Origin: Bacilli bacterium
Lineage (GTDB): Bacteria; Bacillota_I; Bacilli_A; RFN20; CAG-826
Direction: 5' to 3'
Assembly (NCBI GenBank): GCA_045628045.1
Contig: JAZQOV010000011.1
Location: forward strand, 4,912-68,911
Length of the DNA: 64,000 nucleotides
Shown here: one piece after another, positions 1 through 64,000 of the stretch
Layout of the letters: every line of letters begins with the position of its first letter
Position numbering within the stretch: the first letter of the stretch is position 1
Notes under the pieces: model-generated
Told to the model about the DNA's origin: nothing
What the model saw: only the letters and a program-made list of their open reading frames with translations
The model's database searches: none
Program-made: the position numbers and the translations under genes

Positions 1-1440
1 ATTGTTTTAGGTGAAACAAAGGCATTTAAGATCGCAGTTAAAGTTGCAGCATGCGTGCTTGTCGCGCTTATGTTTGCAAGATCTTATTGTAACGATAGAT
101 TTGTTGTTATTATTAACAAAGGTTATTTTGAAGGACGTTTCTACGATAACGCTACTCCAGAAACTAATTTACTTGCTATCTTAAGATGGATTCAATTTGC
201 GTCCTTATGTATTATTATTCCTGCTGTTTTCTACGATAATCGCATATTTAGAAATATGGCGAAGTATTTCTGCGCTCCTTTTGGCGTAGTTAACTTATTC
301 TTCCTAAGTAAGTATTTAGATGATTTTAATATCCTTGCAGTTAGTGGAGTTGGCAAAAATAAAGGATTCTACGTCCAACCTTCTATAAGAACACCATTTG
401 TTATTATTGAATTTGTCTTATTTATTGTTGTTCCAGCACTTTTATTCTTCATGGAATCTGGAAAGAAATATTACTCAACCAAAAAAGAAATCATTCTTAC
501 TTGTATTTACGTGCCATGCGCTATTGCGTTATGCCCACCTGTATATTTATTTCAATCAGTTTTTGGATTTACAGAGAAATTTATGCTTTTAGGCACTTCT
601 AGTTGGTTCTTGTGGGTGCTTTCAATACTTGTACTTCTAGCAGGAATTTATTTCCTATTTAGATTCAAGGATAAAACAACAAGAGAATCTGTCATTCTAA
701 TGCTTGCGCTATACACGTTCATGCATTACAACACGATTTATATGATGGATTTAGTTGCATCACGCTTGCCACTTCAATTATGTAACCTTGGTTCATATTT
801 GATTTTAATTGCATGCATTTTCCATAATCAAAAATTCTTTAACTTCATCTTTATTGGAAACGTTTTTGGTGCGGTTGTTGCTACAATTATTGGCTACGAT
901 AGTAATGAATTACTATCATTCTGGTCAATGCACTACATCATTGAGCATACTTGGGTTATTAATTTACCACTTTTAATGGTTGCCTTTAGACTTTATGAAA
1001 TGCCTGACTTTAGAAAGAAAGCATTACTTCACTTCTTTATCGGATTCACAATCTTCTTTGTGGTCTGCTGGAGCGGTGGTTTTGTTCTCAACTGTTTCTT
1101 ATTTAAACAAGGCCATAAATTCTTTAATCACGTCAACTACTTCTACATGTATGACAATACGGTTGCGAATGTATTCCCGTTCTTAGGATTTACAAAAGCG
1201 GGTTCTATAACAATAAACAATTACACATTCTATCCGATTTATCAGGCTGGAATTTATATTGGATACATGGCTCTTTGTATCGCGTTTTATTTCTTAATTT
1301 GGTTTAGCCAAAGCGTTGCAGAGAGACATTTCAAACTTAGAAAATTAAGAATTAATTTCTTAAAAGAAAAAGGATTCTACAAGAAATTCCATCTTGAAGA
1401 GCCATTACTTGAATACAAAAAAGAAAGCGAGGAGAAGTAA
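1..1440 (+). CDS. polytopic integral membrane protein, 5'-partial
   Basis: Frame 1 is open from base 1, with no stop before the GTG at 55 used by the ORF track. More than 10 hydrophobic segments. Stop at 1438-1440. No named family recognised. Confidence 0.6.
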   Translation: MVLGETKAFKIAVKVAACVLVALMFARSYCNDRFVVIINKGYFEGRFYDNATPETNLLAILRWIQFASLCIIIPAVFYDNRIFRNMAKYFCAPFGVVNLFFLSKYLDDFNILAVSGVGKNKGFYVQPSIRTPFVIIEFVLFIVVPALLFFMESGKKYYSTKKEIILTCIYVPCAIALCPPVYLFQSVFGFTEKFMLLGTSSWFLWVLSILVLLAGIYFLFRFKDKTTRESVILMLALYTFMHYNTIYMMDLVASRLPLQLCNLGSYLILIACIFHNQKFFNFIFIGNVFGAVVATIIGYDSNELLSFWSMHYIIEHTWVINLPLLMVAFRLYEMPDFRKKALLHFFIGFTIFFVVCWSGGFVLNCFLFKQGHKFFNHVNYFYMYDNTVANVFPFLGFTKAGSITINNYTFYPIYQAGIYIGYMALCIAFYFLIWFSQSVAERHFKLRKLRINFLKEKGFYKKFHLEEPLLEYKKESEEK

Positions 1441-1441
1441 A

Positions 1442-2161
1442 ATGATCAGCATTAGAAATTTCTCAAAGCAATACAAGAAGAGTACTTATTACTCTGTAAA
1501 AGATCTCAGTCTTGAAGTAAAAGATGGAGAAGTTTTCGGATTTTTAGGACCTAATGGTGCTGGAAAATCTACCACAATCAAATCCATTATTGGGGTTCTT
1601 CCATTAACTGAAGGACAAATTTTGATTGATGGAATTGATATTTCTAAAGAACCAATGGCCGCAAAAAAGAAAATTGGTTATGTTCCTGATAACCACGCAA
1701 TCTTCGAAGGTTTAACAGGTAGAGAATACATTAATTACCTCGCAAATATATATCAAATTGAATTAAGCCAAGCAGAAGCTGTAGCTGAAAAATATCTTGA
1801 TGTTTTCGGTTTACGCTTTGCGTACGATAATCCAATCAAGTCATACTCACATGGTATGAAACAAAAAATATGCGTTATTGGATCTTTAATTCATAATCCG
1901 AAAGTTTGGATTCTTGATGAACCATTAACTGGTCTTGATCCACAAAGTGCATATCAATTAAAAGCTGCAATGAAAGAACATGCTAAAGCAGGAAATACAG
2001 TTTTCTTCTCAAGCCATATTCTTGATGTTGCTGAAAACCTCTGTGACAGAGTTTGCATTATTAAAAAAGGTCAATTACAAGGCGTTTATAACACAAAAGA
2101 TCTTAAGAAAGGCGACAAATCACTTGAAGATGTCTTCATGGATGTTATTGCAAAGGACTAA
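1442..2161 (+). CDS. ABC transporter ATP-binding protein
   Basis: ATG at 1442 follows GAGGAG; the track start at 1394 lies inside the upstream gene. Walker A GPNGAGKST, degenerate signature SHGMKQK, Walker B VWILDEP, H-loop FFSSHIL. Confidence 0.9.
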   Translation: MISIRNFSKQYKKSTYYSVKDLSLEVKDGEVFGFLGPNGAGKSTTIKSIIGVLPLTEGQILIDGIDISKEPMAAKKKIGYVPDNHAIFEGLTGREYINYLANIYQIELSQAEAVAEKYLDVFGLRFAYDNPIKSYSHGMKQKICVIGSLIHNPKVWILDEPLTGLDPQSAYQLKAAMKEHAKAGNTVFFSSHILDVAENLCDRVCIIKKGQLQGVYNTKDLKKGDKSLEDVFMDVIAKD

Positions 2162-2167
2162 TTAAGG

Positions 2168-3904
2168 ATGAAAAAGACAGGTTTCTTTAAGAATATAAAA
2201 GATACCCTTATCGCAAAGTTTAAACGTGTTCCTCAACACGCCGAACGCAGTAAGGCTGTTTTAAGCTTACTTTTTGCGAACGCTTATCCTAATATGAGAA
2301 AAGGAAAACGTAAACAAGCCATTCCATCACTTCTTAAGAACATTCTTATTATGGCTGTTGTCTTCTTTGTTTTCTGGTTCTTAGCTGGAAAAATAATGAA
2401 CTTCTTAAGTATTAAGGTTAATGGCGAATTCCTTTCAATTGCTTTACTTTTAACATCTGTTTTAGGATTAGCATTCGCTACAACAAGCATTATTACAAAA
2501 ATGTATTTGAGCAACGATAATAACTTGTTATTATCTTTACCAATATCATTCAACGAATTATTTATTGCAAAGGTTGTAATGGTTTATATTTCGGAATTCA
2601 TGTTCAACCTTATCTATATTCTTCCAATCTTCTGCGCAATCGGAGTTATTGGAGGAGTTGGAGTTTTGTATTACGTTGGAGTTATTGTTTTACTTCCATT
2701 CATTTCAGTTTTACCAATTGCTCTGGGAGCATTAATTTCAATTCCAATTATGTTTATCGTGAAATTCTTTAAATCACGTCCAGTTGTTACAATTGTTGTA
2801 TCAATTATTGCAATTATTGCTGTATTCGTTGGATACATGTTTATTGTTAGATCTGTTTCTGGTGCATTTAACATTGCTGAAGAACAAATTTCTAACTCTC
2901 TCAAAGTGCATTACGCAATCAACGATATTGGCGGAAAACTCTTCTGTTACACATACATCATGCGAGCACTAGAAAGTTTCTTTGTAACGAAAAATATCGT
3001 GGAATTCCTGGTGTTTTTCGGAATTTTACTACTTTATTTAATTGGTTCAGTTATTGTTTTACTTCCATGTTTGTTACTTATCAAACACTTCTTCCAATCA
3101 ATCGAAACAATGAATGAACAAACTCCTGTCATTAAAGTAAAAGGCGATAAGAAATTTAAAAAACGTAGTCAATTTAGACAATTACTTGAAAACGAGTTTA
3201 AGATGATTCTTCGTTCACCAAATCAACTTTTCAAGTACTTCTTAATCACAATTTTAATGCCTCTTATTGTTTTCACTTATGACTTTATTTTAAAAGACAT
3301 TGTCGTTAACGATACAGGCAACATTGTTAAATACGCATCGCATTATTTTGCTTTATTTACAATGGTTTGTTTATCAAGTTTAATTTCTAGCGTCGCTATT
3401 TCAAAACAAGGAAGTTTATTCTACCTAACAAAGACTCTTCCAGTTGATTACAAGAAACAAATTACTGTAAAAGCTGTATTCAACTGTTCTTTAACAATTG
3501 GAATGGTTCTTATCACCATGATTGTAGTTCTCGCTACTGGAGTTATTAATGTCTGGCAGGTAACAGTGTGTTCAGCATTAAGTGCAATCTTTATTTGTAT
3601 TGGGCACGTTTGTCACTCTATTGATTTAGATTTAAGAAAGCCAACTTTATCTTGGTATGATGTCAGTGATATTGATGAACTTAGCAAGAACACTGCAACA
3701 TCAGTTTTGATTGGTTTACTTATTTCAGCAGCCTCATTCCTTATTATGTATTTGACTTACACATTAAGGTTAAAAGAAGTTGTCTCTGTTAGCATTATGG
3801 AACCAGTCATAGTAGTTCTCATTTTAAGCATTTTATACGCGATTTTCCGTGTATATTTCCTATATTTACGCGTTCAAGATGAATTAGAAAGGATGGAATT
3901 ATAA
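2168..3904 (+). CDS. multi-pass membrane protein, putative permease partner of the ABC ATPase
   Basis: Starts 7 nt after the ATPase stop. About 12 or more hydrophobic helices over 578 aa. Role inferred from context only. Confidence 0.6.
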   Translation: MKKTGFFKNIKDTLIAKFKRVPQHAERSKAVLSLLFANAYPNMRKGKRKQAIPSLLKNILIMAVVFFVFWFLAGKIMNFLSIKVNGEFLSIALLLTSVLGLAFATTSIITKMYLSNDNNLLLSLPISFNELFIAKVVMVYISEFMFNLIYILPIFCAIGVIGGVGVLYYVGVIVLLPFISVLPIALGALISIPIMFIVKFFKSRPVVTIVVSIIAIIAVFVGYMFIVRSVSGAFNIAEEQISNSLKVHYAINDIGGKLFCYTYIMRALESFFVTKNIVEFLVFFGILLLYLIGSVIVLLPCLLLIKHFFQSIETMNEQTPVIKVKGDKKFKKRSQFRQLLENEFKMILRSPNQLFKYFLITILMPLIVFTYDFILKDIVVNDTGNIVKYASHYFALFTMVCLSSLISSVAISKQGSLFYLTKTLPVDYKKQITVKAVFNCSLTIGMVLITMIVVLATGVINVWQVTVCSALSAIFICIGHVCHSIDLDLRKPTLSWYDVSDIDELSKNTATSVLIGLLISAASFLIMYLTYTLRLKEVVSVSIMEPVIVVLILSILYAIFRVYFLYLRVQDELERMEL

Positions 3905-3905
3905 T

Positions 3906-4832
3906 ATGAAAAAGTTCTCTATTATCATTCTTATTTTACTTCCGTTTTTCCTAATTTATTTCGTCTCATTAGCAGGAAAAATTTATTCTGCATATTCTTC
4001 AATTGAACTCATTAGTATGTCGATTAGAGACTCAGATCACACCTTTGAAGAAGGCGAGATTTTAGAGATGAGAGTTGAAGAATCTCATTACATTGAAATT
4101 GAGTTTAATCCAGATAACGCTTCAAACAAATCTTATACAGTTGCTAAGTATGATGAATCAGTCATTTCATATAACAACCACGGTTTAATTGAAGCTGTTG
4201 GCGAAGGTGTTACAACTTTAATTTTCACATCACTCAGTAATTCATCTATTTTCACCGAACTCACTGTCCATGTACGTGATGATCAATTAAGAGATTTCAC
4301 ATTACCTACAAGCGAAATTAATATAAAAATCGGCGGAAAAGAGCAAATAAATCCAGTTTATGAACCAAAAAATCCAGTTGAAGAACAAAAAGGATTTACA
4401 TATACATCCCTTGATCCATCAATCGCAACCGTTGACTCGAACGGTTACGTTACTGGTGTTTCTGAGGGTGAAACATACATTGTCGTTAAATCTACTTATT
4501 TAGGAAAGGAGAAACAAGTCAAGGTAAAAGTATCAGAACACGGAGCAGGATCTGCCTACTTTAATCTCGAAAAGGAAGAAGGTTATTCTTACGCTATTTG
4601 GCACGAAGATACAATCGAACTTTATGACCATATTACTATTGTTAATGGATCACGAAAAGATTATGTATTTGATGTAACTTCAGCAAATGGTGTTGATACA
4701 ACTTACTTAGAGAGCGATGGCATCCTCAGATTTACACAAAAAGGCGTACTGGTCACAGTTAATTTATATAGAAAGACCAGTGATTCAAAAGTAAAAATTG
4801 ATGATATTTCAATTAAATATATTGCTAATTAG
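3906..4832 (+). CDS. membrane-anchored Big_2 (bacterial Ig-like group 2) domain protein
   Basis: N-terminal TM helix. Big_2-like strings GLIEAVGEGVTTLIFTS and DPSIATVDSNGYVTGVSEGETYIVVKS. Confidence 0.65.
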   Translation: MKKFSIIILILLPFFLIYFVSLAGKIYSAYSSIELISMSIRDSDHTFEEGEILEMRVEESHYIEIEFNPDNASNKSYTVAKYDESVISYNNHGLIEAVGEGVTTLIFTSLSNSSIFTELTVHVRDDQLRDFTLPTSEINIKIGGKEQINPVYEPKNPVEEQKGFTYTSLDPSIATVDSNGYVTGVSEGETYIVVKSTYLGKEKQVKVKVSEHGAGSAYFNLEKEEGYSYAIWHEDTIELYDHITIVNGSRKDYVFDVTSANGVDTTYLESDGILRFTQKGVLVTVNLYRKTSDSKVKIDDISIKYIAN

Positions 4833-4841
4833 GAGGAAAAT

Positions 4842-7800
4842 ATGAAAACTAAATTTTCGAAAATCATTCTAGCAAGCGCATGCGCATTTTCAGTAAGTGC
4901 ATGTAATCAACAAACTCCAAAACTAACTATTAGTGTGGAGAACAACATTTCAAGTATCCAAAGAGCTCAAGAAATTCAAATTTCTGCAGCTATGGAACAT
5001 CTTAGCGGCGATGTAGTTTATACCGTTGCTACAGATAAGGATACAGAAGAAGTAAAATACGCAACAGTTAGCGCAACTGGACTCTTAAAATGTTCAGAAG
5101 AGGCACCTGTTGGCGCAATTATCACAGTTGAAGGAAGCGTAAATGGAACAATCTCTAACCCACTTACCTTTACCGTTCAACATACTTATGCTGAATCAAT
5201 TGAAATTGTTGCAACAGGCAGTGATGGAAAAGCTAAAGAAAACTTTGCTACATCTTTAGATGAAATTACTTTAACAACTTTATTTACACCTGCATACGCA
5301 ACAGTTAAATCAGTTAGATATTCAATTGTTGATGGTGATGAATTTGCTGTTGTCAGTGAACAAGGAGTTGTAAGCCTTAAACCAGGCATCGACTTTGAAG
5401 ACACTGCTAAAAACAAAATTGTTGAAGTTAAATCAACAGTTGTCAATCCAGATTCAACCGCTAAAGAAGTAAGTGCCACAAAGTCACTTATTATTAACGG
5501 TATTCTTCCAGATAGAATTGAATTATCTGCAAAAATTGGTGAAGAACCAGCAGTCTCAATTAAGAGAAAAGATGAAGTTGTTTTAACACGTGCTTTCTCA
5601 TGCGAAAGTGGTGAAGAACCAACAATCAAAACAACATCATATGAATTTGAATCAGGTAGAGATATCTGCACAATTTCAAAAGATGTTCTTAAGTTAAAAT
5701 CCATGGATTTATCCGCATATTATGGCTCAAAAATTAAATTTAGAGCAGTTTTAAATGCTGATGAATCAATTGCTTCAAACTGGGTAGAATTAACAGTTGA
5801 AGAACTTACCGCATATCTTGATATTAAATGTGCAAAAGCAATGGAAGTTACCGAAACAGTTGCTATTCAAGTTGATTGCCAAGATGGTGCATCAAATGAA
5901 TTCACAATTGGAATTGTCTCAGGTAAAGGCGATGACATTGCTGAAATTATTACAAACGAAACAAGCTCAGGAAAAACATACACTCTTGCTATTAAACATG
6001 GTCAAGAAGAGAACGCTGTTAATAGAGCTATCACAATTACAGCTACATCAGTTAACGATCCAGAAATTAATGACACTGTAGTTATCAACGTTATTCCAGC
6101 AGTTGAACTTCAAGTTAACACAATGAACTTCATTGATGAATATTCATCAAATAACCATATTTCATTCTCAGTTCTTGAACATGGTGCTGAAATTCCAAGT
6201 GAACGAATTGATACCTCAAAAGTTAAATATGAATCATTAAATGCTGAAATTTTCACAGTTGATGCAACCGGTAAAGTTACAGCAGTTAATCATGGTAAAG
6301 GTTCAGTAAAAGTTACCTATGGTGAAGTTGTTGGCTATGGCGATGTTAACATTATGGTCGCACCAACATCAGTCAATATTAACCTTGGTTTAACAAAAAC
6401 ATTCCAAGCAAACCACAGATATTCTTACTCTAAGAATGAAACATTAAAAATTGGTGTTTCTGCAACAAACATCTCTGGTAAGAAAACAACCGAATCATTC
6501 AAATACAGATTTGATAGATTAGTTGATGGTGCAATCGTTGAAACTGGTAACTCAGTTGCAGAAATTGATGCATCACAAAACATTACATTCAAACAAACAG
6601 GCGAAATTAAGCTAACCGTTACATCAATCTCATCACTCAATGGTGAAAATACAACCGCTGTTGAAAAGTCAGATTACATGATCTTTGAAATTAATGAAGG
6701 TGTTAACGTTAGAACTCAAGAAGACCTCGCAAAACTAAATAAGGGTAAAAATCTCACAATTAACTTTGTTAACGATATTTACATGACTGGCGATGGCTTC
6801 GGCTTAACAACTAACGCCGTCTATAGAGGCCTTATCTTCTATGGCTCAACAAAGATGAACGGAAATGGCTTCAAAATCTCTTCTGAAAAACTTAAATTCC
6901 ATACAGAAGCAGAAGATGGACAAAATAGTAATATGTTTACATTCCAACCAGAAGGATACGTTGATAATGGTGAAAACTCTAGAATTGAAGAAAATAGAGC
7001 TTGGGAAGTTATCGTTAAAGACCTTGAAGTCGTTGGTATGATGGGCGTTAATGGCGATTACACCGGTACAGAAGCATCTTCTAAAGGACTTAGCGTTGTC
7101 AATAAAGACGGAACTCCAAAATGTGTATTCGAAAAAGGTTTCCATGTCGGTTATGGTGGATATCAAAACTACGCAGGATTAAGAGTCGCATCTTCATGTC
7201 TTGAAAGATTAGTCCTTGAAAATTGTAATATTCACAACTTCCGTTTCGGCGTTAGAGTTGAACACGCAATTTATGCATTAGTTAAGGACACATACGTTGG
7301 AGCATGTTACGAATCCGGTATTATTTTCTCACAATGCTTTGCAACTCTTGAAAACCCATGGTTTGGTCAAGTCGGTACATTCGCTATTGAAATGGCACCA
7401 GACTGCATGAGAGATAAAGCATCTCAAAATCCAACTGGCTGTGCTGGTAAGGATTACAATCAAACTGCAACCCTTTACCTCAATGGTGATATTGTTCGTG
7501 ATGGTGTTTCAAGCATTCAAAACTTCAACAATGGTGCTTCTACTCCAGGCATGAAGGGATTCACCTTAGGTGAATATACAATGCCAATGGTTATCGCAAT
7601 GTTAACTCAAGGCATCATTCAAGCTATTGTTGGACAAACTGGTGGTGGACAAGCTCTTGCGGATCAATTATTCGGAGCTGTTTCAAGATGCTTATATAAG
7701 AATGGTGATGCTTCAGCATCAGAAATTAACTTATTCTTATTAATCTTCGTTAATCCAACACAATTTAACAGCTACTACAAAGGCAACCAAGAAGGTAAGT

Positions 7801-7997
7801 TTGGTCAATTTAAAACAAATAACACCGAACAAAACATGATTACCTTAATGGATTTGTTAGCTGGTATTGCAGCACAAAGTATTAATCCAGCAGATTATCA
7901 ATACATTAGAGTTGACCTTGATGTTTCAAGTGTTGTCGGCACTGATATTGGTGACGCAATTGTCATTAACCAAGCTTATAAAGGCTTAGCAAAATAA
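4842..7997 (+). CDS. surface lipoprotein with multiple Big_2-like domains and a C-terminal right-handed beta-helix-like region
   Basis: GGAGG RBS. Lipobox FSVSAC. Repeated Ig-like segments (ATVSATGLLK.., FTVDATGKVTAVNHGKGSVKV). C-terminal NGNGFKI / NCNIHNFRFGVRVEH strings typical of parallel beta-helix proteins. Confidence 0.65.
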   Translation: MKTKFSKIILASACAFSVSACNQQTPKLTISVENNISSIQRAQEIQISAAMEHLSGDVVYTVATDKDTEEVKYATVSATGLLKCSEEAPVGAIITVEGSVNGTISNPLTFTVQHTYAESIEIVATGSDGKAKENFATSLDEITLTTLFTPAYATVKSVRYSIVDGDEFAVVSEQGVVSLKPGIDFEDTAKNKIVEVKSTVVNPDSTAKEVSATKSLIINGILPDRIELSAKIGEEPAVSIKRKDEVVLTRAFSCESGEEPTIKTTSYEFESGRDICTISKDVLKLKSMDLSAYYGSKIKFRAVLNADESIASNWVELTVEELTAYLDIKCAKAMEVTETVAIQVDCQDGASNEFTIGIVSGKGDDIAEIITNETSSGKTYTLAIKHGQEENAVNRAITITATSVNDPEINDTVVINVIPAVELQVNTMNFIDEYSSNNHISFSVLEHGAEIPSERIDTSKVKYESLNAEIFTVDATGKVTAVNHGKGSVKVTYGEVVGYGDVNIMVAPTSVNINLGLTKTFQANHRYSYSKNETLKIGVSATNISGKKTTESFKYRFDRLVDGAIVETGNSVAEIDASQNITFKQTGEIKLTVTSISSLNGENTTAVEKSDYMIFEINEGVNVRTQEDLAKLNKGKNLTINFVNDIYMTGDGFGLTTNAVYRGLIFYGSTKMNGNGFKISSEKLKFHTEAEDGQNSNMFTFQPEGYVDNGENSRIEENRAWEVIVKDLEVVGMMGVNGDYTGTEASSKGLSVVNKDGTPKCVFEKGFHVGYGGYQNYAGLRVASSCLERLVLENCNIHNFRFGVRVEHAIYALVKDTYVGACYESGIIFSQCFATLENPWFGQVGTFAIEMAPDCMRDKASQNPTGCAGKDYNQTATLYLNGDIVRDGVSSIQNFNNGASTPGMKGFTLGEYTMPMVIAMLTQGIIQAIVGQTGGGQALADQLFGAVSRCLYKNGDASASEINLFLLIFVNPTQFNSYYKGNQEGKFGQFKTNNTEQNMITLMDLLAGIAAQSINPADYQYIRVDLDVSSVVGTDIGDAIVINQAYKGLAK

Positions 7998-8016
7998 ACT
8001 TTGTTTATTAAGATTA

Positions 8017-8046
8017 AAGGTTCGGAGCAAAATCTGAACCTTTTTT
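8017..8046 (+). terminator. intrinsic terminator of the 1-7997 operon
   Basis: AAAGGTTCGGA-gcaaaa-TCTGAACC stem (one mismatch) followed by TTTTTT. Confidence 0.75.
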
Positions 8047-8105
8047 CGTAAAATTTTACGAAAAAAATTGATTAAATTTAGAATATTATATATATTTATA
8101 TACGT

Positions 8106-10454
8106 ATGATTATCGCGAGAAATTTAGTAAAGAAATTTAAATCTCCAGATAAGAACGAGGAAATCGTTGCTTTAGACCACCTTAGTCTTACACTTCCAGA
8201 CAAAGGTTTAATCGCTATTGTTGGCGCATCAGGATGTGGTAAATCCACTCTTTTACACGTACTTGGTGGCCTTGAAAAAGCGGATTCAGGATCTTTTGTT
8301 GTAGATGGAAGAGACTCTAAATCATTCTCTGGCACAGAATGGGATTCATACAGAAACCAAATGGTTGGGTTTATTTTCCAAAATTACTATCTTCTTCCAC
8401 ATCTTACTGTTTTTGAAAACGTTGCAATAACACTTGAATTGTCCAGAAACACGAAAGACATGAAGGAAAAAGTTATGGCTGCATTAGAAAGAGTTGGCCT
8501 TACTAAGTACGCAAAACGCTTACCAAGACAGCTTTCGGGCGGTCAACAACAACGCGTTGCCGTTGCTAGGGCACTTGTTTCAAACCCATCTATTATTCTT
8601 GCAGATGAACCTACTGGCGCTTTGGATGCTAAATCATCTATTGCGGTTATGGATAACTTAAAAGATATTTCCACAGATCATCTTGTTGTTATGGTTACTC
8701 ATAACGAACGTCTCGCTAATGAATATGCAGATAGAATTATTGAGATTTCCTATGGAAAAATTTTTAAAGACCTTACTTTAAAGACAAAAGATCAGAAAAA
8801 AGAGAATATAGAACCTCTTCGTAGAATTCACACTCCGTTCCTTACCTCAATTAAGTGGGGAACAAGAAATGTTATTAAGAAAAAAGGACGTTCAATTCCT
8901 ATTGCTGTTGCAACCGGTATTGGTTTAGCAGCTTGTGGTGTTGTCATTTCGATGACCCAAAGCGTTAATAAATATGTTCAAGAATCTCAGGATGCTGCTT
9001 TAAGCTCTTCTCCAATTTATATTCATTGTGTTGCGAATAACACAGTTGATTATTATCAGAAATCATTAACTATTTACCCAGATTCAACAGATGTCATAAT
9101 CGAAAGATCTGGTGTTCAAAATCAATTCTTCCCAATCTTTGATAGCGAATTTAATGACTATGTTGATAAGCTTGTTCCTGGTGTTGATTATGGTTATCTA
9201 AGAAAGTATGGTGCATACAAATTTAACCTCTATACTGAGAAAAATCCTGGGGAAATCATGAGGATTTCAGACTCAAATGCTTATACTGCTCCACTTTCTT
9301 TGGATCACGATACACTAGACTTTGTAGCAAATGATTACACAGTTTTAGCAGGTCACATGCCAGAAAACGAAAATGAAGTTGCATTGCTTGTAGATGAATA
9401 TAACTGTATTTCCGAAAAGAAATTAAAAAATCTTGGATTCTCATTTACATCAGAAACCGATGTTATTAAATGGGATGATATTGTTAACAAAGAATATCGA
9501 TGTGTTGATAACGATGATGTCTATTATGAAGCTACAAGAACTGTCGCTGATGATCCTGAACCACGAACAGTTTTCTATAGAAAATCAAATGTAGATGCAT
9601 ATAATTCATCATCTATTAATTTAAAAATCACCGCAATTCTAAGAGCAAATAAAGAACTCGATGATACTCTTTTTGATGGAACATTACTTTTCCATCCAGA
9701 TTTTTATAATAATCACGTAAGATTAAACGAAGAATCCGCTATAGTTAAAGCTCAAAAAGAGCATCCAAATTACAGCATTTTAGACGGGCACACATTTGTT
9801 GATGATGTCTCTGGCACAAAGAGATACTATTATGAAGCAACCTTAGTTGAAATTGGTGGACTTAATGTTGCTTATTCGTATTTAATCTATACAGATTATT
9901 ATGAGCAAAGAGCTCAAATTATGAATTATTTTAATGCATACAACAACACCAATCCTGATTACATAATCAAGGTTAAGGATTCACTTGGGAATCTTAGTAA
10001 CTCTTTCGCTAGTATCACAAAAACTTACTCAACTGTTGTTTTAGTGTTTGCAATCATTGCAATAATTATTGCAGGATTCTTAACTGCAATCTTGACCTAT
10101 ATATCTGTTGTTGAAAGAACAAGAGAAATAGGCCTACTTAGATCACTCGGAAGTAGGTGCATAGATATATTTAACCTATTCTTGGTGGAAGCGTGTATTG
10201 TTGGCGTAATTGGAGGCGTTTTAAGCGTAGCTTTGTCTTATGCTTTATCGCCAGTAGCTTCGGGCGCTGTTATTAACCTTATTGAAGTTGCTGAAACTAA
10301 CTTCCCACTTCCAACTCTTAAAGAATTCGCGTATGTTCCTGGTTGGATTGCTCCATTCTTAATAGGTCTTTCATTAATTGTTGCTATTATTTCATCTCTT
10401 GCACCTGCAATCATTGCAAGCCGCAAGAGACCTGCACAAGCATTAAAAGAATAA
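8106..10454 (+). CDS. fused ABC transporter ATPase-permease, MacB/FtsX type
   Basis: N-terminal GASGCGKST, LSGGQQQRVAVARAL, IILADEPTGALD, VTHNERLA. Large extracytoplasmic region. C-terminal FtsX-like helices (REIGLLRSLGSR..). Confidence 0.9.
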   Translation: MIIARNLVKKFKSPDKNEEIVALDHLSLTLPDKGLIAIVGASGCGKSTLLHVLGGLEKADSGSFVVDGRDSKSFSGTEWDSYRNQMVGFIFQNYYLLPHLTVFENVAITLELSRNTKDMKEKVMAALERVGLTKYAKRLPRQLSGGQQQRVAVARALVSNPSIILADEPTGALDAKSSIAVMDNLKDISTDHLVVMVTHNERLANEYADRIIEISYGKIFKDLTLKTKDQKKENIEPLRRIHTPFLTSIKWGTRNVIKKKGRSIPIAVATGIGLAACGVVISMTQSVNKYVQESQDAALSSSPIYIHCVANNTVDYYQKSLTIYPDSTDVIIERSGVQNQFFPIFDSEFNDYVDKLVPGVDYGYLRKYGAYKFNLYTEKNPGEIMRISDSNAYTAPLSLDHDTLDFVANDYTVLAGHMPENENEVALLVDEYNCISEKKLKNLGFSFTSETDVIKWDDIVNKEYRCVDNDDVYYEATRTVADDPEPRTVFYRKSNVDAYNSSSINLKITAILRANKELDDTLFDGTLLFHPDFYNNHVRLNEESAIVKAQKEHPNYSILDGHTFVDDVSGTKRYYYEATLVEIGGLNVAYSYLIYTDYYEQRAQIMNYFNAYNNTNPDYIIKVKDSLGNLSNSFASITKTYSTVVLVFAIIAIIIAGFLTAILTYISVVERTREIGLLRSLGSRCIDIFNLFLVEACIVGVIGGVLSVALSYALSPVASGAVINLIEVAETNFPLPTLKEFAYVPGWIAPFLIGLSLIVAIISSLAPAIIASRKRPAQALKE

Positions 10455-10455
10455 A

Positions 10456-11802
10456 ATGAAATTTGATCATGTTACTGGAAAGTGCGTTGATCTTTCCTTT
10501 GAAGGGAAAGGCGTTGTAAAGCTTTCGTATGGAACAGTTTTTGTTGATGGCTTATTCCCTGGTGAAGAAGCTGAAATAGAAATTGAATATAAACGTGCTG
10601 GTAATTATTTTGGAAAAGTTTATAGATTAATCACAAAATCTCCAGATAGAATTCAACCAAAATGTGGTGTTTGTACTGCGTGTGGTGGATGTCAACTTCA
10701 ACAACTTTCTTACAATGCTCAACTTGCTTATAAAACTAAAAAAGTAGCAGATGCTTTTAGACGTAATAAAATAGAAAATATTGAGGTTTTTCCGTGTATT
10801 TCAATGGAAAATCCCTATGAATATCGTAATAAAATACAAGTTCCAATTGGTAGAGATCCTCATGGCCATATCGTCTCCGGATTTTATAGAAGTGGCACTC
10901 ACAAAATCATTCCGGTGGACAAATGTTGGATCGAATCAAAGGAAGCACCAAAGATAATTTCTGAAATCAAGAACTTGATGAAGGAATTTCATTATGCTCC
11001 ATATGATGAAGACACAAGAACAGGTCTTATTCGACATGTCTTAATTAGAACTTCACTTCACTATAAAGAAATCATGGTTACTCTTGTTACTAATAAAGAT
11101 GAATTCAAAGGAAAGAATAATTTCGTTAAAGCTTTAGTGAAACGTTGTCCTCAAATTACAAGCATTGTTCAAAACATTAATACGAGAGACACAAATGTAA
11201 TTCTTGGAGAAAAAGAAAGAGTCCTTTTTGGCCCTTCTGTAATTAAGGATTCAATACTTGGCGTTGACTTCTTAATTTCATCAAAATCATTCTTCCAAGT
11301 AAACCCTGTTCAAGTTGAAAATCTATACAAATTCGCCATTAATTTCGCAAATTTAAGCAAAGAAGAGAACATTTTTGATGCTTATTGTGGAATTGGAACA
11401 ATCTCGTTATGCGCATCAAAATATGTTAATAAAGTTGTTGGCGCAGAGATAGTTAAAGAAGCAATTATTGACGCTAAAAAGAACGCTAAATTAAATAATA
11501 TTAATAATGCAACTTTTGTATGCGGAGACGCTGGTGAAGTTTTAGAAACTTTAATTAATAATGGAGAAAAATTCTCGACAGTTTTTGTGGACCCTCCTCG
11601 TAAAGGATTAGATGAAAAATTTATTAAGCATCTTCTTGAGCTTGCTCCATCGAAAATCATTTATGTTTCATGTGATCCGGAAACTTTAGCAAGAGATGTA
11701 AAAATCCTTGCTGAAAAATACGAGATACAACAAGTTCAACCTGTCGACATGTTTCCGATGACATTCCACGTTGAGACTGTTGTTTGTTTATGTCTAAAAT
11801 AA
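10456..11802 (+). CDS. rlmD: 23S rRNA (uracil-C5)-methyltransferase, RumA/RlmD family
   Basis: TRAM-like N-terminus. Fe-S cysteine cluster CGVCTACGGCQLQ. SAM-binding DAYCGIGTISL, VFVDPPRKG, YVSCDPETLARD. Confidence 0.9.
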   Translation: MKFDHVTGKCVDLSFEGKGVVKLSYGTVFVDGLFPGEEAEIEIEYKRAGNYFGKVYRLITKSPDRIQPKCGVCTACGGCQLQQLSYNAQLAYKTKKVADAFRRNKIENIEVFPCISMENPYEYRNKIQVPIGRDPHGHIVSGFYRSGTHKIIPVDKCWIESKEAPKIISEIKNLMKEFHYAPYDEDTRTGLIRHVLIRTSLHYKEIMVTLVTNKDEFKGKNNFVKALVKRCPQITSIVQNINTRDTNVILGEKERVLFGPSVIKDSILGVDFLISSKSFFQVNPVQVENLYKFAINFANLSKEENIFDAYCGIGTISLCASKYVNKVVGAEIVKEAIIDAKKNAKLNNINNATFVCGDAGEVLETLINNGEKFSTVFVDPPRKGLDEKFIKHLLELAPSKIIYVSCDPETLARDVKILAEKYEIQQVQPVDMFPMTFHVETVVCLCLK

Positions 11803-11826
11803 CGATGCATTCTCGATGTGTTTTTC

Positions 11827-12711
11827 TTAATTTAATATTGATATATATTTATTCAATCTTTCCAATAAATATTTAGATATAAGTTTTTTCATTGGCTCAA
11901 GATTGTGCTTTAAATGAAATGCATCAAAAGCATCATAATAAGCACGTCTGTCGCTATATTTAATATCAATAGGTGGGAATCCTTGTTTCATTAATTCTAG
12001 ATTTAATAAGAGCCTTCCAGTTCTTCCGTTTCCATCAATAAAAGGGTGAATTGCTTCAAATTCAATATGGAATCTTGCTAATTTTGTAACAATATCTTCA
12101 TTAGATGTATTGTAGTTACAAATTAATTCATTCATTTTTGGTTCAATAGCATACGGTTGAACAGGTGTATGCTTTGAGCCCATTATTCTGACAGGGACCC
12201 TTCTGTAAACCCCTTTGTCTTGAGGTTGATCAGATAAAACCAAGGCATGTATTTGTTTAATTATACTTTCACCAATTTCAGTGTTTTCTTTCACTAAGTC
12301 GCATATAAAATCAAACGCTTCTTTGTGGCCAACAACTTCGAGATGATCTTTTAATGGTTTTTTGTCAATGGTAAGACCTCTTAGAACCATATCCGTTTCT
12401 CTTAGTGTTAATGTATTACCTTCGATGGCGTTGCTGTTATATGTGAACTCTACAACGAATTCCTCATTTAATCTTTTAATTTCGCCAGGCGTTAATGGCC
12501 TTTTAGAATCTAATATATTTTTAAGTTCTAAAATTTTGGATAAATAGTTTTCGTTGTTTTTGATTCTGCCATCAATTGGTTTTACGGCATCATCTGGTAT
12601 AAACCACGTTTTTCCATACAATTCTGCTCCATCAATTTTGCCTTCTGCACAAAGAATGCGAATCCTTCTGTCAGATATATTCCATTTTAGACTAGCTTCT
12701 TTAGTATTCAT
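11827..12711 (-). CDS. Fic family protein (class II, N-terminal HTH)
   Basis: Fic motif HPFIDGNGRTGR. Inhibitory helix motif SNAIEG ([S/T]xxxE[G/N]). N-terminal excisionase/MerR-like HTH (KEASLKWNISDRRIRILCAEGKI). Confidence 0.9.
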   Translation of the reverse strand: MNTKEASLKWNISDRRIRILCAEGKIDGAELYGKTWFIPDDAVKPIDGRIKNNENYLSKILELKNILDSKRPLTPGEIKRLNEEFVVEFTYNSNAIEGNTLTLRETDMVLRGLTIDKKPLKDHLEVVGHKEAFDFICDLVKENTEIGESIIKQIHALVLSDQPQDKGVYRRVPVRIMGSKHTPVQPYAIEPKMNELICNYNTSNEDIVTKLARFHIEFEAIHPFIDGNGRTGRLLLNLELMKQGFPPIDIKYSDRRAYYDAFDAFHLKHNLEPMKKLISKYLLERLNKYISILN

Positions 12712-12730
12712 TATCGATTGCCTCCGACTT

Positions 12731-12789
12731 TATCGGAATAATAATAACACATATCGGAATAATAATAAAGCAATATCGGAATAATATTA
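12731..12789 (-). promoter_or_regulatory. three phased direct repeats TATCGGAATAATAATAA in the fic 5' region
   Basis: Copies start at 12731, 12752 and 12774 (third ends ..ATATTA), spaced 21-22 bp. They lie between a candidate TATAAT on the minus strand (about 12811-12816) and the fic start. Confidence 0.5.
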
Positions 12790-12981
12790 AAAATGTGTTT
12801 TTGTTTCACGATTATAACGATTTGGGATACGTACCTAATTTGTTACACCAAAAGTGTAACCGCGTGTATCGGTGACTAGTAGTAACACGTGATTACAAGT
12901 GACATGTTTGTTAACATCGAGGTAGGGTTGCAAAAATGTATGTAACACGGTAATAAAATGGTAATGGTTTTCCTATTGTTT

Positions 12982-13008
12982 TTGACAAAAATTTAGTTTC
13001 AGTATAAT
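12982..13008 (+). promoter_or_regulatory. candidate sigma-A promoter of the LRR surface-protein gene
   Basis: TTGACA (12982-12987) and TATAAT (13003-13008). The spacer is only 15 nt, so confidence is moderate. Confidence 0.4.
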
Positions 13009-13167
13009 ACAGTTATATGACAGCCACGTATAGGCAAAACACTAATCATACGTCTTGTTACGGTACATGTGGAGACTGTCGTTTCGTTAATTTTTAAGCA
13101 AAAATAGCAAATTGTTGTTGCTCCCTGCAATTTGACTTTTATATATTGTTTCTTTACAATTCATATT

Positions 13168-15582
13168 ATGAATTACTTTAAAAACATCAGTAAAAACACA
13201 AAAATATTGGCGATTTTGCCGTCATTTTTCTTAACTCTAGTTTCGTTTGTCTCGATAGGACACGACAAAATATCTGAAGTAAAAGCAGAAGAAAATAAGA
13301 TTTTTATAGCAATTGATAGCACAGAAGGAATTGGCTACATTTCGTCTGTCGATAATGATTTAATTCGTGGGACAAATTATTTTTGCGAAGTTGATCCAAC
13401 TTTAACTCGTTCAGCGACAATCTTTTTACAAGATAAATACCAAGGATCCCAAGATTACTTAGGAGACATAAAAAAAGTCGTAATTTTAGATAATGTCGAG
13501 CTTAATAACTGTTCCTTCCTCTTTGGAAATCTCGAAAATCTAGAAACTATTGAGAATTTAGGAAACATTAGTGTTCCAGTATGTTCATCTTTCGAATATA
13601 TGTTCAGTGGTTCTCCAAAATTAAGAGAAGTGGATTTTACAGGTTTTGATGTTTCTAATTGCAGTAGTTTTAAAAACATGTTTTATGACTGTGCACTTGA
13701 AACAATAGATTTATCTGATTTTGACACTTCAAGTTGTGGTGATTTCCACTATATGTTCGATTCATGTCGCAATTTAACATCCTTAGATTTATCTTCTTTT
13801 GATACAAGAAATGCTTCGTCAATGGTAGGCATGTTTTCTGGATGCTCTTCATTAGAATATCTCGATATTTCAAGTTTTGATTTATCAAATAGCCCACGCA
13901 CTGATGAATTTTTATTTGGCACAAAACCAAAAGTTATTGTTGCGCCTAAGTGTGTTCCGGAGCACGCAGTTGATAATATTGTTAAATTTGATCTTCCTCA
14001 AGAAACAGAAGAAAAACCTTACTATTATGATTATGACCTCAACACTTATGAGGAAATGGCTGAATCCAATAAATCTATAACTTATTATCACCACTCATTA
14101 ATACGTACGCTTGAATCTGCGTCGTTTACTTGTTCAAATTCTTTTAAAGAATACGAAGATTTAGATAATTTAGATATTGATGAATTAATTTCGCATTGGG
14201 ACTTCCTTTACGATACGCTTTTTGGATTTCTTCCAAAGAAAGACAATGAACCAATTTACACAATTTTAGAAAAATGCAAGGCTGACACCATCAACGTTGA
14301 AGTAGGAAAATGGCTCACTATTTATGACAAGGTTTATCCACACTATTGCCATGCTTTACAAGAATGTGGTGGAGACTTTTTGAATAGATGTCCAGACGCA
14401 TTAGATCCTGATGGTCTTGTTCATATTGGAGTAAATACAGATGAAAATATTGGTTATCTTTCTTCTTTTGATACCTACGAAATCTTAAAATCTGATTTGC
14501 GAACAAAAGTCGATTTATCCGTGAAAACCATAGGAAATTCAGTATTTTCTCTCTTAGATTCGAATGGATATGAAGATATTACTAAAGTCGTAATTCAAGA
14601 TGAAATTAGTCTTTCGGATTGCTCAAATTTCTTTAAAGGTTTGACCAATCTTGTTTTAATTGATGGAATGAAAAAAGTAAATACTGAGCTCAACACAAAA
14701 TGTATTTCAATGTTTGAGGATTGTTCTAAATTAGAATCTGTTGACTTATCTGCATTTAACACAGAGAAGGTTATTGTTACAGATTGCATGTTTAAAGGAT
14801 GCGTATCGTTAGGAGAAATTACTGGACTTTCTTTCACCTCAAAAACATTAGTTTCTATGTCAGAGATGTTCTCAGGATGCCAAGCCTTAGTATTACTTGA
14901 TTTATCTAGTTATGATTTAACTAACGTAGAAAACACCTTTAATTGTATTTATAATACAACTCCTAATTATATTAAGACTCCAAAAGCGATGCCTACTAAA
15001 GCAAATTGCGATATAGATTTGTATTTCCCTATGGGCATTATAAATTTTGGTTACTACGATTTGTCTTTTGCTACATACACCAAATTACCAAGTATCAATA
15101 GTTCCATTACATTAATTAGTGAAATCGGCAAATATGTCTTAGAAGATTTCTGTGATGATTTTGGTAAAGACACCGCGTATTATTGCGATGCAAACGGAAA
15201 TACAGCAGAAGCAAAATTAATTAGTCTTTGGGAAGGGCAATCTAAGGAATTCAATAAGCACTTTAAAGGTACTCAACACGAATGTTTATTAGAATTCTTT
15301 GGGAAAGATAATTCTTCATGTACTAACACTTCATTGAAGAATTTCTCGGCAAAATATGACTATATTTACGGAAAATACCAATCATTTTTAGATGAACATG
15401 GTGGAGATTTCGCTAATAGATCAAAGCTTATTTCATTCCCAAATAGTTCAGCATTTATTCGTTTCAATCACACTACAAATGAGTCATCTGTTTTAATAAT
15501 TTGTATTATTTCTATTGCTAGCGTTTCAACATTAATTTGTTTAGTGTTTACAAAAAAGCGTATTTCTGCTAAAAGGAAATAA
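13168..15582 (+). CDS. BspA/DUF285-type leucine-rich-repeat surface protein, internally duplicated, C-terminal TM anchor
   Basis: ATG at 13168 gives a signal/anchor peptide; the track start at 13132 is TTG. Repeats of the form C..L..LDLSSFDTS...M..MF.GC. The two halves (about aa 40-420 and 420-800) share the same architecture. Hydrophobic C-terminus followed by KKRISAKRK. Confidence 0.8.
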   Translation: MNYFKNISKNTKILAILPSFFLTLVSFVSIGHDKISEVKAEENKIFIAIDSTEGIGYISSVDNDLIRGTNYFCEVDPTLTRSATIFLQDKYQGSQDYLGDIKKVVILDNVELNNCSFLFGNLENLETIENLGNISVPVCSSFEYMFSGSPKLREVDFTGFDVSNCSSFKNMFYDCALETIDLSDFDTSSCGDFHYMFDSCRNLTSLDLSSFDTRNASSMVGMFSGCSSLEYLDISSFDLSNSPRTDEFLFGTKPKVIVAPKCVPEHAVDNIVKFDLPQETEEKPYYYDYDLNTYEEMAESNKSITYYHHSLIRTLESASFTCSNSFKEYEDLDNLDIDELISHWDFLYDTLFGFLPKKDNEPIYTILEKCKADTINVEVGKWLTIYDKVYPHYCHALQECGGDFLNRCPDALDPDGLVHIGVNTDENIGYLSSFDTYEILKSDLRTKVDLSVKTIGNSVFSLLDSNGYEDITKVVIQDEISLSDCSNFFKGLTNLVLIDGMKKVNTELNTKCISMFEDCSKLESVDLSAFNTEKVIVTDCMFKGCVSLGEITGLSFTSKTLVSMSEMFSGCQALVLLDLSSYDLTNVENTFNCIYNTTPNYIKTPKAMPTKANCDIDLYFPMGIINFGYYDLSFATYTKLPSINSSITLISEIGKYVLEDFCDDFGKDTAYYCDANGNTAEAKLISLWEGQSKEFNKHFKGTQHECLLEFFGKDNSSCTNTSLKNFSAKYDYIYGKYQSFLDEHGGDFANRSKLISFPNSSAFIRFNHTTNESSVLIICIISIASVSTLICLVFTKKRISAKRK

Positions 15583-15607
15583 TTAAGTAATATAGGAGGA
15601 ATAAATA

Positions 15608-16525
15608 ATGAAAAATAACTTTAATAAGGCAGCGTTGTTATTACCAATTATTTTAACTTCGTGTTCTTTAGCGACTTCCGGAGAAAAAGCAAAAAATTTT
15701 TACGACAAAATTTGTGATGAGATAATAGAATTTGGAAACCCTAGAGATGATGATTTTGCTATTTCTTTCAAAGGTCGTTACAAAATTGGTGATGTCGAGA
15801 TTAGAAATATTGACGGCTTTTTCGATGGTAGATTTATAAATATTATTGGTGATTATTATAACGAAAGACTGACCGCAAAATATTATACATTTGATGAACT
15901 AGGCGAAAACGGATTGCCTTATCCATATACTTACTCATCTTTGTTAAATTCAGAAAATGAAACAGTTCTTGTTAGTAGAAGAAAACCATTTGATGGAATA
16001 CAAAATTATTGTGTTTTCCCGGACAAAATTGATGAATATAACGAAATTTACAATAATATTTTTAGAGTTTCGATATGTATAATGGAGTATGGATTATTTG
16101 CTTCTGATCGTTATAGTGAAGAATCGCTCAAACAAGTTTTCTTGTTAGCTGATGAAGAAAGAATTGAATTTGATTTATCAGATCGCGTTAAGTATAGTTA
16201 TGAAAAGAATGAAAATCTTGTTTTTACGATTTCTAGCGATTTAGATTCAATTGGGCCTTTTACTATTCTTTCTCCGGATCAATCAGTCAGATTTGCATAT
16301 TGGAATAAAATGGCAAACGGACCGACAGGAAATTATTGGAAGAAAATCACGGTAGATAAGAAAACATATCAAGTTAAGAAAGTTGAAGTTTCATATAAAG
16401 GAATTGATACAAGATTATTACCAGGCGCGTCGACAGACTTTTATTTTGAATTTGAGCCTCGTGAGCAAAGCACTTCATCTTATAAAGATCAATTTAAGAT
16501 AAGTTGCGATTCATATTTTGATTAA
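15608..16525 (+). CDS. lipoprotein, function unknown
   Basis: GGAGG RBS. Signal peptide with lipobox ILTSC. Confidence 0.7.
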   Translation: MKNNFNKAALLLPIILTSCSLATSGEKAKNFYDKICDEIIEFGNPRDDDFAISFKGRYKIGDVEIRNIDGFFDGRFINIIGDYYNERLTAKYYTFDELGENGLPYPYTYSSLLNSENETVLVSRRKPFDGIQNYCVFPDKIDEYNEIYNNIFRVSICIMEYGLFASDRYSEESLKQVFLLADEERIEFDLSDRVKYSYEKNENLVFTISSDLDSIGPFTILSPDQSVRFAYWNKMANGPTGNYWKKITVDKKTYQVKKVEVSYKGIDTRLLPGASTDFYFEFEPREQSTSSYKDQFKISCDSYFD

Positions 16526-16531
16526 GATAAA

Positions 16532-16560
16532 GCATCCTTAAAAGGATGCATTTTCTTTTT
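16532..16560 (+). terminator. intrinsic terminator
   Basis: GCATCC-ttaaaa-GGATGC followed by ATTTTCTTTTT. Confidence 0.7.
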
Positions 16561-16587
16561 AAAAATGGATTTTTAGAAAATAATTAA

Positions 16588-16617
16588 TTGAATCTTTGCA
16601 TCAAAATTAGTTATAAT
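16588..16617 (+). promoter_or_regulatory. promoter cassette P, copy 1
   Basis: TTGAAT-N18-TATAAT. Near-identical cassettes at 16857-16886 and 17439-17468. Confidence 0.6.
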
Positions 16618-16623
16618 ATTTTT

Positions 16624-16698
16624 ACCACAATACACCTTATGGTGTGATTAGTGATTAAGATCGGTGTTTCGACCGCTTAGTGCGGTGCCGGTCTTTTT
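16624..16698 (+). ncRNA. candidate sRNA 'RNA-A', copy 1 (orphan)
   Basis: Begins about 7 nt after the TATAAT. 5' hairpin CACAATACACC/GGTGTGATTAGTG. GC-rich nested hairpin GATCGG..ACCGC-ttagt-GCGGT..CCGGTC followed by T5. No plausible ORF. Confidence 0.5.
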
Positions 16699-16759
16699 CT
16701 TTCCGGATAAAGTTTATATATTGTATTTTACATAATATTATTCTTTGTTATAATAATGA

Positions 16760-16828
16760 TGCGGTTGCGATAAAAGGCTTATGCCTCGCAGTGCAATTAG
16801 GGCACCTTAATGGCAGCCTTTTTCTTTT
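16760..16828 (+). ncRNA. candidate sRNA 'RNA-B'
   Basis: Own promoter TTTACA (16727-16732), N16, TGtTATAAT (16746-16754). GC-rich alternative helices (TGCGA/TCGCA, GTGC/GCAC, AAAAGGCT../..AGCCTTTT). T-runs on both sides, so it may act as a bidirectional terminator. Confidence 0.35.
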
Positions 16829-16856
16829 TAAAAATAATATTTTAGAAAATAATGAA

Positions 16857-16886
16857 TTGAATTTTTACATCAAAATTAGTTATAAT
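16857..16886 (+). promoter_or_regulatory. promoter cassette P, copy 2
   Basis: TTGAAT-N18-TATAAT, near-identical to copy 1. Confidence 0.6.
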
Positions 16887-16892
16887 ATTTTT

Positions 16893-16968
16893 ACCACAAT
16901 ACACCTTATGGTGTGATTAGTGATAAAGATCGGTGTTTCGACCGCTTAGCGCGGTGCCGGTCTTTTTT
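16893..16968 (+). ncRNA. candidate sRNA 'RNA-A', copy 2, antisense to the 3' end of the minus-strand ORF 16917-17312
   Basis: Same hairpins as copy 1, with differences confined to the linker, loop and T-run. Overlaps the stop codon and last ~17 codons of the convergent gene. Confidence 0.5.
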
Positions 16969-17312
16969 CTTTCTAGATAAAGTTCATATATTGTATCTGA
17001 CTTAAGAACATCCTTTTTGGACAACCCCCTTTTTATGTACTTCTCGCTATAGGTTTTCGCAGGGTAACTCCTAATTCTTTGTATAAAATAACTCTGCAAC
17101 GAATTATTTACTTTAAATGGTTTACATAACTTCGTATTTGCCTTGCCTTCCGAATAAGGCTTTGAAGTCAAAAAAACACTTGATAAGATTAGCCCATCTT
17201 TTGTAGCTATAATTGCTTTAATGTGGCCATAATGTCCATGTTTATAATTATAACGAATTTGCCCAATTCTATAATTTCTTCCGATATTGATTTTAATAAT
17301 TTGTTTGCACAT
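16917..17312 (-). CDS. PemK/MazF-like (SH3-fold) putative toxin, no adjacent protein antitoxin
   Basis: AAGGAG RBS. Pattern match by eye to the MazF/Kid layout: IGQIRYNY.., HIKAIIATKDGLILSSVFLTSKP (..TS motif), SYFIQRIRSYPAKTY...GLSKKDV. Weak, unverified similarity. Confidence 0.4.
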   Translation of the reverse strand: MCKQIIKINIGRNYRIGQIRYNYKHGHYGHIKAIIATKDGLILSSVFLTSKPYSEGKANTKLCKPFKVNNSLQSYFIQRIRSYPAKTYSEKYIKRGLSKKDVLKSDTIYELYLERKKTGTALSGRNTDLYH

Positions 17313-17327
17313 GTTGTTGTCTCCTTG

Positions 17328-17419
17328 GGCTCAAGAATATTTTACCATCTCTAAAGCAAGCCGATTCCCGTTTTTCATAACATTTTAAAGAACATAGTTC
17401 TTTCTTTTTAAAATTCAAC
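17328..17419. repeat. ~91-bp upstream-region repeat, copy X (second copy at 51903-51993)
   Basis: Homologous by eye to 51903-51993. Contains the palindrome AAAGAAC-N3-GTTCTTT (17387-17403), a conserved CCCGTTTTTCATAAC block and a minus-strand TGnTAAAAT extended -10. Confidence 0.7.
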
Positions 17420-17438
17420 ATTTTTAGAAAACAATGAA

Positions 17439-17468
17439 TTGAATTTTTTCATCAAAATTAGTTATAAT
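17439..17468 (+). promoter_or_regulatory. promoter cassette P, copy 3 (drives the SAM riboswitch)
   Basis: TTGAAT (17439-17444), N18, TATAAT (17463-17468). Flanks are homologous to copies 1 and 2 up to ..TATAATATTTTTACCA. Confidence 0.6.
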
Positions 17469-17474
17469 ATTTTT

Positions 17475-17600
17475 ACCATAAAGAGTACGGCGAGGGACAA
17501 GCCCTATGACCCGTCAGCAACCTGCGTATAGCAAGGTGCTAAAGCTTGACTGATGGTTGTTTTTATTTTATAAGCCGTCAGTATCGATGGCTTTTAATTT
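17475..17600 (+). promoter_or_regulatory. SAM-I (S-box) riboswitch with terminator/antiterminator expression platform
   Basis: S-box core strings in order: ACCAT-AAAGAG..GAGGGAC..AGCCCTATGA..CCGTCAGCAACC..AAGGTGCTAAA..ATGGT. Terminator AAGCCGTC-agtatc-GATGGCTT followed by TTTAATTT (17572-17600). ACTGATGG (17549-17556) can instead pair with CCGTCAGT (17575-17582) as an antiterminator. Confidence 0.8.
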
Positions 17601-17625
17601 CTTTGTGGTAGATAAGGAGGCTTAT

Positions 17626-17880
17626 ATGCCACAGAAAACATTACAAAACGATCTTTACGTAGTCGTTATCTCTTCTAAAGAAGAAAGAGATGAACTTAAA
17701 GCATTATGCGTAAAACATAACATTCCTCTTCTTTATCCAGAGTTATTTAAGGAAGAGGAGATTCATCACTTATGGGGAATCTCTAAAAACGGTGTTGCTT
17801 TAGTGGGCACAATGATTGCAAGACATACACCTAAAGAGAATATATTTCATTCTGTTAAAGAACTGGAATGTATTCTCTAA
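17626..17880 (+). CDS. 84-aa protein of unknown function under SAM-riboswitch control
   Basis: ATG at 17626 preceded by AAGGAGG. The track start at 17557 lies inside the riboswitch terminator. No recognisable motif. Confidence 0.6.
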   Translation: MPQKTLQNDLYVVVISSKEERDELKALCVKHNIPLLYPELFKEEEIHHLWGISKNGVALVGTMIARHTPKENIFHSVKELECIL

Positions 17881-18043
17881 TATCTTTTCTTGATAGAGAA
17901 GCGTAAGCAAGTTCTCGTATAACAAGAAAAGTGCGCTAAATTTCAATCCTTAAATGTCTATTAAATTAGCATCACGGTTAACACTTGCTCGTATTTACTA
18001 GGGGAAGCGGTAGTTATCTTTTCTTAAATTGCGCTATTTCCTG

Positions 18044-26800: not shown

Positions 26801-27946
26801 ATTTCTGGTTTACCAGAATTGGCTGATAAGGAAGGCTCAGAATTCATTGGTTGGTTCACCAAAGAAGGCATCCAATTTGAAAACGGATATACTTATTCAT
26901 ATACAACTGACGTTGTACTTTATCCATTATTTGCTGACACAAAAGTTCATAAAATTGATTATGAGCTTAACGGTGGTGTTTTACCAGCAGGATATCCAAC
27001 TTCTTATAAAGCATTTGAAGCATTCCCTGAAATTTACAATCCAACAAAAGAAGGGTATTCATTTACTGGTTGGACTTATGTTGATCCTGCAACAGGAAAA
27101 ACTGTTGATTTTAAATCACTAGCAGGCTTAGATTTCGATATTACATTGATTGCAAACTGGGGCGTCAGAGAAGTTACTATAAACTATGTTTATGGTGAAG
27201 GCGCAACACTCAAACGTAATCTTACTTTCGTTGATGAAACTTCAACAGAAATTGAAAGCCATGAAATTTCATACTTTGAAGGTGCAGAATTTGTTTCCTA
27301 TGAAGATACTGACACGGCTCAATTTAAAGGATGGGCTGATGAAAAAGGAAAGATGTATGACTTTAGCTCTGATGCAATTGTTGAAGGCGACACCACATTA
27401 AAACCAGTCATGGAACCAATCGCGGAAGGCGCAGTTGCTGGTAAGGTTGGCGAGGACGCACACGTTACAGCAACAGGTTCAAGCACAAAAGTTATTCAAT
27501 ATACTTCAGTAAGTGCTCAAGATGTCAATTTTGAAGTTAGTTCAACAGCAGGACTTAAAGTTATTATTGCTGATAAGAACGGAAAACAAATTGCATCATC
27601 TGGAGTTGGATCTACTTCATCCATAAGTATGAATGGAGTTCACTTCGAAGCAAATACAACTTATCTCGTAAGTATTGAAGTTTCAGGTAGTGGTGATAAT
27701 AATATTACCGTTGCAACAACTGGTACAGTTGCAGAAGGTGCTTTAAGTGGAAAGATCTACTCAAAAGAGTATGTCACTGAATTCACAGTTCAACACTTCG
27801 GTGAGACATTTGATAACAGCATTGTCCCAGTTAAAGAAGGGTATTTATTCGATGGTTGGTTTGACGCAGATGGAAACTACTACGATTCATACACTGAATT
27901 AACTTCAACAGTCATTACCCTTTACGCAAAATGGGTAAAAGCCTAA
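23891..27946 (+). CDS. giant surface lipoprotein built from tandem repeats and Listeria-Bacteroides (InlB B-repeat/Flg_new-like) modules
   Basis: Lipobox MLAGC. Eleven ~69-aa WKNxDGxVL...PTK....Y.F.GW...V..D.TYTA.Y repeats, followed by YTFTGW/YKFDGWF-type modules. Confidence 0.8.
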   Translation: MKIKSLLKTAVVTMAIGMLAGCGRKAKYIVQWFNDDRKTVLHVSMPLEEGTVPEYPEELETPVKESGTEEIKYVFDGWSPEVGPLTKATNYYARYKTQYRVEWKNSDGSILKSGYTFDGELPDVPTDLKFTSPAQDDGTHYSFVKWVGEDDSMKVDQPIKKPSCFYASYNVESYRITWKNVDGEQLGSSFVAAGQIPIYTGEVPTLDSGKEDLEYVFDGWDKEIAPAEEPVTYVAKFKEVKKYVITWKNEDGTVLASGLVAEGQMPECPTHEPTKENTERYSYEFAGWDPAISTVKGDAVYTAKYEIVQERFLITWKNHNGTVLYQDYVAEGKLPEYKGEEPTKVTTEREAYRFSGWSPSIVVASEDAVYVAEFELDHLLYEITWKNDDGHVLATKYCVEGQTPVYPNAEPTKPSDNVAVYKFSGWNPTPVTVTRDATYLATFAVEKAKYPVTWKDEDGTVLATSYVPEAEMPVCPVDNPTKADDNRHSYTFAGWEPALTTVSGAVTYTAKYDVSEERFLVTWKDENGSVLATNFVAEGKTPVCPVGNPTKQDDDRHTYEFGGWSPAVSPVTADITYTAVYNVSEERFLITWKNEDGSVLATKFVAEGETPSCPVSNPIKKADERHTYAFNGWSPAVLPVTEDATYTAQFKVTEERFLVTWKNDDGSVLATEYVAEGKVPKYPGTVNPSKDDNPPYVYEFMGWDKKITPVIADEVYTATYKDVKKQYTIKWVDYDNKVLHTDYIDYGSPITYEYALPTRASTTLSDFEFIGWDKELKNLTATSDLTITALYKETVYKGANITYHFNETKNKVTNPKQNVSLIRVGTDLSLANATAPGYKFDGWFFDEAYTISAGTKLTNVDHDITLYGKFSKNTYTITYVMNGGELDAGASNPTSITCEDQAIVLANPSKLGYTFTGWSGYGSGKVIDCRLENVTKALTLTANFKANTYKIVLKYTDRDDTSINVDYNSEISGLPELADKEGSEFIGWFTKEGIQFENGYTYSYTTDVVLYPLFADTKVHKIDYELNGGVLPAGYPTSYKAFEAFPEIYNPTKEGYSFTGWTYVDPATGKTVDFKSLAGLDFDITLIANWGVREVTINYVYGEGATLKRNLTFVDETSTEIESHEISYFEGAEFVSYEDTDTAQFKGWADEKGKMYDFSSDAIVEGDTTLKPVMEPIAEGAVAGKVGEDAHVTATGSSTKVIQYTSVSAQDVNFEVSSTAGLKVIIADKNGKQIASSGVGSTSSISMNGVHFEANTTYLVSIEVSGSGDNNITVATTGTVAEGALSGKIYSKEYVTEFTVQHFGETFDNSIVPVKEGYLFDGWFDADGNYYDSYTELTSTVITLYAKWVKA
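23966..26276 (+). repeat. intragenic tandem array, 11 units of ~207 bp
   Basis: The W(K/F)N motif recurs about every 69-70 codons. Central units (about 25.2-25.9 kb) share long identical nucleotide strings such as GAAGAAAGATTCTTAGTTACATGGAA. Confidence 0.8.
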
Positions 27947-27965
27947 TAGCTTACTAATAACAAAC

Positions 27966-27995
27966 AAGGCGGATACTTTGTATCTGCCTTTTTTA
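27966..27995 (+). terminator. intrinsic terminator
   Basis: AAGGCGGATA-ctttg-TATCTGCCTT followed by TTTTTT. Confidence 0.8.
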
Positions 27996-28052
27996 TTAAT
28001 TAATTTAATATTATATATTGAATAACAATTCAAAATCCGTATAATAAAAAGC

Positions 28053-28958
28053 ATGAAACGTTTATATATTTACACAATCATTGTGGCCTCCTCTTTAGCA
28101 ATGGGTGCTTTAGTAGGTTTTGGGGCCAAAAAACTATTTAATAAAGAGTACGTTTACAATAACGTTGACTTTGATGCATTTGTACCAGATTACAATGCTA
28201 TTTTTGAAGAAGTTAATTCATATAAAGGAAGCTCGAAAGAAAAAGTTGATCATTTCTCAGCAGTTGAAGTAATTAATTATTCTTTAGAAAAATTCCGTCG
28301 TAATGAAAAATGTGCTACTTATACCTATGGTATTTCCCATACAGCGGTTGAACAAATCATTAGAGGCGCAAATTATAAAGTTGGTTCAGAATATTTTGAG
28401 GAATCACTTTCTAAATCTAGCCTTGTTTCGGTCGCAAGCAGGGTTTATATGAGCGGAAAGTCCGGAGACATTAAAATGTATAAGGGAGAAGATGATTCAA
28501 TCGTTATTAACGATAAAGAAGCATTTGCAGAATATCCTGAAGTTTCGGAAGACATTATTGAACACAGCACATATAAGAAAACATACGGAAAAACACTTGA
28601 TGAGATGTTTATTTATCTTATTTGTAATGATGGCGTATTAAGTTCATCAGTTAATGAAACAGATAGTGGTTATCAATATGTTGTTAATTTAGATAATGAA
28701 ATTTCTACTTACTTTAATAAGTTACAAATGAAAAATCTATCTGATCTTGATACTTATCCAGTATTCCAAACTGTTACTCTTACTTTTGATTTAGACAAAG
28801 ATTTATCTTTGAAGAAATGTAATATAGATGAATATTATAAAGCTAAGAAAATTATTTATGCGAGTGCGCATGCTCTAATCGATATCTATTTTGTATCTAA
28901 TGCAGATATTGAAATCCCGGCAGTAAATGAAAAATTAAATTATGATTTGGAGTTTTAA
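28053..28958 (+). CDS. N-terminally membrane-anchored protein, function unknown
   Basis: Single N-terminal TM helix. The rest is hydrophilic. No motif recognised. Confidence 0.55.
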   Translation: MKRLYIYTIIVASSLAMGALVGFGAKKLFNKEYVYNNVDFDAFVPDYNAIFEEVNSYKGSSKEKVDHFSAVEVINYSLEKFRRNEKCATYTYGISHTAVEQIIRGANYKVGSEYFEESLSKSSLVSVASRVYMSGKSGDIKMYKGEDDSIVINDKEAFAEYPEVSEDIIEHSTYKKTYGKTLDEMFIYLICNDGVLSSSVNETDSGYQYVVNLDNEISTYFNKLQMKNLSDLDTYPVFQTVTLTFDLDKDLSLKKCNIDEYYKAKKIIYASAHALIDIYFVSNADIEIPAVNEKLNYDLEF

Positions 28959-28963
28959 CCATT

Positions 28964-31303
28964 ATGAAATTATTTAATAAAAAGAATTTAGGAAAAATTA
29001 TTACCGGTGTAGCATGCTTTGGCGTTGCTTTTACTGTTCTTTATTTAGTTGTTAACCCAAGAAAGGTCGAAAGTAACCTAAAACCTTCAGCTCCAGAGAT
29101 TCCTGTTACAGAAGATACATATTTTGATAAATTTGCAAATAAACTTATTGATAAATTCGCAAAATCTGAAGAACCTTTAAAATTTAAGGCCACACTTGAA
29201 AATTTAGCAGTTTCTTCTAAAGAAGACCCAACAAATGTTTATGCTTCTACTAAAGGTGAATTAGCTTTATCTATTGATGAAAATAAGAATATTGAATACA
29301 CAGTCGATTTAGATGTTTCTAGCGGCGGAAGTGATCTTCTTTTAGGATTTGGCTATGTTAATAAATATAGCTATTTCTCATTAGGCGATAAAGGATTTAA
29401 ACTTGCAGATACATCATTTGATGAAATAACCAATTTTGCTAAAGAAGTTTTTACCTCAGTTTTAGATCTTGATATTGGTGGTGTTTCACTAGATTTATCC
29501 GGTTTAATTTCAGGCATTGATATTGATTCATTACTTCCTCAAGAAGTTGTTGATGGTGATAATGTTAATTTTTTAATTAACAATGACACTATTAATCTTG
29601 AAATTAGTGCTAATAAAGAAACATTAGAACTTAAGAAAATTAATGTTAAGAGTTTAAATATTGAATCTATTTCTCTTTCTACACTAGTTTCAGTTGAAAA
29701 AATTGAAAAAGTTTGTCCATTTGATGATGGCTCATATAAAGGAAGACATATTTCTTTTGCAGAAGCAAAGGTTTTCTCAAATGTCATTTCTGGTTTTAAT
29801 AGACTTGCCGCTATTGGAGAAATGGGGATGAGCCTTAAAGCCTCAATTAGCAAAAGCGGAACAAAACTTATCGACATACAAAATAGTGTTAATTCCAAAT
29901 TAGATGACAATCATAATCCTGAAATTGATTTAGATATTTTTGCAACTATTGAAAAAAGCAAAGCTTATGCAGCTATTAATGCATGTTACTTTGATGGTTG
30001 CACATATGTAACCGTTCCTACCGAAAATGATAGTCTTAAATTAAAATATGCAGACGAAAAATTCACAAGCATTTATGAATTTATGATTGAGATTGTTTCT
30101 GGTTTAATTGGCGATGAATTAAGCGATATTTTTAGCCGTTCTAGCAGAGTTATGCGAACAATTAGCAAGGCAACAAGCGGAAATATACTTTCATTTGATA
30201 TTCTTTCATTTATTAATAACACCTTTGAGTATTTCGATTTTACAGAGAATAAATTAATTATTAATTTATCAGATGATGCAAATCCTGCTCAAATCGTTCT
30301 TACTTCTAAGGAAAATGAAAATACAATGAATGTTTCCTTTGAAAACTTTAATATTGAATCTTTAGTATTTGATTTGGACCTTGATATTGTAGATTTTGAC
30401 TCCAAAAACATAGAAAAAGTCAAAAAGGAAGCAAAACAATATGATGAATTTGATTTTGTTTTATTAAGATTCCTTTTAAGATCTCTTAACACCAAAACAT
30501 ATAGATTAACAACATCATTATCATTGTCTTTCCCGGCAGTATTTATCAATACACAAATTGTCCTTAAAACAGAACTTAGCATTTATGTGGACTATTCTTC
30601 AGGATATTTAAAGATATTTATTGAAACACACGATCAAATCTTCTGGCCTATCATTATGAGTTATGGAGTTAGCAATGTTAAAATTGGTTATGATGGAGAG
30701 ACGGGCCTTGTTCATATTTTAAATTTAGTACAAGAATTAGACCCATTTACAGGCTTTCCGTTTGGAGATATGTATAATCTCTATTATGTGACAGATCTCG
30801 ATAATTTCATCGATAATATTGCTGAATATCTTTTAAAAGATATATTGTACTTTATTCCAGATTTAGTTGATGAAATTCTTGGTTCGAGAAGAACCTCTCC
30901 TGTTTTATCAAGAGCTAGAGTTACATCTTCATACAATATTTATGAATCATTCTTATCCTTTACCCACACATATAATGAAAAAACTAAAGAAGATGTGATT
31001 TCCACAAAATTCGATTTATCAGCAATTTTAGGTATTTCTATATTTAAAGATCTTAATCTTACACTTTATGGTAAAAGAGAAAACGATGATTCTAATTTCA
31101 TTACAAGATACACACTTAGTACAAAATTGTTTAATATTATTACTCTTACTGCTGAAGCAGTAAATGACAATGAATCATCAGAACAAGATGAAAAGTGTGA
31201 TGCATTATTTAGTATTTACGCTAATTTATCTAGTGAAGAAAAAGCTTTATTTGATGAATCTTATCTAAATAACCCAGCAGTTGGTTGGAAGATACGTTTG
31301 TGA
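28964..31303 (+). CDS. N-terminally membrane-anchored large protein, function unknown
   Basis: N-terminal TM helix. 779 aa, beta-rich. Tightly coupled to its neighbours. Confidence 0.55.
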   Translation: MKLFNKKNLGKIITGVACFGVAFTVLYLVVNPRKVESNLKPSAPEIPVTEDTYFDKFANKLIDKFAKSEEPLKFKATLENLAVSSKEDPTNVYASTKGELALSIDENKNIEYTVDLDVSSGGSDLLLGFGYVNKYSYFSLGDKGFKLADTSFDEITNFAKEVFTSVLDLDIGGVSLDLSGLISGIDIDSLLPQEVVDGDNVNFLINNDTINLEISANKETLELKKINVKSLNIESISLSTLVSVEKIEKVCPFDDGSYKGRHISFAEAKVFSNVISGFNRLAAIGEMGMSLKASISKSGTKLIDIQNSVNSKLDDNHNPEIDLDIFATIEKSKAYAAINACYFDGCTYVTVPTENDSLKLKYADEKFTSIYEFMIEIVSGLIGDELSDIFSRSSRVMRTISKATSGNILSFDILSFINNTFEYFDFTENKLIINLSDDANPAQIVLTSKENENTMNVSFENFNIESLVFDLDLDIVDFDSKNIEKVKKEAKQYDEFDFVLLRFLLRSLNTKTYRLTTSLSLSFPAVFINTQIVLKTELSIYVDYSSGYLKIFIETHDQIFWPIIMSYGVSNVKIGYDGETGLVHILNLVQELDPFTGFPFGDMYNLYYVTDLDNFIDNIAEYLLKDILYFIPDLVDEILGSRRTSPVLSRARVTSSYNIYESFLSFTHTYNEKTKEDVISTKFDLSAILGISIFKDLNLTLYGKRENDDSNFITRYTLSTKLFNIITLTAEAVNDNESSEQDEKCDALFSIYANLSSEEKALFDESYLNNPAVGWKIRL

Positions 31304-32157
31304 AAATAAATACTAGAATTTCAAACCAAACTTTTGATCAAGAACGCTCTTTATACGGCGTAAAAAATGCAGAAGTTTTTTCGTGCAAATTTAGTGGTCC
31401 AAATGATGGCGAATCACCACTTAAAGAAACGTCAATCATAAACGTTCATGATTGTGAGTTTGACCTCCGCTATCCTTTGTGGCACTCAACAAATTTAATT
31501 TTAGAGAATTTAAGTTTTTCTAACTTATCAAGAGCTCCACTTTGGTATGACAAAAACGTTGTTATTAAGAACACAAATTCCCAATCTCCTAAAATTTTTA
31601 GAGAATGCGAAAACATTAAACTGGAAAATTGTAAATTAGAAAGCGAAGAGCCTTTTTGGAAATGTAGCAAAATCACCGGGAATTCCTGCATATTTTCAGG
31701 ATTTTATGGCTTTTTTGCGTGTAAAAATATTTCTCTTTTTGATGTAAAATTCTCGGGTAAATATTCATTTCAATATTGCAAAAATATAAGGATTTTTAAC
31801 TCTGAAATTGACACAAAGGATGCATTCTGGCATTCCAAAAATGTTTACGTAAAAGACTCAATAATTAAGGGTGAATATATCGGGTGGTATAGCTCCAATT
31901 TAACATTTGTAAATTGTATTATTGAATCACATCAACCATTTTGTTATTCTAATAACGTAACCTTTATCAATTGCAAGATGCCAAATTGCGATTTAGCGTT
32001 TGAAAAAACGTCAATCAAAGGTAATGTTACCGGGAAAATCAATTCTATTAAAAACCCAAGGAAAGCGAGCTTTAAAGTCGAAGAAATTGGGGAGTTGATT
32101 CAAGAGAAGAAAAATAGACATGTTCATATCAAAATTACAGGTGATGTGAATAAATAA
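31300..32157 (+). CDS. DUF3737-like beta-helix repeat protein
   Basis: GTG at 31300 overlaps the upstream TGA (GTGA); the alternative TTG at 31285 is the track start. Periodic ..N..(I/F).NC.. repeats. ERSLYG..GESPLKE..RYPLWH recalls DUF3737; this is from memory and unverified. Confidence 0.45.
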   Translation: MKINTRISNQTFDQERSLYGVKNAEVFSCKFSGPNDGESPLKETSIINVHDCEFDLRYPLWHSTNLILENLSFSNLSRAPLWYDKNVVIKNTNSQSPKIFRECENIKLENCKLESEEPFWKCSKITGNSCIFSGFYGFFACKNISLFDVKFSGKYSFQYCKNIRIFNSEIDTKDAFWHSKNVYVKDSIIKGEYIGWYSSNLTFVNCIIESHQPFCYSNNVTFINCKMPNCDLAFEKTSIKGNVTGKINSIKNPRKASFKVEEIGELIQEKKNRHVHIKITGDVNK

Positions 32158-32169
32158 AAGGAGATACTT

Positions 32170-33891
32170 ATGGGAAAAACTTCAATTGAAAAACCATGGA
32201 TGCAGTTTTATAAAAATTTCGATGGTGATATAAGCTCAACAAATAAAACCATTTACAGATACTTGGTTGATGAAGTTGAAGATTACTTAGACTACACTGC
32301 AATAAACTACTTTGGTAAAAAATATTCATATAGACAAATGCTTTACGAAATTGATCGTTTGGCAGATTGTTTTACATATTTAGGTATTAAGAAAGGTGAA
32401 AAGGTCGTTTTTGTCACCGCAAACTTACCTGAAACACTTTTCTCATTCTATGCTCTTAATAAAATCGGTGCTGTTCCAGTTCTAGTTGAACCAAGAATGG
32501 CAAAAAGTAGAATTGAACACTTCATCGATATGGTGAAAGCTAAGACAATTATTCTTCTTGATATTGTTTATCCAAAAGTTGCTGACTTATTAGACAAGTA
32601 CGAAATTGAACACGTTATTGTCCAAAATGCCTCGCACGCGCTCCCGTTATATAAAAAGGTATTTAAATTAATACACGAAAGAATTTCAGGTCTTGGAACT
32701 GACAAACGTGCTATTAGATATTCAACATTCTATGACGATTATGCTAAACAAGATGCTAAAGAAGTTAAGTTCAAACAAGGCTCATTAGCAGTCGTAACTC
32801 AAACTGGTGGTACAACAGGTTCACCTAAAGGTGTTATGCTTACAAACGAGGGTTTAAATGCTGTTGCATTAAGCTTCAAGTTTACAGGCAATGATTGTGT
32901 TCCATCAGACCGCTTCTTAAACATTATGCCAATCTTTACTTCTTATGGTGTTGTTTGTGGTGTCCATATGGCATTTACCCAAAGGGTAGAAAACATATTA
33001 GTACCAAATTTTGCTCCAAAGAAGTTCCCAAAATTAATGCTTCAACATAAGCCTCATGCTGTTATCGCTGTTCCTGCATTCTATGAGATATTTATTAATG
33101 ATAAAAGAGCACAAAAAGCAGACTTATCAAATTTGAAGTTTGCGGTCTCTGGCGGTGATGTTCTTAACCCAACCTTAGAAGAAGAGTTAAATCTCTTCTT
33201 TAAGAACCATGGATGTAAGTATCATATTTGCCAAGGTTATGGCTTGTCTGAAACATCTGCTGTAACGGCATTTAACTGTGTTTATAGAGCGAAAAGTGAG
33301 GGTATCCCTCTATGTACCTCAACCATGGGTATTTTTGATCCTGATACAGGAGAAGAACTTGACTATGGTAAAAGAGGCGAAATTTGTATTACCGGTCCAT
33401 CAATTATGAATGGATATTATGATAATAAGGAAGAAACTGATAACGTGCTTAAAATGCATGATGATGGCCTTCTTTGGGTTCATAGTGGTGATAGAGGCTA
33501 TTTTGATAAAGATGGTTTCTTATTCTTTGAAGGTCGTTTCAAATTCGTTATTCCACGCTTTGACGGGCACAAGAATTTCCCTATTCAAATTGAGAGAGTC
33601 GTAAATTCTTACGAAGGTGTTGCAAATTGCTGTGTTGTTGCATGTAAAGACCTTGACCATTTACAAGGGATGTATCCTCTTGTAATTGTCGAGATGGATG
33701 ATAAAGAAATTCCTGAAGAAGAAGTGCGTGAAGGCATCCTTGCTTTGTGCAATGATAAACTCGAAGAAAGAGGGCAGCCTTGCGATGTTGTCGTTGTTGA
33801 TAAAATTCCACTTACTTTGGTGGGCAAAAACGACGTTACTTTGTTAAGAGAACAATATGAACATTATGATTATTATAATCATAAACTTTAA
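32170..33891 (+). CDS. AMP-forming acyl-CoA synthetase / fatty-acid-CoA ligase family
   Basis: AAGGAG RBS. AMP-binding motifs TGGTTGSPKGVMLT, GYGLSET, GDRGYFDKDGFLFFEGRFK. Confidence 0.85.
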   Translation: MGKTSIEKPWMQFYKNFDGDISSTNKTIYRYLVDEVEDYLDYTAINYFGKKYSYRQMLYEIDRLADCFTYLGIKKGEKVVFVTANLPETLFSFYALNKIGAVPVLVEPRMAKSRIEHFIDMVKAKTIILLDIVYPKVADLLDKYEIEHVIVQNASHALPLYKKVFKLIHERISGLGTDKRAIRYSTFYDDYAKQDAKEVKFKQGSLAVVTQTGGTTGSPKGVMLTNEGLNAVALSFKFTGNDCVPSDRFLNIMPIFTSYGVVCGVHMAFTQRVENILVPNFAPKKFPKLMLQHKPHAVIAVPAFYEIFINDKRAQKADLSNLKFAVSGGDVLNPTLEEELNLFFKNHGCKYHICQGYGLSETSAVTAFNCVYRAKSEGIPLCTSTMGIFDPDTGEELDYGKRGEICITGPSIMNGYYDNKEETDNVLKMHDDGLLWVHSGDRGYFDKDGFLFFEGRFKFVIPRFDGHKNFPIQIERVVNSYEGVANCCVVACKDLDHLQGMYPLVIVEMDDKEIPEEEVREGILALCNDKLEERGQPCDVVVVDKIPLTLVGKNDVTLLREQYEHYDYYNHKL

Positions 33892-33920
33892 TACTTAATT
33901 CCAAAAATTACAAAAAAATT

Positions 33921-33946
33921 TCCTCGATGAATTCGGGGATTTTTTA
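33921..33946 (+). terminator. intrinsic terminator
   Basis: TCCTCGA-tgaat-TCGGGGA (one G-U pair) followed by TTTTTT. Confidence 0.65.
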
Positions 33947-34099
33947 TTTCAAAACGAGCAGCTATTGTCGGATCAATGTCTATAAGAACTTATAGTAAAT
34001 ATGTGAAAAATGTGTATGATTACCTATGGTAATAATTAGTATTGTATTAGATAAAATTTGGTAGTATAATTACTTTGTAAAAAATTTAGGAGGAACGAT

Positions 34100-37000
34100 A
34101 TGACTAAACTTTTTAAAAAGATTAAGTTGTTCTTGTTAGTCTCTGTCGCCGGCTTTATGGGCTTAGCTACTGCCGCTGGTGTCAAAGGCGCAAAAGCAGA
34201 CGCAGAACCAGAAACAAAGTTAGTTTCACTTGGTAGCACTGCTGCAACAGGCACAAACTTAACAGCAGGGGTTACCGAAGAAGCAGACGGTTTCCTTGTT
34301 GAGGTCGCAGATTCATATGCGGCAAAATACGCAACAAAGGTTGGCGCAAAACTCGTTAATCTTGCTGCAGATTCATTCAGACTTGAAGATATTTGCTTTG
34401 AGTTAGAAAACGAATCAGAGGATAGGTACTTTACAAAAGCCTTCCGTGCTGAAGGAGAAGCAAAGAGAAACAGCAAATTCGTTGCTGCTGCTACAGATGC
34501 TGGATTCAGTCTTGTAGGCTCAAGCGATAACATAAAACTTACCAGCTTCATGAAAGAAGAAATTAAATCTGCTAATTATGTTACCGTTGATGCAGGCTTC
34601 GGTGGTTATGCTGAATACTTAAAGTATGCAGTTAATAATTTAATCGAAGGCAATCAAAAGGTTGAAATTAACGGAATCATGGAATTATTGCTTCAACCAA
34701 TCAACAAGATTCTCGAAGAAGCAGTTAAATCAAACGAAGTTACTAAAGCAATCTTTGAAGTTGTTGATGAACTCATTGATGTTGATCTCGTTAAATTATT
34801 AAACGTTGGTGATGCAAAGAAGGCAGTCAGCGATTTTGTTAAACTTGTTAATGAAATGCTCGCTAGCTACTTCAATAGCATTGACACATTAACTTCAAAA
34901 ATTCGTTCACTTAACAAAGATGCAAAAATTATTGTTGTTGGCGCATCAAATCCAGTTAAAAACGGAAAAGTCAGAATTGGTGACAAGACTGTTAATGTTG
35001 GCAAATACATCGATGCAATTATCAAATTAGTTAATAACTATACTCAAATCACAACTAAGAATTCTGGTAGTTATTTCTTTGTCGATCCAGTTAAATTTGA
35101 CCTTGATACAGTCGAAGGACACGCATCAGTTGCAGAAGCAATTGACGCAGTCGTAACAGCTGGCAAATCAGCAAGAGCAGTCTTCATCGAAGATACTGTT
35201 GCTGCTATTAAGAAAGCTGTAACTGAACTTATTGATCATATTTTTGGTAAGAAAGTTTCTAAAGGCGCTATTACAAAAGGTGTCTTAAATGAAAGAAATG
35301 ATTTAACAGAATTTATTATGGAATTCTTTGATGGCGTTATCTATTCAGCCTTCCCAGGTATTGAACAAGAACACGTTGTCACAGAAATTGTTGATTTCTT
35401 TAGCGAAGATATATTCAGCAAAATCAACGCATTCGCTGTTGGTATTGTTGCAAAAGTAACAGATGAAATTATTCCTGCTGCTTTTGATCAAGTTATGACT
35501 GTTCTTAGCGGTGTTGCTTGCTATATCGAAAACGTTGTTATCGAAGCAATCAACTTTGTTGCAGCAATTCCAGCAAACATGGAAAACTGTGCAAGTGTCC
35601 AAATGATTATGGATTTCTATAATCAAACCTTCGAAACTAAAGTTAACGTCCTTGCTGATGTTCTTTCAAAAGCATTCATTGATTTAAGAGGACAAATTAC
35701 TGAAGGTGTTGGATTCTTATTTACTATTCCAGCTATTTTAACAGTTGAAATTCGTTCCGCTTTATTAGCAAAACTTGTAACTGTTTTTGTCTCACATCCA
35801 ATTGATTCATTAACAATTGCATATTACTTTAATAAACTCTTTGGAGATGATGCTTCAGCATTACTCGAAAAATTAGGTGCACTTAAAGATGGCAACGCAG
35901 TTGAACAACATATTTATAATATTTTGTTTGATGTTGATGCATTATTCAAAGGTGTTCCAGCAGATGTAGAAGGATTCTTTGCTCAATCAGATCTTCTCAT
36001 TGCAAAAATTGTCAGAGCTCTTGATGGAATCGTTGCAGAAATTCATTCAGAAGTTGCTCCAATGATTGCCGAAATCTTTGATACAGTTGTTGAAAATATT
36101 CAAAAGGTTATGCCACATGAATACTTATTAGTTTCAGAAATTGATGCTAATGAAAACATTCACTATTATGCAGAATGTCAAGATTGTGGCTTCCGCGTAG
36201 AAGTTTATCCAGAATATACTTGGAAAGTTCTCGAAGATGATTATGGAAATGGCGTTGGCATTGGTTGTGATGTTGAATTTACATTACCATCAGTTCGTGG
36301 CGAAGAACCAGTTGTCATCAAAGGCTATGCAGTTGGTGCTCCTAGAGAAATGTCTACTAATCCATTCTTAGAGATGGAAGTTGTTGAAATTCCAGAAATT
36401 GAATTTGGCGATTACGGTGTAGTCGTTGATCAAACTCCAGGTGTTGCTAAATTCACTGTTGAACATGTCTATTTCGAAGAAAATGATGAATATGTTGACG
36501 AAGTTTACTTCGATGAAGAACTTTGCTTAGATTTCGTTCTCGATCCTATTTGCTATTTCGATTCTGGATATTATTATCAATCTGTTGCAAAATTTGACGC
36601 ATACACTCTTCTTGGCGATGAATTGTGCTACATTGGTACAGTTAAATTTGAAGGAAAAGTTAATGCAGAAAGCCTTAAATTAGATCTTGAAAACAAGATT
36701 GCAACATTCGAGACCGTTTATGGAGTTGATGAATTAAGTAGCACATTCTCCTTAGCACATAGTTACGGATATACACCATACGTTAGCACTTATGAATTCG
36801 ACGATGAAACAGGTGTCTTAACAGCTATTGGTACAATTGTTACAGAAGGTGGCAAAAACTTCGATTATGAAGAAAGCGTTAGCTTTGCAGATGGCACACT
36901 TCATTTCTATGATGAAGATCAATATGATGAAGATGACAATCTAGTTTATGAAGAAGGTTTCACTGCTGAATTTGAAGTCTTCGGCACACAACAAATTTCA

Positions 37001-38488
37001 TATCACATGGAAGATGTTGAATATGTTTTCGACAAGAAAGAGGCCACATACACAGCAAGCGGATATGTCACATCTAACAACGTTGGTGATCAAATCCAAT
37101 TCTATGTAGAAGAAACCACTGATGCATATATTGCAAAGAAAACAACTCCAGCCGGATTCTGCATTTGCATGGACTTCGATTTCCCAGGATTCGCTGATTA
37201 TTGCAAATTATTACAAGTTTCAGGTATTCAATATCGTTGGGATATGGAAGAATTAAGCTGTTTAGCAACATTCTATGTTACTTCCCAAACTGATTCTGAT
37301 ATTAGTTTCATGTTCTATGAATATGCCACTGTTGAAGATTATAGTGGCGTTGAAGTTACTGCTGATGGTAGACTCTGTGCTGATTTCACTTTAGTTCCTG
37401 ATTCATATATGGGTGCAAATGTATCTGAAGTTTACACACGTATATATAATAAGGACGCAGGCACAGCTGTTGAACATTCAAACTACTATATTGATGGTGT
37501 TAAAGCTGGTGAAACAAATGTTGTTTACGAATTAGAAGGTGAAGCTTTAGTTCAACATTATATGGACGGATCATGGGCAGTTGGCTATGTTATTGCCGGA
37601 ACCGAATATGCTATACCATTCTATGATTTAGAAGTCGAAGAAATTCCTACATTTGTAAAAAATGAAAACGGCAATTTCGAAGCAACAATGAAATTCGTTG
37701 ATCCACTTGGACAACACTTTGAAGGCAAATATCTTTTACAAAATGCTATCTATGCTAATTCACAAATTGCAGAAGGCTCTTCAGTTGAATACACATTAAG
37801 TGAAGACGGATCAACATTCACAGCATCTGTCACCTTAGTTGATATATTCGACTTTACTTACATAGTTGAAGAAACAGTACCAGCAGTTAGTGAATATAAG
37901 ATTCTTCCAGACGGAACAACTGTCTTTACGTATAAAAACGCAGTAGACTTTACCTTAAAGAATTTATTCAAAGGTTGTTCTGAAGAAGTTAGAGTTTCAG
38001 GAACCCCACTTGCTGTATTTGCAGAAGGTGGTAAGGCATCTGTTAGTGGTGTTGGTGTTTCATTCAGCGAAGGTGCATTAGAATCATTAAGCGATTCTGC
38101 TGCATTAGTTGCTAATACAACAAAGACCGAAGATGGAACAATGCTTGATATTAAGATTGAAGATCTTGGTAGAGAAGTTGAATTTGATGGTGAATGTACA
38201 GTTACAGTCCCATTTGATGAAAAAGTTCCAACTGGTTGTGAAGTCAAAGTTTATTACCAAGGTGCTGATGGTGAAGTTGATATGGGTGCTGTCTATGATA
38301 AGACAACAGGTACTGTATCATTCAACACTACACACTTCTCACAATACCGTGTTGTTGTTGAAAGAGTCGGCTTAGGCTTATGGTGGATTTTAATCGGATT
38401 TGGCATTCTTCTTGCTGTTGCAGCAGTTTGCTACTTCGTTATTATTAGACCACGCACAAATAAGAAGGCTAAAAAAGGGAATAAATAA
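34100..38488 (+). CDS. giant surface protein: degenerate SGNH-like N-domain, C-terminal TM anchor
   Basis: AGGAGG RBS. Signal peptide. LVSLGSTAATG aligns to the GDS block of the two paralogs. TVEGH aligns to their ..EGH block. C-terminal hydrophobic helix followed by RPRTNKKAKKGNK. Confidence 0.7.
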   Translation: MTKLFKKIKLFLLVSVAGFMGLATAAGVKGAKADAEPETKLVSLGSTAATGTNLTAGVTEEADGFLVEVADSYAAKYATKVGAKLVNLAADSFRLEDICFELENESEDRYFTKAFRAEGEAKRNSKFVAAATDAGFSLVGSSDNIKLTSFMKEEIKSANYVTVDAGFGGYAEYLKYAVNNLIEGNQKVEINGIMELLLQPINKILEEAVKSNEVTKAIFEVVDELIDVDLVKLLNVGDAKKAVSDFVKLVNEMLASYFNSIDTLTSKIRSLNKDAKIIVVGASNPVKNGKVRIGDKTVNVGKYIDAIIKLVNNYTQITTKNSGSYFFVDPVKFDLDTVEGHASVAEAIDAVVTAGKSARAVFIEDTVAAIKKAVTELIDHIFGKKVSKGAITKGVLNERNDLTEFIMEFFDGVIYSAFPGIEQEHVVTEIVDFFSEDIFSKINAFAVGIVAKVTDEIIPAAFDQVMTVLSGVACYIENVVIEAINFVAAIPANMENCASVQMIMDFYNQTFETKVNVLADVLSKAFIDLRGQITEGVGFLFTIPAILTVEIRSALLAKLVTVFVSHPIDSLTIAYYFNKLFGDDASALLEKLGALKDGNAVEQHIYNILFDVDALFKGVPADVEGFFAQSDLLIAKIVRALDGIVAEIHSEVAPMIAEIFDTVVENIQKVMPHEYLLVSEIDANENIHYYAECQDCGFRVEVYPEYTWKVLEDDYGNGVGIGCDVEFTLPSVRGEEPVVIKGYAVGAPREMSTNPFLEMEVVEIPEIEFGDYGVVVDQTPGVAKFTVEHVYFEENDEYVDEVYFDEELCLDFVLDPICYFDSGYYYQSVAKFDAYTLLGDELCYIGTVKFEGKVNAESLKLDLENKIATFETVYGVDELSSTFSLAHSYGYTPYVSTYEFDDETGVLTAIGTIVTEGGKNFDYEESVSFADGTLHFYDEDQYDEDDNLVYEEGFTAEFEVFGTQQISYHMEDVEYVFDKKEATYTASGYVTSNNVGDQIQFYVEETTDAYIAKKTTPAGFCICMDFDFPGFADYCKLLQVSGIQYRWDMEELSCLATFYVTSQTDSDISFMFYEYATVEDYSGVEVTADGRLCADFTLVPDSYMGANVSEVYTRIYNKDAGTAVEHSNYYIDGVKAGETNVVYELEGEALVQHYMDGSWAVGYVIAGTEYAIPFYDLEVEEIPTFVKNENGNFEATMKFVDPLGQHFEGKYLLQNAIYANSQIAEGSSVEYTLSEDGSTFTASVTLVDIFDFTYIVEETVPAVSEYKILPDGTTVFTYKNAVDFTLKNLFKGCSEEVRVSGTPLAVFAEGGKASVSGVGVSFSEGALESLSDSAALVANTTKTEDGTMLDIKIEDLGREVEFDGECTVTVPFDEKVPTGCEVKVYYQGADGEVDMGAVYDKTTGTVSFNTTHFSQYRVVVERVGLGLWWILIGFGILLAVAAVCYFVIIRPRTNKKAKKGNK

Positions 38489-38556
38489 TATAAGAGGAAA
38501 AGGGTTACGATAGTTTGTCGTAACCCCTATCCCGTATATCGGAAAGGAATTAATAT

Positions 38557-41500
38557 ATGAAAAAATTATTACAATTATTACTTGCGCTTACTATGGCAAG
38601 ACCAGCTGCATATGCTGAGAAAAATAAGACATTCAATTATGTTAGTTTTGGTGATTCCCAAACTGCCGGCTTAGGCTTACATGGTTGCGTTCCAGAATGG
38701 TTCTATGAAGATCCTTCGTATTATTGGACAGGAACAAACCCAATCACTGGAGAAAAAATAAAGAGTGGTTACTTCGCATCGGGATATTATTTCCAATCAG
38801 AAGATAGCTATCCAAGATTAATTGAAAAGGCATTACAAAGAGAATACAAAAATGTAAACTTCAAACCTGCCGCAATTAATGCATTTAGAGCCGAAACTCT
38901 TAAACATCTTCTTTACGGCGAACCAATGACTCATGTCTATGATCAATTTATGGCATCTGACTATATTAGTGGTTCTGAAGCAGAAAGACATGAAACTTAC
39001 ACAATTAATGGTAAGGTTTATACTTACGATAAGGCAAAAACAAGCGTAAGTGCTGAAATGATTAGCGCAGTCGAAAATGCTGATTTAATCACATACGATT
39101 TAGGCGCAAACGATTTCGGTGGATTCTTTATGTTTGGATCTTTTGCTTCTTACCTTGAAAAATACGGAATTAAAGTCACAGATTTATATGAACTTATTCC
39201 AGCCGAATATGCTGATATTTATTATTCAACAAAAGGCTATATTTTAAATATGATTCTTGAATCTGCTGGAGAAGCTATTCCTGCAGAATTACTTTCATCA
39301 CTTACATCATATGTTGATATGTTTGTTTATTCATTAGTGTCATTCATAGTTAACTTTGATGCCACTATGGAAAGAATTTATACATTAAACCCAGATGTTG
39401 AAGTTGTCGTTATGTCAATTCAAAACATCTATAAAGATGCACAAGCAGCAATGGGTGATATGGTTCTCCCACTCGGTGACATCATAGGTGTATTAATGAC
39501 TATTGCTAATGCATATACATCATTCTTCTCACCATATGCTAATAAGTATTATTATGTTGATTTTGGTAATGAACACGTTCACGATCATATCGATGAACTC
39601 GAAACATGGTCATCACAAAGATCATTCTTAAATACTTCACTTACACGTTATGCTGAATTAGAAAGATTAATGGGTTATGGTGAAATTATTGATTCATTCA
39701 ATGTTTACTCAGAACTCTTAGTTGAATATACTCTTAAGAACGAAATTGCAGCAAGAGAAAACGTTATCGTCGGTGGAAGACAACTTACATTTGACGAAAT
39801 CGTCAATTCAAATTCCTATGCTTTAAGAAGCATTAAGAATAGAATTCAAAAAGAATTAGCTGTTAAAACAAAACTTTCTTATTATGCTCATGCTAGAGCA
39901 TTTGTATGTTCATTTGAAAACAAGACCATGGCCATGGAAGCCACATGGGGCGATCCAGCACTTGATCAAATCAGTGTTATCGCAAAAGAATATCAAGATA
40001 AATTTAATCCAAATCTTAGCGAAGAAGCTAATATCTTAAATGTTATTAATGATCTTGATAAAGCAATTACTGCTGAATATTCAGGAGCAGAGAACGCTGA
40101 TAAACAAGCTGCATTATTTGCACAATTATTAGGTACTGGTTATGCTTATGCATTTATGTGCCACAGATCTGTTGAAGGTCATAAAGAATGTGCAGAAAGA
40201 GTACTTGCAGCATTCCACGCAAAGAATAATAAGAGAACAACTGGTAAAGAAGGCTTACTCGCTGCATTACCATCAATCTTATTTAACTTTAATAAAGAAA
40301 AGAGCTATCAAACTGTAGCTCAAGTAGTTGCAGCAATTACCCCATTTATCGTTGGTGGTAAGATCAATGAAGGCTATATCGTTTCAACACTTGATGAACT
40401 TCTTGCCTTTATCGATAACGCTGAACAATACGTTACAGAAAACGAAGAAGCTGTTGTAAATGTTAAGACAGCAATTGATAGCTTAGTTGAACAACTTGGT
40501 TTAACTGAACAATTTGCAGAATTACTTGCAAGCAATCCATTATTAAAAGAATTCTACGAAAATACTGAAGAAATGCTCATCAAGACATTCGGTGATGCAA
40601 GACTCGCATTAAAGATTGTCGAATTTGTTGAAATACTCAGAAATACATTCGTTGGAAGAGATATTGCTGTTGCAGTTTCATATGCAGTTGGCGAAGTCTT
40701 AAAAGATCTCGGCATTGCATTAGCTGAAATTGTTAAGGTTGCAGAAGGCATTGGCGAAAAAGTTCATGAAGCAATTATGAACACTCCAAGTGCTATCTCA
40801 TATGCTATTAAAGCAATTGAAGAAGCTCTTGGCGTTGTCGCTGATAAAGTAATGGCAGCTCTTGACTATGCTGGCCACGTTGCTGGTGAAGTTAAAGATA
40901 AAGCAATTGAAGTTTCAATCGAAGCACTTCATGCAATTGATAAGGCATTTGATTGGACAGGTGATCAACTTAAGAATTTAGTTGAATTCATTGCTAAAAC
41001 ATTTGTTAAAACTGTAAATGCTACTGAAGAAGCTGCTAAAAATGCTGCTGTTGCAACATATAACGCAGTTAAATATGTAGCAGAAGAAGTTGGTAATTCA
41101 GTTGACTTTGTCTTAGGAGAATTATCAGAGATTCCAGGAATCATTGGCGAAGCTATAGGCGATGCCCGTGCATTTACTGAATCAGTCTTATCATGGGCAG
41201 GTAAACAAGTTAGCAAGGCATTCTCTGCTGTTGTTGATGTCCTTGATAGTATTCCAGGCGCAGTTAAAGAAGGTGCAGAATTTGTTGCCTCAGTAATTGC
41301 TGATCTTATTGGAAAAGCAAAAGATGCTATCGGTGATGTTGTCAGTTTCGAAAAAGAAGTTGCTGAAAAAATCTATAATGCTGGTAAATCAGCTGTAGAA
41401 TATGTTGTCGATGAAGTTTCTAAGGCAATTCCAGAAGTTGTTGAATTTGTCGAAGATGCAGCAAAATTCGTTTCTGACGGAGTTAAAGCATATGTTAATT

Positions 41501-42129
41501 TTGTAAGAGAAACCATTGCTTCAATTCCAGGTGCTATCCGTGATGCAGTTGATAATATTGGCGAAGTTGCAAGTAAGATCTTCAACTCATTATCTGATTT
41601 CTCAAAAGAAGCAATTACCACAGTTATTAATGTAGCTGGTGAAATCGCTGGTAATGTTGAAGATGCAGTTAAAGCAGGAGCTTCATTTATTGCTGATGCA
41701 GTTTCAGAAATTGCTGGTAATGTTGGCGACTTCATTGGAAGCGTTATTGAATTCTTTACAGGAAATAGAAGAGTTACAAGAGGTGCTCCAGTACCACAAG
41801 AATATCATGGTATTGAAGCTCTTGAAGAATTCGTTGCAAAGATTCAAGAAACATTAGCAAAAGCTGAAGATGTCAGCCTTGAAACTGTTGCTGTGCTTCT
41901 TGGTTATGTTACCAAAGTTATTCCGGCAGCAATTCAAGAAGTCTATACAATGGCTGTTAAAGGAGTTAATGAATTTGTCATTGCTTCTTATGAAAAACTT
42001 GCAAGCACTGTAATGAGCGAAGTTTGTGGCTTTGTTAGTTCAGTTGCTCCAGTTGCAATGAGCGTCTACTCAGACCTCTTAGCAGCATTATCAAGTGCAT
42101 TCATTGCATGGGCTCCATTATTCAAATAA
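38557..42129 (+). CDS. secreted SGNH/GDSL hydrolase fused to a long amphipathic-helix repeat region
   Basis: Signal peptide ..PAAYA/E. Block I YVSFGDSQTAGLG, block III DLGANDFG, block V-like HRSVEGH. The C-terminal ~600 aa are A/V/E/K-rich helical repeats. Confidence 0.75.
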   Translation: MKKLLQLLLALTMARPAAYAEKNKTFNYVSFGDSQTAGLGLHGCVPEWFYEDPSYYWTGTNPITGEKIKSGYFASGYYFQSEDSYPRLIEKALQREYKNVNFKPAAINAFRAETLKHLLYGEPMTHVYDQFMASDYISGSEAERHETYTINGKVYTYDKAKTSVSAEMISAVENADLITYDLGANDFGGFFMFGSFASYLEKYGIKVTDLYELIPAEYADIYYSTKGYILNMILESAGEAIPAELLSSLTSYVDMFVYSLVSFIVNFDATMERIYTLNPDVEVVVMSIQNIYKDAQAAMGDMVLPLGDIIGVLMTIANAYTSFFSPYANKYYYVDFGNEHVHDHIDELETWSSQRSFLNTSLTRYAELERLMGYGEIIDSFNVYSELLVEYTLKNEIAARENVIVGGRQLTFDEIVNSNSYALRSIKNRIQKELAVKTKLSYYAHARAFVCSFENKTMAMEATWGDPALDQISVIAKEYQDKFNPNLSEEANILNVINDLDKAITAEYSGAENADKQAALFAQLLGTGYAYAFMCHRSVEGHKECAERVLAAFHAKNNKRTTGKEGLLAALPSILFNFNKEKSYQTVAQVVAAITPFIVGGKINEGYIVSTLDELLAFIDNAEQYVTENEEAVVNVKTAIDSLVEQLGLTEQFAELLASNPLLKEFYENTEEMLIKTFGDARLALKIVEFVEILRNTFVGRDIAVAVSYAVGEVLKDLGIALAEIVKVAEGIGEKVHEAIMNTPSAISYAIKAIEEALGVVADKVMAALDYAGHVAGEVKDKAIEVSIEALHAIDKAFDWTGDQLKNLVEFIAKTFVKTVNATEEAAKNAAVATYNAVKYVAEEVGNSVDFVLGELSEIPGIIGEAIGDARAFTESVLSWAGKQVSKAFSAVVDVLDSIPGAVKEGAEFVASVIADLIGKAKDAIGDVVSFEKEVAEKIYNAGKSAVEYVVDEVSKAIPEVVEFVEDAAKFVSDGVKAYVNFVRETIASIPGAIRDAVDNIGEVASKIFNSLSDFSKEAITTVINVAGEIAGNVEDAVKAGASFIADAVSEIAGNVGDFIGSVIEFFTGNRRVTRGAPVPQEYHGIEALEEFVAKIQETLAKAEDVSLETVAVLLGYVTKVIPAAIQEVYTMAVKGVNEFVIASYEKLASTVMSEVCGFVSSVAPVAMSVYSDLLAALSSAFIAWAPLFK

Positions 42130-42151
42130 TTTGAGTAATTAAACAAATACA

Positions 42152-42186
42152 AAACCAGATCGTTTCTAGCGGTCTGGTTTTTATTT
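42152..42186 (+). terminator. intrinsic terminator
   Basis: AAACCAGATCG-tttctag-CGGTCTGGTTT followed by TTATTTT. Confidence 0.8.
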
Positions 42187-42291
42187 TGCTTAATTGAGAG
42201 TTCTTTACTTTTCTTATATTAATATAAAAAAAGCTTTTAGGCTTATTTAGGCTCTCAATTAAGAAAGAATGTAAACTTAACCGTCACAATA

Positions 42292-42314
42292 AGAAAAAGG
42301 CCTCTATGGGCCTT
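42292..42314 (-). terminator. intrinsic terminator of the minus-strand gene
   Basis: On the minus strand: AAGGCC-cataga-GGCCTT followed by TTTTC. Confidence 0.7.
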
Positions 42315-42348
42315 AAAACATATTTATAAATAATTTTATTATTAATTC

Positions 42349-43239
42349 TTATTTAGATTTAGCACGATTAAGTAGTTTTGCTATTAATAATGAAGATAAA
42401 TATAGTTCTAATGAAACAAGTGTTGTAATAGCGAGTGTTTCTATTGTTCCTATCTTATCTAGGCTTATATGAAGAAGCATCTTATTAATTACATAGCCAA
42501 TTCCTAATCCTAATAAAGAGAATATGATTATTATTAATAATGCTTTACGAGTTCTTGGCTTTTTATCTTTTATTAAATAAAGTTTTAACGAGAATGCTTC
42601 TGCCGCTACAAGGATGATAGCGGTAATCCAATATAATAAATAAAATTTATTCCCGCCTACGTACTCGTACGAGCCCACAAGTGCGCTACAAGATCCAAGA
42701 AGTGGGATTATAAACGACAAGATTGTTGGTAAGGAGAATTTTGAATTCTTTTTAACGGAAATCATATGCTCTTTATCAAGTACAAGAAGTGGGAAGTTTA
42801 ATTCCACATCTGCGAGTTTGTTTATATCTAATTTAAATGACTCTAATTTATCAAAAGAAACATAAAGAGGATTATATTTATTTACGATTTTAATTAGAGT
42901 CTTTATTTTCTCAATTTGTTGAGCCTCTGATAATTTATTATCAGTTTTTAACATTACAAGTTCATTTAAAATCTTCTTTCCTTGATTTTCATTAAAGGAA
43001 TTTTGTGCAAAATTTGCCATGAAAAAACCAACTTTATTCATGTTAATTTTTATTTGCACAACATCATTAATTTCATTCTTGTTTGAGTCAATTATTTTTA
43101 GACCCATAACCTTATTTTTCGCATATGATTTATTTAGCGAAGAAATGAAGTCTTTATCTCTAATAACGACAATGTTATTTTCAAAACTAAATTTGCGACT
43201 TGAATCGGAAATTTGGAATGTGATTTGATTTTTTTCCAT
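42349..43239 (-). CDS. membrane protein (soluble N-domain plus ~4 C-terminal TM helices), function unknown
   Basis: The only minus-strand gene in this block. Hydrophobic C-terminal third. No motif recognised. Confidence 0.55.
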   Translation of the reverse strand: MEKNQITFQISDSSRKFSFENNIVVIRDKDFISSLNKSYAKNKVMGLKIIDSNKNEINDVVQIKINMNKVGFFMANFAQNSFNENQGKKILNELVMLKTDNKLSEAQQIEKIKTLIKIVNKYNPLYVSFDKLESFKLDINKLADVELNFPLLVLDKEHMISVKKNSKFSLPTILSFIIPLLGSCSALVGSYEYVGGNKFYLLYWITAIILVAAEAFSLKLYLIKDKKPRTRKALLIIIIFSLLGLGIGYVINKMLLHISLDKIGTIETLAITTLVSLELYLSSLLIAKLLNRAKSK

Positions 43240-43504
43240 AACGATATTTTAGATTATTATCAGTTATCTTTCTATACAAAAATTTTTAAAGTTATCCGCG
43301 AAATTACCATTATTTTCGGTATAAAACGCTCATTTTTTAAACTCAAATTGAACTTTTTTGACCACAAAATATTATTTTGATTGTTATTTAGAAGACACTT
43401 AATATAAAATATTAGAGAAGTAAGATTTAGTTCATTTATTTAAATTTGTAAAAAATGGTTGTCTATTTTATAAGACAAACTACATCTTAAGGAAGGATAT
43501 CATT

Positions 43505-46321
43505 ATGAAAAAAAGTATCTCTGGAATCTTGTTAGCATCCGTTATGTCACTCGGCTTTTTAGCTGCACCTAGTACAGTTAAGGAATCAGGAAGTGCAGAG
43601 GAAGAAACAGCCATTACTTTACGCGCGAAGGCAAAAGAGGAAAGAAATTGTTTTATTTCCACTTTAGTTGAAAACATTACATCTGGGAAAACATATACCT
43701 TTAAAATTGATGGAAAGGATGTCGGTCGTTTTAGACTAACCAAATATAAAAAAGGCTGGGCAATTTCTAAGGGAACAATGTTTGTCGGCATTCAAAATAA
43801 GAGAATTGTCTACAAATTAACCCCAACTGAATGGAATTATGAAGATGGTGCATTTAGCCTCCCAGTAAAAAAAGTAAATTTTGGTTTTATCCATATTGAT
43901 ACTTCCGAACAACCAACCCAATACATTAAATCATTTAAAGTTGGTGCAAGATTAACCACCGAAAAAACTAACGTTGAAATTTATAACGTTATTCACACTG
44001 CGCACGCAATGACCGACTGGATTGATTGCGAAGATGGTGTACACCACAAGAAAGTTTGTTTAAATGAATGTGGTTACGAAGAAATTGGCGTTCATAACTT
44101 TGGTGAATTTAATAGTTCGCTTTATTGTCTTGATTGTGGCGCTATTAATCCAGGTGATCCTGAAGTTAATATTTCTGCTGCATTTAGAGAAGTAGAAACA
44201 GTCAATTATTTGAACATTCTTGTTGGAAAACCATTTAAATACACTACATATTATGCAGACGTTGATGTTTCATATAATAACGTTGGTATTTCCAAAGTTG
44301 AATTAAGAATGAATGAACAAGGCGACTTTGTCGAAGGATATAGTTGCTCACTAAATTCAAGAATCAAAACTCTTGAAGTTAGAGTTACCGATACACGCAA
44401 CAATGTTTACAACGAAGTATTCAAAAACCTCATTGTTTCATTTGATTTACAAGGTAAAGCATCAAAAATCGCTCCTATTACACATGTGGGCGAAGGCGAT
44501 AAAATCGCTGCTCCAGAAAGACCAGCTCCAACAAAAGATGAAATCTTTGCTGGCTGGTACAAAGAAGCAGAATGCGAAAATCCTTGGGATTTCGAAGTTG
44601 ATACTGTCGAAGATGATACAGTTTTATATGCTAAGTACGTTAAAGGAAATACCCTTTCAAGTGTTTTAAGCTTAAGCTATGACATCTTCCCATACGCAAC
44701 AAGCGCAACCCCAGTTCCAACAAAATCTTGGGTCAATGGCAAAGGCATTAGAGCATACATTTCAGGTGAAAACCTTGTTCTTTTAAACGGCACGAAGAAA
44801 TTAACACTTCCTCTTGCAACCGAAATGTCTATTAACGAAAACAATGAATACATCATTCAAGAAGGATCTGTTACTTGGAAATTCAACCTTCTTAGATACT
44901 TTGGATTTGATTATTTAGGATATTTTGAAATCGAAGGTTCAGAAGGCTTTGATGGTGCTTATGGTAAAACAAGTTCAAGACTTACAACAGTTATTGCAAA
45001 TGCAACAGGTATGGGTGGTTTCCCAGTTGGTGAAGCTCGTCCAGTAAATGCTTGGTCCAATGAAAAAGGAAATCGTTTATATGTAGATTCTGCTACTGGT
45101 GCAATTACAATTGAAAGCCCTAATAAAGAAGCAATTGTTCTTGAAAACAATGTTCCTGTTAATGTTTTTGATAACTATGTTATCAGAGATGAAGAAAATA
45201 ACATTAAGTTAATGCTTAACACTGAAAATGGTAAATTAACTTCTATTGAAGTTGTTACACTTGGATCATCTGAGGAAACTTCCGATTTCGGAACATTCAT
45301 TCCAGCATATGATTTAGGTAGCCTTTTAGGTACCACATTCCCAGTTACAGATATTAACAAAGCTCCACTTGATGCTTGGTTAAATGGTAATGGCGGAAAA
45401 GCATATATTGATGCAAATGGTAATTTTGCTATTGCAGATAACAACGGAATTGTTTACTCAGATTCCTTAGAAAAACCATACGTTTACAAAGATGGTTACT
45501 ATGTAAATGTCGGTGCTACTGAAGAAAATTATGTTAAAGTTGGTTATGTGGATGATGTTGTAACCTCAATTATTGTTAATGGTAGCTTTGGTAGCGGTGC
45601 AAATGGCACTTACACAGCTTTAGGAATTACTGTTTCATCTGTATTAGACACACTTAAAGTAATCTTCCCATATTTCAATGGAAATGGTGAAGTTTGGAGC
45701 AGTGCTTCTGGCGCAACAGTTTATTATGATGAAGATGCAAAAGCTATCGTTTTCAACACATTCTCACTTGCAGATACAACTGCATGTATTAGAGATGGTG
45801 AAAACTATGTTTGCACATATAAGAAAGGCTATGACAGCGCAAAGGTTACCTTTGTTATGGATAATGGAACATTAACATCAATTGTTGTTTCAGATGCTTC
45901 CCTTATGATTAGACGTGCAAATGGTGAATACGTTCCAACATCATTTATTGAAACTGTTAAAGATGTATTAGATTGCTCTAGTAGAGCATTCCCAGTTAGA
46001 TCAGCTGAAAATAATAACAATTCTTCAGCAATTCCAGAAGAAGCTTGGGAAAATGAAAATGGCATTAAGTGCTTCATTCAAAATGGCGAAGATACTCAAT
46101 CATTAGTCTTCTGTGAAGTCTTAGACGTCAAAGGCTACAAGATTGAAAAGAAAATCACTATCGACAATATTCTTGATAATATTGATCAAGCTGAAGGTGA
46201 TTATGTCTATCAATATTTCACATTTAAGATGACAAGAGGTGTCCTCTCAAGTATTGAAGTTAACTATCCACAAGGTAGCTTATATATTTCATTCAACGGT
46301 TCATATCAACCAGTTCTTTAA
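43505..46321 (+). CDS. secreted repeat protein with one Listeria-Bacteroides-type module
   Basis: AAGGAAGG RBS. Signal peptide. FAGWYKEAECENPWDFEVDTVEDDTVLYAKYV. A recurrent module P(V/L)..W.N..G...YI..... Confidence 0.65.
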   Translation: MKKSISGILLASVMSLGFLAAPSTVKESGSAEEETAITLRAKAKEERNCFISTLVENITSGKTYTFKIDGKDVGRFRLTKYKKGWAISKGTMFVGIQNKRIVYKLTPTEWNYEDGAFSLPVKKVNFGFIHIDTSEQPTQYIKSFKVGARLTTEKTNVEIYNVIHTAHAMTDWIDCEDGVHHKKVCLNECGYEEIGVHNFGEFNSSLYCLDCGAINPGDPEVNISAAFREVETVNYLNILVGKPFKYTTYYADVDVSYNNVGISKVELRMNEQGDFVEGYSCSLNSRIKTLEVRVTDTRNNVYNEVFKNLIVSFDLQGKASKIAPITHVGEGDKIAAPERPAPTKDEIFAGWYKEAECENPWDFEVDTVEDDTVLYAKYVKGNTLSSVLSLSYDIFPYATSATPVPTKSWVNGKGIRAYISGENLVLLNGTKKLTLPLATEMSINENNEYIIQEGSVTWKFNLLRYFGFDYLGYFEIEGSEGFDGAYGKTSSRLTTVIANATGMGGFPVGEARPVNAWSNEKGNRLYVDSATGAITIESPNKEAIVLENNVPVNVFDNYVIRDEENNIKLMLNTENGKLTSIEVVTLGSSEETSDFGTFIPAYDLGSLLGTTFPVTDINKAPLDAWLNGNGGKAYIDANGNFAIADNNGIVYSDSLEKPYVYKDGYYVNVGATEENYVKVGYVDDVVTSIIVNGSFGSGANGTYTALGITVSSVLDTLKVIFPYFNGNGEVWSSASGATVYYDEDAKAIVFNTFSLADTTACIRDGENYVCTYKKGYDSAKVTFVMDNGTLTSIVVSDASLMIRRANGEYVPTSFIETVKDVLDCSSRAFPVRSAENNNNSSAIPEEAWENENGIKCFIQNGEDTQSLVFCEVLDVKGYKIEKKITIDNILDNIDQAEGDYVYQYFTFKMTRGVLSSIEVNYPQGSLYISFNGSYQPVL

Positions 46322-46333
46322 TAAAAAATAACA

Positions 46334-48325
46334 ATGATTAACTTTGTTAAAGCGATAAAAATAATATGCGCTACTTTTAGCGCACTTACATCAATGTTTG
46401 GCATTAAGCCAAATCATGATAAAAAATACACCTATGTTTCTTTAGGTGATTCCATGTCTACTGGTTTTGGCTTTGATGACTATTATATTGACGACGAAAT
46501 CATTCCGGTTGAATCAATGGAACATTATAGACCAGAAGACGGTCATAAAAATGTTCATGGATTTTTAAGAGAGGCCAAAGAAGCTTATCCAACCTTAGTT
46601 CATTCTTATCTAAAAGATAAATATGGAGAAGAGAATGTTGAGCATATTCAATTAGCGGTTAACGTTACAAGAATTGATGATATTTATTATCATCTTAACA
46701 AAGACGCAAAAACTGACGAATTTTATCAAGCCCTTTTTGAAGATAATGGTCATGGTGATCAATGGAATGATGTTTTTGCTAATAGAGCAAGACAATTTGG
46801 TTACACTACAAATGAAGATAACAACGAAGCTGTAGTTGAAACATACGTAAATTCTATAAAGAAAGCCGATTTAATAACTTTAAATGCTGGATTTAATAAC
46901 TTTGGTTGTTTCTTTAGCGGAAAATTAGGCGACATTATTGAAGGTTTGCCTATTGCCGAAAGCTTTGGAGGTCACGACACTCTCCAAGGATTCTTAGATA
47001 GAACTGGTGTTGATCTTAATATTGGCGAAGTTTATGAGCAAATAAATGATATTTTTCATAGTTACACTGGACTTGATTTAACTTCGTATGAAAAGGTCAA
47101 AGTTGGTGGCTATAACATTAATGTTAAATATTTATTAGAACTCATTGTTACTGCCTTTGCTTCATATTGTTATTATATGAATGAGACCACTAAATTAATT
47201 TATGAATTAAATCCAGATGTTGAATTAGTGGTAATTGGATTATTTAATATCCTAAAGGGTATTAAACTTTCTGTTAATGATATAACAATTGATGTTGGTG
47301 AAATCACTAGCAAGATTTTTGAACTTGTTAATTTACATACAGCCTTAGGAACAGAATGTTCAAATAAATACAAATTCGTGGATTCTACAGATTTAAACGT
47401 TGGTATTCATGCTGAAGATATTGCTAATGGCACAATGGACGAAGAACAAGTAAGACGTGCATACATTGGCTTATACACAATGGCTAAAGAAGTTGGTGTT
47501 GATATTCCAACATTTACTATAGTAAAAGACCAAATTAATGGAGCCATGATTAATTTAGGCAATCTTGATTTTGATATCTCTGAATATATTGTTGATGAAG
47601 ATGAAAATCCATTAACTGATGCTGAGGCTTATGAGACTAAGTGGTTAGCATCATCCTTGGTGTTTGGTGAAGAGAATGCTAACAGCATTAATAGCGTGCT
47701 TAACGAGTATTATGGCGTCATTGATTCACTCTTTAATGTTCTAAAACGCGCCACAAACTCAAAAACAGTCACTTTAGAAGCTCTTTCTAGTTTAGGTGAA
47801 AGTATTTCTGTTGAACAAATTAATAATGGCGATTTTGATGGTTTAATTAATATTTATGTTCGCATTGTTATCAACAATGGAATGTGGAGTCATCCTAACG
47901 AAGAAGGGCACATTGAAATTTCAAAAGCAGTTATTGAAACACTTGAAAGTCATAAAACTGCAAAAGAAGTTGGAGAAGAAAGAATTAGAAACATTCTCAC
48001 TAACATTACTTCTGAAATAGATTCGCTAGTGGATGAGTTAAAAACTCAAATTGGAATTGAGACAAAAACACTTCTTGTAAAGTTTATTGGAGAAAAAGGT
48101 TATGAAAAAGTAATTGAAGTCTCCACAAAAGTTTATAAACTCATTAAAGAATGCATTAGAATTTTGAATTTTATAGATCAATTTTTATCTTTGATAAAAG
48201 AATACAATCCTATTCTTTATAAATTCATCGAAAATTTTAATGGTAATTTGCAAAAATATTTGGTTAATCCATTTATTAAGAAGATTTTATCTTCAAATCG
48301 TTTTTGCAATATTTTATTAGGATAA
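46334..48325 (+). CDS. SGNH/GDSL hydrolase family protein (third paralog)
   Basis: YVSLGDSMSTGFG, LNAGFNNFG, WSHPNEEGH. Confidence 0.75.
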   Translation: MINFVKAIKIICATFSALTSMFGIKPNHDKKYTYVSLGDSMSTGFGFDDYYIDDEIIPVESMEHYRPEDGHKNVHGFLREAKEAYPTLVHSYLKDKYGEENVEHIQLAVNVTRIDDIYYHLNKDAKTDEFYQALFEDNGHGDQWNDVFANRARQFGYTTNEDNNEAVVETYVNSIKKADLITLNAGFNNFGCFFSGKLGDIIEGLPIAESFGGHDTLQGFLDRTGVDLNIGEVYEQINDIFHSYTGLDLTSYEKVKVGGYNINVKYLLELIVTAFASYCYYMNETTKLIYELNPDVELVVIGLFNILKGIKLSVNDITIDVGEITSKIFELVNLHTALGTECSNKYKFVDSTDLNVGIHAEDIANGTMDEEQVRRAYIGLYTMAKEVGVDIPTFTIVKDQINGAMINLGNLDFDISEYIVDEDENPLTDAEAYETKWLASSLVFGEENANSINSVLNEYYGVIDSLFNVLKRATNSKTVTLEALSSLGESISVEQINNGDFDGLINIYVRIVINNGMWSHPNEEGHIEISKAVIETLESHKTAKEVGEERIRNILTNITSEIDSLVDELKTQIGIETKTLLVKFIGEKGYEKVIEVSTKVYKLIKECIRILNFIDQFLSLIKEYNPILYKFIENFNGNLQKYLVNPFIKKILSSNRFCNILLG

Positions 48326-48330
48326 TTATT

Positions 48331-49440
48331 ATGAAAAAGAATAAGGCTTTGGATTTCTTATCAACATCACTTAACGGGATGGCGTATGGTCTTTTTTCTA
48401 CACTTATTATTGGAACAATAATTGCTACAATTGGTTTAATTTTCTCAAATTGGAATAATTCCTTTTGTAACTTTATGGTTGATTTATTAGGAACTAATAA
48501 CGTAAACAAAGGAATATCATTTATACTAAAAAATTTAACTGGTGTTGGAATTGGTGTTGGAATTGCCTTATCTTTAAAGCTTGGTTCTCTTGAAACAATT
48601 ACATTAGGAATAGTTGGTGAAATTGCAGCACTTGCTGGCAAAAATTCTAATGGTTTTCCTGTTATTACTTCAACCTTTGCAGTTGGTGATCCATTGCTTA
48701 TTTTTGTAGCTTGCATTTTGGTTGTTCTACTTTTTAAAGTAGTTTTAAAGAAAAAGACTTCTTTAGATATATTTATAATTCCTCTTTTAGGCGTCGTTGG
48801 AGGCGTTTTAATTACCCTTGTGGCATATTATCCAACTTGGGCAATTACATATGGAATTAGATGGTTAATTTCTGAAGGCACAACACTTATGCCATTCCTC
48901 ATGGGAATTGTAGTCGCTGTATTAATGGGAGTTGCACTTACTGCACCTATTTCTAGTGCGGCAATTGCTGCTATTATCTTTGGCTCAGGAGTTACAATGA
49001 GCGAAGGACTAGCTTTAGCTAGTGGAGCAGCGGTTGTGGGTTGCTCAACTCAAATGATTGGTTTTGCAATTCAATCAATTAGAGATAACAAATTTGGGCA
49101 AGTAGTTTCTGTAGGAATCGGAACTTCTATGCTTCAATTTAAAAATATCATTAAAAAGCCAGTTATTTGGCTTCCAACAATTATTGCGTCTGCTATTTTA
49201 GGTCCAATTTCGACTTGTGTATTAAAGCTTCAATGTTTTGGAGTAGCATCTGGAATGGGTACAGCAGGACTTGTTGGTCAAATTGGAACTTATTCATCAA
49301 TGGGAAATACATGGCAAACCTGGGTTGGAATATTCGGAATGCAGATTATTTTCCCAATGATTCTTGTATTTTTTATTGATCTTATTTTTAGGAAATTTGG
49401 CCTCATTAAGAAGGGTGACTTATCACTAAAAAATGAATAA
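48331..49440 (+). CDS. polytopic membrane protein, PTS EIIC-like (PfoR-type) candidate
   Basis: ATG at 48331; the track start at 48304 overlaps the upstream gene. About 10 TM helices. LNGMAYGLFSTLIIGTI recalls EIIC_2/PfoR proteins; from memory and unverified. Confidence 0.4.
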   Translation: MKKNKALDFLSTSLNGMAYGLFSTLIIGTIIATIGLIFSNWNNSFCNFMVDLLGTNNVNKGISFILKNLTGVGIGVGIALSLKLGSLETITLGIVGEIAALAGKNSNGFPVITSTFAVGDPLLIFVACILVVLLFKVVLKKKTSLDIFIIPLLGVVGGVLITLVAYYPTWAITYGIRWLISEGTTLMPFLMGIVVAVLMGVALTAPISSAAIAAIIFGSGVTMSEGLALASGAAVVGCSTQMIGFAIQSIRDNKFGQVVSVGIGTSMLQFKNIIKKPVIWLPTIIASAILGPISTCVLKLQCFGVASGMGTAGLVGQIGTYSSMGNTWQTWVGIFGMQIIFPMILVFFIDLIFRKFGLIKKGDLSLKNE

Positions 49441-49496
49441 TGAATATTGTTTTTAACAAGTTCTTGCAAAGCAAGAAAAGTTGTTTTTGAAATATT

Positions 49497-49868
49497 CTAG
49501 ATCTTCTTAAAATGTTTCTTAGTCTTCTGTGCGTCTAATAATTCTTTTTCCAATTCTTCTTTCTTTGGGAGATGAGTTATATATTTAGTCACAAAGATTT
49601 GGTTCGTAATATTTCCTAGTGCATATTCTACCTGTATGTGATCATAGTCAGTACACATGACAATACCAACAGGGTCATTGTCGCTCGATTTATTAACGTT
49701 TTCCTTAAAATAATTTAGGTAAGTGTTAATTTGGCCCATTACATCTTTTTTAAATGGAGTGGCTTTTAGCTCAATGAGCACATAACATTTAAGATTTTCA
49801 TTATAGAACACTAAATCGACAAAATATTTCTTGTTATCAATTAAAAATTGATACTGATTATCATTGAA
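49497..49868 (-). pseudogene. DUF1016/YhcG-type PD-(D/E)XK nuclease, C-terminal fragment
   Basis: The frame reads FNDNQYQFLIDNKKYFVDLVFYNENLKCYVLIELKATPFKKDVMGQINTYLNYF.., the nuclease core (D..ELK). It continues the N-fragment at 51240-51887. Confidence 0.75.
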
Positions 49869-49995
49869 CTACCCCCACTTAAACATTCTATGTTTAGAAG
49901 ATGGGGGATTCCTACTCAAGAATCCTCGAGGATTCAGTGTCGATAGGCTAACCCCGTAGTTCCTACGGTTTGGTGGACTACCACTATTGTTTTTG
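49869..49995 (-). ncRNA. candidate TnpB omega/right-end RNA scaffold
   Basis: Unusually GC-rich stretch abutting the tnpB 3' end. Minus-strand hairpins CCGTAG-gaa-CTACGG, GAATCCTCGAGGATTC and CCCCCATCTTCTAAACAT-agaa-TGTTTAAGTGGGGG, ending at the element boundary. Confidence 0.55.
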
Positions 49996-51132
49996 AAGTA
50001 CTAATCTAATTCCTTCTTTTTTGATATTAATTGCTGCATTTATATCTCTATCATGCTTTCTACCACAGATAGGACAAATCCAATCTCTATCATTTAATTC
50101 AAGACTTTTGTTGATGTAACCACAATCACTGCAAGTTTTACTAGACGGAAAGTACCTATCTACTTTTATTAATTCCTTACCTAACCATCTTAATTTGTAA
50201 TCTAGAAAATTGACAAAAGTTCCATATGCTCGATCAGATAGATTTCTGCCCAACTTCATTTTTGTATCTTTTGATTGCATTGATTTCAAATCTAAATTTT
50301 CTACAAAAACATAATCGTATTTATTTGCAATTTTTCTGGATTCTTTATGCAAAAAATCTTTCCTAGAATTTGAAATATGAAGTTGAAGTTTTCTGACTTT
50401 TTGCCAGGATTTAATGGAGTTTTTGCTACCTTTTTGGCATTTTGATGCTCTTCTGGTTAATTTTGCAAGTTTCTCCATTTCGTTTTGAAGATACTTTGGC
50501 ATATCTGCGTGATTGCCATCGCTATCGACATAAAGATGTGACAAAGAAAAATCTAATCCTATTGAGTTGTTGATATCAAGTTTTTCAAGCTTGTCGAATA
50601 ACTCGACGTTTGGATTATCTTCTTCACCAGTCAATGTCACAAAATACATGTTTGCAACTCTAGAGATGGTGACTGTGGTAAAAGAGAATGATTCAGGCAT
50701 CAAACGAGATACTACAACTTTAACTCTGCCTAATTTAGGAATTTGGATTTCGTTACCATCAAGGCGGAGGTTATTGTTGATTTTCATAGTTGTGTAGCTA
50801 TGATCATTTCTTTTGGATTTAAATTTTGGAAAAGAACCTCTATGTTCAAAGAAATTAATATACGCAGCATGTAAATGAATAATGGCTTGTTGCAAAGCAA
50901 CACTATCAACTTCTTTTAAGTATTCATACCCTTCTTTGTAATCAGGAAGTATTTTGACTAAATCAAATTTTCTCAATTTAAAAGAAGGATCTTCCGCGTG
51001 CTTTTCGACACACATTTCAAGAAAATCATTATAGACTTGGCGAACGCATCCTAAAGTTTTCTCAATTTGTTGTTTTTGAGAAGAATTAGGATAGATTCGA
51101 AATTTATAAGCTTTCTTTATTTTCTTTTCCAT
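49984..51132 (-). CDS. tnpB: TnpB (OrfB_IS605) RNA-guided endonuclease
   Basis: RuvC-like IGLDFS, VFVENLDLKSM, RDINAAINI. Zn finger CSDCG...CPICG. N-terminal YKFRIYPN typical of OrfB. Confidence 0.9.
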   Translation of the reverse strand: MEKKIKKAYKFRIYPNSSQKQQIEKTLGCVRQVYNDFLEMCVEKHAEDPSFKLRKFDLVKILPDYKEGYEYLKEVDSVALQQAIIHLHAAYINFFEHRGSFPKFKSKRNDHSYTTMKINNNLRLDGNEIQIPKLGRVKVVVSRLMPESFSFTTVTISRVANMYFVTLTGEEDNPNVELFDKLEKLDINNSIGLDFSLSHLYVDSDGNHADMPKYLQNEMEKLAKLTRRASKCQKGSKNSIKSWQKVRKLQLHISNSRKDFLHKESRKIANKYDYVFVENLDLKSMQSKDTKMKLGRNLSDRAYGTFVNFLDYKLRWLGKELIKVDRYFPSSKTCSDCGYINKSLELNDRDWICPICGRKHDRDINAAINIKKEGIRLVLQKQ

Positions 51133-51239
51133 ACTTATATTATACTATCATTTCTTAAGAAATGATAGTGTTATTTCATTTTTTGCTTGCAATTCATCCC
51201 GCCGCTTTACGAGCTTCAAGCGTGGGTCTTCTTGCTAAA

Positions 51240-51887
51240 TTAGATAAATCTAAAACCTGAGCCTAGTTCTAAAAGGAATTCTTTCATGTGCGTTATAATA
51301 CCTTTTTCAATTTCTTTTTCCCTAAGGTTAAAACCTTTTTTGAAGAAATTAATTACAATCGGATCTACCATTACATCTTTTGGTTCAACAATCTGATTCC
51401 CAAGAGTGGATAATTGATTCTTTTTTGCCTCTATATTTTCTTTTGAGCCCAGTAAGATTCTTTGATAGTATCCCGATTGTATTTGTCTTTTTAAATCCCT
51501 GACAGACCATCTTTGTTTTGCACACTCTATTTCATAGAATTTTCTTTCTTCATCATTTTTTACATTTAGAAGACAAAAGTAATGCCCCCATGATAAAGTG
51601 GGAAACAGTGTTTCCCAATTTTTATATATAATATAAAAATTTAACATTGCTTTAATGTTTCTTCTTGAATACCCAGAGCCGAATTCTTTGGTTAGCTCAT
51701 TAGAAATTGAACTAATCGTGCGCTTTTTATAATCGCTTTTTCCTTTATTGGAGTCGATGTCTTTTTGAATTTGTTCCCCTATATACATATAAAGCTTAAG
51801 TAATTCAGTATTAACGTTATATATGATTTTTGCCTTCGTTGTTTCTATTGCATTTTTTAAATTTATTACTAGTTTATTTTCTTTCAT
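51240..51887 (-). pseudogene. DUF1016/YhcG-type nuclease, N-terminal fragment
   Basis: GGAGGAGG RBS. WSVRDLKRQIQSGYYQRIL and ..FLLELGSGFRFI* match the DUF1016 N-region layout. The stop is created at the IS junction. Confidence 0.75.
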
Positions 51888-51902
51888 AACCTTTCCTCCT
51901 CC

Positions 51903-51993
51903 GGCTTAAGAACATTTTAACATCTCTGAGGCTAACTGATTCCCGTTTTTCATAACACTCTAAAGAACAAAGTTCTTTCTTTTGAAAATTGAC
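51903..51993. repeat. ~91-bp upstream-region repeat, copy Y
   Basis: Homologous to 17328-17419. Palindrome AAAGAAC-aaa-GTTCTTT at 51962-51978. Minus-strand TGtTAAAAT. Confidence 0.7.
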
Positions 51994-52121
51994 TGTTTTA
52001 TGATTATTTTTAGTTTTATTAGATAGGTGAGATTTAATCAATAATGAATATACTTTTATAGAAAAAGTATTTTAAATTCATTATTATATTAGTATAAGTT
52101 TTTAAAAAGAGGCCTTTTATT

Positions 52122-53297
52122 ATGTATGACATTAATATAAAAGTTTGCGAAAATACTAAAGTTTTTATTTTTAATGGTCCTATCGACTCTAACGTTACAG
52201 ACGAAATTAAAAATTTCGTTGAATCGAATTCTTCTGGCTCTGATAGCGTTATTTTTGATATGGAAAAAGTTCCATACATGTCTAGTGCAGGCCTTAGAGT
52301 AGTGCTTAAGACTGCTAAATCAGTAAAAGAATTTGAAGTTATCAATGCTTCTGTAGAGTTATATAACATTTTCGACATGGTTGGGTTTACCCAAATGATC
52401 AAAATTAAGAAAGCCATGAGAGAAATTTCTATCGAAGGAAAAGAACTTATTGGAGAAGGTTATATGGGTAAAGTCTATAGACTTGATCCAGATACAATCA
52501 TCAAAGTATTTAAAAGAACCTCTGATACTTCTGATATCGAAAGAGAAATTTCTTTGGCAAAGAAAGCATTCATTCTTGGAGTTCCTACCGCAATACCTTT
52601 TGACATAGTCAAAGTTAAAGAAGGTGGCTACGGTTCTGTATTTGAACTTCTTAAATCATCTTCATTTAATAAATTATTTATTAATCATCCTGAGAAGGAA
52701 GATGAATACATTAAGATGTACGTGAACATCATTAAGACAATTACTTCTATTGAGGCTAAAAACCCTAGTGAGTTCCCTCGTAAGATAAATGATGCGTTAA
52801 CTTGGGTAAATGGTCTTAAGGAAGCAAAAGCCTATGATGAAGCTACACTTGCTAAACTTGAAAAATTAGTTAACACAATTCCTGAGAGTTCGCACTTAAT
52901 TCATGGTGATTGCCACATCAAAAATATTATGATGCAAGGTGATGAACCATTCCTTATTGATATGGACACTTTGGGTGTTGGGCACACCATATTTGAGTTA
53001 ACTGCAATATTCTTAACTTATATCGGATATCCTGATAAATTCCCAGGAAATGTCCAGGAATTCCTAGGTATTTCCGATGAAACCGCTAAGAAATTATTCT
53101 ATTCAACAATTGATTCTTTATACGCAGATAAATCAAAAGAAGAAAGAAACACAATTGTTGAGAAATGTGCTTTGTTTGGTTATATGTGGTTAACATACAA
53201 GACATTATTATTTGAACCAGAAAATAAAGTAAGACTTGATAACGCAAAAGAGAAAGTTATGAGTCTTATTGATAAATACGACACACTTAATTTTTAA
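52122..53297 (+). CDS. STAS domain fused to an APH/choline-kinase-like phosphotransferase domain
   Basis: AAGAGG RBS. STAS string YMSSAGLRVVL. Kinase strings GEGYMGKVYRL..IIKVFK, HGDCHIKNIMM, LIDMDTLG. Confidence 0.75.
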   Translation: MYDINIKVCENTKVFIFNGPIDSNVTDEIKNFVESNSSGSDSVIFDMEKVPYMSSAGLRVVLKTAKSVKEFEVINASVELYNIFDMVGFTQMIKIKKAMREISIEGKELIGEGYMGKVYRLDPDTIIKVFKRTSDTSDIEREISLAKKAFILGVPTAIPFDIVKVKEGGYGSVFELLKSSSFNKLFINHPEKEDEYIKMYVNIIKTITSIEAKNPSEFPRKINDALTWVNGLKEAKAYDEATLAKLEKLVNTIPESSHLIHGDCHIKNIMMQGDEPFLIDMDTLGVGHTIFELTAIFLTYIGYPDKFPGNVQEFLGISDETAKKLFYSTIDSLYADKSKEERNTIVEKCALFGYMWLTYKTLLFEPENKVRLDNAKEKVMSLIDKYDTLNF

Positions 53298-53315
53298 TGA
53301 AAGAAGGACACGAAA

Positions 53316-53612
53316 ATGGAAATAAACAAACTTGTAGAGAAAGACACTCTCACACTTGCTATTGAAGGAAGACTTGATACTTTAACATCTCCAACCCTTC
53401 AAGAAACAATTAATTCATCACTTGAAGGCATTGTTCATTTAGTAATTGATCTAAAGAAAGTTGTCTATATTTCGAGTGCCGGATTAAGAGTAATTTTAAG
53501 TGCACAAAAATTAATGAATACGAAAGGTGATATGGTTGTAAAAAATTGTTCAGCTGAAGTCCTTGAAGTTTTTGAAATGACAGGATTTACTGAGATTTTA
53601 ACGATAAAATAA
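53316..53612 (+). CDS. STAS-domain anti-sigma-factor antagonist (SpoIIAA/RsbV-like)
   Basis: 98 aa. LAIEGRLDT.T...L, YISSAGLRVIL, EVFEMTGF. Confidence 0.85.
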   Translation: MEINKLVEKDTLTLAIEGRLDTLTSPTLQETINSSLEGIVHLVIDLKKVVYISSAGLRVILSAQKLMNTKGDMVVKNCSAEVLEVFEMTGFTEILTIK

Positions 53613-53613
53613 T

Positions 53614-56484
53614 ATGGAATTCCTGGATATTTTTAAATTTATAATAGCTGCAATCATTCCAATTCTTTTAAGCGTTGGCTGTATTTATCTTGAGAAAACA
53701 AGAAGATTTTCTAAGTTAAACAAATACGTTAAAGCTTTAATATTTGGAGTTATTTTTGGCATCAGTTCAATTAGTGGAACTTTACTTGGTTTAAAACTAC
53801 CAAATGGCGCAATCATCAACGTGCGTGATGCCTCTCCTATTATATGTGGTCTTCTTTTTGGTGGACCATCAGGAATTTTGGCTGGCTTAATTGGCGGCGG
53901 CTTTAGAGCACTTACTCCTCTTTGGGAACCATCGACAGCTTACACAGTTGTTGCATGTTCTATTTCAACCGCAATGGCTGGTGTATTTACTGTGTTTGTT
54001 AGACATTTCATCTTTGATGATAAAAAAGGTACTTGGTACTATGGATTCTTCCTTGGCGTATTAGTTGAAGACTTCCATATGATGATGTCTGTGCTTACAC
54101 ACACAGAAGATATTGTTAAGGTTTATAACTCAGTTATAAAAGTATGTACAGTTCCAATGGTATTAGCAAATTCATTAGCGGTAATGATTGCAATTATTAT
54201 TGTTAATTTAATAAATCACGAGAAAATATTTGAAAAAGAAGTCAGAACTCATATTTCTACAAAGGTTCAGGTTTCTTTGATTCTTTCTCTTGTTGTTTCT
54301 TATGTTGCAACTGCGTTATTTACGAATATGTCTGTTAATAAAGTTGTTCAAACAAATATTAAAGGTCAATGTGAAAACGCTATAAGCGATGTTATTAATA
54401 ATGTTGATGACACAATCAACAATGTTATGAGTGACAAACTTGATGAAGTCGCAATAAAACTTCTTGATGAAGTAAAACCATTAGAAAAAGATAGGCTTTT
54501 ACGTAAAGAAGCATTAGTAAGTATTCTTAATGATTTCTCTGGTGAGATTTCTGAAATCAATATTGTTGGCACTGATGGTTTTGTTCATTATTCCACAGAT
54601 CAATACGATTTTATGGAAGACGGAAGTGGACCATTTAACATGGAAATTGGTGACCAATCAAGAGAATTTAATGTCTTACTTAAAGAAGGCGAAACAAACT
54701 ATTTTATCCAGGAATTCCGCGAGATTTCTGCGTATGATGGCGGAAAATCAATGAAATATGCTGGCTATAGATTTGATGCTGAAGACATTGAATCAGACTT
54801 CTGTTATTTCCAAATTGGTTTAGATGCTGCAAGGTATCACGAACTACTTCAAGACTATGTTGATGAATGTGCTAAATTTAGACACATTGGTGAAGAAGGA
54901 TTCGTTGTAGTTAGCGATGAAAATGGTGCAATTGTTTCAACAATCGTTGATTGTCCATTTACTGAAACAATTGATGTAAATAAGTTCCTAAACGATGGTT
55001 ACGATAAATATTACACTTACTCTAAATTTGTTGAAGGTTACTACATTGTTGCTTTTGCAGGCGCTGAAGAAAGTGATTTAGCATCCGTAATTTCATTCAC
55101 TGCAATTTCTCTTGCTGAAGTTTTTGTTTATTTGCTTTTATATTGCGTTTTATATATAGCAGTTAAACGTAGAATCGTTGATAAAATTAAAACTATAGGC
55201 TTAAGCCTAAATGAAATTTCTTCAGGAAACTTAGATGTTGTTGTTAATCAAAGAGACAGTTATGAATTTGATTCATTAAGTAACGACATTAATAAAACTG
55301 TTGGAACTCTTAAAGAGTTCATTGCGAAAGAAGCTAATAAGAATGCTGAAGAGTTAGCATTTGCTAAAAACATTCAATATTCTGTTCTTCCAACCGCTTT
55401 CCCAATGAATGATAGATTTGAAATTTATGCTTCTATGTCAACCGCCAAGACTGTTGGTGGTGACTTCTATGATTTCTATTTTATAGATAGAGAGCATGTA
55501 TTAATTGAAATCGCTGATGTTAGTGGAAAAGGTATTCCTGCCGCTATGTTCATGATGAGAGCAAAATCTGTTCTTAAATCACTTATAGAATCAGGTATTG
55601 GAATTGAAAATGCCTTTATTGAAGCAAATAGAAAACTTTGTCAAGGTAATGATACTCAAACATTTATTACGGTTTGGGGTGGAATTATCGATTTAACTAC
55701 AGGACATGTTGACTTTGTCAACGCTGGTCATAATCCTCCAATTATTTGTAGAGATGGCAAATTTGAGTACTTACATAGTAAACCAGGCTTTGTTTTAGCA
55801 GGTTTAGAAGGATTTAAATACGTTAAGCAAAGCTTTGACATTAAGCCAGGTGATATGATTTATCTTTATACTGATGGTGTTACTGAAGCTAATAACGAAA
55901 AACATGAACTTTATGGAGAAGAAAGACTTCTTAAAGCAATTGGAGATAAAACATATACTTCTAAATCTATTTGTGAAACTGTCTCAAAGAGTTTGAAGAA
56001 GTTTGTGAATGATGCAGAACAATCTGATGATATTACAATGCTCGCATTTAAATTCTATGATGTTGAGCTCGCTAATATTAAAGTTGTGGATGCAGACTTA
56101 AAGAATTTACCAGAAATCATAGATTATATCGATGATTTGCTTGATAAAAATAACGCCACATTATCTGCAAAATCACAAATCGATGTAGCAGTGGATGAGA
56201 TATTCTCAAATATCGCATTCTACGCTTATCCAGAAGGCCAAGTTGGTAAGGTCAAAGTTTCAGTCATTATGTCTAAAGACAATGAAGAAATGACCATTAT
56301 CTTTGAAGATAAAGGAAAAACATATAACCCACTTGAGAAAGAAGATCCAGATACTTCACTATCTCTAGAAGAGAAGTCTATTGGTGGACTAGGTATATTT
56401 ATTGTTAAAAAGACAATGGATTCATTAGAATACGATAACGTTAATGGTCATAACGTATTAACCCTCAGAAAGAAGATTCATTAG
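53614..56484 (+). CDS. membrane sensor (LytS-type 5TM) - extracytoplasmic domain - HAMP - PP2C/SpoIIE phosphatase - RsbW/SpoIIAB-like HATPase fusion
   Basis: N-terminal multi-TM region. HAMP-like KRRIVDKIKTIGLSLNEISSGNLDV. PP2C strings GGDFYDF, DVSGKGIPAAMFM, LYTDGVTEA, DDITMLAF. C-terminal VDEIFSNI.., GGLGIFIVKKTMD. Confidence 0.8.
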   Translation: MEFLDIFKFIIAAIIPILLSVGCIYLEKTRRFSKLNKYVKALIFGVIFGISSISGTLLGLKLPNGAIINVRDASPIICGLLFGGPSGILAGLIGGGFRALTPLWEPSTAYTVVACSISTAMAGVFTVFVRHFIFDDKKGTWYYGFFLGVLVEDFHMMMSVLTHTEDIVKVYNSVIKVCTVPMVLANSLAVMIAIIIVNLINHEKIFEKEVRTHISTKVQVSLILSLVVSYVATALFTNMSVNKVVQTNIKGQCENAISDVINNVDDTINNVMSDKLDEVAIKLLDEVKPLEKDRLLRKEALVSILNDFSGEISEINIVGTDGFVHYSTDQYDFMEDGSGPFNMEIGDQSREFNVLLKEGETNYFIQEFREISAYDGGKSMKYAGYRFDAEDIESDFCYFQIGLDAARYHELLQDYVDECAKFRHIGEEGFVVVSDENGAIVSTIVDCPFTETIDVNKFLNDGYDKYYTYSKFVEGYYIVAFAGAEESDLASVISFTAISLAEVFVYLLLYCVLYIAVKRRIVDKIKTIGLSLNEISSGNLDVVVNQRDSYEFDSLSNDINKTVGTLKEFIAKEANKNAEELAFAKNIQYSVLPTAFPMNDRFEIYASMSTAKTVGGDFYDFYFIDREHVLIEIADVSGKGIPAAMFMMRAKSVLKSLIESGIGIENAFIEANRKLCQGNDTQTFITVWGGIIDLTTGHVDFVNAGHNPPIICRDGKFEYLHSKPGFVLAGLEGFKYVKQSFDIKPGDMIYLYTDGVTEANNEKHELYGEERLLKAIGDKTYTSKSICETVSKSLKKFVNDAEQSDDITMLAFKFYDVELANIKVVDADLKNLPEIIDYIDDLLDKNNATLSAKSQIDVAVDEIFSNIAFYAYPEGQVGKVKVSVIMSKDNEEMTIIFEDKGKTYNPLEKEDPDTSLSLEEKSIGGLGIFIVKKTMDSLEYDNVNGHNVLTLRKKIH

Positions 56485-56493
56485 GTAGAAATT

Positions 56494-57324
56494 ATGTCAA
56501 TTGCAGATAAGATTTTTGTAGAAAATATGAAAGACATTCTTAAGAATGGTTTTTCAGATGAAAAGTTAGAAGTTAGACCTCATTGGGAAGATGGAACTCC
56601 TGCTCACACGATTAAAAAGTTCTGTATTGTGAATAGATACAATCTTCAAGAGGAGCTTCCAATTCTCACAATAAGAAAAACCGCTTTTAAGTCATGTCTT
56701 GATGAACTTCTTTGGATTTGGCAAAAGAAATCAAACAATATTCATGATTTAAAATCACATATTTGGGATTCTTGGGCTGATGAAAATGGTTCGATAGGCA
56801 AAGCCTATGGTTATCAACTTGGAGTCAAACATCATTATCCTGAAGGAGACATGGATCAAGTTGATAGAGTTCTTTATGATTTAAAACATAATCCTCAATC
56901 AAGAAGAATCTTAACAAATATCTATAATTTCCAAGATCTTCATGAAATGAATCTTTATCCATGCGCTTACTCAATGACATTTAATGTCACTGGTGACACA
57001 TTAAATGGAATTTTAAATCAACGTTCTAACGATATGTTAACAGCGAATAACTGGAATGTTTTGCAATATTCATTATTGTTAATAATGTTCGCGCAAGTTT
57101 CAGGTTTAAAACCAGGAACTCTAGTTCATGTAATCGCTGATGCTCATATTTATGACCGCCATGTTGAGCTTGTTAAAAAGGTAATTGAAAAACCTCAACA
57201 TAAAGCTCCTAAATTATGGGTTAATCCAGAGATCAAAAACTTCTATGATTTTAAAGTTGAAGACTTCAAACTTATTGATTATGAATATGAAACTTTAGAA
57301 GAAAAAATACCGGTGGCAATTTAG
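56494..57324 (+). CDS. thyA: thymidylate synthase (Bacillus ThyA type)
   Basis: LLWIWQKKSN, DQVD..L..LK.NP.SRR, LYPCAYSMTFNV (catalytic Cys), RSNDM, PKLWVNPE.KNFYDF..EDFKLIDY. Closely parallels B. subtilis ThyA. Confidence 0.9.
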   Translation: MSIADKIFVENMKDILKNGFSDEKLEVRPHWEDGTPAHTIKKFCIVNRYNLQEELPILTIRKTAFKSCLDELLWIWQKKSNNIHDLKSHIWDSWADENGSIGKAYGYQLGVKHHYPEGDMDQVDRVLYDLKHNPQSRRILTNIYNFQDLHEMNLYPCAYSMTFNVTGDTLNGILNQRSNDMLTANNWNVLQYSLLLIMFAQVSGLKPGTLVHVIADAHIYDRHVELVKKVIEKPQHKAPKLWVNPEIKNFYDFKVEDFKLIDYEYETLEEKIPVAI

Positions 57325-57325
57325 T

Positions 57326-57820
57326 ATGATTATTTCAATTTTAAGTGTTGACAAAAACTATGGAATTGGGAAAAATAATTCCCTTCTTTTCCATCTAAAA
57401 AAAGACATGGAATTCTTCAGAAAGACAACTGAAGGTCATATGGTTTTTATGGGTGAAAATACTTTACTTTCTTTCCCTGGAAGTAAGCCACTTAAAAATA
57501 GAATCAATGTAGTTCTTAGCAAAGACAAAACTCACAATTACGAAGGTTGTAAGAATGTTCACAATTTCCGAAAATTCACGAGAATTCTCAGGAAAAATGG
57601 CAGAAAACACGATGTTTTTGTAATTGGTGGAGCGTCTATTTATATGCAAACACTTCCTATAGTGGATATGGTATTATTAACCAAAGTTGATGCTGATGGA
57701 CACGCTGATGTCTTCTTTGATAATTTAGATAAAAATCCATCTTTTGAATGTGTTGATCAAGGCACACCAATTATGGATGGAGATTACAAAATTAGATTCA
57801 CAACTTATATTCGAAAATAA
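57326..57820 (+). CDS. folA: dihydrofolate reductase
   Basis: ISILSVDKNYGIGKNNSLLFHLKKDMEFFRKTT, VIGGASIY. Immediately follows thyA. Confidence 0.9.
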   Translation: MIISILSVDKNYGIGKNNSLLFHLKKDMEFFRKTTEGHMVFMGENTLLSFPGSKPLKNRINVVLSKDKTHNYEGCKNVHNFRKFTRILRKNGRKHDVFVIGGASIYMQTLPIVDMVLLTKVDADGHADVFFDNLDKNPSFECVDQGTPIMDGDYKIRFTTYIRK

Positions 57821-57868
57821 TCTTTAGTATTGTATTGCAATTTAACGAGAATTATTTGTAATATTGTT

Positions 57869-57929
57869 ATCAGGCGAGATGGGTCTGACAAAAGGAAAGA
57901 GATTGGCTGCTACCAATCTCTTTTTCATA
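57869..57929 (+). ncRNA. candidate sRNA module A (tandem copy)
   Basis: TTGCAA (57835-57840), N18, TAATAT. The transcript starts AUCAGGCG... Perfect 11-bp terminator stem AAAGAGATTGG/CCAATCTCTTT (57896-57923) followed by TTTC. Confidence 0.45.
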
Positions 57930-58011
57930 CTTTGGAATACAGACTGTAGAATTAATCATGAATTTTGCAAAAATGCATTGAAATAATTATGAATTTAGAT
58001 ATAATAATAGT

Positions 58012-58070
58012 ATCAGGCGTGGGATCTGACAAAAGGAAAGAGATTGGTTGCATCCAATCTCTTTTTCATA
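58012..58070 (+). ncRNA. candidate sRNA module B (putative antitoxin RNA, convergent with the 39-aa ORF)
   Basis: TTGAAA (57978-57983), N16, TATAAT (58000-58005). Same stem as module A with a different loop (58037-58064) followed by TTTTC. On the minus strand the same hairpin is followed by CCTTTTG. Confidence 0.45.
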
Positions 58071-58100
58071 GTTTGGAATACAGGCGTGGGTTTCTAACCC

Positions 58101-58220
58101 TTAATCATTGATTTTAATAATCAGTAAAATAAGAGCTAGAATAAGAAGGTACTCCACTAAGGACATCCTCCCTTCCCAAACGCCTGAATGCAAACTCCGA
58201 CGTTCGAAGACCGCCATCAT
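58101..58220 (-). CDS. 39-aa hydrophobic peptide, candidate type I toxin (not in ORF track)
   Basis: Minus strand: AGAAAGGAAT ATG ATG.. encodes MMAVFERRSLHSGVWEGRMSLVEYLLILALILLIIKIND*. Strong SD-like AGAAAGGA, with tight spacing. One predicted TM helix. Confidence 0.4.
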   Translation of the reverse strand: MMAVFERRSLHSGVWEGRMSLVEYLLILALILLIIKIND

Positions 58221-58446
58221 ATTCCTTTCTATGAAGTCAAATGAATTATTGACCCCACACTAACTAATTAGAGAAAAATAAGCAAAACTGCTAAAAAATA
58301 TTTTTAATATATTAATATATTACAATTTAGCACTTTTTCTGAGACTCAAAAAAGTACGGAAAAAAACTTGCTTTTATACTTAAAAAGGAATAATTTAACA
58401 TAAATGTTTAATTACATTGCTTTACTCTAGAAAAGAGGTAGAAGTT

Positions 58447-61400
58447 ATGAAGAAAAGTAGATTTTATACTTTATTAGCTCTATCAAGTATCCTTACTTTA
58501 GGAACTGCTTTTGCAGCCACCTCAATTAATGATGAAACTAATAGAAACCAAGGCATTAACGAATTAAATGCAGAGTCTTTGTCAGAGGATAAACTTTATG
58601 TTGCTCCTGCTGCAGTTTCTCCATATACATACACTACTTCTCCAACTAATGAACCGTGGTATAAAAATAGCCACGAATACCATTCTACAGCAACTGGATC
58701 AGATGGGTTTGATTATCAAAGAAACCAAAAAACTACAATGTATGATTTCATGAATGTTTCTGAAACATGGAACTCATATCGTGGTGAAAATGTTAAAGTA
58801 GCCGTTATTGACACAGGTTGTTATACATCACATGAAGACTTTAACGGCACAAATATAAAAACAATCTCTAAAAACATGGTGTCAGGAACAACTGGATTAT
58901 CAGCTGTAAATGATGCTCATGGACATGGAACAACTTCTGCAGCAACAATTGCGGCCGCTGTTAATGGTAAAGGCGGCACCGGAATTGCACCAAATGTAGA
59001 ATTAATAGTTTTGAAATGCGTTGATGCTAACAATGCTTTTAGTAATACTGCAATTAACAATGCTCTTCAATATTGTATTGATAATGATGTTGATGTCATT
59101 AACATGTCAATTCAAGGTTACAACGTTTATTCAAACTTTTCCTCAACATATGTTGAAGATTTTGGAAATTACACGGTAAACACAACTTCATCTGGCATAA
59201 TGACTCCTACACAATTCTCTACAAAAATTAAAGCTTGTCACGATGCTGGTATTACTTTAGTTGCCGCTGCCGGTAACTATAATACTTCCAAAGAATCATA
59301 TCCTGCTGCCAATGATTATGTCATTGCTGTTGGCTCCACAGGCTTAACGAGTGCAACATCAAAAGCTGGTTATTCCAATTATGGAGATTGGCTTGATATT
59401 AGTGCTCCTGGTTACGTTTATACTCCATCGCTATCCGGAACCGACCAATATTCTGTTACAAATGGCACAAGCTTTTCTGCTCCTTTGGTTACTGGTGCAA
59501 TAGCACTATATAAATCAAAATATCCTGATGCAACTCCTGATCAAATTGAAGAAGCTCTAAAAGCGACTGCTCAACCAATTAATTGGCAAGGTGGCGCTGG
59601 GGCAGTTAATGTTGGAGCTTTCTTGGAATATGCTCCTAAGTCACCAGTTAGCAGTTTAGCTCTTCCTGATGAAACAAAGACATTATCTGTTGGAGAAACA
59701 TATCAACTAATTCCAACAATTTTACCGTCTGATGCTTCGCAAGAAGTTACTTATGGTAACACAGACAATTCTGTTGTATCAATTTCAAATACTGGATTAG
59801 TCACTGCATTAAAAGCAGGGACATCAACAGTCACTGTGTATAGTAAAAACACATCCATCTATGACACAGTTGTAATTACTGTTAATGCTGTTACTGGCGA
59901 GAAAAAAACAGTATCAAAAGAATGGACTTTAACCAGTTCTAATACTGATTGGACAGCATCAGGAAACGAAACATATTTTAGCCAGCCTTATGGTTACAAA
60001 GCAAATGGTGGAACTCTCATTACAACAAATTCAATAGAAGACTTTACTAAAACAAACAAAACAGAGATTAAAGTTAGTTTTAAGTGTCTCCAAAATGGTG
60101 GTTCAAGTTCAAAAATCACTATTTACCTTTACGATAGCAGTGGAAACGTATTAGGTTCAGAAGTTTTTACTCCTGTAAATAAAAATTCAGCTTCCAATAC
60201 CGAATATTGCACAGCAACATTCACATCAAATTTAACTAATGCAGCCAAAATAGGAATGAAGGTCACTACGTTTGGAAAGAACATTTTGGTTAATGGTGCA
60301 AAGTATGAATTGACTTATCTAGATTCAGGAGCAACCCCGTCAGTTAAGACGCTTTCTAGCATTTCTGTTTCTAATCAAAAAACCACATTTACTGTTGGTG
60401 AAACATGGACATTTGGCGGAACAGTAACTGCTACTTACTCTGACAATTCAACTGCAGATGTTACTTCTAATGTCACATTCAGCGGTAACACAACATCATC
60501 CGCCGGTCAAAAAACGGTAACTGTTTCTTATAAAGAAGGCAGTGTTGAAAAAACAACAACCTATTCAATTACTGTTTCAGCACCGGTTGTTACAAATTAC
60601 ACTGTCACATTTAACTCAAATGGTGGTTCGGGCACAATGACTAGCAAAACCACTACTGGTTCTACATATGTTGTTCCTGAATCTAACTTTACAAAAGAAG
60701 GCTATACATTTGACAAATGGGCTCTTAATAGTACATCTGGTAGTAAATACGCAGCCGGAACAACAATCAATAATATCTCCTCTAATATCACGTTATATGC
60801 TACATGGATTCAAGATTTAACACCTCAACCAGGTGATTATTACAAGGATGTCGACACAAGCTCTCAAGAAAATCTAATTTCAACATTGCATTCAACCATT
60901 TCACAGGGAACTGTAGATGTTGGTTATGATGGCCTTTGGGATGCTTATGAAAAAACAGATTTACGTCCTGGGACAAATTATTATTGGGATATGTATTCCA
61001 ATTATAATTTTACAAAATCTTCGCCAAATAGCAATTATAAAAAAGAAGGTGACGCAGTAAATAGAGAGCACACTGTTCCACAATCTTGGTTTAATGAAAA
61101 ATCTCCAATGAAAGCCGACTTATTTCATGTTTATCCAACTGACGGCTATGTAAACAATAGAAGATCTAATTATCCTCATGGTGATGTTGGTAATGCAACA
61201 TATACTTCTGAAAACGGAAGTAAATTGGGAACAGCTAGCTTTCCAGGAATTTCAGGCACCGTTTTTGAAGTAATTGATGAATATAAGGGCGATTTTGCCC
61301 GCAGCTATTTTTATATGGCTACCAGATACTATAATACGTTTAATGATTGGGATTCAAACGTGATATTCCAAAAAACACCGCCGTATATGACTTCTGCTTT

Positions 61401-64000
61401 CATCAATCAATATTATGCATGGCATATAGCTGATCCGGTTTCAGAAAAGGAAGTAAACCGTAATGAAGCAGTTTATGGAATTCAGAAAAATAGAAATCCG
61501 TACATTGATCATCCTGAATGGGTTGCATATGCTTTTAAAGGCATTGCTCCAATTGTGGGTGAAAAAACACTTAACTCAATCACTTTAAGTGGTTCACAAA
61601 AAACAGAATTTACTGTTGGTGAAACTTTCTCATATACTGGATTAGTTGTCACTGCTCATTACTCAGACAACACAACAGCAATAGTAACACCAACAAGTGT
61701 TTCTACACCAGACATGAATTCTGCTGGTGAGAAAACAGTTACTGTTACCTATACAGATTCAACAGGAACAAAGACTGATACTTATACTATTACAGTAAAA
61801 AGCAGTGGAGTTACACCAGAGCCAGAAAAACACACAACTGCATTAACACTAGATAAAACAACCGCAACAATAAAAGTAGGAGAAAATCTAACATTAACAG
61901 CAACTAAGACGCCATCTGATTCAGTTGATGGAATTAGTTGGTCCACGGACAATTCTTCTATTGCAACAGTTTCAAATGGTGTAGTAACAGGCGTTTCTCC
62001 AGGAACTGCAACTATCACAGCTACATCTAATGGCATCCCTGCCACTTGTTTAGTTGAAGTTAAATCACAAAGCACTAGTAGTACTGTCACAGCATCAATT
62101 GATTTTACAAATAGTAATGATTCTTACAAAGACAGTGTTGGAAATACATGGACAGGAGCCGGAGGCAATAAAGGAAATTATTATCGACTTGATAGTGCTG
62201 ATTCTATAACAAGCTCATCAATTTCTATTGATACTTCAAAAACAATAGATCTTTCTCTATACATTGGTTCATATGGTAGTGGCACCAAAACGCTAAGTGC
62301 TTATGCAATTAATAGTTCTGGAACAGTTGTTACAAACCAAGTTTCAATGTCACCAACATCTACGAGTTCAAATAAATTTACAGGGACTCTAACTTTTAAT
62401 AACACCTCAGATTCAAATATTAAAATTGTTTTTAAAACAACTTCTGGTTCAATTCGTTTTTACAAAGGAGATATTACTTATACTCCGTTGTCAATTGGAC
62501 CACAAGTAACAAGCATTTCATTAAGTGAATCAGAATTAACTTTTGATTTATATGATAATTATTCGCCTCAAACACTTACTGCTAGTATTGAAGCAGATGT
62601 CGGTGCCGACAAAACAATACTTTGGACATCTTCTGATGAAACTGTCGCAACAGTTGTTGATGGTGTTGTTACTCCTCACTCCAAAGGAACTGCAACAATT
62701 ACCGCAACATCTAAAGCAAATTCAGAGATAAAAGCTACTTGTAAAGTTGAAGTTACTGATTCTAGTCCGATACCGGTCACCGGAATAACATTAAATGAAA
62801 CTTCAGCAACACTTATAATTGGTTCAACCTTGACATTAGAAGCAACAATCACACCTACTAATGCTACAAATAAAAATATTAGTTGGTCTTCTAATAATGA
62901 AAATATTGCTACTGTTTCAGATGGCCTTGTTACAAGCAAGGCTATTGGTACAGCTATTATAACAGTTACGACAGATGACGGCGGTTTTACTGCAACTTGT
63001 ACAATAACTGTCAGTGCCGCACCTGTTATCACATATCAACTTGAAGCAGATGAAACAGAAGTTCCATTTATGAGCGGAACAAATCATATTGCTTCGGTTG
63101 GAGTCAAATTGTATCAATACACAAATGGTGTTAAAGGAAACCAGGTTAGTTCAGGAAGCTCTAATGTTGATACTTCTTCATTAGGCAACAAAACAATTTC
63201 TTATATTTATCAAGATATTACATACGAAACGATAGTTAAAGTAACAAATTATGGTGCTGATGTTGGCTTGCCAACCCAATTAGATCCAGTAACTAATAAC
63301 ATAACGTCAAGTTTTACAGTCACTAGCAGTACTACTAGCTCCTGGAGTATGCCAACTGGATGGACTGTTACAAGTAGTGGAACAACTGGTTACGAAGCCA
63401 ATCGAGGAATTCAATTACAAAAGAACGCAAAAATATCGTTCGTTCTTCCTTCATATAAGAATATTACTTCCATTTCTTTAGATGTTGCAAGAAGCAGTAA
63501 TGGATCAGGTTCTTTTACGGTAACCGTTGATGACGAATTAGTTAAAACAATTTCTAGTTTTAATACTACAAAAACTACACAAACGATTAAATTTGATGAG
63601 GCAAAATCAGGTGTTATTAAAATTGATGGCAGCGCTTCTGCTAGCTCATTATATATCAAAGCAATTTCTATAAATTATCAAGAAATTGTAGAAGGTCAAT
63701 TAATTGAACACAATGCCACACCAAATCAACAAGCGATAGCCTGGTCTGATTATTTTATTAAGTTAACTGGTGGCGGAGCATTTGATGGACCATGTAAAGA
63801 ATCAACTCCAGAAGCAAGAAGAGCTGCACTTCAAGAAATTTGGGGTGAAGTCTCTGCAGAATATGGTTACATGGTAAATGGATCTAAAGATGCATTCTGT
63901 GATTCATCTGCCACTGGTTCTATTTCAGAGGCAATGCAACATTATAGTTACATTGTTGATACATATGGATTAGATAATTTCGTTAAAGATGGATCAGGTA
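58447..64000 (+). CDS. giant secreted multidomain protein, 3'-partial: S8 subtilisin-like protease, Big_2 domains, Listeria-Bacteroides repeat, endonuclease I domain
   Basis: I translated this frame from ATG 58447 (AGAGGT RBS) to base 64000 and found no stop. It is absent from the ORF track because no stop lies in the window. Signal peptide. S8 triad strings VAVIDTG, HGHGT, GTSFSAP. YTVTFNSNGGSGTM..GYTFDKW. Endonuclease I strings NREHTVPQSWF, DLFHVYPTDGYVNNRRSNYPHG (about 60.84-61.55 kb). Confidence 0.85.
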   Translation, partial: MKKSRFYTLLALSSILTLGTAFAATSINDETNRNQGINELNAESLSEDKLYVAPAAVSPYTYTTSPTNEPWYKNSHEYHSTATGSDGFDYQRNQKTTMYDFMNVSETWNSYRGENVKVAVIDTGCYTSHEDFNGTNIKTISKNMVSGTTGLSAVNDAHGHGTTSAATIAAAVNGKGGTGIAPNVELIVLKCVDANNAFSNTAINNALQYCIDNDVDVINMSIQGYNVYSNFSSTYVEDFGNYTVNTTSSGIMTPTQFSTKIKACHDAGITLVAAAGNYNTSKESYPAANDYVIAVGSTGLTSATSKAGYSNYGDWLDISAPGYVYTPSLSGTDQYSVTNGTSFSAPLVTGAIALYKSKYPDATPDQIEEALKATAQPINWQGGAGAVNVGAFLEYAPKSPVSSLALPDETKTLSVGETYQLIPTILPSDASQEVTYGNTDNSVVSISNTGLVTALKAGTSTVTVYSKNTSIYDTVVITVNAVTGEKKTVSKEWTLTSSNTDWTASGNETYFSQPYGYKANGGTLITTNSIEDFTKTNKTEIKVSFKCLQNGGSSSKITIYLYDSSGNVLGSEVFTPVNKNSASNTEYCTATFTSNLTNAAKIGMKVTTFGKNILVNGAKYELTYLDSGATPSVKTLSSISVSNQKTTFTVGETWTFGGTVTATYSDNSTADVTSNVTFSGNTTSSAGQKTVTVSYKEGSVEKTTTYSITVSAPVVTNYTVTFNSNGGSGTMTSKTTTGSTYVVPESNFTKEGYTFDKWALNSTSGSKYAAGTTINNISSNITLYATWIQDLTPQPGDYYKDVDTSSQENLISTLHSTISQGTVDVGYDGLWDAYEKTDLRPGTNYYWDMYSNYNFTKSSPNSNYKKEGDAVNREHTVPQSWFNEKSPMKADLFHVYPTDGYVNNRRSNYPHGDVGNATYTSENGSKLGTASFPGISGTVFEVIDEYKGDFARSYFYMATRYYNTFNDWDSNVIFQKTPPYMTSAFINQYYAWHIADPVSEKEVNRNEAVYGIQKNRNPYIDHPEWVAYAFKGIAPIVGEKTLNSITLSGSQKTEFTVGETFSYTGLVVTAHYSDNTTAIVTPTSVSTPDMNSAGEKTVTVTYTDSTGTKTDTYTITVKSSGVTPEPEKHTTALTLDKTTATIKVGENLTLTATKTPSDSVDGISWSTDNSSIATVSNGVVTGVSPGTATITATSNGIPATCLVEVKSQSTSSTVTASIDFTNSNDSYKDSVGNTWTGAGGNKGNYYRLDSADSITSSSISIDTSKTIDLSLYIGSYGSGTKTLSAYAINSSGTVVTNQVSMSPTSTSSNKFTGTLTFNNTSDSNIKIVFKTTSGSIRFYKGDITYTPLSIGPQVTSISLSESELTFDLYDNYSPQTLTASIEADVGADKTILWTSSDETVATVVDGVVTPHSKGTATITATSKANSEIKATCKVEVTDSSPIPVTGITLNETSATLIIGSTLTLEATITPTNATNKNISWSSNNENIATVSDGLVTSKAIGTAIITVTTDDGGFTATCTITVSAAPVITYQLEADETEVPFMSGTNHIASVGVKLYQYTNGVKGNQVSSGSSNVDTSSLGNKTISYIYQDITYETIVKVTNYGADVGLPTQLDPVTNNITSSFTVTSSTTSSWSMPTGWTVTSSGTTGYEANRGIQLQKNAKISFVLPSYKNITSISLDVARSSNGSGSFTVTVDDELVKTISSFNTTKTTQTIKFDEAKSGVIKIDGSASASSLYIKAISINYQEIVEGQLIEHNATPNQQAIAWSDYFIKLTGGGAFDGPCKESTPEARRAALQEIWGEVSAEYGYMVNGSKDAFCDSSATGSISEAMQHYSYIVDTYGLDNFVKDGSG

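Follow-up and report, generated by a model that had tools for sequence, protein, structure and literature searches.

Evidence for a tnpB-only IS200/IS605-family insertion in a DUF1016/YhcG gene of a horse-gut Bacilli lineage, with a predicted omega-RNA guide

The locus lies in a 64-kb stretch of DNA (64,000 nt), here termed the window, in which a tnpB gene separates two parts of a DUF1016/YhcG gene, all on the minus strand. The features were located as follows.

51244..51887, minus strand: 5′ part of the DUF1016/YhcG gene (DUF1016_N and ~45 residues from the start of the PDDEXK domain), with T51244 as the last host base; from Pfam and homolog alignment
49497..49863, minus strand: 3′ part of the DUF1016/YhcG gene (rest of the PDDEXK domain, D..ExK core VDLVFY / IELK); from Pfam and homolog alignment
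49984..51132, minus strand: tnpB, 382 aa, full length, with RuvC D194/E278/D363 and zinc-ribbon CxxC at 334 and 353; from Pfam, the ISDra2 match and motif positions
49864..51243, minus strand: whole tnpB-only element, 1,380 bp, without target duplication; from 11 left ends, 8 right ends and closure of the host frame

The N-terminal DUF1016 fragment was an ORF (51240..51887, minus strand) ending in ..ELGSGFRFI*, and the reading frame FNDNQYQFLIDNKKYFVDLVFYN.. resumed from 49868 downward. Pfam matched the N fragment to DUF1016_N (E 7e-38) and to positions 2-46 of the YhcG_C profile, and the C fragment to positions 47-156 of YhcG_C (E 2e-35). This split of the profile indicates that the two fragments are contiguous parts of one domain. 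The junction ..ELGSGFRFI|DNQYQF.. aligned gap-free to intact homologs (up to 80% identity), which read ..ELGSGFRFIDNQYQF.., and the protein repaired in silico, 336 aa in length, aligned with intact homologs from end to end, again at up to 80% identity. The first-pass annotation had proposed that a tnpB-only element splits one DUF1016/YhcG gene and had suggested alignment of both fragments to intact homologs; the Pfam split and the gap-free alignment bear this out. Its ORFs were as described, including the resumption from 49868, but the residues 'FN' (TTC AA|T) at the resumed frame are encoded by the right end of the element and not by the host gene, in which T49863 completes the Ile codon split by the element. 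The break in the C-terminal domain falls between profile positions 46 and 47, and complete DUF1016_N and YhcG_C domains were not found in one polypeptide. Judged from the sequence, the DUF1016/YhcG gene as it stands is disrupted, its catalytic D..ExK core being separated from the N-terminal part, and it should be annotated as one disrupted gene rather than two genes.

TnpB displayed the Pfam domains HTH_OrfB_IS605, OrfB_IS605 and Cas12f1-like_TNB (PF12323, PF01385, and PF07282), all above the curated cut-offs. Its best match among real solved structures was ISDra2 TnpB (8bf8/8h1j), with an E value of ~2e-57 over residues 6-375; an AI-designed nuclease, 9yyg, scored marginally higher than the ISDra2 structures. 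Residues D194/E278/D363 aligned with D191/E278/D361 of ISDra2, showing an intact RuvC triad, and two CxxC pairs were present, in agreement with the earlier claim that the nuclease motifs are intact. Against 7 intact copies, dN/dS was 0.05-0.09 at dS 0.38-0.67, and the ORF was intact in 8/8 full copies, values that indicate strong purifying selection among TnpB copies. No Shine-Dalgarno sequence was seen at the tnpB start, and a promoter scan for tnpB or RNA gave nothing convincing (17 matches vs 11.5 expected). The lack of an adjacent transposase gene would also be expected of a domesticated or otherwise mobilised TnpB, such as a TldR-like nuclease-dead regulator or an IS607-type element with a serine recombinase. 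This is exceedingly improbable, given the intact RuvC triad, the IS605-type TAM/TEM and hairpin ends described below, the multiple copies at unrelated sites, and the lack of a serine recombinase ORF beside any copy.

Ten related copies (91-94% aa identity) were found at different sites with unrelated flanks in four related horse-gut Bacilli MAGs, and the 90% cluster had 63 members. Phage and plasmid collections contained distant relatives only, with ≤43% aa identity in plasmids and short DNA patches of 70-84% in phages; within the 64-kb window, neither a second element copy nor a solo scaffold was found. Comparison of the copies gave the following features of the ends.

51244..51248, minus strand: TAM, or target pentanucleotide, TTTAT; host sequence, falling on the F-I codons within the conserved GFxF[IV] motif; 11/11 copies
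51133..51243, minus strand: left end (LE), 111 nt, starting with C as the first base of the element and stopping directly ahead of the tnpB ATG; conserved in 11 copies
51198..51226, minus strand: LE imperfect subterminal hairpin CCCnCGCTT..AAGCGG-T-GGG with one bulged base; from the 11-copy comparison
51144..51169, minus strand: 11-bp perfect palindrome ACTATCATTTC-TTAA-GAAATGATAGT; stem kept in 11 copies
49872..49907, minus strand: right-end (RE) subterminal hairpin CCCCCA-T-CTT .. AAGTGGGGG around a small inner hairpin, the same as P3 of the RNA scaffold; from RNAalifold on 8 copies
49864..49868, minus strand: TEM TTCAA, the cleavage motif that forms the final 5 nt at the right end of the element; from 8 right ends

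TTTAT was found directly 5′ of the left end in all 11 copies, the one in the window and its ten relatives, with the flanks diverging upstream of it. Of the copies, 8 include a right end, and all of these terminated in ..GTAGTTCAA (also given as ..GGGGGTAGTTCAA) and diverged immediately beyond; TCAA was common to them all (TTCAA in 7, CTCAA in L007), and the base that followed was T, C, T, A, A, G, A, and T. Together, the copies fix TTTAT as the TAM, TTCAA as the right-end motif, and TGATAATCAGTATCAA at 49863 as the start of the predicted guide. TTCAA and TTTAT mismatch at positions 3 and 5. The base after TTTAT was C in 10/11 copies, L007 having TTTATT. On the sequence evidence, C51243 has to belong to the element, as it is needed for closure of the host frame (TTT AT|T GAT = F-I-D). 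Deletion of the 1,380 bp in silico restored TTT ATT GAT, i.e., F-I-D, with nothing duplicated, and the closest intact homolog carries ATT at the codon split by the insertion. Frame closure and the right-end comparison set this 1-nt placement of the left boundary, since no same-species uninserted allele was found. No full-length protein homolog exceeded 80% identity. The closest intact DUF1016 gene (L012) showed 75% DNA identity and had TTCATT, not TTTAT, at the site, and the joined flanks of L001-L007 gave no match when BLASTed against the window and all loci.

The first-pass annotation had placed these boundaries differently, with a TAM of ..TTTATC, an element start at TAATTT, a guide within TAGTTCAATG, and a right end upstream of TAGTTCAA. 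The C found after TTTAT in all copies but L007 means that left-end conservation alone would permit a 6-nt TTTATC target, and an ATC|GAT junction likewise gives F-I-D. Such boundaries are nevertheless highly improbable: GTAGTTCAA is kept in every right end with divergence only afterwards, an independent covariance model (see below) reaches 49864, the GUUCA tail is invariant in 34 diverse scaffolds, L007 reads TTTATT, the TAM of ISGst2 is the 5-nt TTTAT, and a TAATTT start combined with a TTCAA end would break the host frame (TTT ATC TGA). The TAM is thus the pentanucleotide, with C51243 in the element. The guide proposed earlier, TAGTTCAATGATAATCAG, includes 8 nt of scaffold (TAGTTCAA), the real start being TGATAATCAGTATCAA and not TAGTTCAATG; the layout, a guide taken from flanking host sequence, held, but the named start was 8 bases too far in. 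Comparison with other copies, which the annotation itself had named as able to overturn its element ends, therefore places the guide and TAM boundaries elsewhere.

The ends conform to those of the IS200/IS605 family, with imperfect subterminal hairpins at both ends, each with a bulged base and compensatory changes, and no terminal inverted repeats; insertion was 3′ of the fixed 5-nt TTTAT without target-site duplication. In the LE hairpin, presumed to be the TnpA binding site, 94.9% of cells were paired among the 11 copies and two pairs had compensatory changes. One C→A mismatch in its stem is unique to the window copy and might weaken recognition by TnpA. The helix of the RE hairpin (helix 5) covaried in the diverse scaffold set described below. 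Among the 11 copies, the loops of the palindrome at 51144..51169 vary and one C-G pair is replaced by G-C; a TATAAT hexamer (51139..51144), into which the 3′ arm of the palindrome runs, stops 6 nt short of the tnpB ATG. Read on the plus strand, this palindrome scores as terminator-like.

The stretch between the LE boundary and the tnpB ATG is just 111 nt long and contains no tnpA, an arrangement that does not fit an autonomous IS605/IS608-type element. No Y1 tnpA and no HUH-motif ORF of 90-250 aa were found in the 64-kb window when every ORF was screened by HUH motif and size, an approach weaker than a profile search. Likewise, none of the ten related copies had a tnpA within 3 kb, and none was found adjacent to two plasmid TnpB loci (L013 and L014). 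The element is non-autonomous, as had been claimed from the lack of tnpA, a claim borne out within the 64-kb window. We conclude that 49864..51243 (minus strand; 1,380 bp) is very probably one copy of a non-autonomous, tnpB-only (IS1341-type) IS200/IS605-family insertion sequence inside a DUF1016/YhcG gene. The 1,380-bp insert should be annotated as an IS200/IS605 tnpB-only element with TAM TTTAT, TEM TTCAA, and a defined guide.

The same insert could be an immobile relic, still recognisable but no longer functional here, with no TnpA, a damaged left end, and TnpB and omega RNA idle or unexpressed. No Y1/HUH ORF in the window or near the ten relatives, the C→A mismatch of the window copy alone, the lack of a second copy or of a solo scaffold within the window, and a tnpB start without a Shine-Dalgarno sequence are in keeping with this reading. 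On the other hand, the tnpB ORF is intact with all catalytic residues kept, dN/dS is low among the copies, and the many sites occupied in related genomes, together with the 63-member cluster, point to recent activity of the family; the tnpA search covered 64 kb of the genome, and TnpA could act in trans. A relic is therefore considered unlikely.

Downstream of the tnpB coding sequence, two further features were predicted.

49864..49986, minus strand: omega-RNA scaffold, 3′ part (predicted); from the covariance model, covariation and the position of the P1 motif
49844..49863, minus strand: predicted guide/target TGATAATCAGTATCAA(TTTT), the 16-20 nt of DUF1016 host sequence that adjoin the right end on its 3′ side; from the RE boundary and the known reRNA/omega-RNA layout

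The structured scaffold covers ~110-125 nt between the tnpB stop and the right end. A small hairpin over the stop codon (49971..49986) is followed by P1 (CCGUAG-GAA-CUACGG) and the nested stem P2, then by the P3/RE hairpin and finally by the tail GUAGUUCAA; the 5′ limit of the scaffold may lie inside the tnpB ORF. A covariance model built without the window gave one match in the 64 kb, at 49864..49970 (79.6 bits, E 1.9e-18, full model), which stops exactly at 49864, the RE end placed above. The 107 nt before the right end belong to a class of structured RNA that closely follows a wide range of TnpB genes, with strong covariation. The P1 hairpin motif occurred 0-200 nt after the C-terminus of TnpBs of 33-54% aa identity in 98/122 viral-contig matches. 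In 34 diverse sequences, selected by a 16-nt motif from the window so that helix P1 is invariant by construction, 97% of cells were paired vs 33-46% with slid partners, compensatory changes were seen in 15/22 scaffold pairs, the covariation score was 0.60 vs 0.18 when shuffled, and the GUUCA tail was invariant. Covariation and the covariance model thus support the omega-RNA scaffold that the first-pass annotation had predicted in the 3′ tail.

Among copies of the element, the post-stop tail was 86-94% identical vs 75-90% at ORF third positions, with variation located in hairpin loops, and it folded better than 200/200 shuffles (z = -2.8). The ~120 nt past the stop had been described as the most GC-rich and hairpin-dense DNA of the area. 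They are structured, and their GC content of 0.425 is the maximum of the element (window mean 0.33), but 48920..49039 in the neighbourhood is higher (0.458). RNAalifold also paired UUGAAUUA, inside the ORF, with UAGUUCAA of the tail; variation in the 8 copies neither supports nor breaks this pairing, and no consistent partner was seen by eye in the viral set. Neither the window nor 12 related viral loci contained a match to any Rfam family at its gathering score. Ref70 (Enterococcus sRNA 70, RF02841), which gave 24.1 bits (E 0.41) at 49852..49974 vs a gathering threshold of 115 bits, was rejected.

These 3′ hairpins could instead be single-stranded DNA signals for TnpA only, i.e., right-end structure without an RNA scaffold. 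The P3 helix is indeed the RE subterminal hairpin and is similar to the LE hairpin, and covariation is blind to the difference between top-strand DNA and same-sense RNA. However, IS200/IS605 ends need one subterminal hairpin, whereas P1 and the nested P2 stems add three more helices here over ~70 nt, and these, conserved or covarying, track TnpB genes of 33-54% identity. In ISDra2, published structures and RNA-seq reportedly place the omega RNA in the corresponding region. The matching region is also omega RNA in ISGst elements (PMC10055086). A purely DNA role for the hairpins is very unlikely, and an omega-RNA scaffold is the preferred reading. RNA expression and the 5′ end of the RNA are read across from related systems, and a guide length of 16-20 nt is likewise expected by analogy.

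In the proposed mechanism, the element would have been inserted by single-strand 'peel and paste' directly 3′ of TTTAT in the DUF1016/YhcG gene, and the uninserted allele is expected to read ..AGATTTAT|TGATAATCAG.. Transcription that continues across the scaffold and beyond TTCAA would yield the omega/reRNA, whose 3′ 16-20 nt (TGATAATCAGTATCAA..) would copy downstream host DNA; the scaffold is expected to end at 49864, followed by 16-20 nt into TGATAATCAGTATCAATTTT. RNA-loaded TnpB would recognise TTTAT plus the guide sequence, a combination present at the scarless donor joint or in a DUF1016 allele that lacks the insertion. Cutting of that target would be followed by homologous recombination that restores or copies the element. 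The element's own right junction would be protected because TTCAA replaces TTTAT there; in the window, the TAM-plus-guide pattern was found only at this RE junction, with that replacement. Mobilisation would need a Y1 TnpA in trans.

It is conceivable, though doubtful, that the TTTAT requirement creates recurrent landing pads and, if uninserted alleles circulate, a homing drive on DUF1016. The landing pads meant are the T-tracts of intrinsic terminators and TTT-ATx (Phe-Ile) codons in conserved protein motifs, e.g., GFxF[IV] of DUF1016 nucleases; 3/10 related copies lie directly after a terminator-like hairpin. If uninserted DUF1016 alleles with TTTAT and the 16-nt target circulate, the element would be a small homing drive, and a putative restriction-like nuclease gene would be converted and inactivated whenever such DNA enters the cell. 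The compact 382-aa TnpB, with its inferred TAM, scaffold, and guide register, is a candidate editor for testing, and many such systems have already been described.

Scaffolds on IMG/VR viral contigs (L015-L134) resemble that of the window in P1 (CCGUAG-GNA-CUACGG), a GG(A/U)UAG linker, a P2 stem that covaries and contains an inner hairpin, GAA, the P3/RE hairpin, and the GUUCA tail. They differ in that their TnpBs are only 33-54% identical and that the window P3 has an extra inner hairpin, which is also present in L123, L051, and L132. No Rfam family covered this TnpB-associated scaffold class at the gathering score. ISDra2 carries tnpA and uses the TAM TTGAT. Shared with ISDra2 (IS200/IS605, Deinococcus radiodurans; PDB 8bf8, 8h1j, and 8exa) are a nearly full-length TnpB match, the D/E/D triad, the zinc ribbon, and a scaffold followed by a flank-derived guide; the C-terminus of ISDra2 TnpB is ~30 aa longer. 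The IS1341 group (ISfinder), a classification label only, likewise has a single orfB/tnpB between IS605-type ends and no tnpA.

ISGst2 of Geobacillus stearothermophilus is a tnpB-only IS605-family element (Meers et al. 2023, PMC10055086), and the same work reports that most tnpB genes have no tnpA nearby. Its TnpB2, when tested, used the TAM TTTAT and the TEM TTCAC, and cleavage of the donor joint led to retention of the element (PMC10055086). The window element is similarly tnpB-only and non-autonomous with the TAM 5′-TTTAT-3′, and in both, TEM and TAM differ at positions 3 and 5. By analogy, an omega RNA encoded within or downstream of the ORF, a guide from the RE flank, and the same donor-joint cleavage logic would be shared. 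The last TEM base is C in ISGst2 and A here (TTCAA), and the window element differs in residing in an uncultured horse-gut Bacilli lineage; no cognate TnpA was found for it. It is an ordinary addition to a well-described family and leaves the current view of TnpB elements unchallenged.

The DUF1016/YhcG gene is represented by two fragments separated by a tnpB-bearing insert, the features of which are listed below in the order in which they are read.

Features of the split gene and the insert
51240..51887, minus strand: ORF of 215 codons, ending ..ELGSGFRFI*
51244..51248, minus strand: TAM TTTAT, from the 11-copy left-end comparison
51198..51226, minus strand: imperfect left-end (LE) hairpin, CCCnCGCTT..AAGCGG-T-GGG; 2 base pairs change on both sides in 11 copies
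Between the 215-codon ORF (51240..51887) and the tnpB ORF (49984..51132), minus strand: 107 nt, non-coding
49984..51132, minus strand: tnpB ORF of 382 codons
After the 382-codon ORF, minus strand: about 120 nt, non-coding
49872..49907, minus strand: right-end (RE) hairpin, similar to the LE hairpin
49864..49868, minus strand: TEM TTCAA, from the right-end comparison of 8 copies
49868 to a stop at 49497, minus strand: open frame
49863 downward, minus strand: guide-source flank TGATAATCAGTATCAA.., predicted from the right end

In the Pfam comparison, the 215-codon ORF matched DUF1016_N together with positions 2-46 of the YhcG_C PDDEXK profile, and the 3′ frame (49868 downward) matched positions 47-156. 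Since the two outer fragments split one YhcG_C profile at 46/47, they are neighbouring pieces of a single domain. The host protein repaired in silico (..GFRFI + DNQYQF.., 336 aa) was used as the query and matched more than 3,000 DUF1016 proteins, the best with 80% identity over 99% of the length. When the fragments were aligned with intact homologs (12 sequences), the junction was free of gaps, and the five nearest read ELGSGF(R/K)FIDNQYQF. The first-pass annotation of one DUF1016/YhcG gene split by a tnpB insert was thus borne out by the profile and the alignment; the residues FN, taken there as the resumption of the host gene, are encoded by the insert instead. The nuclease has probably been inactivated, because the 3′ fragment, which contains its D..ExK core (VDLVFY, IELK), lacks a proper start.

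Related copies were sought by scanning one genome per species. Ten were found, with TnpB 91-94% identical, in four MAGs of uncultured horse-gut Bacilli, including Candidatus Fiminaster equi, and the flanks differed in each. On the left, TTTAT followed by (C/T)TAATTTAGCAAGAAGAC.. was common to all 11 sequences (window and ten copies), with no relatedness upstream of TTTAT. On the right, all 8 complete copies finished in ..AAGTGGGGGTAGTTCAA with minor variants, and the following base varied (T, C, T, A, A, G, A, T); the right end is therefore A49864. Given this end, closure of the host frame requires the element to start at C51243, which sets the left end. Excision of 49864..51243 (1,380 bp) gives ..AGA TTT AT|T GAT AAT.. 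(R-F-I-D-N); ATT also stands at the split codon in the closest intact homolog, and target duplication was absent at the insertion. With both ends fixed by comparison of copies, the guide initially proposed, TAGTTCAATGATAATCAG, is seen to begin 8 nt too early, and the initially proposed TAM, ..TTTATC, is correct in TTTAT, its final C being one base of the element. When TTTAT and the 16-nt target were searched for together across the window, the sole match was the right junction, with TTCAA in place of TTTAT (positions 3 and 5), a change expected to give self-protection. The corrected boundaries, TAM, TEM and guide are the useful outputs of this analysis.

One C-to-A mismatch in the left hairpin is private to the window copy. 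The left end also contains a perfect palindrome of 11-13 bp (51139..51171, minus strand) that runs into a TATAAT ending 6 nt before the tnpB ATG; its stem was kept in 11/11 copies, where the loops vary and one swap is compensatory, and on the plus strand it resembles an intrinsic terminator. Because no Shine-Dalgarno sequence is present ahead of the ATG, the tnpB message is suggested to be leaderless or read-through-dependent. Three of the ten related copies (L005:2540-2594, L007:110-163, and L008:2840-2892) lie directly behind a GC-rich hairpin and T-run, so that the T-tract of an intrinsic terminator, together with AT, provides the TTTAT target; its intragenic location makes the window copy unusual.

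The 382-codon ORF carries HTH_OrfB_IS605, OrfB_IS605 and Cas12f1-like_TNB (Pfam). Residues 6-375 align with ISDra2 TnpB (8bf8/8h1j; E ~2e-57), the best real match to a solved structure. The nuclease motifs were confirmed as intact, with D194/E278/D363 corresponding in the alignment to ISDra2 D191/E278/D361 and two CxxC pairs in the zinc ribbon (CSDC at 334, CPIC at 353). The ORF was intact in all seven full-length relatives, against which tnpB showed dN/dS of 0.05-0.09 at dS 0.38-0.67: purifying selection on the protein is strong.

The 120 nt past the tnpB stop were 86-94% identical over 8 copies, compared with 75-90% at third codon positions of the adjoining ORF, with differences sitting in hairpin loops, and the window tail alone folded better than 200/200 shuffles. 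The tail had been described as the GC-richest DNA of the area; this holds for the insert (0.425; window mean, 0.33), and 48920..49039 nearby reaches 0.458. Since close copies hold little covariation, viral contigs were scanned with the invariant hairpin AACCGTAGNNNCTACGGGG, and at least 120 loci matched. The motif lay 0-200 nt downstream of a TnpB C-terminus in 98 of 122 viral hits, those TnpBs being only 33-54% identical to that of the window. In the common architecture, a GG(A/U)UAG linker follows the P1 hairpin and leads to an outer stem around a variable hairpin, then to GAA, the terminal hairpin and the tail ..GUUCA(N). In 34 non-redundant sequences, window included, 97% of pair cells held standard pairs (33-46% with partners slid), 15 of 22 pairs had compensatory changes, and the covariation score was 0.60 (shuffled, 0.18). 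P1 is invariant by selection of sequences with its motif, and the terminal helix doubles as the RE DNA hairpin; what supports RNA specifically is therefore the pair of nested P2 helices, together with the tight tnpB linkage. With the window left out, a covariance model of 23 viral sequences gave exactly one match in 64 kb (49864..49970, minus strand; 79.6 bits, E 1.9e-18, full model), stopping at the same base as the inferred right end. The post-stop tail, the predicted omega-RNA scaffold, belongs to a covarying TnpB-linked RNA class. No Rfam family reached its gathering score for this class; the single sub-threshold match was Ref70 (Enterococcus sRNA 70; window 49852..49974, minus strand; 24 bits, gathering score 115), where the matched stretch is mainly the CCGUAG..CUACGG hairpin with the tail. 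Ref70 is possibly a TnpB omega RNA in its own right.

Two viral loci were noted in addition. L110 (minus strand) holds a tnpB-less miniature element, reaching some 150 nt upstream and 105 nt downstream of its motif match (offset 3457), in which a left end very like that of the window (..GGCAAGAAGACTCCCACCTC..GGTGGGAGATGAATTGCC) is joined directly to the scaffold and right end, similar to the PATE-like elements of Geobacillus. L051:7616-7872 (minus strand) has two scaffold/right-end units 238 nt apart, the first behind tnpB and the second without a preceding ORF; this second unit is possibly a solo right end, or else another miniature element nested beside the first.

Other genes of the window were also noted. 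The genes at 52122..56484 (plus strand), adjoining the disrupted gene, look, by eye only, like a putative partner-switching module: a protein in which a STAS-domain-like part is fused with a kinase-like one, another STAS-like protein of 98 aa, and a membrane protein of 956 aa whose C-terminal part resembles a SpoIIE phosphatase. Two small overlapping ORFs at 19725..20605 (plus strand; 189 and 104 aa), the second of which (MIYEVKRTKQFKKDFKLAEKQGRNL..) resembles a RelE/YafQ-type toxin, may be a toxin-antitoxin pair. Candidate GDS(L)-type motifs (..VSFGDSQTAGLG.., ..VSLGDSMSTGFG..) start large predicted proteins at 38557..42129 and 46334..48325 (plus strand), within a series of very long ORFs with signal-like N-termini (23891..27946, 34100..38488, 43505..46321, and 58417..end).

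The left boundary is only 111 nt from the tnpB ATG, leaving no space for tnpA in the element, and a motif screen, weaker than a profile search, found no HUH-motif ORF of 90-250 aa in the 64-kb window; the claim that tnpA is lacking thus holds within the window. The same kind of screen found no plausible Y1 transposase among HUH-motif ORFs within 3 kb of the ten related copies. The arrangement is a typical one, since roughly three in four tnpB genes lack an identifiable tnpA in their vicinity (PMC10055086).

What the comparisons show is an insertion of exactly known size, with a TAM and a TEM that are conserved, a hairpin at either end, a TnpB that is intact and constrained, and a tail of a covarying TnpB-linked RNA class. 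By analogy with ISDra2 and ISGst2, the tail would be transcribed together with 16-20 nt of flank as the guide, and TnpB with this RNA would cut TTTAT-TGATAATCAGTATCAA.., as present in the scarless donor joint or in a naive allele. After the cut, the element would be restored or spread by recombination, and moving it would require TnpA in trans.

The element belongs to the tnpB-only (IS1341-type) branch of IS200/IS605, and nothing was found beyond the known behaviour of this family. ISDra2 provides the nearest solved structure to its TnpB. Closest in logic is the tnpB-only ISGst2 of Geobacillus stearothermophilus, for which ChIP-seq and interference assays established TTTAT as the TAM and in which the TEM, TTCAC, departs from it at positions 3 and 5 (PMC10055086). 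The window element has the same TAM, and its TEM, TTCAA rather than TTCAC, is changed at the same two positions.

Follow-up and report, generated by a model that had tools for sequence, protein, structure and literature searches.

Partner switching is the textbook means of sigma-factor control, and its direct action on enzymes is only beginning to be reported. In Bacillus, the final target of the RsbU/RsbV/RsbW and SpoIIE/SpoIIAA/SpoIIAB systems is sigma-B or sigma-F, whose gene lies in the operon of the system. The Mycobacterium tuberculosis protein Rv1364c (PDB 3ke6) both adds phosphate to its own STAS domain and removes it, and in vitro binding to SigF has been reported for it (PMC7693655). 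In Vibrio fischeri, an RsbW-type kinase and a PP2C phosphatase are joined in one protein, SypE, which controls the STAS protein SypA via a conserved serine (PMC8256260). In Anabaena sp. PCC 7120, the STAS-glycosyltransferase All4160, which reportedly belongs to a largely cyanobacterial family, is inhibited by the RsbW-like protein Alr3423, and HenR, a PP2C phosphatase, activates it (PMC13555669). A sequence-only reading of the locus described here had assumed a sigma factor at the end of established partner switches, a view that SypE/SypA (PMC8256260) and All4160/HenR/Alr3423 (PMC13555669) have made outdated; it also overstated the uniqueness of the locus, as the fusion of a PP2C to a kinase was already known from Rv1364c and SypE, and this kind of control over an enzyme with a fused STAS had been shown for All4160 (2026). 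We consider it likely, on balance, that the locus encodes a sigma-independent phospho-switch of the partner-switching type with an enzyme as its regulated target.

Organization of the locus

Three open reading frames, P1 (52122..53297), P2 (53316..53612) and P3 (53614..56484), lie on the + strand at 52122-56484 of the window, the whole 64-kb stretch of DNA that was analysed, exactly where they had been placed before. The gap between P1 and P2 is 18 nt and that between P2 and P3 is 1 nt, and Shine-Dalgarno-like sequences precede P1 (AGAGG) and P2 (AAGGA). A candidate promoter, TAGAAA-17-TATTAT (52059..52087, + strand), was found upstream of P1 by consensus match only, at 9 of 12 positions; since such matches are not commoner here than in shuffled sequence, it is weak evidence. 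Nine nucleotides past P3 begins thyA (56494-57324), followed after 1 nt by folA (57326-57820), and no terminator-like site was found between the three-gene set and thyA/folA. Given the short gaps and the absent terminator-like site, the five genes (P1-P2-P3-thyA-folA) may form one transcript in this lineage, although comparison of related loci showed that thyA and folA are not conserved partners of the module.

The STAS-kinase fusion and the free STAS protein

P1 is a 391-aa protein, the proposed output enzyme, in which Pfam places a STAS domain at residues 4-99 (52131..52418, + strand; E 2e-12) and an APH domain at residues 110-300 (E 4e-10; 40.3 bits against a cut-off of 23.2). The whole APH/choline-kinase-fold phosphotransferase domain takes up residues 101-391 (52422..53294, + strand), and the AF2 model of the protein has a pLDDT of 94.2 and a pTM of 0.82. 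The motifs HGDCHIKN, IDMD and YMSSAGLR, quoted earlier for this protein, are all present. The predicted phosphosite is S55 (codon 52284-52286), the second serine of YMSSAGLR, which aligns to Ser58 of SpoIIAA.

The catalytic set of the APH-fold domain is complete, with a bilobal fold, HxDxxxxN, IDxD, the beta3 Lys and the alphaC Glu, and K128, E142, H261, D263, N268 and D280 are invariant in the family; the kinase domain has the full set of catalytic motifs in 91 sequences. Its G-loop has the form GxGxxGxV, as in ePKs, and the Lys-Glu pair is also there; such a loop is unusual within the APH/ChoK family. The SrkA model NF008738 matches P1 with an E of 1e-5 and a score of 24.9 against a cut-off of 194, and TIGR02172 scores 92.5 against a cut-off of 228. 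With NCBIfam scores far below the cut-offs, P1 belongs to none of the APH(3'), APH(6), SrkA, CotS or TIGR02172 classes, and its kinase domain is only 10-17% identical to any characterised family member or resistance enzyme. In structure comparison the closest folds to this domain are small-molecule kinases throughout, and in the model the activation-loop segment is absent between IDMD and the following helix. The nearest folds, together with coupling or fusion of the kinase to HD_4, PHP, a nucleotidyltransferase head and an NRPS module among relatives, hint that the substrate is a small molecule, possibly a nucleotide-like one. The G-loop and the SrkA-like HGDCHxxN also fit a protein substrate, which counts against this leaning.

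P2, on the + strand, is a 98-aa stand-alone STAS protein of the anti-sigma-antagonist type (Pfam STAS, E 1e-16; TIGR00377, 1e-19, above its cut-off) and is 33% identical to the STAS domain of P1. The phosphorylatable site claimed for it was found as YISSAGLR, the predicted phosphosite being S54 (codon 53475-53477), again the second serine and aligned to SpoIIAA Ser58. The SS[AS]GL motif is retained in 48 of 49 stand-alone STAS proteins of related loci, and the phosphosite motif in 78 of 79 fused STAS domains.

The membrane sensor

P3 (+ strand) is a 956-aa membrane protein whose architecture is common to about 65 full-length homologues and whose AF2 model has a pLDDT of 85.6. Its 5TMR-LYT membrane domain (residues 36-198, 53719..54207, + strand) was identified by Pfam (5TM-5TMR_LYT, E 2e-22) and by its hydrophobic segments, and is present in 55 of 55 homologues. 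An extracytoplasmic dCache-like domain (about residues 237-496, 54322..55101, + strand) lies between the last two TM helices. The HAMP linker (residues 518-567, 55165..55314, + strand) is weakly matched in the window protein, where its E of 0.01 falls short of the Pfam cut-off, and the assignment is backed by matches in 34 of 55 homologues (best E 3e-6) and by the helices of the model. The cytoplasmic part consists of a PP2C phosphatase domain of the SpoIIE/RsbU type (residues 626-814, 55489..56055, + strand; Pfam E 6e-48), in which the metal-binding Asp motifs of PP2C/PPM enzymes are present, and an RsbW/SpoIIAB-type GHKL Ser-kinase domain (residues 826-953, 56089..56472, + strand; HATPase_c_2, E 2e-20), in which the N, G1 and G2 boxes are all present. 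The chain thus runs sensor-PP2C-GHKL kinase and ends with the HATPase at residue 956, the STAS domains being located in P1 and P2. Pfam bore out the other proposed domains (STAS and APH in P1, STAS in P2, and 5TMR-LYT, SpoIIE/PP2C and HATPase_c_2 in P3). The closest solved structures are RsbV for the STAS domains, RsbW for the kinase domain and Rv1364c for the PP2C-GHKL tandem.

Distribution and gene neighbourhood

The STAS-APH fusion has more than 100 full-length homologues, and species-representative genomes contain at least 580 loci for it, most of them in Firmicutes of the gut and rumen. In the 44 loci with at least 4 kb on each side, the fusion has as neighbours HATPase_c_2 (35 loci), PP2C (31) and free STAS (28) genes, all three together in 22, and it stands alone in 4 (about 9%). 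All partner genes (146/146) are co-directional, in about 30 gene orders, and linkage to RsbW-type kinase, PP2C and STAS genes persists across 80 species-level loci despite the shuffled order. The relatives L081 (82% identity) and L084 (59%) carry this trio in unchanged order between different flanks, which supports the description of the module as self-contained. The description of the STAS-kinase as its output is supported as well: some loci (L015, L024, L027, L047 and L053) encode a PP2C-HATPase and a STAS-APH without a free STAS, and single-chain proteins exist in the order HATPase_c_2-STAS-APH (P0133, on 4 contigs, with a free STAS gene after it) and STAS-APH-HATPase_c_2 (P0145, P0243).

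The RsbW-type kinase is not invariably adjacent to the fusion, as seen at the lone-fusion loci and at loci such as L073 (Coprococcus catus), where HD and a free STAS accompany the fusion but HATPase and PP2C are missing nearby, and this counts against the switch model, as do stand-alone kinase versions without nearby switch genes (P0151). In a further relative (P0212) the kinase is fused to an NRPS A-T-C module. A gene for a RelA/SpoT-type HD hydrolase (HD_4) is translationally coupled to the fusion in 36 of the 80 loci, and sometimes fused to it; the 64-kb window has no HD gene, and it is the relatives alone that give the nucleotide hint.

No Sigma70 Pfam domain was found in any ORF of at least 100 aa of the window, nor any sigma-like ORF by phmmer, the 64 kb being the part of the genome visible to this search. 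Across the 80 loci there was a single weak sigma-like match, 7 kb off, and the earlier statement that no sigma factor is encoded is supported for the window and these loci.

Proposed mechanism and alternative explanations

Since the module recurs, with no sigma factor, in hundreds of bacteria of the gut and rumen, the switch probably controls an enzyme rather than transcription, a logic for which All4160 (PMC13555669) and Rv1364c (PMC7693655) offer precedent. In the scheme that we infer for who phosphorylates whom, for the direction of regulation and for signal and substrate, P3 would sit in the membrane, where its 5TMR-LYT and dCache-like parts may sense an envelope or extracellular cue that is relayed via the HAMP linker and sets the balance between the two cytoplasmic activities. 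The RsbW-type domain would bind unphosphorylated STAS domains and phosphorylate the conserved serine (S55 of P1, S54 of P2), and the PP2C domain would strip the phosphate off again. That the fused STAS of P1 is a direct partner of the RsbW-type kinase is supported by the loci without a free STAS, by the single-chain fusions and by the kept phosphosite motif. P1 would be the output, its STAS domain abutting the N-lobe of a kinase with complete catalytic motifs, without a linker, and we infer that phosphorylation gates this kinase. P2 would compete as a second STAS, buffering the switch or setting its threshold (the "partner switch" proper). Once active, the P1 kinase would phosphorylate its substrate, most likely at a small-molecule hydroxyl; this may be a nucleotide-like compound, degraded by the HD_4 hydrolase so often coupled in related loci.

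A classical partner switch is a different reading, in which the RsbW-type domain of P3 sequesters at the membrane a sigma factor encoded elsewhere, P2 and perhaps the STAS of P1 act as antagonists, and the APH domain is an accessory. The closeness of the STAS and HATPase domains to SpoIIAA/RsbV and RsbW/SpoIIAB agrees with it, as do the 64 kb to which the visible genome amounts and the reported binding of SigF in vitro by Rv1364c, the nearest solved PP2C-GHKL relative (PMC7693655). We regard it as unlikely, since no sigma gene adjoins the module in the window, only the one weak match at 7 kb turned up among 80 loci of many families, and the constant partner is the kinase fusion, in some proteins fused to HATPase_c_2. 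Slightly less probable still is that the fusion is an input, an APH-fold Ser/Thr protein kinase that phosphorylates a STAS domain (its own or P2) or P3 as a second phospho-input. The absent activation-loop segment and the small-molecule kinases as nearest structures argue against this, stand-alone and NRPS-fused members lack a STAS partner, and coupling or fusion to HD_4, PHP and nucleotidyltransferase domains would be hard to explain for a STAS kinase, even though several points are in its favour: the G-loop GxGxxGxV is ePK-like, the catalytic loop resembles that of SrkA (NF008738, 1e-5) and the Lys-Glu pair is present; some loci (L058, L073) have the fusion and a free STAS without HATPase or PP2C nearby; and M. 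tuberculosis PknD is reported to phosphorylate a STAS protein (PMC1847690).

The envelope location of the sensor, the NRPS-fused relative P0212 and a fold family dominated by APH, capreomycin/viomycin, macrolide and amicoumacin kinases might also suggest a regulated xenobiotic or antibiotic kinase, with the sensor detecting a drug or peptide and turning on an APH-type inactivating or self-resistance enzyme. We think this very improbable, as identity to any resistance enzyme is so low and the APH(3') and APH(6) scores so far below their cut-offs, the family is widespread among gut anaerobes, in which it is chromosomal and vertically conserved, and drug inactivation does not account for an RSH-type HD hydrolase as coupled partner. 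A bolder reading, which extends the preferred enzyme switch and which we hold to be rather doubtful, is that the STAS-APH kinase and the RelA/SpoT-type HD_4 coupled or fused to it in many relatives form a synthase/hydrolase pair for a new phosphorylated small-molecule signal gated by the membrane partner switch, the version in the window being hydrolase-less; a ribose-phosphorylated nucleotide is one candidate for such a signal.

What is new in the enzyme-switch reading is a kinase as the proposed regulated output domain of a partner switch, in a module that recurs across hundreds of Firmicutes species from gut and rumen, a group whose signalling is poorly understood. An uncharacterised kinase family is thereby defined, with an experimental handle of one serine, one sensor and one partner, and the RelA/SpoT-type hydrolase coupling is a testable lead to a possible new phospho-metabolite or nucleotide signal.

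Comparison with known systems

The module shares its three core activities and the phosphoserine motif of its STAS domains with RsbU/V/W and SpoIIE/AA/AB; it differs from them in the fusion of kinase and phosphatase and in having no sigma factor nearby (in the 64-kb window). Like Rv1364c, P3 joins sensor, PP2C and GHKL kinase in a single chain. Rv1364c is cytoplasmic and SigF-linked, with a PAS sensor and the STAS at the C-terminus of the same chain, whereas P3 lies in the membrane, combines 5TMR-LYT, dCache and HAMP parts, and has its STAS partners in two other proteins, of which one also includes a kinase. The 5TMR-LYT membrane domain is shared with LytS-type sensors, but the output of P3 is PP2C and HATPase_c_2 rather than the LytS-type His_kinase (PF06580) and HATPase_c. 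As in SypE/SypA, a sigma factor is not the known target; SypE is soluble, ordered kinase-REC-PP2C and controlled by phosphorelay, and SypA is STAS-only, in contrast to the membrane-bound P3. The kinase domain of P1 shares with the APH/choline-kinase/MTR-kinase family (PF01636) the bilobal fold, the HxDxxxxN loop, the IDxD metal site and the helical C-terminal substrate lobe; to our knowledge, no member of this family, TIGR02172 (a Fibrobacter paralogous family) included, has been described with an N-terminal STAS. Like the All4160 module, the locus pairs an N-terminal STAS fused to an enzyme with a cognate RsbW-type Ser kinase and a SpoIIE/PP2C phosphatase; in the All4160 module these two act on the serine of the STAS and the output is enzyme activity rather than a sigma factor, as we propose for the locus from its sequence. 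The enzyme is a bacterial sugar transferase in All4160 and an APH-fold kinase in P1; kinase and phosphatase are separate proteins in the former, the phosphatase with a receiver domain, and are united here in one membrane sensor, to which a free STAS absent from the All4160 module is added; and the P1 family is found in gut and rumen Firmicutes, whereas that of All4160 is, as reported, largely cyanobacterial.

Results

Three co-directional, tightly spaced ORFs were found on the forward strand at exactly the interval where the sequence-only reading had placed them, with gaps of 18 nt between the first and second and 1 nt between the second and third. The first, P1 (52122-53297, 391 aa), matched the Pfam STAS (2e-12) and APH (4e-10) families; the second, P2 (53316-53612, 98 aa), matched STAS (1e-16) and scored above the NCBIfam cut-off for the anti-sigma-antagonist superfamily; and the third, P3 (53614-56484, 956 aa), matched 5TMR-LYT (2e-22), SpoIIE/PP2C (6e-48) and HATPase_c_2 (2e-20). 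The domains previously read from the sequence were thereby recovered except for HAMP, which was marginal in P3 (Pfam E 0.01) and present in 34 of 55 P3 homologues. The topology of P3 comprises about seven N-terminal transmembrane segments, a 260-residue loop and a last transmembrane segment followed by the cytoplasmic domains, which carry every metal-binding motif of a PP2C as well as the N, G1 and G2 boxes of a GHKL kinase; the P3 C-terminus matched the NCBIfam RsbW and SpoIIAB models, both below threshold. NCBI holds a protein 100% identical to P3 (P0271). The STAS domains of P1 and P2 share 33% identity, and Shine-Dalgarno-like sequences precede both genes. Matches in a promoter scan were no commoner than in shuffled sequence, and an Rfam search of the window gave nothing within the module. 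A 127-aa antisense ORF (52034-52417, -) overlapping the start of P1 is without support and is probably spurious.

In the kinase half of P1, residues G111xG113, K128, E142, H261-G262-D263-x-H265-x-x-N268 and D280 were invariant in 91 family members. As these include every catalytic residue, the possibility that P1 is a pseudokinase was set aside, and the APH domain is predicted to be a competent phosphotransferase. The Gly loop (GxGxxGxV) is protein-kinase-like and the catalytic loop SrkA-like, features with which a protein substrate would be compatible. The STAS domain and the kinase N-lobe are contiguous, with no linker between them.

The STAS-APH fusion constitutes a family and is no accident. 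Among the matches listed were more than 100 full-length homologues, some 390 aa in length, and at least 580 STAS-APH loci were found in species-representative genomes; the carriers are mostly MAGs of Erysipelotrichaceae, Oscillospiraceae, Acutalibacteraceae, other Clostridia and Bacilli, along with Coprococcus catus and some Atopobiaceae. A search with just the kinase domain retrieved 278 clusters at E <= 1e-30 from a library clustered at 50% identity, and the STAS-APH architecture was present in 120 of the best 150 of these. Stand-alone relatives of the kinase occur as well, and the surroundings of one, P0151, offered no switch genes. In two Clostridia MAGs (L045:8001-9170 and L072:8001-9170) the gene is broken into two ORFs, which could reflect a frameshift, a pseudogene or an assembly error.

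Gene linkage was examined in 80 fetched loci, whose ORFs were searched with the domains of the window proteins as queries; neighbours were counted in the 44 where the fusion has 4 kb or more of sequence on each side. An RsbW-type HATPase_c_2 gene lay beside the fusion in 35 of these 44, a PP2C in 31 and a free STAS in 28; all three accompanied it in 22, and the fusion stood alone in four. Every partner gene (146/146) was co-directional with the fusion, in some 30 gene orders, and the PP2C and HATPase domains formed one chain in some loci and separate genes in others. The flanks change as well among closer relatives: in L081, a locus with 82% identity, the three genes follow EIIC_2 in the window order and precede thyA-folA, and in L084 (59% identity) the same order is found between GDPD and aldolase/FGGY genes. 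Linkage that is kept despite shuffled order and changed flanks is a classic signature of a functional module, and chance juxtaposition of these genes was therefore ruled out.

The fused STAS itself appears to be a direct partner of the switch. Several loci (L015, L024, L027, L047 and L053) have PP2C-HATPase and STAS-APH with no free STAS, the HATPase_c_2 domain occurs in a single polypeptide with the fusion, either at its N-terminus (P0133) or at its C-terminus (P0145, P0243), and the SS[AVS]GL phosphosite motif is retained by 78 of the 79 STAS domains in fusions and by 48 of the 49 free ones. P0133 was found on four contigs with a free STAS gene directly downstream, a minimal two-gene set whose single RsbW-type domain could be contested by the free and the fused STAS.

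A further partner came from neighbour clustering. In 36 of the 80 loci the ORF directly 5' of the fusion encodes an HD_4 protein about 190 aa long (for example L018:7425-7985, L022:4584-5159 and L093-L096). The protein is of the RelA/SpoT hydrolase type and small-alarmone-hydrolase-like (Pfam 6e-21 and 7e-22), with HD, ED, ETENK and DKLSNMRS motifs. Its gene is spaced from the fusion by a median of about -1 nt, with 33 of the 36 pairs no further apart than about 35 nt, which indicates translational coupling; in P0217 and P0232 HD_4 and APH share one chain. Elsewhere in the kinase family, the fusion partner is a PHP phosphoesterase, a PolyA_pol nucleotidyltransferase head, HD-CE or an NRPS A-T-C module. 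The Rosetta-stone architectures seen were HATPase_c_2-STAS-APH, STAS-APH-HATPase_c_2, HD_4-APH, HD-CE-STAS-APH, STAS-APH-PHP, STAS-APH-PolyA_pol head and NRPS(A-T-C)-APH, and the proteins that represent them are P0133, P0145, P0243, P0217, P0232, P0169, P0180, P0196 and P0212. When the search was reversed, starting from the HD subfamily in metagenome contigs, the nearest HD relatives were mostly followed by STAS-APH (L093-L096, L099, L108), L100 carried an HD-APH fusion with PP2C-HATPase downstream, and remoter full-length HD paralogues stood alone; the link is therefore enriched and not exclusive. The HD gene is absent from the window and from its close relatives.

Just upstream of the module, a TnpB/IS605 OrfB gene (49984-51132) splits a YhcG/DUF1016 nuclease gene into halves at 51240-51887 and 49497-49811 (whole block 49497-51887, -). 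This block appears to be a recent insertion, since no such genes lie between EIIC_2 and STAS-APH in the 82% identical L081. On the 3' side of P3, thyA and folA (56494-57820, +) follow with gaps of 9 nt and 1 nt and no terminator-like site between, so that the module and these two genes may share a transcript; L081 has the same arrangement and L084 does not, which makes it lineage-specific. Two near-identical 28-nt hairpins (AAAGAGATTGG...CCAATCTCTTT; 57896-57923 and 58037-58064), 141 nt apart, lie just 3' of folA and may be terminators or a small repeat element. The sole Rfam match in the window, far from the module, was a SAM riboswitch (17473-17559, +; RF00162, 51.8 bits) directly 5' of a 107-aa ORF (17557-17880) for which Pfam gave no match. 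Two Fic/DOC-family genes and an HTH/YafQ-type toxin pair were also seen (11827-12711, -; 18156-19214, +; 19725-20605, +). Very large predicted surface proteins of 938-1462 aa are encoded in a row (23891-27946, 34100-42129, 43505-48325), some with Flg_new (Listeria-Bacteroides) repeats and two with no Pfam match; taken with the DUF285 and Big_2 proteins encoded at other positions of the window, they fit a low-GC host-associated Bacillota genome.

Discussion

It was proposed from the sequence that this is a partner-switching module that lacks a sigma factor and has the STAS-kinase fusion as its likely output. The observation of the module is confirmed, and sequence and comparative evidence, as far as they go, support its interpretation. 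As had been claimed, no sigma factor is encoded nearby: Pfam found no Sigma70 domain in window ORFs of at least 100 aa, and phmmer with RpoE, SigB, SigF and SigW probes found no sigma-like ORF in the window and, in the 80 loci, one weak match in one locus, 7 kb from the fusion. Pfam thus backed up the probes for those window ORFs, and the ORFs of the 80 loci were surveyed with the probes. Unbiased clustering of all neighbouring ORFs gave no further recurrent regulator. A sigma factor might still be encoded at a distant site in the source genome. A role in defence was also considered and dropped, as the PADLOC models gave no match to P1, P2, P3 or the HD protein.

The analysis establishes which domains and motifs are present, their linkage, the fusion proteins and the lack of a sigma factor nearby; in the mechanism proposed below, every phosphotransfer step, the direction of control, the signal and the substrate are inferred. 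The 5TMR-LYT and dCache parts of P3 would sense an envelope or extracellular cue, relayed via HAMP, that sets the balance between the RsbW-type kinase and the PP2C of P3. This balance would determine the phosphorylation state of P1 S55 and P2 S54, and the P1 STAS, through that state or through capture by the RsbW-type domain, would then control the adjoining kinase, with P2 acting as a competing STAS, or buffer. The HD association raises the hypothesis of a small-molecule, possibly nucleotide-like substrate that would be made by the kinase and removed by the hydrolase. This connection with an RSH-type hydrolase, seen in relatives, is potentially of more interest than the module itself.

The searchable literature contained no account of a STAS-APH fusion and nowhere connected APH-type kinases with small alarmone hydrolases; a 2025 PP2C classification paper makes no mention of these domains, and the source databases record no names for proteins of the family. 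Two of the original premises do need revision. The fusion of kinase and phosphatase was already known from M. tuberculosis Rv1364c, which has PP2C and a GHKL kinase on one chain (PMC7693655) and is structurally the closest match for the tandem in P3, and from Vibrio fischeri SypE, which combines the same two domains and controls the STAS-only SypA (PMC8256260). Likewise outdated, given SypE/SypA and Anabaena All4160, is the view that a sigma factor is the end point of established partner switches. All4160, a STAS-glycosyltransferase, was shown experimentally in 2026 to have the RsbW-like Alr3423 as its inhibitor and the PP2C HenR as its activator, and according to its authors STAS-sugar-transferase proteins are largely confined to cyanobacteria (PMC13555669). 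All4160 is thus a STAS-enzyme fusion under switch control with the same logic as that proposed for P1, its enzyme being a glycosyltransferase; what is new here is a kinase as the likely enzyme output of a partner-switching-like module, widespread in gut and rumen Firmicutes.

What the first reader, a model, noticed from the sequence alone, without database searches (positions are those of the whole stretch)
57835..58330. Candidate type I toxin-antitoxin locus: hidden 39-aa hydrophobic ORF plus tandem convergent sRNA modules
An ORF on the minus strand (58220 to 58101) is below the ORF-track cutoff. It is preceded by AGAAAGGA and encodes MMAVFERRSLHSGVWEGRMSLVEYLLILALILLIIKIND: a polar N-terminus and a single TM helix, the shape of Fst/TxpA/BsrG-type toxins.

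Converging on it from the plus strand are two tandem copies of a promoter, a ~55-nt RNA and a perfect 11-bp terminator stem (57869-57929 and 58012-58070). The stems are conserved while the loops differ. The same hairpin reads as a terminator on the minus strand too (followed by CCUUUUG). The peptide mRNA and sRNA B would therefore overlap at their 3' ends.

The decamer CAGGCGTGGG starts the sRNA-B body (58014) and recurs at 58081, just past the stop codon. Its complement in the peptide mRNA 3' UTR can pair with CAGGCGUUUGGG inside the coding region (plus 58175-58186). Long-range mRNA folding of this kind is typical of type I toxin mRNAs.
Basis: partly seen in the sequence, partly recalled or inferred. 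Interest (0 to 1): 0.75.

Follow-up and report, generated by a model that had tools for sequence, protein, structure and literature searches.

The report
Candidate type I toxin-antitoxin cassette
Between folA and a large protease gene sits a 627-base lineage-specific insert that looks like a new, unconfirmed example of a well-known kind of bacterial module, in which a small RNA silences the mRNA of a small membrane peptide.

Summary
There are two tandem promoter + ~60-nt RNA + 11-bp hairpin units on the plus strand. A 39-codon minus-strand ORF with an AGAAAGGA ribosome-binding site and a hydrophobic C-terminus converges on unit B. The decamer CAGGCGTGGG is repeated.

New evidence points the same way:
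- The minus-strand RNA is much more structured than its complement (-83.6 vs -61.1 kcal/mol; 10 vs 1 G-U pairs).
- Its 3' UTR pairs with its own ribosome-binding site.
- Small RNA B is complementary to that 3' UTR at the shared bidirectional terminator (41 nt) and at a second site just past the stop codon (19 nt).
- In five contigs of relatives, folA and the protease gene are only 3 nt apart, so the whole 627-nt block is an insertion. Other relatives carry different genes here, including an MqsA-like pair.

No homologue of the peptide or the RNAs was found in any library. It is not an Fst, TxpA or BsrG family member. No convincing toxin promoter was found, and ORF conservation could not be tested.

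Verdict: a plausible orphan type I toxin-antitoxin cassette, a new member of a known kind. It is unproven and of moderate interest.

The parts
57835..57864 (+). Promoter A: -35 TTGCAA (57835-57840), 18-nt spacer, -10 TAATAT (57859-57864)
   Evidence: Read from the sequence. In strain contigs L016 and L017 the -35 is invariant and the -10 reads TATAAT, while the spacer varies.
57869..57929 (+). Small RNA A (~60 nt): weak 5' hairpin, AAAAGG linker, terminator hairpin
   Evidence: Fold -23 kcal/mol, z -3.7. Its start is present in two other samples. Its 5' part pairs less well with the peptide mRNA: -22 kcal/mol, reached by 30 of 500 shuffles.
57896..57923 (.). Hairpin A: perfect 11-bp stem, loop CTGCTA. 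Probably also the thyA-folA terminator.
57930..57986 (-). Remnant in unit A of the peptide mRNA 3' UTR and last codons (…KIHD* vs …KIND*). The second decamer has decayed here (CAGACTGTAG).
   Evidence: Alignments. No significant similarity beyond about 57986.
57978..58005 (+). Promoter B: TTGAAA-16-TATAAT
   Evidence: Matches 11 of 12 positions. One of only two such matches in both strands of the 64-kb window.
58012..58070 (+). Small RNA B (~59 nt), the candidate antitoxin
   Evidence: Fold -20.1 kcal/mol, z -3.3. Complementary to the peptide mRNA over 58030-58071 (-67.9 kcal/mol). Predicted complex gain -37 kcal/mol.
58014..58030 (+). Direct repeat D1 (CAGGCGTGGGATCTGAC) at the 5' end of small RNA B
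   Evidence: Pairs with mRNA 58099-58080 at -28.2 kcal/mol, reached by 0 of 500 shuffles.
58037..58064 (.). Hairpin B: perfect 11-bp stem, loop TTGCAT. Bidirectional terminator shared by small RNA B and the peptide mRNA.
58065..58081 (-). Anti-SD element in the mRNA 3' UTR (GUAUUCC AAA CUAUGAA)
   Evidence: Pairs with UUCAUAG (58235-58229) and GGAAUAU (58225-58219) in the MFE. Duplex -21.6 kcal/mol, reached by 6 of 1000 shuffles and 11 of 1777 genomic 36-mers.
58081..58098 (+). Direct repeat D2 (CAGGCGTGGGTTTCTAAC). Its complement is the first 18 nt of the mRNA 3' UTR.
   Evidence: In the mRNA it pairs with 58185-58175 inside the coding region.
58101..58220 (-). 39-codon ORF: polar N-terminal 18 aa, hydrophobic LVEYLLILALILLII, tail KIND
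   Evidence: Kyte-Doolittle mean hydropathy 3.05 over 15 aa and 2.5 over 19 aa. It is the only SD-preceded hydrophobic small ORF in the window.
58223..58230 (-). Ribosome-binding site AGAAAGGA
   Evidence: Read from the sequence. Single-stranded in 5' fragments of the RNA and paired in the full-length RNA.
58230..58259 (-). 5' stem-loop of the peptide mRNA: 11 bp, of which 3 are G-U
58140..58229 (-). G+C-rich island: 48-52% G+C against 15-30% around it, and G-rich on the minus strand

Best explanation
The 627-nt folA-protease spacer is an inserted, self-contained type I toxin-antitoxin-like cassette.

**Components.**
- A minus-strand mRNA of roughly 200-260 nt encodes a 39-aa peptide with a C-terminal membrane helix.
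- A strongly promoted ~59-nt plus-strand RNA (B) converges on the mRNA and shares its bidirectional terminator.
- A second, partly degenerate copy of the small-RNA gene (A) lies upstream. It arose by a ~143-nt tandem duplication.

**Inferred mechanism.**
1. The full-length mRNA locks itself. Its 3' UTR pairs with the ribosome-binding site and first AUG, and with a coding segment. Translation would therefore need 3' trimming or refolding.
2. Small RNA B pairs with the mRNA 3' end over ~41 nt, and possibly over a further 19 nt just after the stop codon. This would create long duplexes that lead to RNase III-type decay, as in bsrG/SR4 and txpA/RatA. The ribosome-binding site stays sequestered in the complex.

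**Shown versus inferred.** Shown in silico: the anatomy, the complementarities, the strand-specific folding and the insertion status. Inferred only: transcription of either strand, translation, toxicity and the decay pathway.
For: **Anatomy.** Verified.

**Promoters.**
- Promoter B is one of two 11/12 matches in both strands of the 64-kb window.
- Promoter A's -35 and -10 are kept or improved in two other strains that are 98% identical in folA, although the spacer and the 5' loop vary.

**Folding of the minus-strand RNA.**
- It folds at -83.6 kcal/mol (z -7.1) with 10 G-U pairs. The plus strand gives -61.1 kcal/mol (z -4.7) with 1 G-U pair.
- It coincides with a G+C-rich island that is G-rich on the minus strand.
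- The ribosome-binding site is open in 5' fragments but paired to the 3' UTR in the full RNA. That duplex is reached by about 0.6% of controls.

**Small RNA B and the mRNA.**
- Terminator overlap duplex of -67.9 kcal/mol.
- Second site of -28.2 kcal/mol, reached by 0 of 500 shuffles.
- Predicted complex gain of -37 kcal/mol with the ribosome-binding site still paired.

**The ORF.** It is the only small ATG ORF of 278 in the window with both an SD-like site and such a hydrophobic stretch.

**Repeat D2.** It is intact only in the unit that carries the ORF and has decayed in unit A.

**Insertion status.**
- Five contigs of relatives have folA and the homologous S8 protease gene 3 nt apart.
- Other relatives carry unrelated genes at this junction, including a pair with an MqsA-like antitoxin.

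**Literature.** Convergent promoters, a shared bidirectional terminator, direct repeats and intramolecular SD sequestration are the conserved features of par-like loci (PMC7472228). SR4 pairs with bsrG mRNA starting from its terminator loop, promotes decay of the mRNA and extends the helix that sequesters the SD (PMC3834814).
Against: - No homologue of the peptide or the RNAs was found. Purifying selection on the ORF is therefore untested.
- The best sigma-70-like promoter for the minus-strand mRNA matches only 8 of 12 positions.
- Spacing from AGGA to the first AUG is only 2 nt, and 5 nt to the second.
- Hydrophobic codons are expected by chance in T-rich sequence.
- The hydrophobic segment is short (~15-17 aa) and contains a Glu.
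- In the predicted complex the repeated decamer is not used for intermolecular pairing.
- Hairpin A could be simply the folA terminator.
Confidence: 0.55

Rival explanations
1. This is a small, non-toxic membrane protein gene under cis-antisense RNA control. The peptide is made and inserts in the membrane as a regulator or accessory subunit. The small RNAs tune its level, but the pair is not an addiction or toxin module.
For: The same anatomical evidence applies. Nothing tested here addresses toxicity. The 18-residue polar N-terminus is longer than in many pore-forming type I toxins.
Against: The very tight silencing architecture is characteristic of toxic peptides (PMC7472228, PMC6562991): a self-locked mRNA plus a strongly promoted, duplicated antisense RNA. 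The cassette is also a lineage-specific insert at a junction where a relative carries a pair with an MqsA-like antitoxin.
Confidence: 0.15
2. This is a pair of non-coding RNAs. The minus-strand element is a structured small RNA or a decayed relic, the 39-codon ORF is fortuitous, and the plus-strand RNAs are its antisense partners or independent small RNAs.
For: The strand-specific structure does not need a coding function. ORFs of 30-50 codons are common in this spacer on both strands. No peptide homologue exists. T-rich sequence favours hydrophobic codons.
Against: The ORF is the only one of 278 in the window that combines an SD-like site with a comparable hydrophobic stretch. The structure specifically masks that SD and the start codon. 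No Rfam family matches either strand.
Confidence: 0.17
3. There is no dedicated function. The hairpins are duplicated bidirectional terminators of the thyA-folA operon, created by slippage. The promoter-like hexamers and the ORF are chance products of A+T-rich spacer DNA.
For: Hairpin A sits 76-103 nt after the folA stop, where a relative also has a terminator. Promoter-like sites are frequent in this region (10 found against 6.7 expected). The element occurs in only one species.
Against: - The 11/12 promoter is rare in the window.
- The promoter boxes are conserved in other strains despite variation around them.
- The fold has z -7.1 with a strand-specific excess of G-U pairs.
- The spacer contains a G+C-rich island.
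- The SD/anti-SD and D1/D2 complementarities are statistically unusual.
Confidence: 0.1
4. The element is a generic dispersed repeat, of REP or MITE type.
For: The hairpins are palindromic and occur twice. Logan contigs of two other samples end inside unit A, as assemblies often do at repeats.
Against: There are only two copies in 64 kb, and they are adjacent. No copies were found in 596 Gb of species-representative genomes, in JGI metagenomes, or in viral, plasmid and phage collections. The rest of this genome could not be searched.
Confidence: 0.03

Closest known systems
par of Enterococcus faecalis pAD1 (Fst toxin mRNA RNA I / antitoxin RNA II) and par-like loci of Firmicutes
   Same: - Convergent toxin mRNA (~230 nt) and very small antitoxin RNA that share a bidirectional intrinsic terminator.
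- Complementary terminator stem-loops.
- DNA direct repeats give a second region of complementarity.
- A 5' stem-loop, and intramolecular sequestration of the SD (PMC7472228).
   Different: - The peptide has no PXXXG motif (it contains no proline), no N-terminal helix followed by a charged tail, and no Pfam hit.
- The second complementarity lies in the 3' UTR just after the stop codon, not at the translation initiation region.
- The SD is masked by the 3' UTR, not by a local 5' stem-loop.
- No Rfam match to the par RNAs.
bsrG/SR4 and txpA/RatA of Bacillus subtilis
   Same: SR4 makes its first contact with bsrG mRNA through its terminator loop. It promotes decay of the mRNA, and on binding the helix that sequesters the SD is extended from 4 to 8 bp (PMC3834814, PMC6562991). 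That these antisense RNAs overlap the 3' end of the toxin mRNA is from my own knowledge. Here the predicted complex also keeps the SD paired.
   Different: - By my own knowledge SR4 and RatA are longer (~180-220 nt) and overlap more than 100 nt of the mRNA. Here the RNA is ~59 nt and overlaps ~41 nt.
- No sequence or profile similarity to TxpA or BsrG.
- The helix position in the peptide is reversed.
hok/sok and aapA1/IsoA1 (5'-3' fold-back inhibition of full-length toxin mRNA)
   Same: The full-length mRNA is predicted to be translationally inert, because its 3' end pairs with the translation initiation region. 5' fragments leave the SD open. This comparison rests on my own knowledge of those systems.
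   Different: In those systems the antitoxin binds the 5' region of the processed mRNA. Here the antisense RNA binds the 3' region that forms the lock. There is no sequence similarity.
dinQ/agrAB of E. coli (two tandem small-RNA genes beside one toxin gene)
   Same: Two adjacent, related small-RNA genes flank a single small membrane-peptide gene, and only one is well matched to the target. This rests on my own knowledge and was not checked here.
   Different: The organism group, the sequences and the site of pairing are all unrelated.

Membership tests
Type I toxin-antitoxin systems (the general kind) | Small (<60 aa) hydrophobic peptide with a predicted transmembrane helix | tested here: met
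   The peptide is 39 aa. Kyte-Doolittle mean hydropathy is 3.05 over 15 residues and 2.5 over 19. The definition is taken from PMC6562991.
Type I toxin-antitoxin systems (the general kind) | An antisense RNA gene whose product is complementary to the toxin mRNA | tested here: met
   There is a 41-nt perfect overlap (-67.9 kcal/mol) plus a 19-nt second site (-28.2 kcal/mol, 0 of 500 shuffles). The RNA gene has a strong promoter and a terminator. These are predictions only.
Type I toxin-antitoxin systems (the general kind) | Both RNAs are transcribed, the peptide is toxic when overproduced, and the RNA neutralises it | not testable with these tools
   No expression data or experiments are available.
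Fst/Ldr family (par-like loci) | Toxin with a hydrophobic domain carrying the PXXXG motif, followed by a charged C-terminal tail (PMC7472228) | tested here: not met
   The peptide contains no proline. Its helix is C-terminal with only a 4-residue tail. There is no Pfam or NCBIfam match at E up to 10.
Fst/Ldr family (par-like loci) | Convergent promoters and a shared bidirectional intrinsic terminator | tested here: inconclusive
   The terminator is bidirectional and the antitoxin promoter is strong. The toxin promoter matches only 8 of 12 positions.
Fst/Ldr family (par-like loci) | Direct repeats (DRa/DRb) that let the antitoxin RNA pair with the toxin translation initiation region | tested here: not met
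   Direct repeats D1 and D2 exist, but D2 lies in the 3' UTR (58081-58098), not at the initiation region.
Fst/Ldr family (par-like loci) | Match to the curated RNA families of the system | tested here: not met
   There is no relevant Rfam hit, even at E up to 10, and none at gathering score.
TxpA/BsrG-type toxins with RatA/SR4-type antitoxins | Sequence or profile similarity of the peptide or RNA to family members | tested here: not met
   No hits in Pfam, NCBIfam or Rfam. No hits in the word-index search, which needs three shared 5-residue words. The exhaustive search returned only long multi-stretch proteins. tblastn against plasmids and phages found nothing.
TxpA/BsrG-type toxins with RatA/SR4-type antitoxins | Antisense RNA overlapping the 3' end of the toxin mRNA | tested here: met
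   Predicted overlap at 58030-58071.

The most novel reading that the evidence does not exclude
This could be a previously undescribed family of type I toxin-antitoxin cassette. Its ~59-nt antitoxin would pair only with the toxin mRNA 3' UTR, at two sites flanking an anti-SD element. It would thereby control both decay and a 5'-3' translational lock. The antitoxin 5' decamer is identical in sense to a coding-region segment, so the two would compete for the same 3' UTR partner. The antitoxin gene is tandemly duplicated, and the cassette behaves as a small insertion at a variable site downstream of folA.
Probability: 0.25. Interest if true: 0.5.

Novelty: new member of a known kind. Interest (0 to 1): 0.35.

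Why it matters
If confirmed, this would add an orphan type I toxin-antitoxin family from an uncultured low-G+C bacterium. It would combine features known from separate model systems:
- a par-like shared terminator and direct repeats;
- bsrG/txpA-like pairing at the mRNA 3' end;
- a hok-like 5'-3' lock.

It would also show that such cassettes insert as ~0.6-kb units between tightly packed genes. Type I systems are badly under-annotated because their parts are short and poorly conserved. A compact, well-delimited example is useful for building search models and as a small RNA regulatory device. It would not change how these systems are understood.

Tried and rejected
**Known RNA and protein families.**
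- Rfam, on both strands at E up to 10 and at gathering score, gave only noise such as microRNA models.
- I considered preQ1-I, guanidine-type riboswitch and RAT antiterminator readings of the 5' hairpin plus A-rich linker. I dropped them because there is no Rfam support and no antiterminator alternative.
- Pfam and NCBIfam scans of the 39-aa peptide, the 21-aa Met19 version and the unit-A remnant ORF (Pfam only) found nothing.

**DNA pattern scans.**
- The genome-contig scan gave 9 hits, about the number I expected by chance for this pattern. None was A+T-rich or had two copies.
- The metagenome scan gave 4 chance hits.
- Three viral scans, including a back-translated peptide pattern, found nothing.
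- blastn and tblastn against plasmids and phages gave nothing relevant.

**Protein searches.**
- The word-index search with the peptide found no candidate. I padded the query to 40 aa with the in-frame upstream residue.
- The exhaustive search of 1.84 billion representatives returned only long proteins, most with several matched stretches, which I judge spurious.

**Exact look-ups.**
- FolA, the peptide and the antisense 51-aa ORF are not on record.
- I tried to reach same-species contigs from the protease side. No hit exceeded 58% identity.

**Other checks.**
- A search for a decayed second toxin copy in unit A found no significant similarity beyond about 57 nt past the hairpin.
- Evaluating the mirrored structure on the plus strand gave an uninterpretable energy, which I discarded.

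Full report
**Setting**

The finding lies in the 627-nt spacer (57821-58446) between folA (57326-57820, +) and a very large subtilisin-type (S8) protease gene. The protease gene starts at 58447 and runs off the window end. thyA lies just upstream. The window has 33% G+C.

**Observation check**

- **The ORF.** It spans 58220..58101 on the minus strand and encodes 39 aa. AGAAAGGA (58230-58223) precedes it by 2 nt (first AUG) or 5 nt (second AUG).
- **The tandem units.** They share a 62-nt core at 92% identity (57881-57942 and 58022-58083). Each has a perfect 11-bp hairpin, and three of the five mismatches fall in the 6-nt loops.
- **The terminators.** Both hairpins score as intrinsic terminators on the minus strand. 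On the plus strand the G+C core is followed by TTTTTCAT.
- **The promoters.** Promoter B (TTGAAA-16-TATAAT) matches 11 of 12 positions. Only one other site on either strand of the whole window does as well.
- **The decamer.** CAGGCGTGGG occurs at 58014 and 58081 only.

It runs from the promoters to about 57 nt beyond each hairpin. It is therefore a ~143-nt head-to-tail duplication of the small-RNA gene together with the 3' UTR and last ~10 codons of the ORF. Unit A still reads …KIHD-stop where the ORF reads …KIND-stop. Beyond that point the similarity is not significant. So there are two small-RNA genes and one ORF.

**Is the minus strand special?**

Yes, on four counts.

1. The RNA 58262→58030 folds at -83.6 kcal/mol (z -7.1). 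The complementary plus-strand RNA gives -61.1 kcal/mol (z -4.7).
2. The minus-strand fold uses 10 G-U pairs against 1 on the plus strand. This is what one expects if the structure is selected on the minus-strand transcript.
3. The region 58140-58229 is a 48-52% G+C island in a spacer of 15-30% G+C, and it is G-rich on the minus strand.
4. The fold is a 5'-3' lock.
   - UUCAUAG (58235-58229) and GGAAUAU (58225-58219, the SD plus the first two bases of AUG) pair with GUAUUCC and CUAUGAA in the 3' UTR (58081-58065).
   - Next to them, AGGCGU..GGG in codons 12-16 pairs with CCCACGCCU (58090-82).
   - An internal AGGGAGG is paired.
   - A 12-bp helix joins the helix-coding codons to the first bases after the stop codon.

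The SD/3'-UTR duplex (-21.6 kcal/mol) is reached by 6 of 1000 shuffles and by 11 of 1777 genomic 36-mers. In 5' fragments of the RNA the SD is single-stranded between two hairpins. Masking therefore depends on the 3' UTR.

**Is the ORF more than chance?**

ORFs of 30-50 codons are common in this spacer, so length alone means nothing. However, of 278 ATG ORFs of 25-70 aa in all six frames of the window, 16 have an SD-like site. Only this one also has a 15-residue stretch of comparable hydropathy (mean 3.05). Hydrophobic codons come easily in T-rich sequence, so this is supportive and not decisive.

**Small RNA and mRNA**

- Small RNA B (58012-58070) is fully complementary to the mRNA 3' end across the shared terminator, over 41 nt at -67.9 kcal/mol.
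- Its 5' 19 nt can also pair with the 20 nt that follow the stop codon (58099-58080), at -28.2 kcal/mol and reached by 0 of 500 shuffles. The reason is that the decamer is part of a 17-18-nt direct repeat, D1/D2.
- Small RNA A pairs less well at both sites. D2 has decayed in unit A, which has no ORF.
- In the predicted complex the gain is -37 kcal/mol. Pairing goes through the terminator region, the SD stays paired, and D1 stays in its own small hairpin. The role of the decamer is therefore open. It may serve the intramolecular lock, intermolecular pairing, or both.

**Relatives**

*Same species.* Two Logan contigs from other samples are 98% identical in folA. They carry the start of unit A and end inside it.
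- The -35 box is invariant.
- The -10 box reads TATAAT.
- The spacer and the 5' hairpin loop vary.

*Other relatives.* The nearest other FolA proteins are about 80% identical.
- In five of their contigs the folA stop codon and the ATG of the next gene are 3 nt apart. In L025 that gene is a giant protease homologous to the window's from the signal peptide onward (32% identity over 500 aa).
- Other relatives instead carry a 315-329-aa minus-strand gene at this junction. Others carry a 117-aa gene plus an MqsA-like antitoxin gene, which scores 36.4 bits against a cut-off of 30.
- None has any similarity to the spacer.

The 627-nt block is thus a lineage-specific insertion at a variable junction. 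That suits a small selfish cassette.

**Searches for homologues**

All were negative.
- RNA families: Rfam.
- Protein families: Pfam and NCBIfam.
- Protein sequence searches: the word-index search, and the exhaustive search, which returned only long, mostly multi-stretch proteins.
- DNA patterns: genomes, metagenomes and viral contigs gave chance hits only.
- Plasmids and phages.

The key test, whether the ORF is kept intact in diverged copies, could therefore not be run.

**Weak points**

- The best sigma-70-like promoter for the minus-strand RNA matches only 8 of 12 positions (TTGTAA-17-AATATT, 58325→58297). I could not pick out a protease promoter by eye either, so such scans may be insensitive in this organism.
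- The SD-AUG spacing is short.
- The hydrophobic stretch is short and contains a Glu.

**Mechanism proposed**

This is a type I toxin-antitoxin-like cassette.
- The mRNA silences itself through a 3' UTR anti-SD element.
- Small RNA B is made from a strong promoter. It pairs with the mRNA 3' end and probably triggers duplex-dependent decay while the SD remains masked.
- Small RNA A is a partly degenerate spare copy, and its hairpin probably also terminates thyA-folA transcription.

Only the anatomy and energetics are shown. Expression, toxicity and the decay route are inferred by analogy with par (PMC7472228) and bsrG/SR4 (PMC3834814, PMC6562991).

**Comparison with known systems**

The locus works most like par-like and bsrG/txpA-like systems, with a hok-like fold-back. 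[quoted passage not shown]
- The defining peptide motif (PXXXG) and the profile matches are absent.
- The direct repeat targets the 3' UTR and not the initiation region.
- The peptide has its helix at the C-terminus.

**Verdict**

Its novelty is that of a new member of a known kind, and its interest is moderate.

Noticed in passing
L012:3731-4541 (also L013, L015); L010:3520-4509; L024:3548-4495; L025:3098-3102: The junction downstream of folA is variable among relatives with about 80% FolA identity. Some have the S8 protease gene 3 nt after folA. Some have a 315-329-aa minus-strand gene with no Pfam match on record. Some have a 117-aa gene overlapping an MqsA-like HTH antitoxin gene, a type II toxin-antitoxin-like pair.
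   Followed up: partly
window 58447-64000 (+): A very large secreted subtilisin-type (S8) protease gene of more than 1850 codons runs off the window end. It is only 32% identical to its syntenic counterpart in L025 (1936 aa; S8 plus Big_2, Flg_new and Endonuclease_1 domains), although the adjacent FolA is 80% identical. It appears to be a fast-evolving surface protein.
   Followed up: partly
window 58302-58325: An A+T-only near-perfect palindrome, TTTTAATATATT/AATATATTACAA, contains the 16-bp perfect palindrome AATATATTAATATATT. It overlaps the best (weak) candidate promoter of the minus-strand mRNA and could be an operator, or chance in A+T-rich DNA.
   Followed up: no
window 17473-17559 (+): A SAM (S-box) riboswitch is the only Rfam family above gathering score in the window (51.8 bits). 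The only other 11/12 sigma-70 promoter match in the window lies at 16727 (+), about 750 nt upstream of it.
   Followed up: no
window 53614-56484 (+): A 956-aa protein has an N-terminal multi-pass membrane region and, by eye, a PP2C/SpoIIE-like phosphatase region. In the relatives this position upstream of thyA holds a GH31 glycosidase and small ORFs, so the upstream flank of thyA-folA also differs between lineages.
   Followed up: no
L016:1116-1202; L017:831-906: Both same-species Logan contigs stop inside unit A. In L016 the first loop bases read GGTTG, as in unit B of the window. This suggests either gene conversion between the two units or assembly collapse of the repeat.
   Followed up: partly

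Follow-up and report, generated by a model that had tools for sequence, protein, structure and literature searches.

A predicted membrane-anchored stalk protein that carries both an S8 protease and an Endonuclease I nuclease in uncultured Bacilli

Both enzymes considered here, and the concept of digestive hydrolases anchored to the cell, are already known. The cell-envelope proteinases of lactic acid bacteria (PrtP type), which supply peptides to amino-acid-auxotrophic bacteria, and the streptococcal C5a peptidase carry an N-terminal S8 domain atop a long Ig-like stalk whose C-terminus is fixed to the cell. Endonuclease I enzymes (PF04231, group 9 of the His-Me finger nucleases, with Vvn of Vibrio vulnificus, EndA/EndoI of E. 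coli, Dns of V. cholerae and the RNase Bsn of B. subtilis) are exported, Mg2+-dependent and sequence-non-specific. Most surface nucleases of Mollicutes are lipoproteins with a different fold, for example an SNase/thermonuclease-like one, and we know of none that has been described as a protease fusion. Membrane-associated nucleases of these wall-less bacteria have been linked to nucleotide scavenging, and their surface nucleases also to NET evasion (PMC9051441, PMC10805103). Within the Endonuclease I family, disulfides have been invoked for the activation of the periplasmic enzymes, which are active only after export, Bsn is an RNase, and surface architectures combining Endonuclease_1 with Big_2 or fn3 domains have been documented (PMC5714182). 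A precedent for one secreted polypeptide with a non-specific beta-beta-alpha-Me nuclease and a protease is given by the group 5 His-Me nucleases (Endonuclea_NS_2), which occur fused to Trypsin_2 or Peptidase_M8 and in P. aeruginosa autotransporter serine proteases, and these fusions have been interpreted as a functional link between both activities (PMC5714182).

The gene described here lies on the forward strand at the end of the window (the whole stretch of 64,000 nt that was analysed). It starts at an ATG at 58447, 8 nt after an AGAGG ribosome-binding site, and its frame remains open for 1851 codons up to position 64000 with no stop, in line with the preliminary description of this DNA, which had reported a giant frame of more than 1850 codons reaching the window edge and missed by the ORF track. 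The gene is absent from that track because the ORF listing skips frames that are still open where the source sequence ends. Within the window the frame contains 23 TGG and no TGA codons. An identical full-length public protein (P0001; NCBI, 1899 aa, from a contig of 137,469 nt) supplies the missing 48 residues, and the gene therefore stops 48 codons past the window; this last portion holds a TM helix (residues ~1869-1891) and a KKRKSDVE tail, followed by the stop codon, without an LPXTG motif. The S8 protease would be membrane-distal, at the N-terminus, and the nuclease lies mid-stalk on the same protein; Ig-like (Big_2, Big_3, Flg_new) and CBM-like beta-sandwich modules make up the stalk, a predicted ectodomain of ~1,840 residues (Table 1).

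Table 1. Positions in the window of the fusion gene's upstream region and of the segments of the encoded protein
Feature	Residues	Window position	Strand	Match or remark
Conserved promoter and 5' leader region, including AGAGG ribosome-binding site		58258..58446	+	
Signal peptide	1-23	58447..58515	+	MKKSRFYTLLALSSILTLGTAFA, followed by ATS; no lipobox Cys
N-terminal segment before protease	24-95	58516..58731	+	no Pfam match at E <= 5
Subtilisin-like S8 serine protease	96-400	58732..59646	+	PF00082, Pfam match 113-376
Big_2 Ig-like domain 1	401-482	59647..59892	+	PF02368, E = 1.4e-13 (segment alone)
Beta-rich module A	484-632	59896..60342	+	sub-threshold PPC E = 0.015, Agarase_CBM E = 0.13
Big_3 Ig-like domain 1	643-710	60373..60576	+	PF07523, E = 4.6e-07
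Listeria-Bacteroides repeat (Flg_new)	718-785	60598..60801	+	PF09479, 53 bits, gathering score 27
Endonuclease I-type beta-beta-alpha-Me (His-Me finger) nuclease	796-1034	60832..61548	+	PF04231, Pfam match 809-1024
Big_3 Ig-like domain 2	1051-1117	61597..61797	+	PF07523, E = 6e-08
Big_2 Ig-like domain 2	1131-1207	61837..62067	+	PF02368, E = 1.1e-14
Beta-rich module B	1214-1345	62086..62481	+	no Pfam match at E <= 5
Big_2 Ig-like domain 3	1354-1431	62506..62739	+	PF02368, E = 3.9e-10
Big_2 Ig-like domain 4	1443-1520	62773..63006	+	PF02368, E = 1.1e-18, full-length 1-79/79
Segment of ~85 residues	1524-1608	63016..63270	+	beta-rich by eye; no Pfam match at E <= 1
Module C, CBM-like beta-jelly-roll (cassette start)	1615-1748	63289..63690	+	
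Four-helix bundle module	1759-1840	63721..63966	+	C1783 and C1818; AF2
Start of flexible linker before anchor		63967..64000	+	P0001

Every domain named in the preliminary description (Peptidase_S8, Big_2, Flg_new, Endonuclease_1) is backed by Pfam, and the order it gave, from the signal peptide through the S8 domain, Big_2, a beta-rich module and Flg_new to the nuclease, holds, as do the strings that it quoted (NREH..PQSW, DLFHVYPTDGYVNNRRSN and the D/H/S motifs). It had overlooked the Big_3 domain between module A and Flg_new, and its count of at least four further Big_2 domains after the nuclease has to be revised to three Big_2 and one Big_3, the order there being Big_3, Big_2, module B, two Big_2, the ~85-residue segment, module C and the helical module. 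Judging from its size and a Big_3-like 'GNKTISYIY..TYETIVKVT' pattern, the ~85-residue segment is probably also Ig-like. Module A has two homologues within the retrieved family, and module B is present in 12 family members, S8-only relatives included. Modules A, B and C showed no significant kinship to one another (BLAST E >= 0.03; no overlap of the jackhmmer sets). The presence of CBM-like modules suggests that the target surface is rich in glycans.

The protease domain scores 145.8 bits against PF00082 (gathering score 21.8), and its catalytic residues D122 (VIDTG), H160 (GHGT) and S342 (GTSFSAP), together with the oxyanion N277 (AAAGN), are invariant in all 134 S8 domains of the family. Its alignment with subtilisin DY/Carlsberg (E = 2e-30) keeps the triad in register, and its closest solved structures are subtilisin DY, Carlsberg and BPN'. 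Identity as a mycosin of type VII secretion was rejected, the TIGR03921 score (143.6 bits) being under the equivalog cut-off of 278.75. In Pfam scans, neither a PA-domain insert in the S8 domain nor an I9 propeptide in residues 24-95 ahead of it was detected, and these two features and the lack of LPXTG distinguish the protein from PrtP-type proteinases. Further differences are a TM anchor with a lineage-specific CBM-like/four-helix cassette and the presence of a second, unrelated hydrolase. Judging from these conserved residues, the S8 domain is apparently an active protease.

The assignment of the second enzyme to Endonuclease I, made in the preliminary description, is strongly supported by profile searches: PF04231 matches with 212.8 bits (gathering score 25) over profile positions 4-235 of 235, that is, over practically the full-length model. 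The Glu-His pair, the metal-/phosphate-contacting Asn and other family-invariant residues are kept; N872, E874, H875, D891, N903, R906, R952 and N1015-R-N1017 are invariant in an alignment of 18 nuclease domains (A1), and all 28 nuclease domains retain the N(R/K)EH motif. The A1 family profile finds Vvn (1OUO) at E = 4e-17 and places E874/H875 opposite Vvn E79/H80, and N903 aligns with N109 of the 1OUO chain, which corresponds to Vvn N127; the roles of E79/H80 (metal-ligand Glu, general-base His) and of N127 are documented (PMC5758888). Identity to the solved Gram-negative enzymes is so low that a single-sequence search aligned only the C-terminal half (E = 2e-4). The omega-loop segment of Vvn, which holds the transition-state Arg (R99), lies in an insertion relative to the family profile, and R906 and R952 are invariant in A1. 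There are no cysteines in residues 796-1034, which rules out membership in the periplasmic Vvn/EndA subgroup, with its conserved cysteines, and leaves the domain within the Endonuclease I family. Vvn and EndA are also soluble periplasmic proteins of ~25 kDa, whereas this nuclease is part of a 1,899-aa membrane-anchored protein and stands beside a protease. Among the matches listed, its nearest relatives are stand-alone secreted nucleases, mostly from Bacteroidota, with 50-59% identity. On the strength of its intact catalytic residues the domain is apparently an active, non-specific nuclease, and by analogy with Bsn in the same family its preference could be mainly for RNA.

The topology signals agree with the earlier claim of an exported surface protein. 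The signal peptide, as read from the sequence, has a basic N-terminus, a hydrophobic core and an AFA-A site, at which cleavage would be expected, and a hydrophobic N-terminus is kept throughout the fusion-protein family. At the other end, the last ~285 residues form a conserved cassette composed of a CBM-like jelly roll, a Cys-containing four-helix bundle and the TM anchor. The Cys-containing helical module noted in the preliminary description is real, and the anchor follows just outside the window. C1783 is invariant in the family, and alignment A2 shows invariant A/F/C/W/M/K/Y columns in this module. An alignment-based AF2 model of the cassette places helices at cassette residues 149-230 (pLDDT about 90) and the TM helix at 259-288; a single-sequence C-terminal model reached only pLDDT 51 and was discarded. 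The helical module had no Pfam, NCBIfam or PDB sequence match, the cassette profile gave nothing significant against PDB sequences, and fold searches of the PDB, dominated by the beta-sandwich, returned no convincing counterpart for the four-helix bundle. Against a word-indexed database of 5.8 billion sequences the cassette profile retrieved 15 short unrelated-looking proteins and missed known family members.

The TM helix and basic tail are conserved family-wide. An LPXTG-like motif is absent from the last 70 residues of P0001 and of almost all of 20 relatives inspected (P0002 has one loose regex match, IPISD), as are other CTERM sorting-signal types. A sortase-anchored protein was therefore rejected, TIGR01167 scoring no higher than its threshold and matching just at its positions 13-33, the TM-and-tail part. 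In the relative P0018 the cassette is missing its TM end. The cassette is also common to the nuclease-only neighbour proteins described below, and its helical and TM part ends a PARCEL/DUF285 surface protein in the window. The best explanation of these signals is that the protein is probably a Sec-exported type I membrane protein with a single C-terminal TM helix and a cytoplasmic KKRK tail.

The fusion is not peculiar to this contig. Across independent assemblies from NCBI, ENA and Logan, 32 sequences show the same continuous architecture, with S8 domain, nuclease and cassette in the same order, several of them on contigs of 45-70 kb, which agrees with the earlier description of a single polypeptide and not of separate genes. 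A scan of 1.84 billion protein representatives found S8-Endonuclease_1 fusions only on this scaffold, and a single clade of uncultured Bacilli accounts for all cases of the pairing. Furthermore, about 90 family members carry the S8 domain without a nuclease on the same scaffold, and nuclease modules of at least five lineages occur on it, so that the nuclease module has been swapped repeatedly, at least five times. We found no description of an S8 and Endonuclease I pairing (PF00082 + PF04231) in the searchable literature, and the union of the two on one membrane-anchored stalk appears to be undescribed. The NS_2-peptidase fusions differ in having NS_2 instead of Endonuclease_1, trypsin-like or M8 peptidases instead of S8, autotransporter export and a distribution in other phyla.

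The genomic neighbourhood is also conserved. In five relatives' loci (L081-L084 and L086) the gene order is thyA, folA, the fusion gene, an unknown gene, a second anchored nuclease and smpB; the gene after the fusion is an ORF of 310-334 aa on the opposite strand, and the second nuclease is paralogous and carries the same anchor cassette. Another locus, L085, has three nuclease genes in tandem. In four relatives' loci the gap between folA and the fusion gene is only 4 nt, with the ribosome-binding site inside folA. In the window copy this distance is 626 nt and includes terminator-like hairpins, and co-transcription of folA and the fusion gene therefore does not hold there. The spacer at 58258..58446 is 86-87% identical in nucleotides to its equivalent in L084, with a mismatch-free run of 59 nt directly before the ribosome-binding site, whereas the fusion proteins are only 39-46% identical in amino acids, compared to 73-92% for the flanking genes. 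The fusion protein thus evolves much faster than its flanks, while the promoter region is conserved. The leader RNA folds no better than shuffled sequences (z = -0.44), and an Rfam scan of the upstream spacer gave chance-level matches only. The window, which comes from a low-GC Bacilli bacterium, also contains Mollicutes-type families (UU173, DUF285/PARCEL). The recurrence of the fusion, the replacement of its nuclease, the adjacent second nuclease and the thyA-folA linkage suggest that the combination has been selected for and did not arise by accident.

Taken with its two intact, conserved catalytic centres, the protein is probably a cell-surface digestive enzyme in which two independent hydrolases would break down protein and nucleic acid. 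The S8 domain would cleave extracellular proteins to peptides at the membrane, and the nuclease, Mg2+-dependent and non-specific for sequence and sugar, would cut DNA or RNA to oligonucleotides. Targets may include chromatin, the debris of lysed cells, viral particles or other nucleoprotein. The products would be released at the membrane for uptake by transporters, and the protein may act together with the neighbouring paralogous nuclease, in genomic and probably transcriptional linkage to thymidylate synthesis through thyA-folA. By analogy with the cell-envelope proteinases, it probably supplies peptides to the cell. Nutrient scavenging would be the likeliest role, with indirect support from the tight and conserved association with thyA-folA and with a further anchored nuclease; it also recalls the nucleases of Mollicutes (MPN491 of M. 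pneumoniae, Mhp597 of M. hyopneumoniae and the surface DNases of Acholeplasma), likewise surface or extracellular enzymes of reduced, low-GC, Bacilli-related bacteria. Several observations count against it. The presence of thyA and of the DHFR gene folA directly upstream means that the organism is at least not a thymidylate auxotroph, contrary in this respect to the auxotrophy assumed in the preliminary description, and is not wholly salvage-dependent for dTMP. In addition, such rapid divergence characterises proteins facing immune, phage or competitor pressure more than plain digestive enzymes. Other points against it are the separation from folA in the window copy, the possible preference for RNA, and the CBM-like modules with the glycan-rich target that they suggest.

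A wider version of this scavenging role, rather doubtful with all its parts taken together, is that the locus forms a dedicated surface 'digestome' in a Bacilli lineage that is wall-less or reduced. One shared anchor cassette would display interchangeable hydrolase modules, and recombination would repeatedly re-equip the nuclease slot of the S8 scaffold, drawing in part on other phyla, Bacteroidota for example. With expression coupled to thyA-folA, the breakdown of extracellular DNA would feed thymidylate metabolism, and the pairing would be selected for nucleoprotein substrates (chromatin, ribosomes, virions) on which either enzyme alone is inefficient.

The divergence far above that of the neighbours and the swapping of nucleases would also be expected under antagonistic selection, as would arise if the protein served evasion or colonisation instead of nutrition. 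In that case the nuclease would cut NETs or the eDNA of biofilm or mucus and the protease would strip histones, antimicrobial proteins or immunoglobulins, a role that is compatible with surface digestion. Secreted and surface nucleases of pathogens, Mollicutes included, degrade NETs (PMC9051441, PMC9294136), and Ig-like and CBM-like modules are typical of adhesins. However, contact with neutrophils is an assumption for a lineage of uncultured Bacilli that is known from MAGs only, and the conserved linkage to thyA-folA and a second nuclease fits nucleotide metabolism better; we regard this alternative as unlikely.

Rapid evolution and module swapping would likewise fit an arms race in which phage or transforming DNA is destroyed by the surface nuclease on its way to the membrane, with the protease as an unrelated passenger or directed at phage particles. 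Such a barrier is the stated role of the Endonuclease_1 members Vvn, EndoI, Dns and DnsH (PMC5714182), and plasmid DNA is digested by extracellular nucleases of Acholeplasma, which have been regarded as a possible hindrance to genome transplantation (PMC10805103). Nevertheless, a nuclease hundreds of residues off the membrane is poorly placed against DNA injected by phage, Pfam/NCBIfam annotation of the flanking genes revealed no defence-system neighbours, and the pairing with an S8 protease is left unexplained, all of which makes this role quite improbable. We give similarly little credence to a self-processing pro-enzyme, in which the S8 domain would cut its own stalk or its paralogues, in cis or trans, and shed the nuclease from an anchored precursor. 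P0018, without the TM end, suggests that released forms exist, the roughly 90 S8-only members imply an independent role for the protease, and surface proteins of Mollicutes are extensively endoproteolysed, an S41 peptidase among them being smaller than its sequence predicts (PMC9051441). On the other hand, no conserved cleavage motif was identified, subtilases like DY, Carlsberg and BPN' are broad-specificity degradative enzymes, and the strongly conserved anchor cassette argues for retention.

A polymorphic toxin or interbacterial effector, delivering a swappable nuclease to competitors, is highly improbable. Nuclease exchange on a conserved scaffold does resemble such toxins, and His-Me nucleases are common toxin modules (PMC5714182), but the reading is largely refuted by anatomy: the nuclease occupies an internal position (796-1034 of 1899), a TM anchor forms the C-terminus, the next gene is the opposite-strand ORF and not a small immunity-type gene, no delivery-system domains were found, and Endonuclease_1 is absent from the toxin groups listed in PMC5714182. 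Lastly, although the source is evidently a metagenome-assembled contig, the joining of separate genes by a frameshift, a sequencing error or a chimeric assembly is ruled out by the uninterrupted frame and the recurrence of the fusion.

If the scavenging role is true, the protein shows how poorly known gut- or rumen-type Bacilli get nucleotides and peptides, and it would be a natural bifunctional nucleoprotein-degrading enzyme with possible use against eDNA/protein biofilm matrices. Its cysteine-free Endonuclease I scaffold should fold without disulfide formation. Additionally, the C-terminal anchor cassette could mark surface proteins of this Bacilli lineage.

The fusion gene (58447-64000, plus strand) runs for 1851 codons without a stop to the window edge, in line with the preliminary description, and starts at an ATG with a ribosome binding site (AGAGG) 8 nt upstream. 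Tryptophan is always encoded by TGG (23 codons) and TGA is absent in frame, so the standard bacterial code applies. Its absence from the ORF track was confirmed and has a mechanical cause, since ORFs running off the end of the source go unlisted. A search of 5.8 billion proteins provided a full-length, 100% identical NCBI copy (P0001, 1899 aa, on a 137,469-nt contig), which completes the ORF: only the last 48 residues fall outside the window, a stretch (NAPARISNKNFLITNVNSVTVVTAIIVMVGAMSVGAYFFYKKRKSDVE) made up of a hydrophobic helix and, after it, a basic tail. Profile-based mapping of the protein (see table) showed the domain list drawn up from the sequence to be essentially right, except that one Big_3 was missed and that, of the "four Big_2" placed after the nuclease, three are Big_2 and one is Big_3 in Pfam. 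Residues 24-95, 484-632 (module A), 1214-1345 (module B), 1524-1608, 1615-1748 (module C) and 1759-1840 (helical module) had no Pfam assignment, and neither an I9 propeptide nor a PA insert was detected by Pfam.

Location of the fusion protein domains (residues), of neighbouring genes in the window and of associated genes in relatives' loci (nt)
Feature	Location	Basis or remark
Peptidase_S8	residues 113-376	Pfam, 145.8 bits
Big_2	residues 401-482	Pfam, E = 1.4e-13
Big_3	residues 643-710	Pfam, E = 4.6e-07
Flg_new (Listeria-Bacteroides repeat)	residues 718-785	Pfam, 53 bits
Endonuclease_1 (PF04231)	residues 809-1024	Pfam, 212.8 bits, profile 4-235/235
Big_3	residues 1051-1117	Pfam, E = 6e-08
Big_2	residues 1131-1207	Pfam, E = 1.1e-14
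Big_2	residues 1354-1431	Pfam, E = 3.9e-10
Big_2	residues 1443-1520	Pfam, E = 1.1e-18
STAS/SpoIIE-type partner-switching set	window 52122-56484	directly upstream of thyA
thyA	window 56494-57324	upstream of fusion gene
folA	window 57326-57820	upstream of fusion gene
310-334-aa gene	L081 15250-16230; L084 15559-16515; L085 8763-9695; L086 14628-15632	minus strand
Additional nuclease proteins	L081 16334-20353; L084 16614-20843; L086 15747-19388; L085 661-4575, 9798-10955	

The fusion of S8 and nuclease is real, recurrent and limited to one protein family, because the layout recurs within this family and the nuclease stands alone at the nearest other loci listed. PF00082 and PF04231 occurred together in 26 clusters among the 120 best matches, 28 sequences had a nuclease domain of full length in an iterated profile search, and an exhaustive phmmer scan free of word-index bias (residues 96-1035 against 1.84 billion representatives) added just four representatives with both domains. 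All two-domain proteins have a signal peptide, an S8 domain at about residues 60-100 and the nuclease further on, and all except P0154 and P0208 share one C-terminal cassette at their end. In the 80 genomic loci that come nearest to the fusion nuclease domain among the matches listed, S8 was never in the same ORF, and the nuclease is a stand-alone secreted protein of ~350-1000 aa; most of these loci are from Bacteroidota, some from Vibrio and Ignavibacteria, and three from MAGs of Bacilli or Mollicutes. An artefact joining separate genes is excluded by this recurrence, and the single exported polypeptide with protease and nuclease proposed earlier stands, with the same layout in 32 sequences. 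Only one member of the family has a source name, the S8-only P0070 ("S8 family serine peptidase"); none of the 32 is named.

The fusion protein belongs to both enzyme families as a genuine member. The S8 domain aligned with subtilisins DY, Carlsberg and BPN' (E ~ 1e-28 to 1e-30), with D122, H160, N277 and S342 falling on the triad and the oxyanion Asn of subtilisin, and these residues were invariant in 134/134 family S8 domains, all 32 fusion sequences included, which agrees with the intact D/H/S strings noted previously. A mycosin identity was rejected, as the NCBIfam mycosin model scored well under its cut-off. For the nuclease, a profile (A1) built from the domains of 18 family members matched the solved Endonuclease I structures of Vvn (1OUO, E = 4e-17), V. 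salmonicida (2PU3) and V. cholerae (2G7E), so that, together with the PF04231 match, the endonuclease I assignment is upheld. In the A1-to-1OUO alignment "WNREH" falls on Vvn "IEWEH", whose chain residues E61/H62 are E79/H80 in literature numbering, and in a single-sequence alignment N903 falls on chain N109 (N127); in Vvn these are the metal-ligand Glu (E79), the general-base His (H80) and a scissile-phosphate contact (N127) (PMC5758888). N872, E874, H875, D891, N903, R906, R952 and N1015-R-N1017 were invariant in A1, and the N(R/K)EH motif was present in all 28 nuclease domains found. Unlike the periplasmic Endonuclease I enzymes, which are thought to be disulfide-dependent (PMC5714182), the fusion nuclease domain has no cysteine, and membership of that subgroup was rejected. 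The Endonuclease_1 family also includes Bsn, a Mg2+-activated RNase (PMC5714182), so DNA or RNA could be the preferred substrate.

Iterated searches also defined the last ~285 residues as one conserved cassette (module C, helical module and TM helix), which is present in the nearest S8-only relatives as well. About 90 further matches among those listed (~1100-1330 aa) carry S8 without a nuclease; a signal peptide, Ig-like domains, a TM helix and a basic tail are present in them too. AlphaFold2 (20-sequence alignment, pLDDT 87.5) confidently modelled the cassette as a beta-sandwich, a four-helix bundle that includes the invariant Cys, and a TM helix preceded by a disordered linker; in this model structural resemblance is at the fold level only (8-19% identity), and the helical bundle had no match. 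The C-terminus contains neither LPXTG nor other known CTERM sorting motifs, the LPXTG_anchor model covering just its TM-and-tail part, and an LPXTG cell-envelope proteinase was rejected for lack of the motif. Neighbouring nuclease-only giants in relatives end in the same cassette, and a PARCEL/DUF285 surface protein of the window (13132-15582; DUF285 being labelled "Mycoplasma protein of unknown function") shares the four-helix and TM part at its end (E = 1.7e-9 over cassette profile positions 158-282), so the cassette appears to anchor surface proteins throughout the lineage. A type I topology is predicted, with the N-terminal protease membrane-distal and the nuclease mid-stalk. One of the fusion proteins, P0018 (L086 10001-14488), ends in "ANNVFNMLKDDS" without a TM helix, its cassette match stopping at position 254/285; this variant may lack an anchor and be secreted naturally.

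Comparison of the two enzyme domains revealed a discordance: relatives with the closest S8 (66-70% identity) have nucleases just 23-34% identical to that of the window, and the two closest nuclease domains (P0007, 76%; P0025, 66%) sit on S8 domains 45-48% identical. All-against-all comparison distinguished at least five nuclease lineages on the S8 scaffold, the window's own being nearer to stand-alone proteins of a Bacteroidales MAG (55%) or a Bacillales MAG (53%) than to those of other fusions, and the nuclease starts anywhere from residue 377 to 1048. These data indicate that the nuclease has been replaced repeatedly on the scaffold, which argues that the S8 and nuclease combination itself is under selection.

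The gene order is kept in relatives (thyA, folA, fusion, minus-strand gene, second nuclease protein, smpB in L081-L084 and L086) with fusion proteins only 39-55% identical. The conserved 310-334-aa gene on the opposite strand, between fusion gene and second nuclease, encodes 318-334 aa in L081-L084 and L086 and had a sub-threshold DUF5510 as its sole match. The second protein (1213-1409 aa, 54-66% identical among relatives, in which it is orthologous), ~1 kb 3' of the fusion gene and just 5' of smpB, has an unusually long N-terminal Endonuclease_1 (~314 aa), Ig-like domains and the same cassette; by analogy, a second anchored nuclease would be expected just past the window end. In L085 the order is folA, nuclease giant, fusion gene, minus-strand gene and second-nuclease orthologue, giving three successive nuclease genes. 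In L081-L083 and L086 the fusion starts 4 nt past the folA stop, with its ribosome binding site within folA, an arrangement that looks like an operon. The thyA of L086 (8666-9496), directly 5' of folA and the fusion, is in two ORFs (99 + 137 aa), which indicates a frameshift/pseudogene or an assembly error. The partner-switching set, kept in L084 and L087, has three members: a 391-aa fusion of STAS and APH, a 98-aa STAS protein, and a protein of 956 aa with a 5TM-LytS sensor, SpoIIE phosphatase and anti-sigma-type HATPase.

In the window, the folA-fusion spacer measures 626 nt and holds a tandem pair of ~141-nt units whose strong hairpins resemble terminators (57852-58083). Both units contain a -10-like box, begin with the conserved "ATCAGGCG" and form a 28-nt perfect-stem hairpin (AAAGAGATTGG...CCAATCTCTTT), after which the sequence is T-rich; ahead of the second unit lies a promoter-like site, TTGAAA-16-TATAAT. 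Rfam found nothing on the units, which could represent genes for small RNAs, a terminator duplication or an insertion resembling a MITE, and 57821-58257 has no counterpart in L084. The next ~190 nt, 5' of the fusion (58258-58446), are the best-conserved DNA of the locus against L084 (86-87% identity to 9826-10000, with a 59-nt mismatch-free run); no stable RNA structure was predicted in this promoter/leader, and its conservation suggests a regulatory site. The fusion protein evolves much faster than its neighbourhood, because it is just 39-46% identical between window and L084, whereas flanking proteins are 73-92% identical; the regulatory region is conserved.

The window (GC ~33%) also contains Mollicutes-flavoured families (UU173, DUF285/PARCEL); its ThyA clusters at 90% identity with MBQ9457398.1 ("thymidylate synthase [Bacilli bacterium]", MAG), and the family member MBR0439781.1 is an "S8 family serine peptidase [Bacilli bacterium]". 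Some of the contigs bear names with study codes that suggest gut or rumen metagenomes, which we do not count as evidence, and the earlier portrayal of the organism as host-associated and auxotrophic is unproven. The window is dense in large surface proteins whose repeats are Ig-like or of the Listeria-Bacteroides type, the latter occurring in 23891-27946 and 43505-46321; ORFs of 663-1462 aa at 34100-38488, 38557-42129, 4842-7997 and 46334-48325 have little or no Pfam/NCBIfam match, and the unusually many large ORFs are probably surface-exposed. A SAM (S-box) riboswitch over its gathering threshold (17473-17559, 51.8 bits) is followed, as next sizeable same-strand ORF, by a Fic/DOC-family protein (18156-19214), an unusual pairing. 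A TnpB-only IS200/IS605-type element (49864-51243, 1,380 nt; TnpB ORF 49984-51132, minus strand, with HTH_OrfB_IS605, OrfB_IS605 and Cas12f1-like TNB domains) cleanly splits a YhcG/DUF1016 PDDEXK gene, of which 215 aa persist as an N-terminal fragment (51240-51887); in L087, from a near-identical strain (96-98% nt), the 335-aa gene is intact and free of the insertion.

The best-supported reading is that the fusion protein would be a cell-surface bifunctional hydrolase, exported via Sec and retained by its C-terminal TM helix, whose stalk would display a non-specific Mg2+ nuclease alongside a subtilase of broad specificity and whose CBM-like modules may bind a glycan-rich substrate or surface. 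Membrane retention would keep peptides and (oligo)nucleotides near transporters. The cell-envelope proteinases of lactic acid bacteria digest near the membrane, which keeps products close to transporters. Mollicutes membrane nucleases are likewise thought to keep nucleotides near transporters (PMC9051441, PMC10805103). That the gene is linked to thyA-folA and a second anchored nuclease speaks for a role in nucleotide economy, the physiological role being inferred. Rival roles, not all mutually exclusive, are breakdown of NETs or of the biofilm matrix, protection from foreign DNA, as stated for Vvn, EndoI and Dns (PMC5714182), and S8-mediated self-shedding; the fast evolution and the swapping of modules would be as compatible with antagonism as with nutrition. 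A polymorphic toxin is contradicted by the anatomy of the protein.

Surface architectures of Endonuclease_1 with Big_2 or fn3 are already documented, and protease-nuclease fusions have been noted only for another His-Me group, Endonuclea_NS_2 with Trypsin_2 or M8 (PMC5714182), whereas the present protein pairs Endonuclease_1 with S8, a pairing not mentioned in the literature searched. The parts themselves are well understood; the finding is solid and directly testable, with some unexpected evolutionary features, and the architecture is an undescribed, clade-restricted one with an uncharacterised anchor cassette and repeated exchange of the nuclease module.
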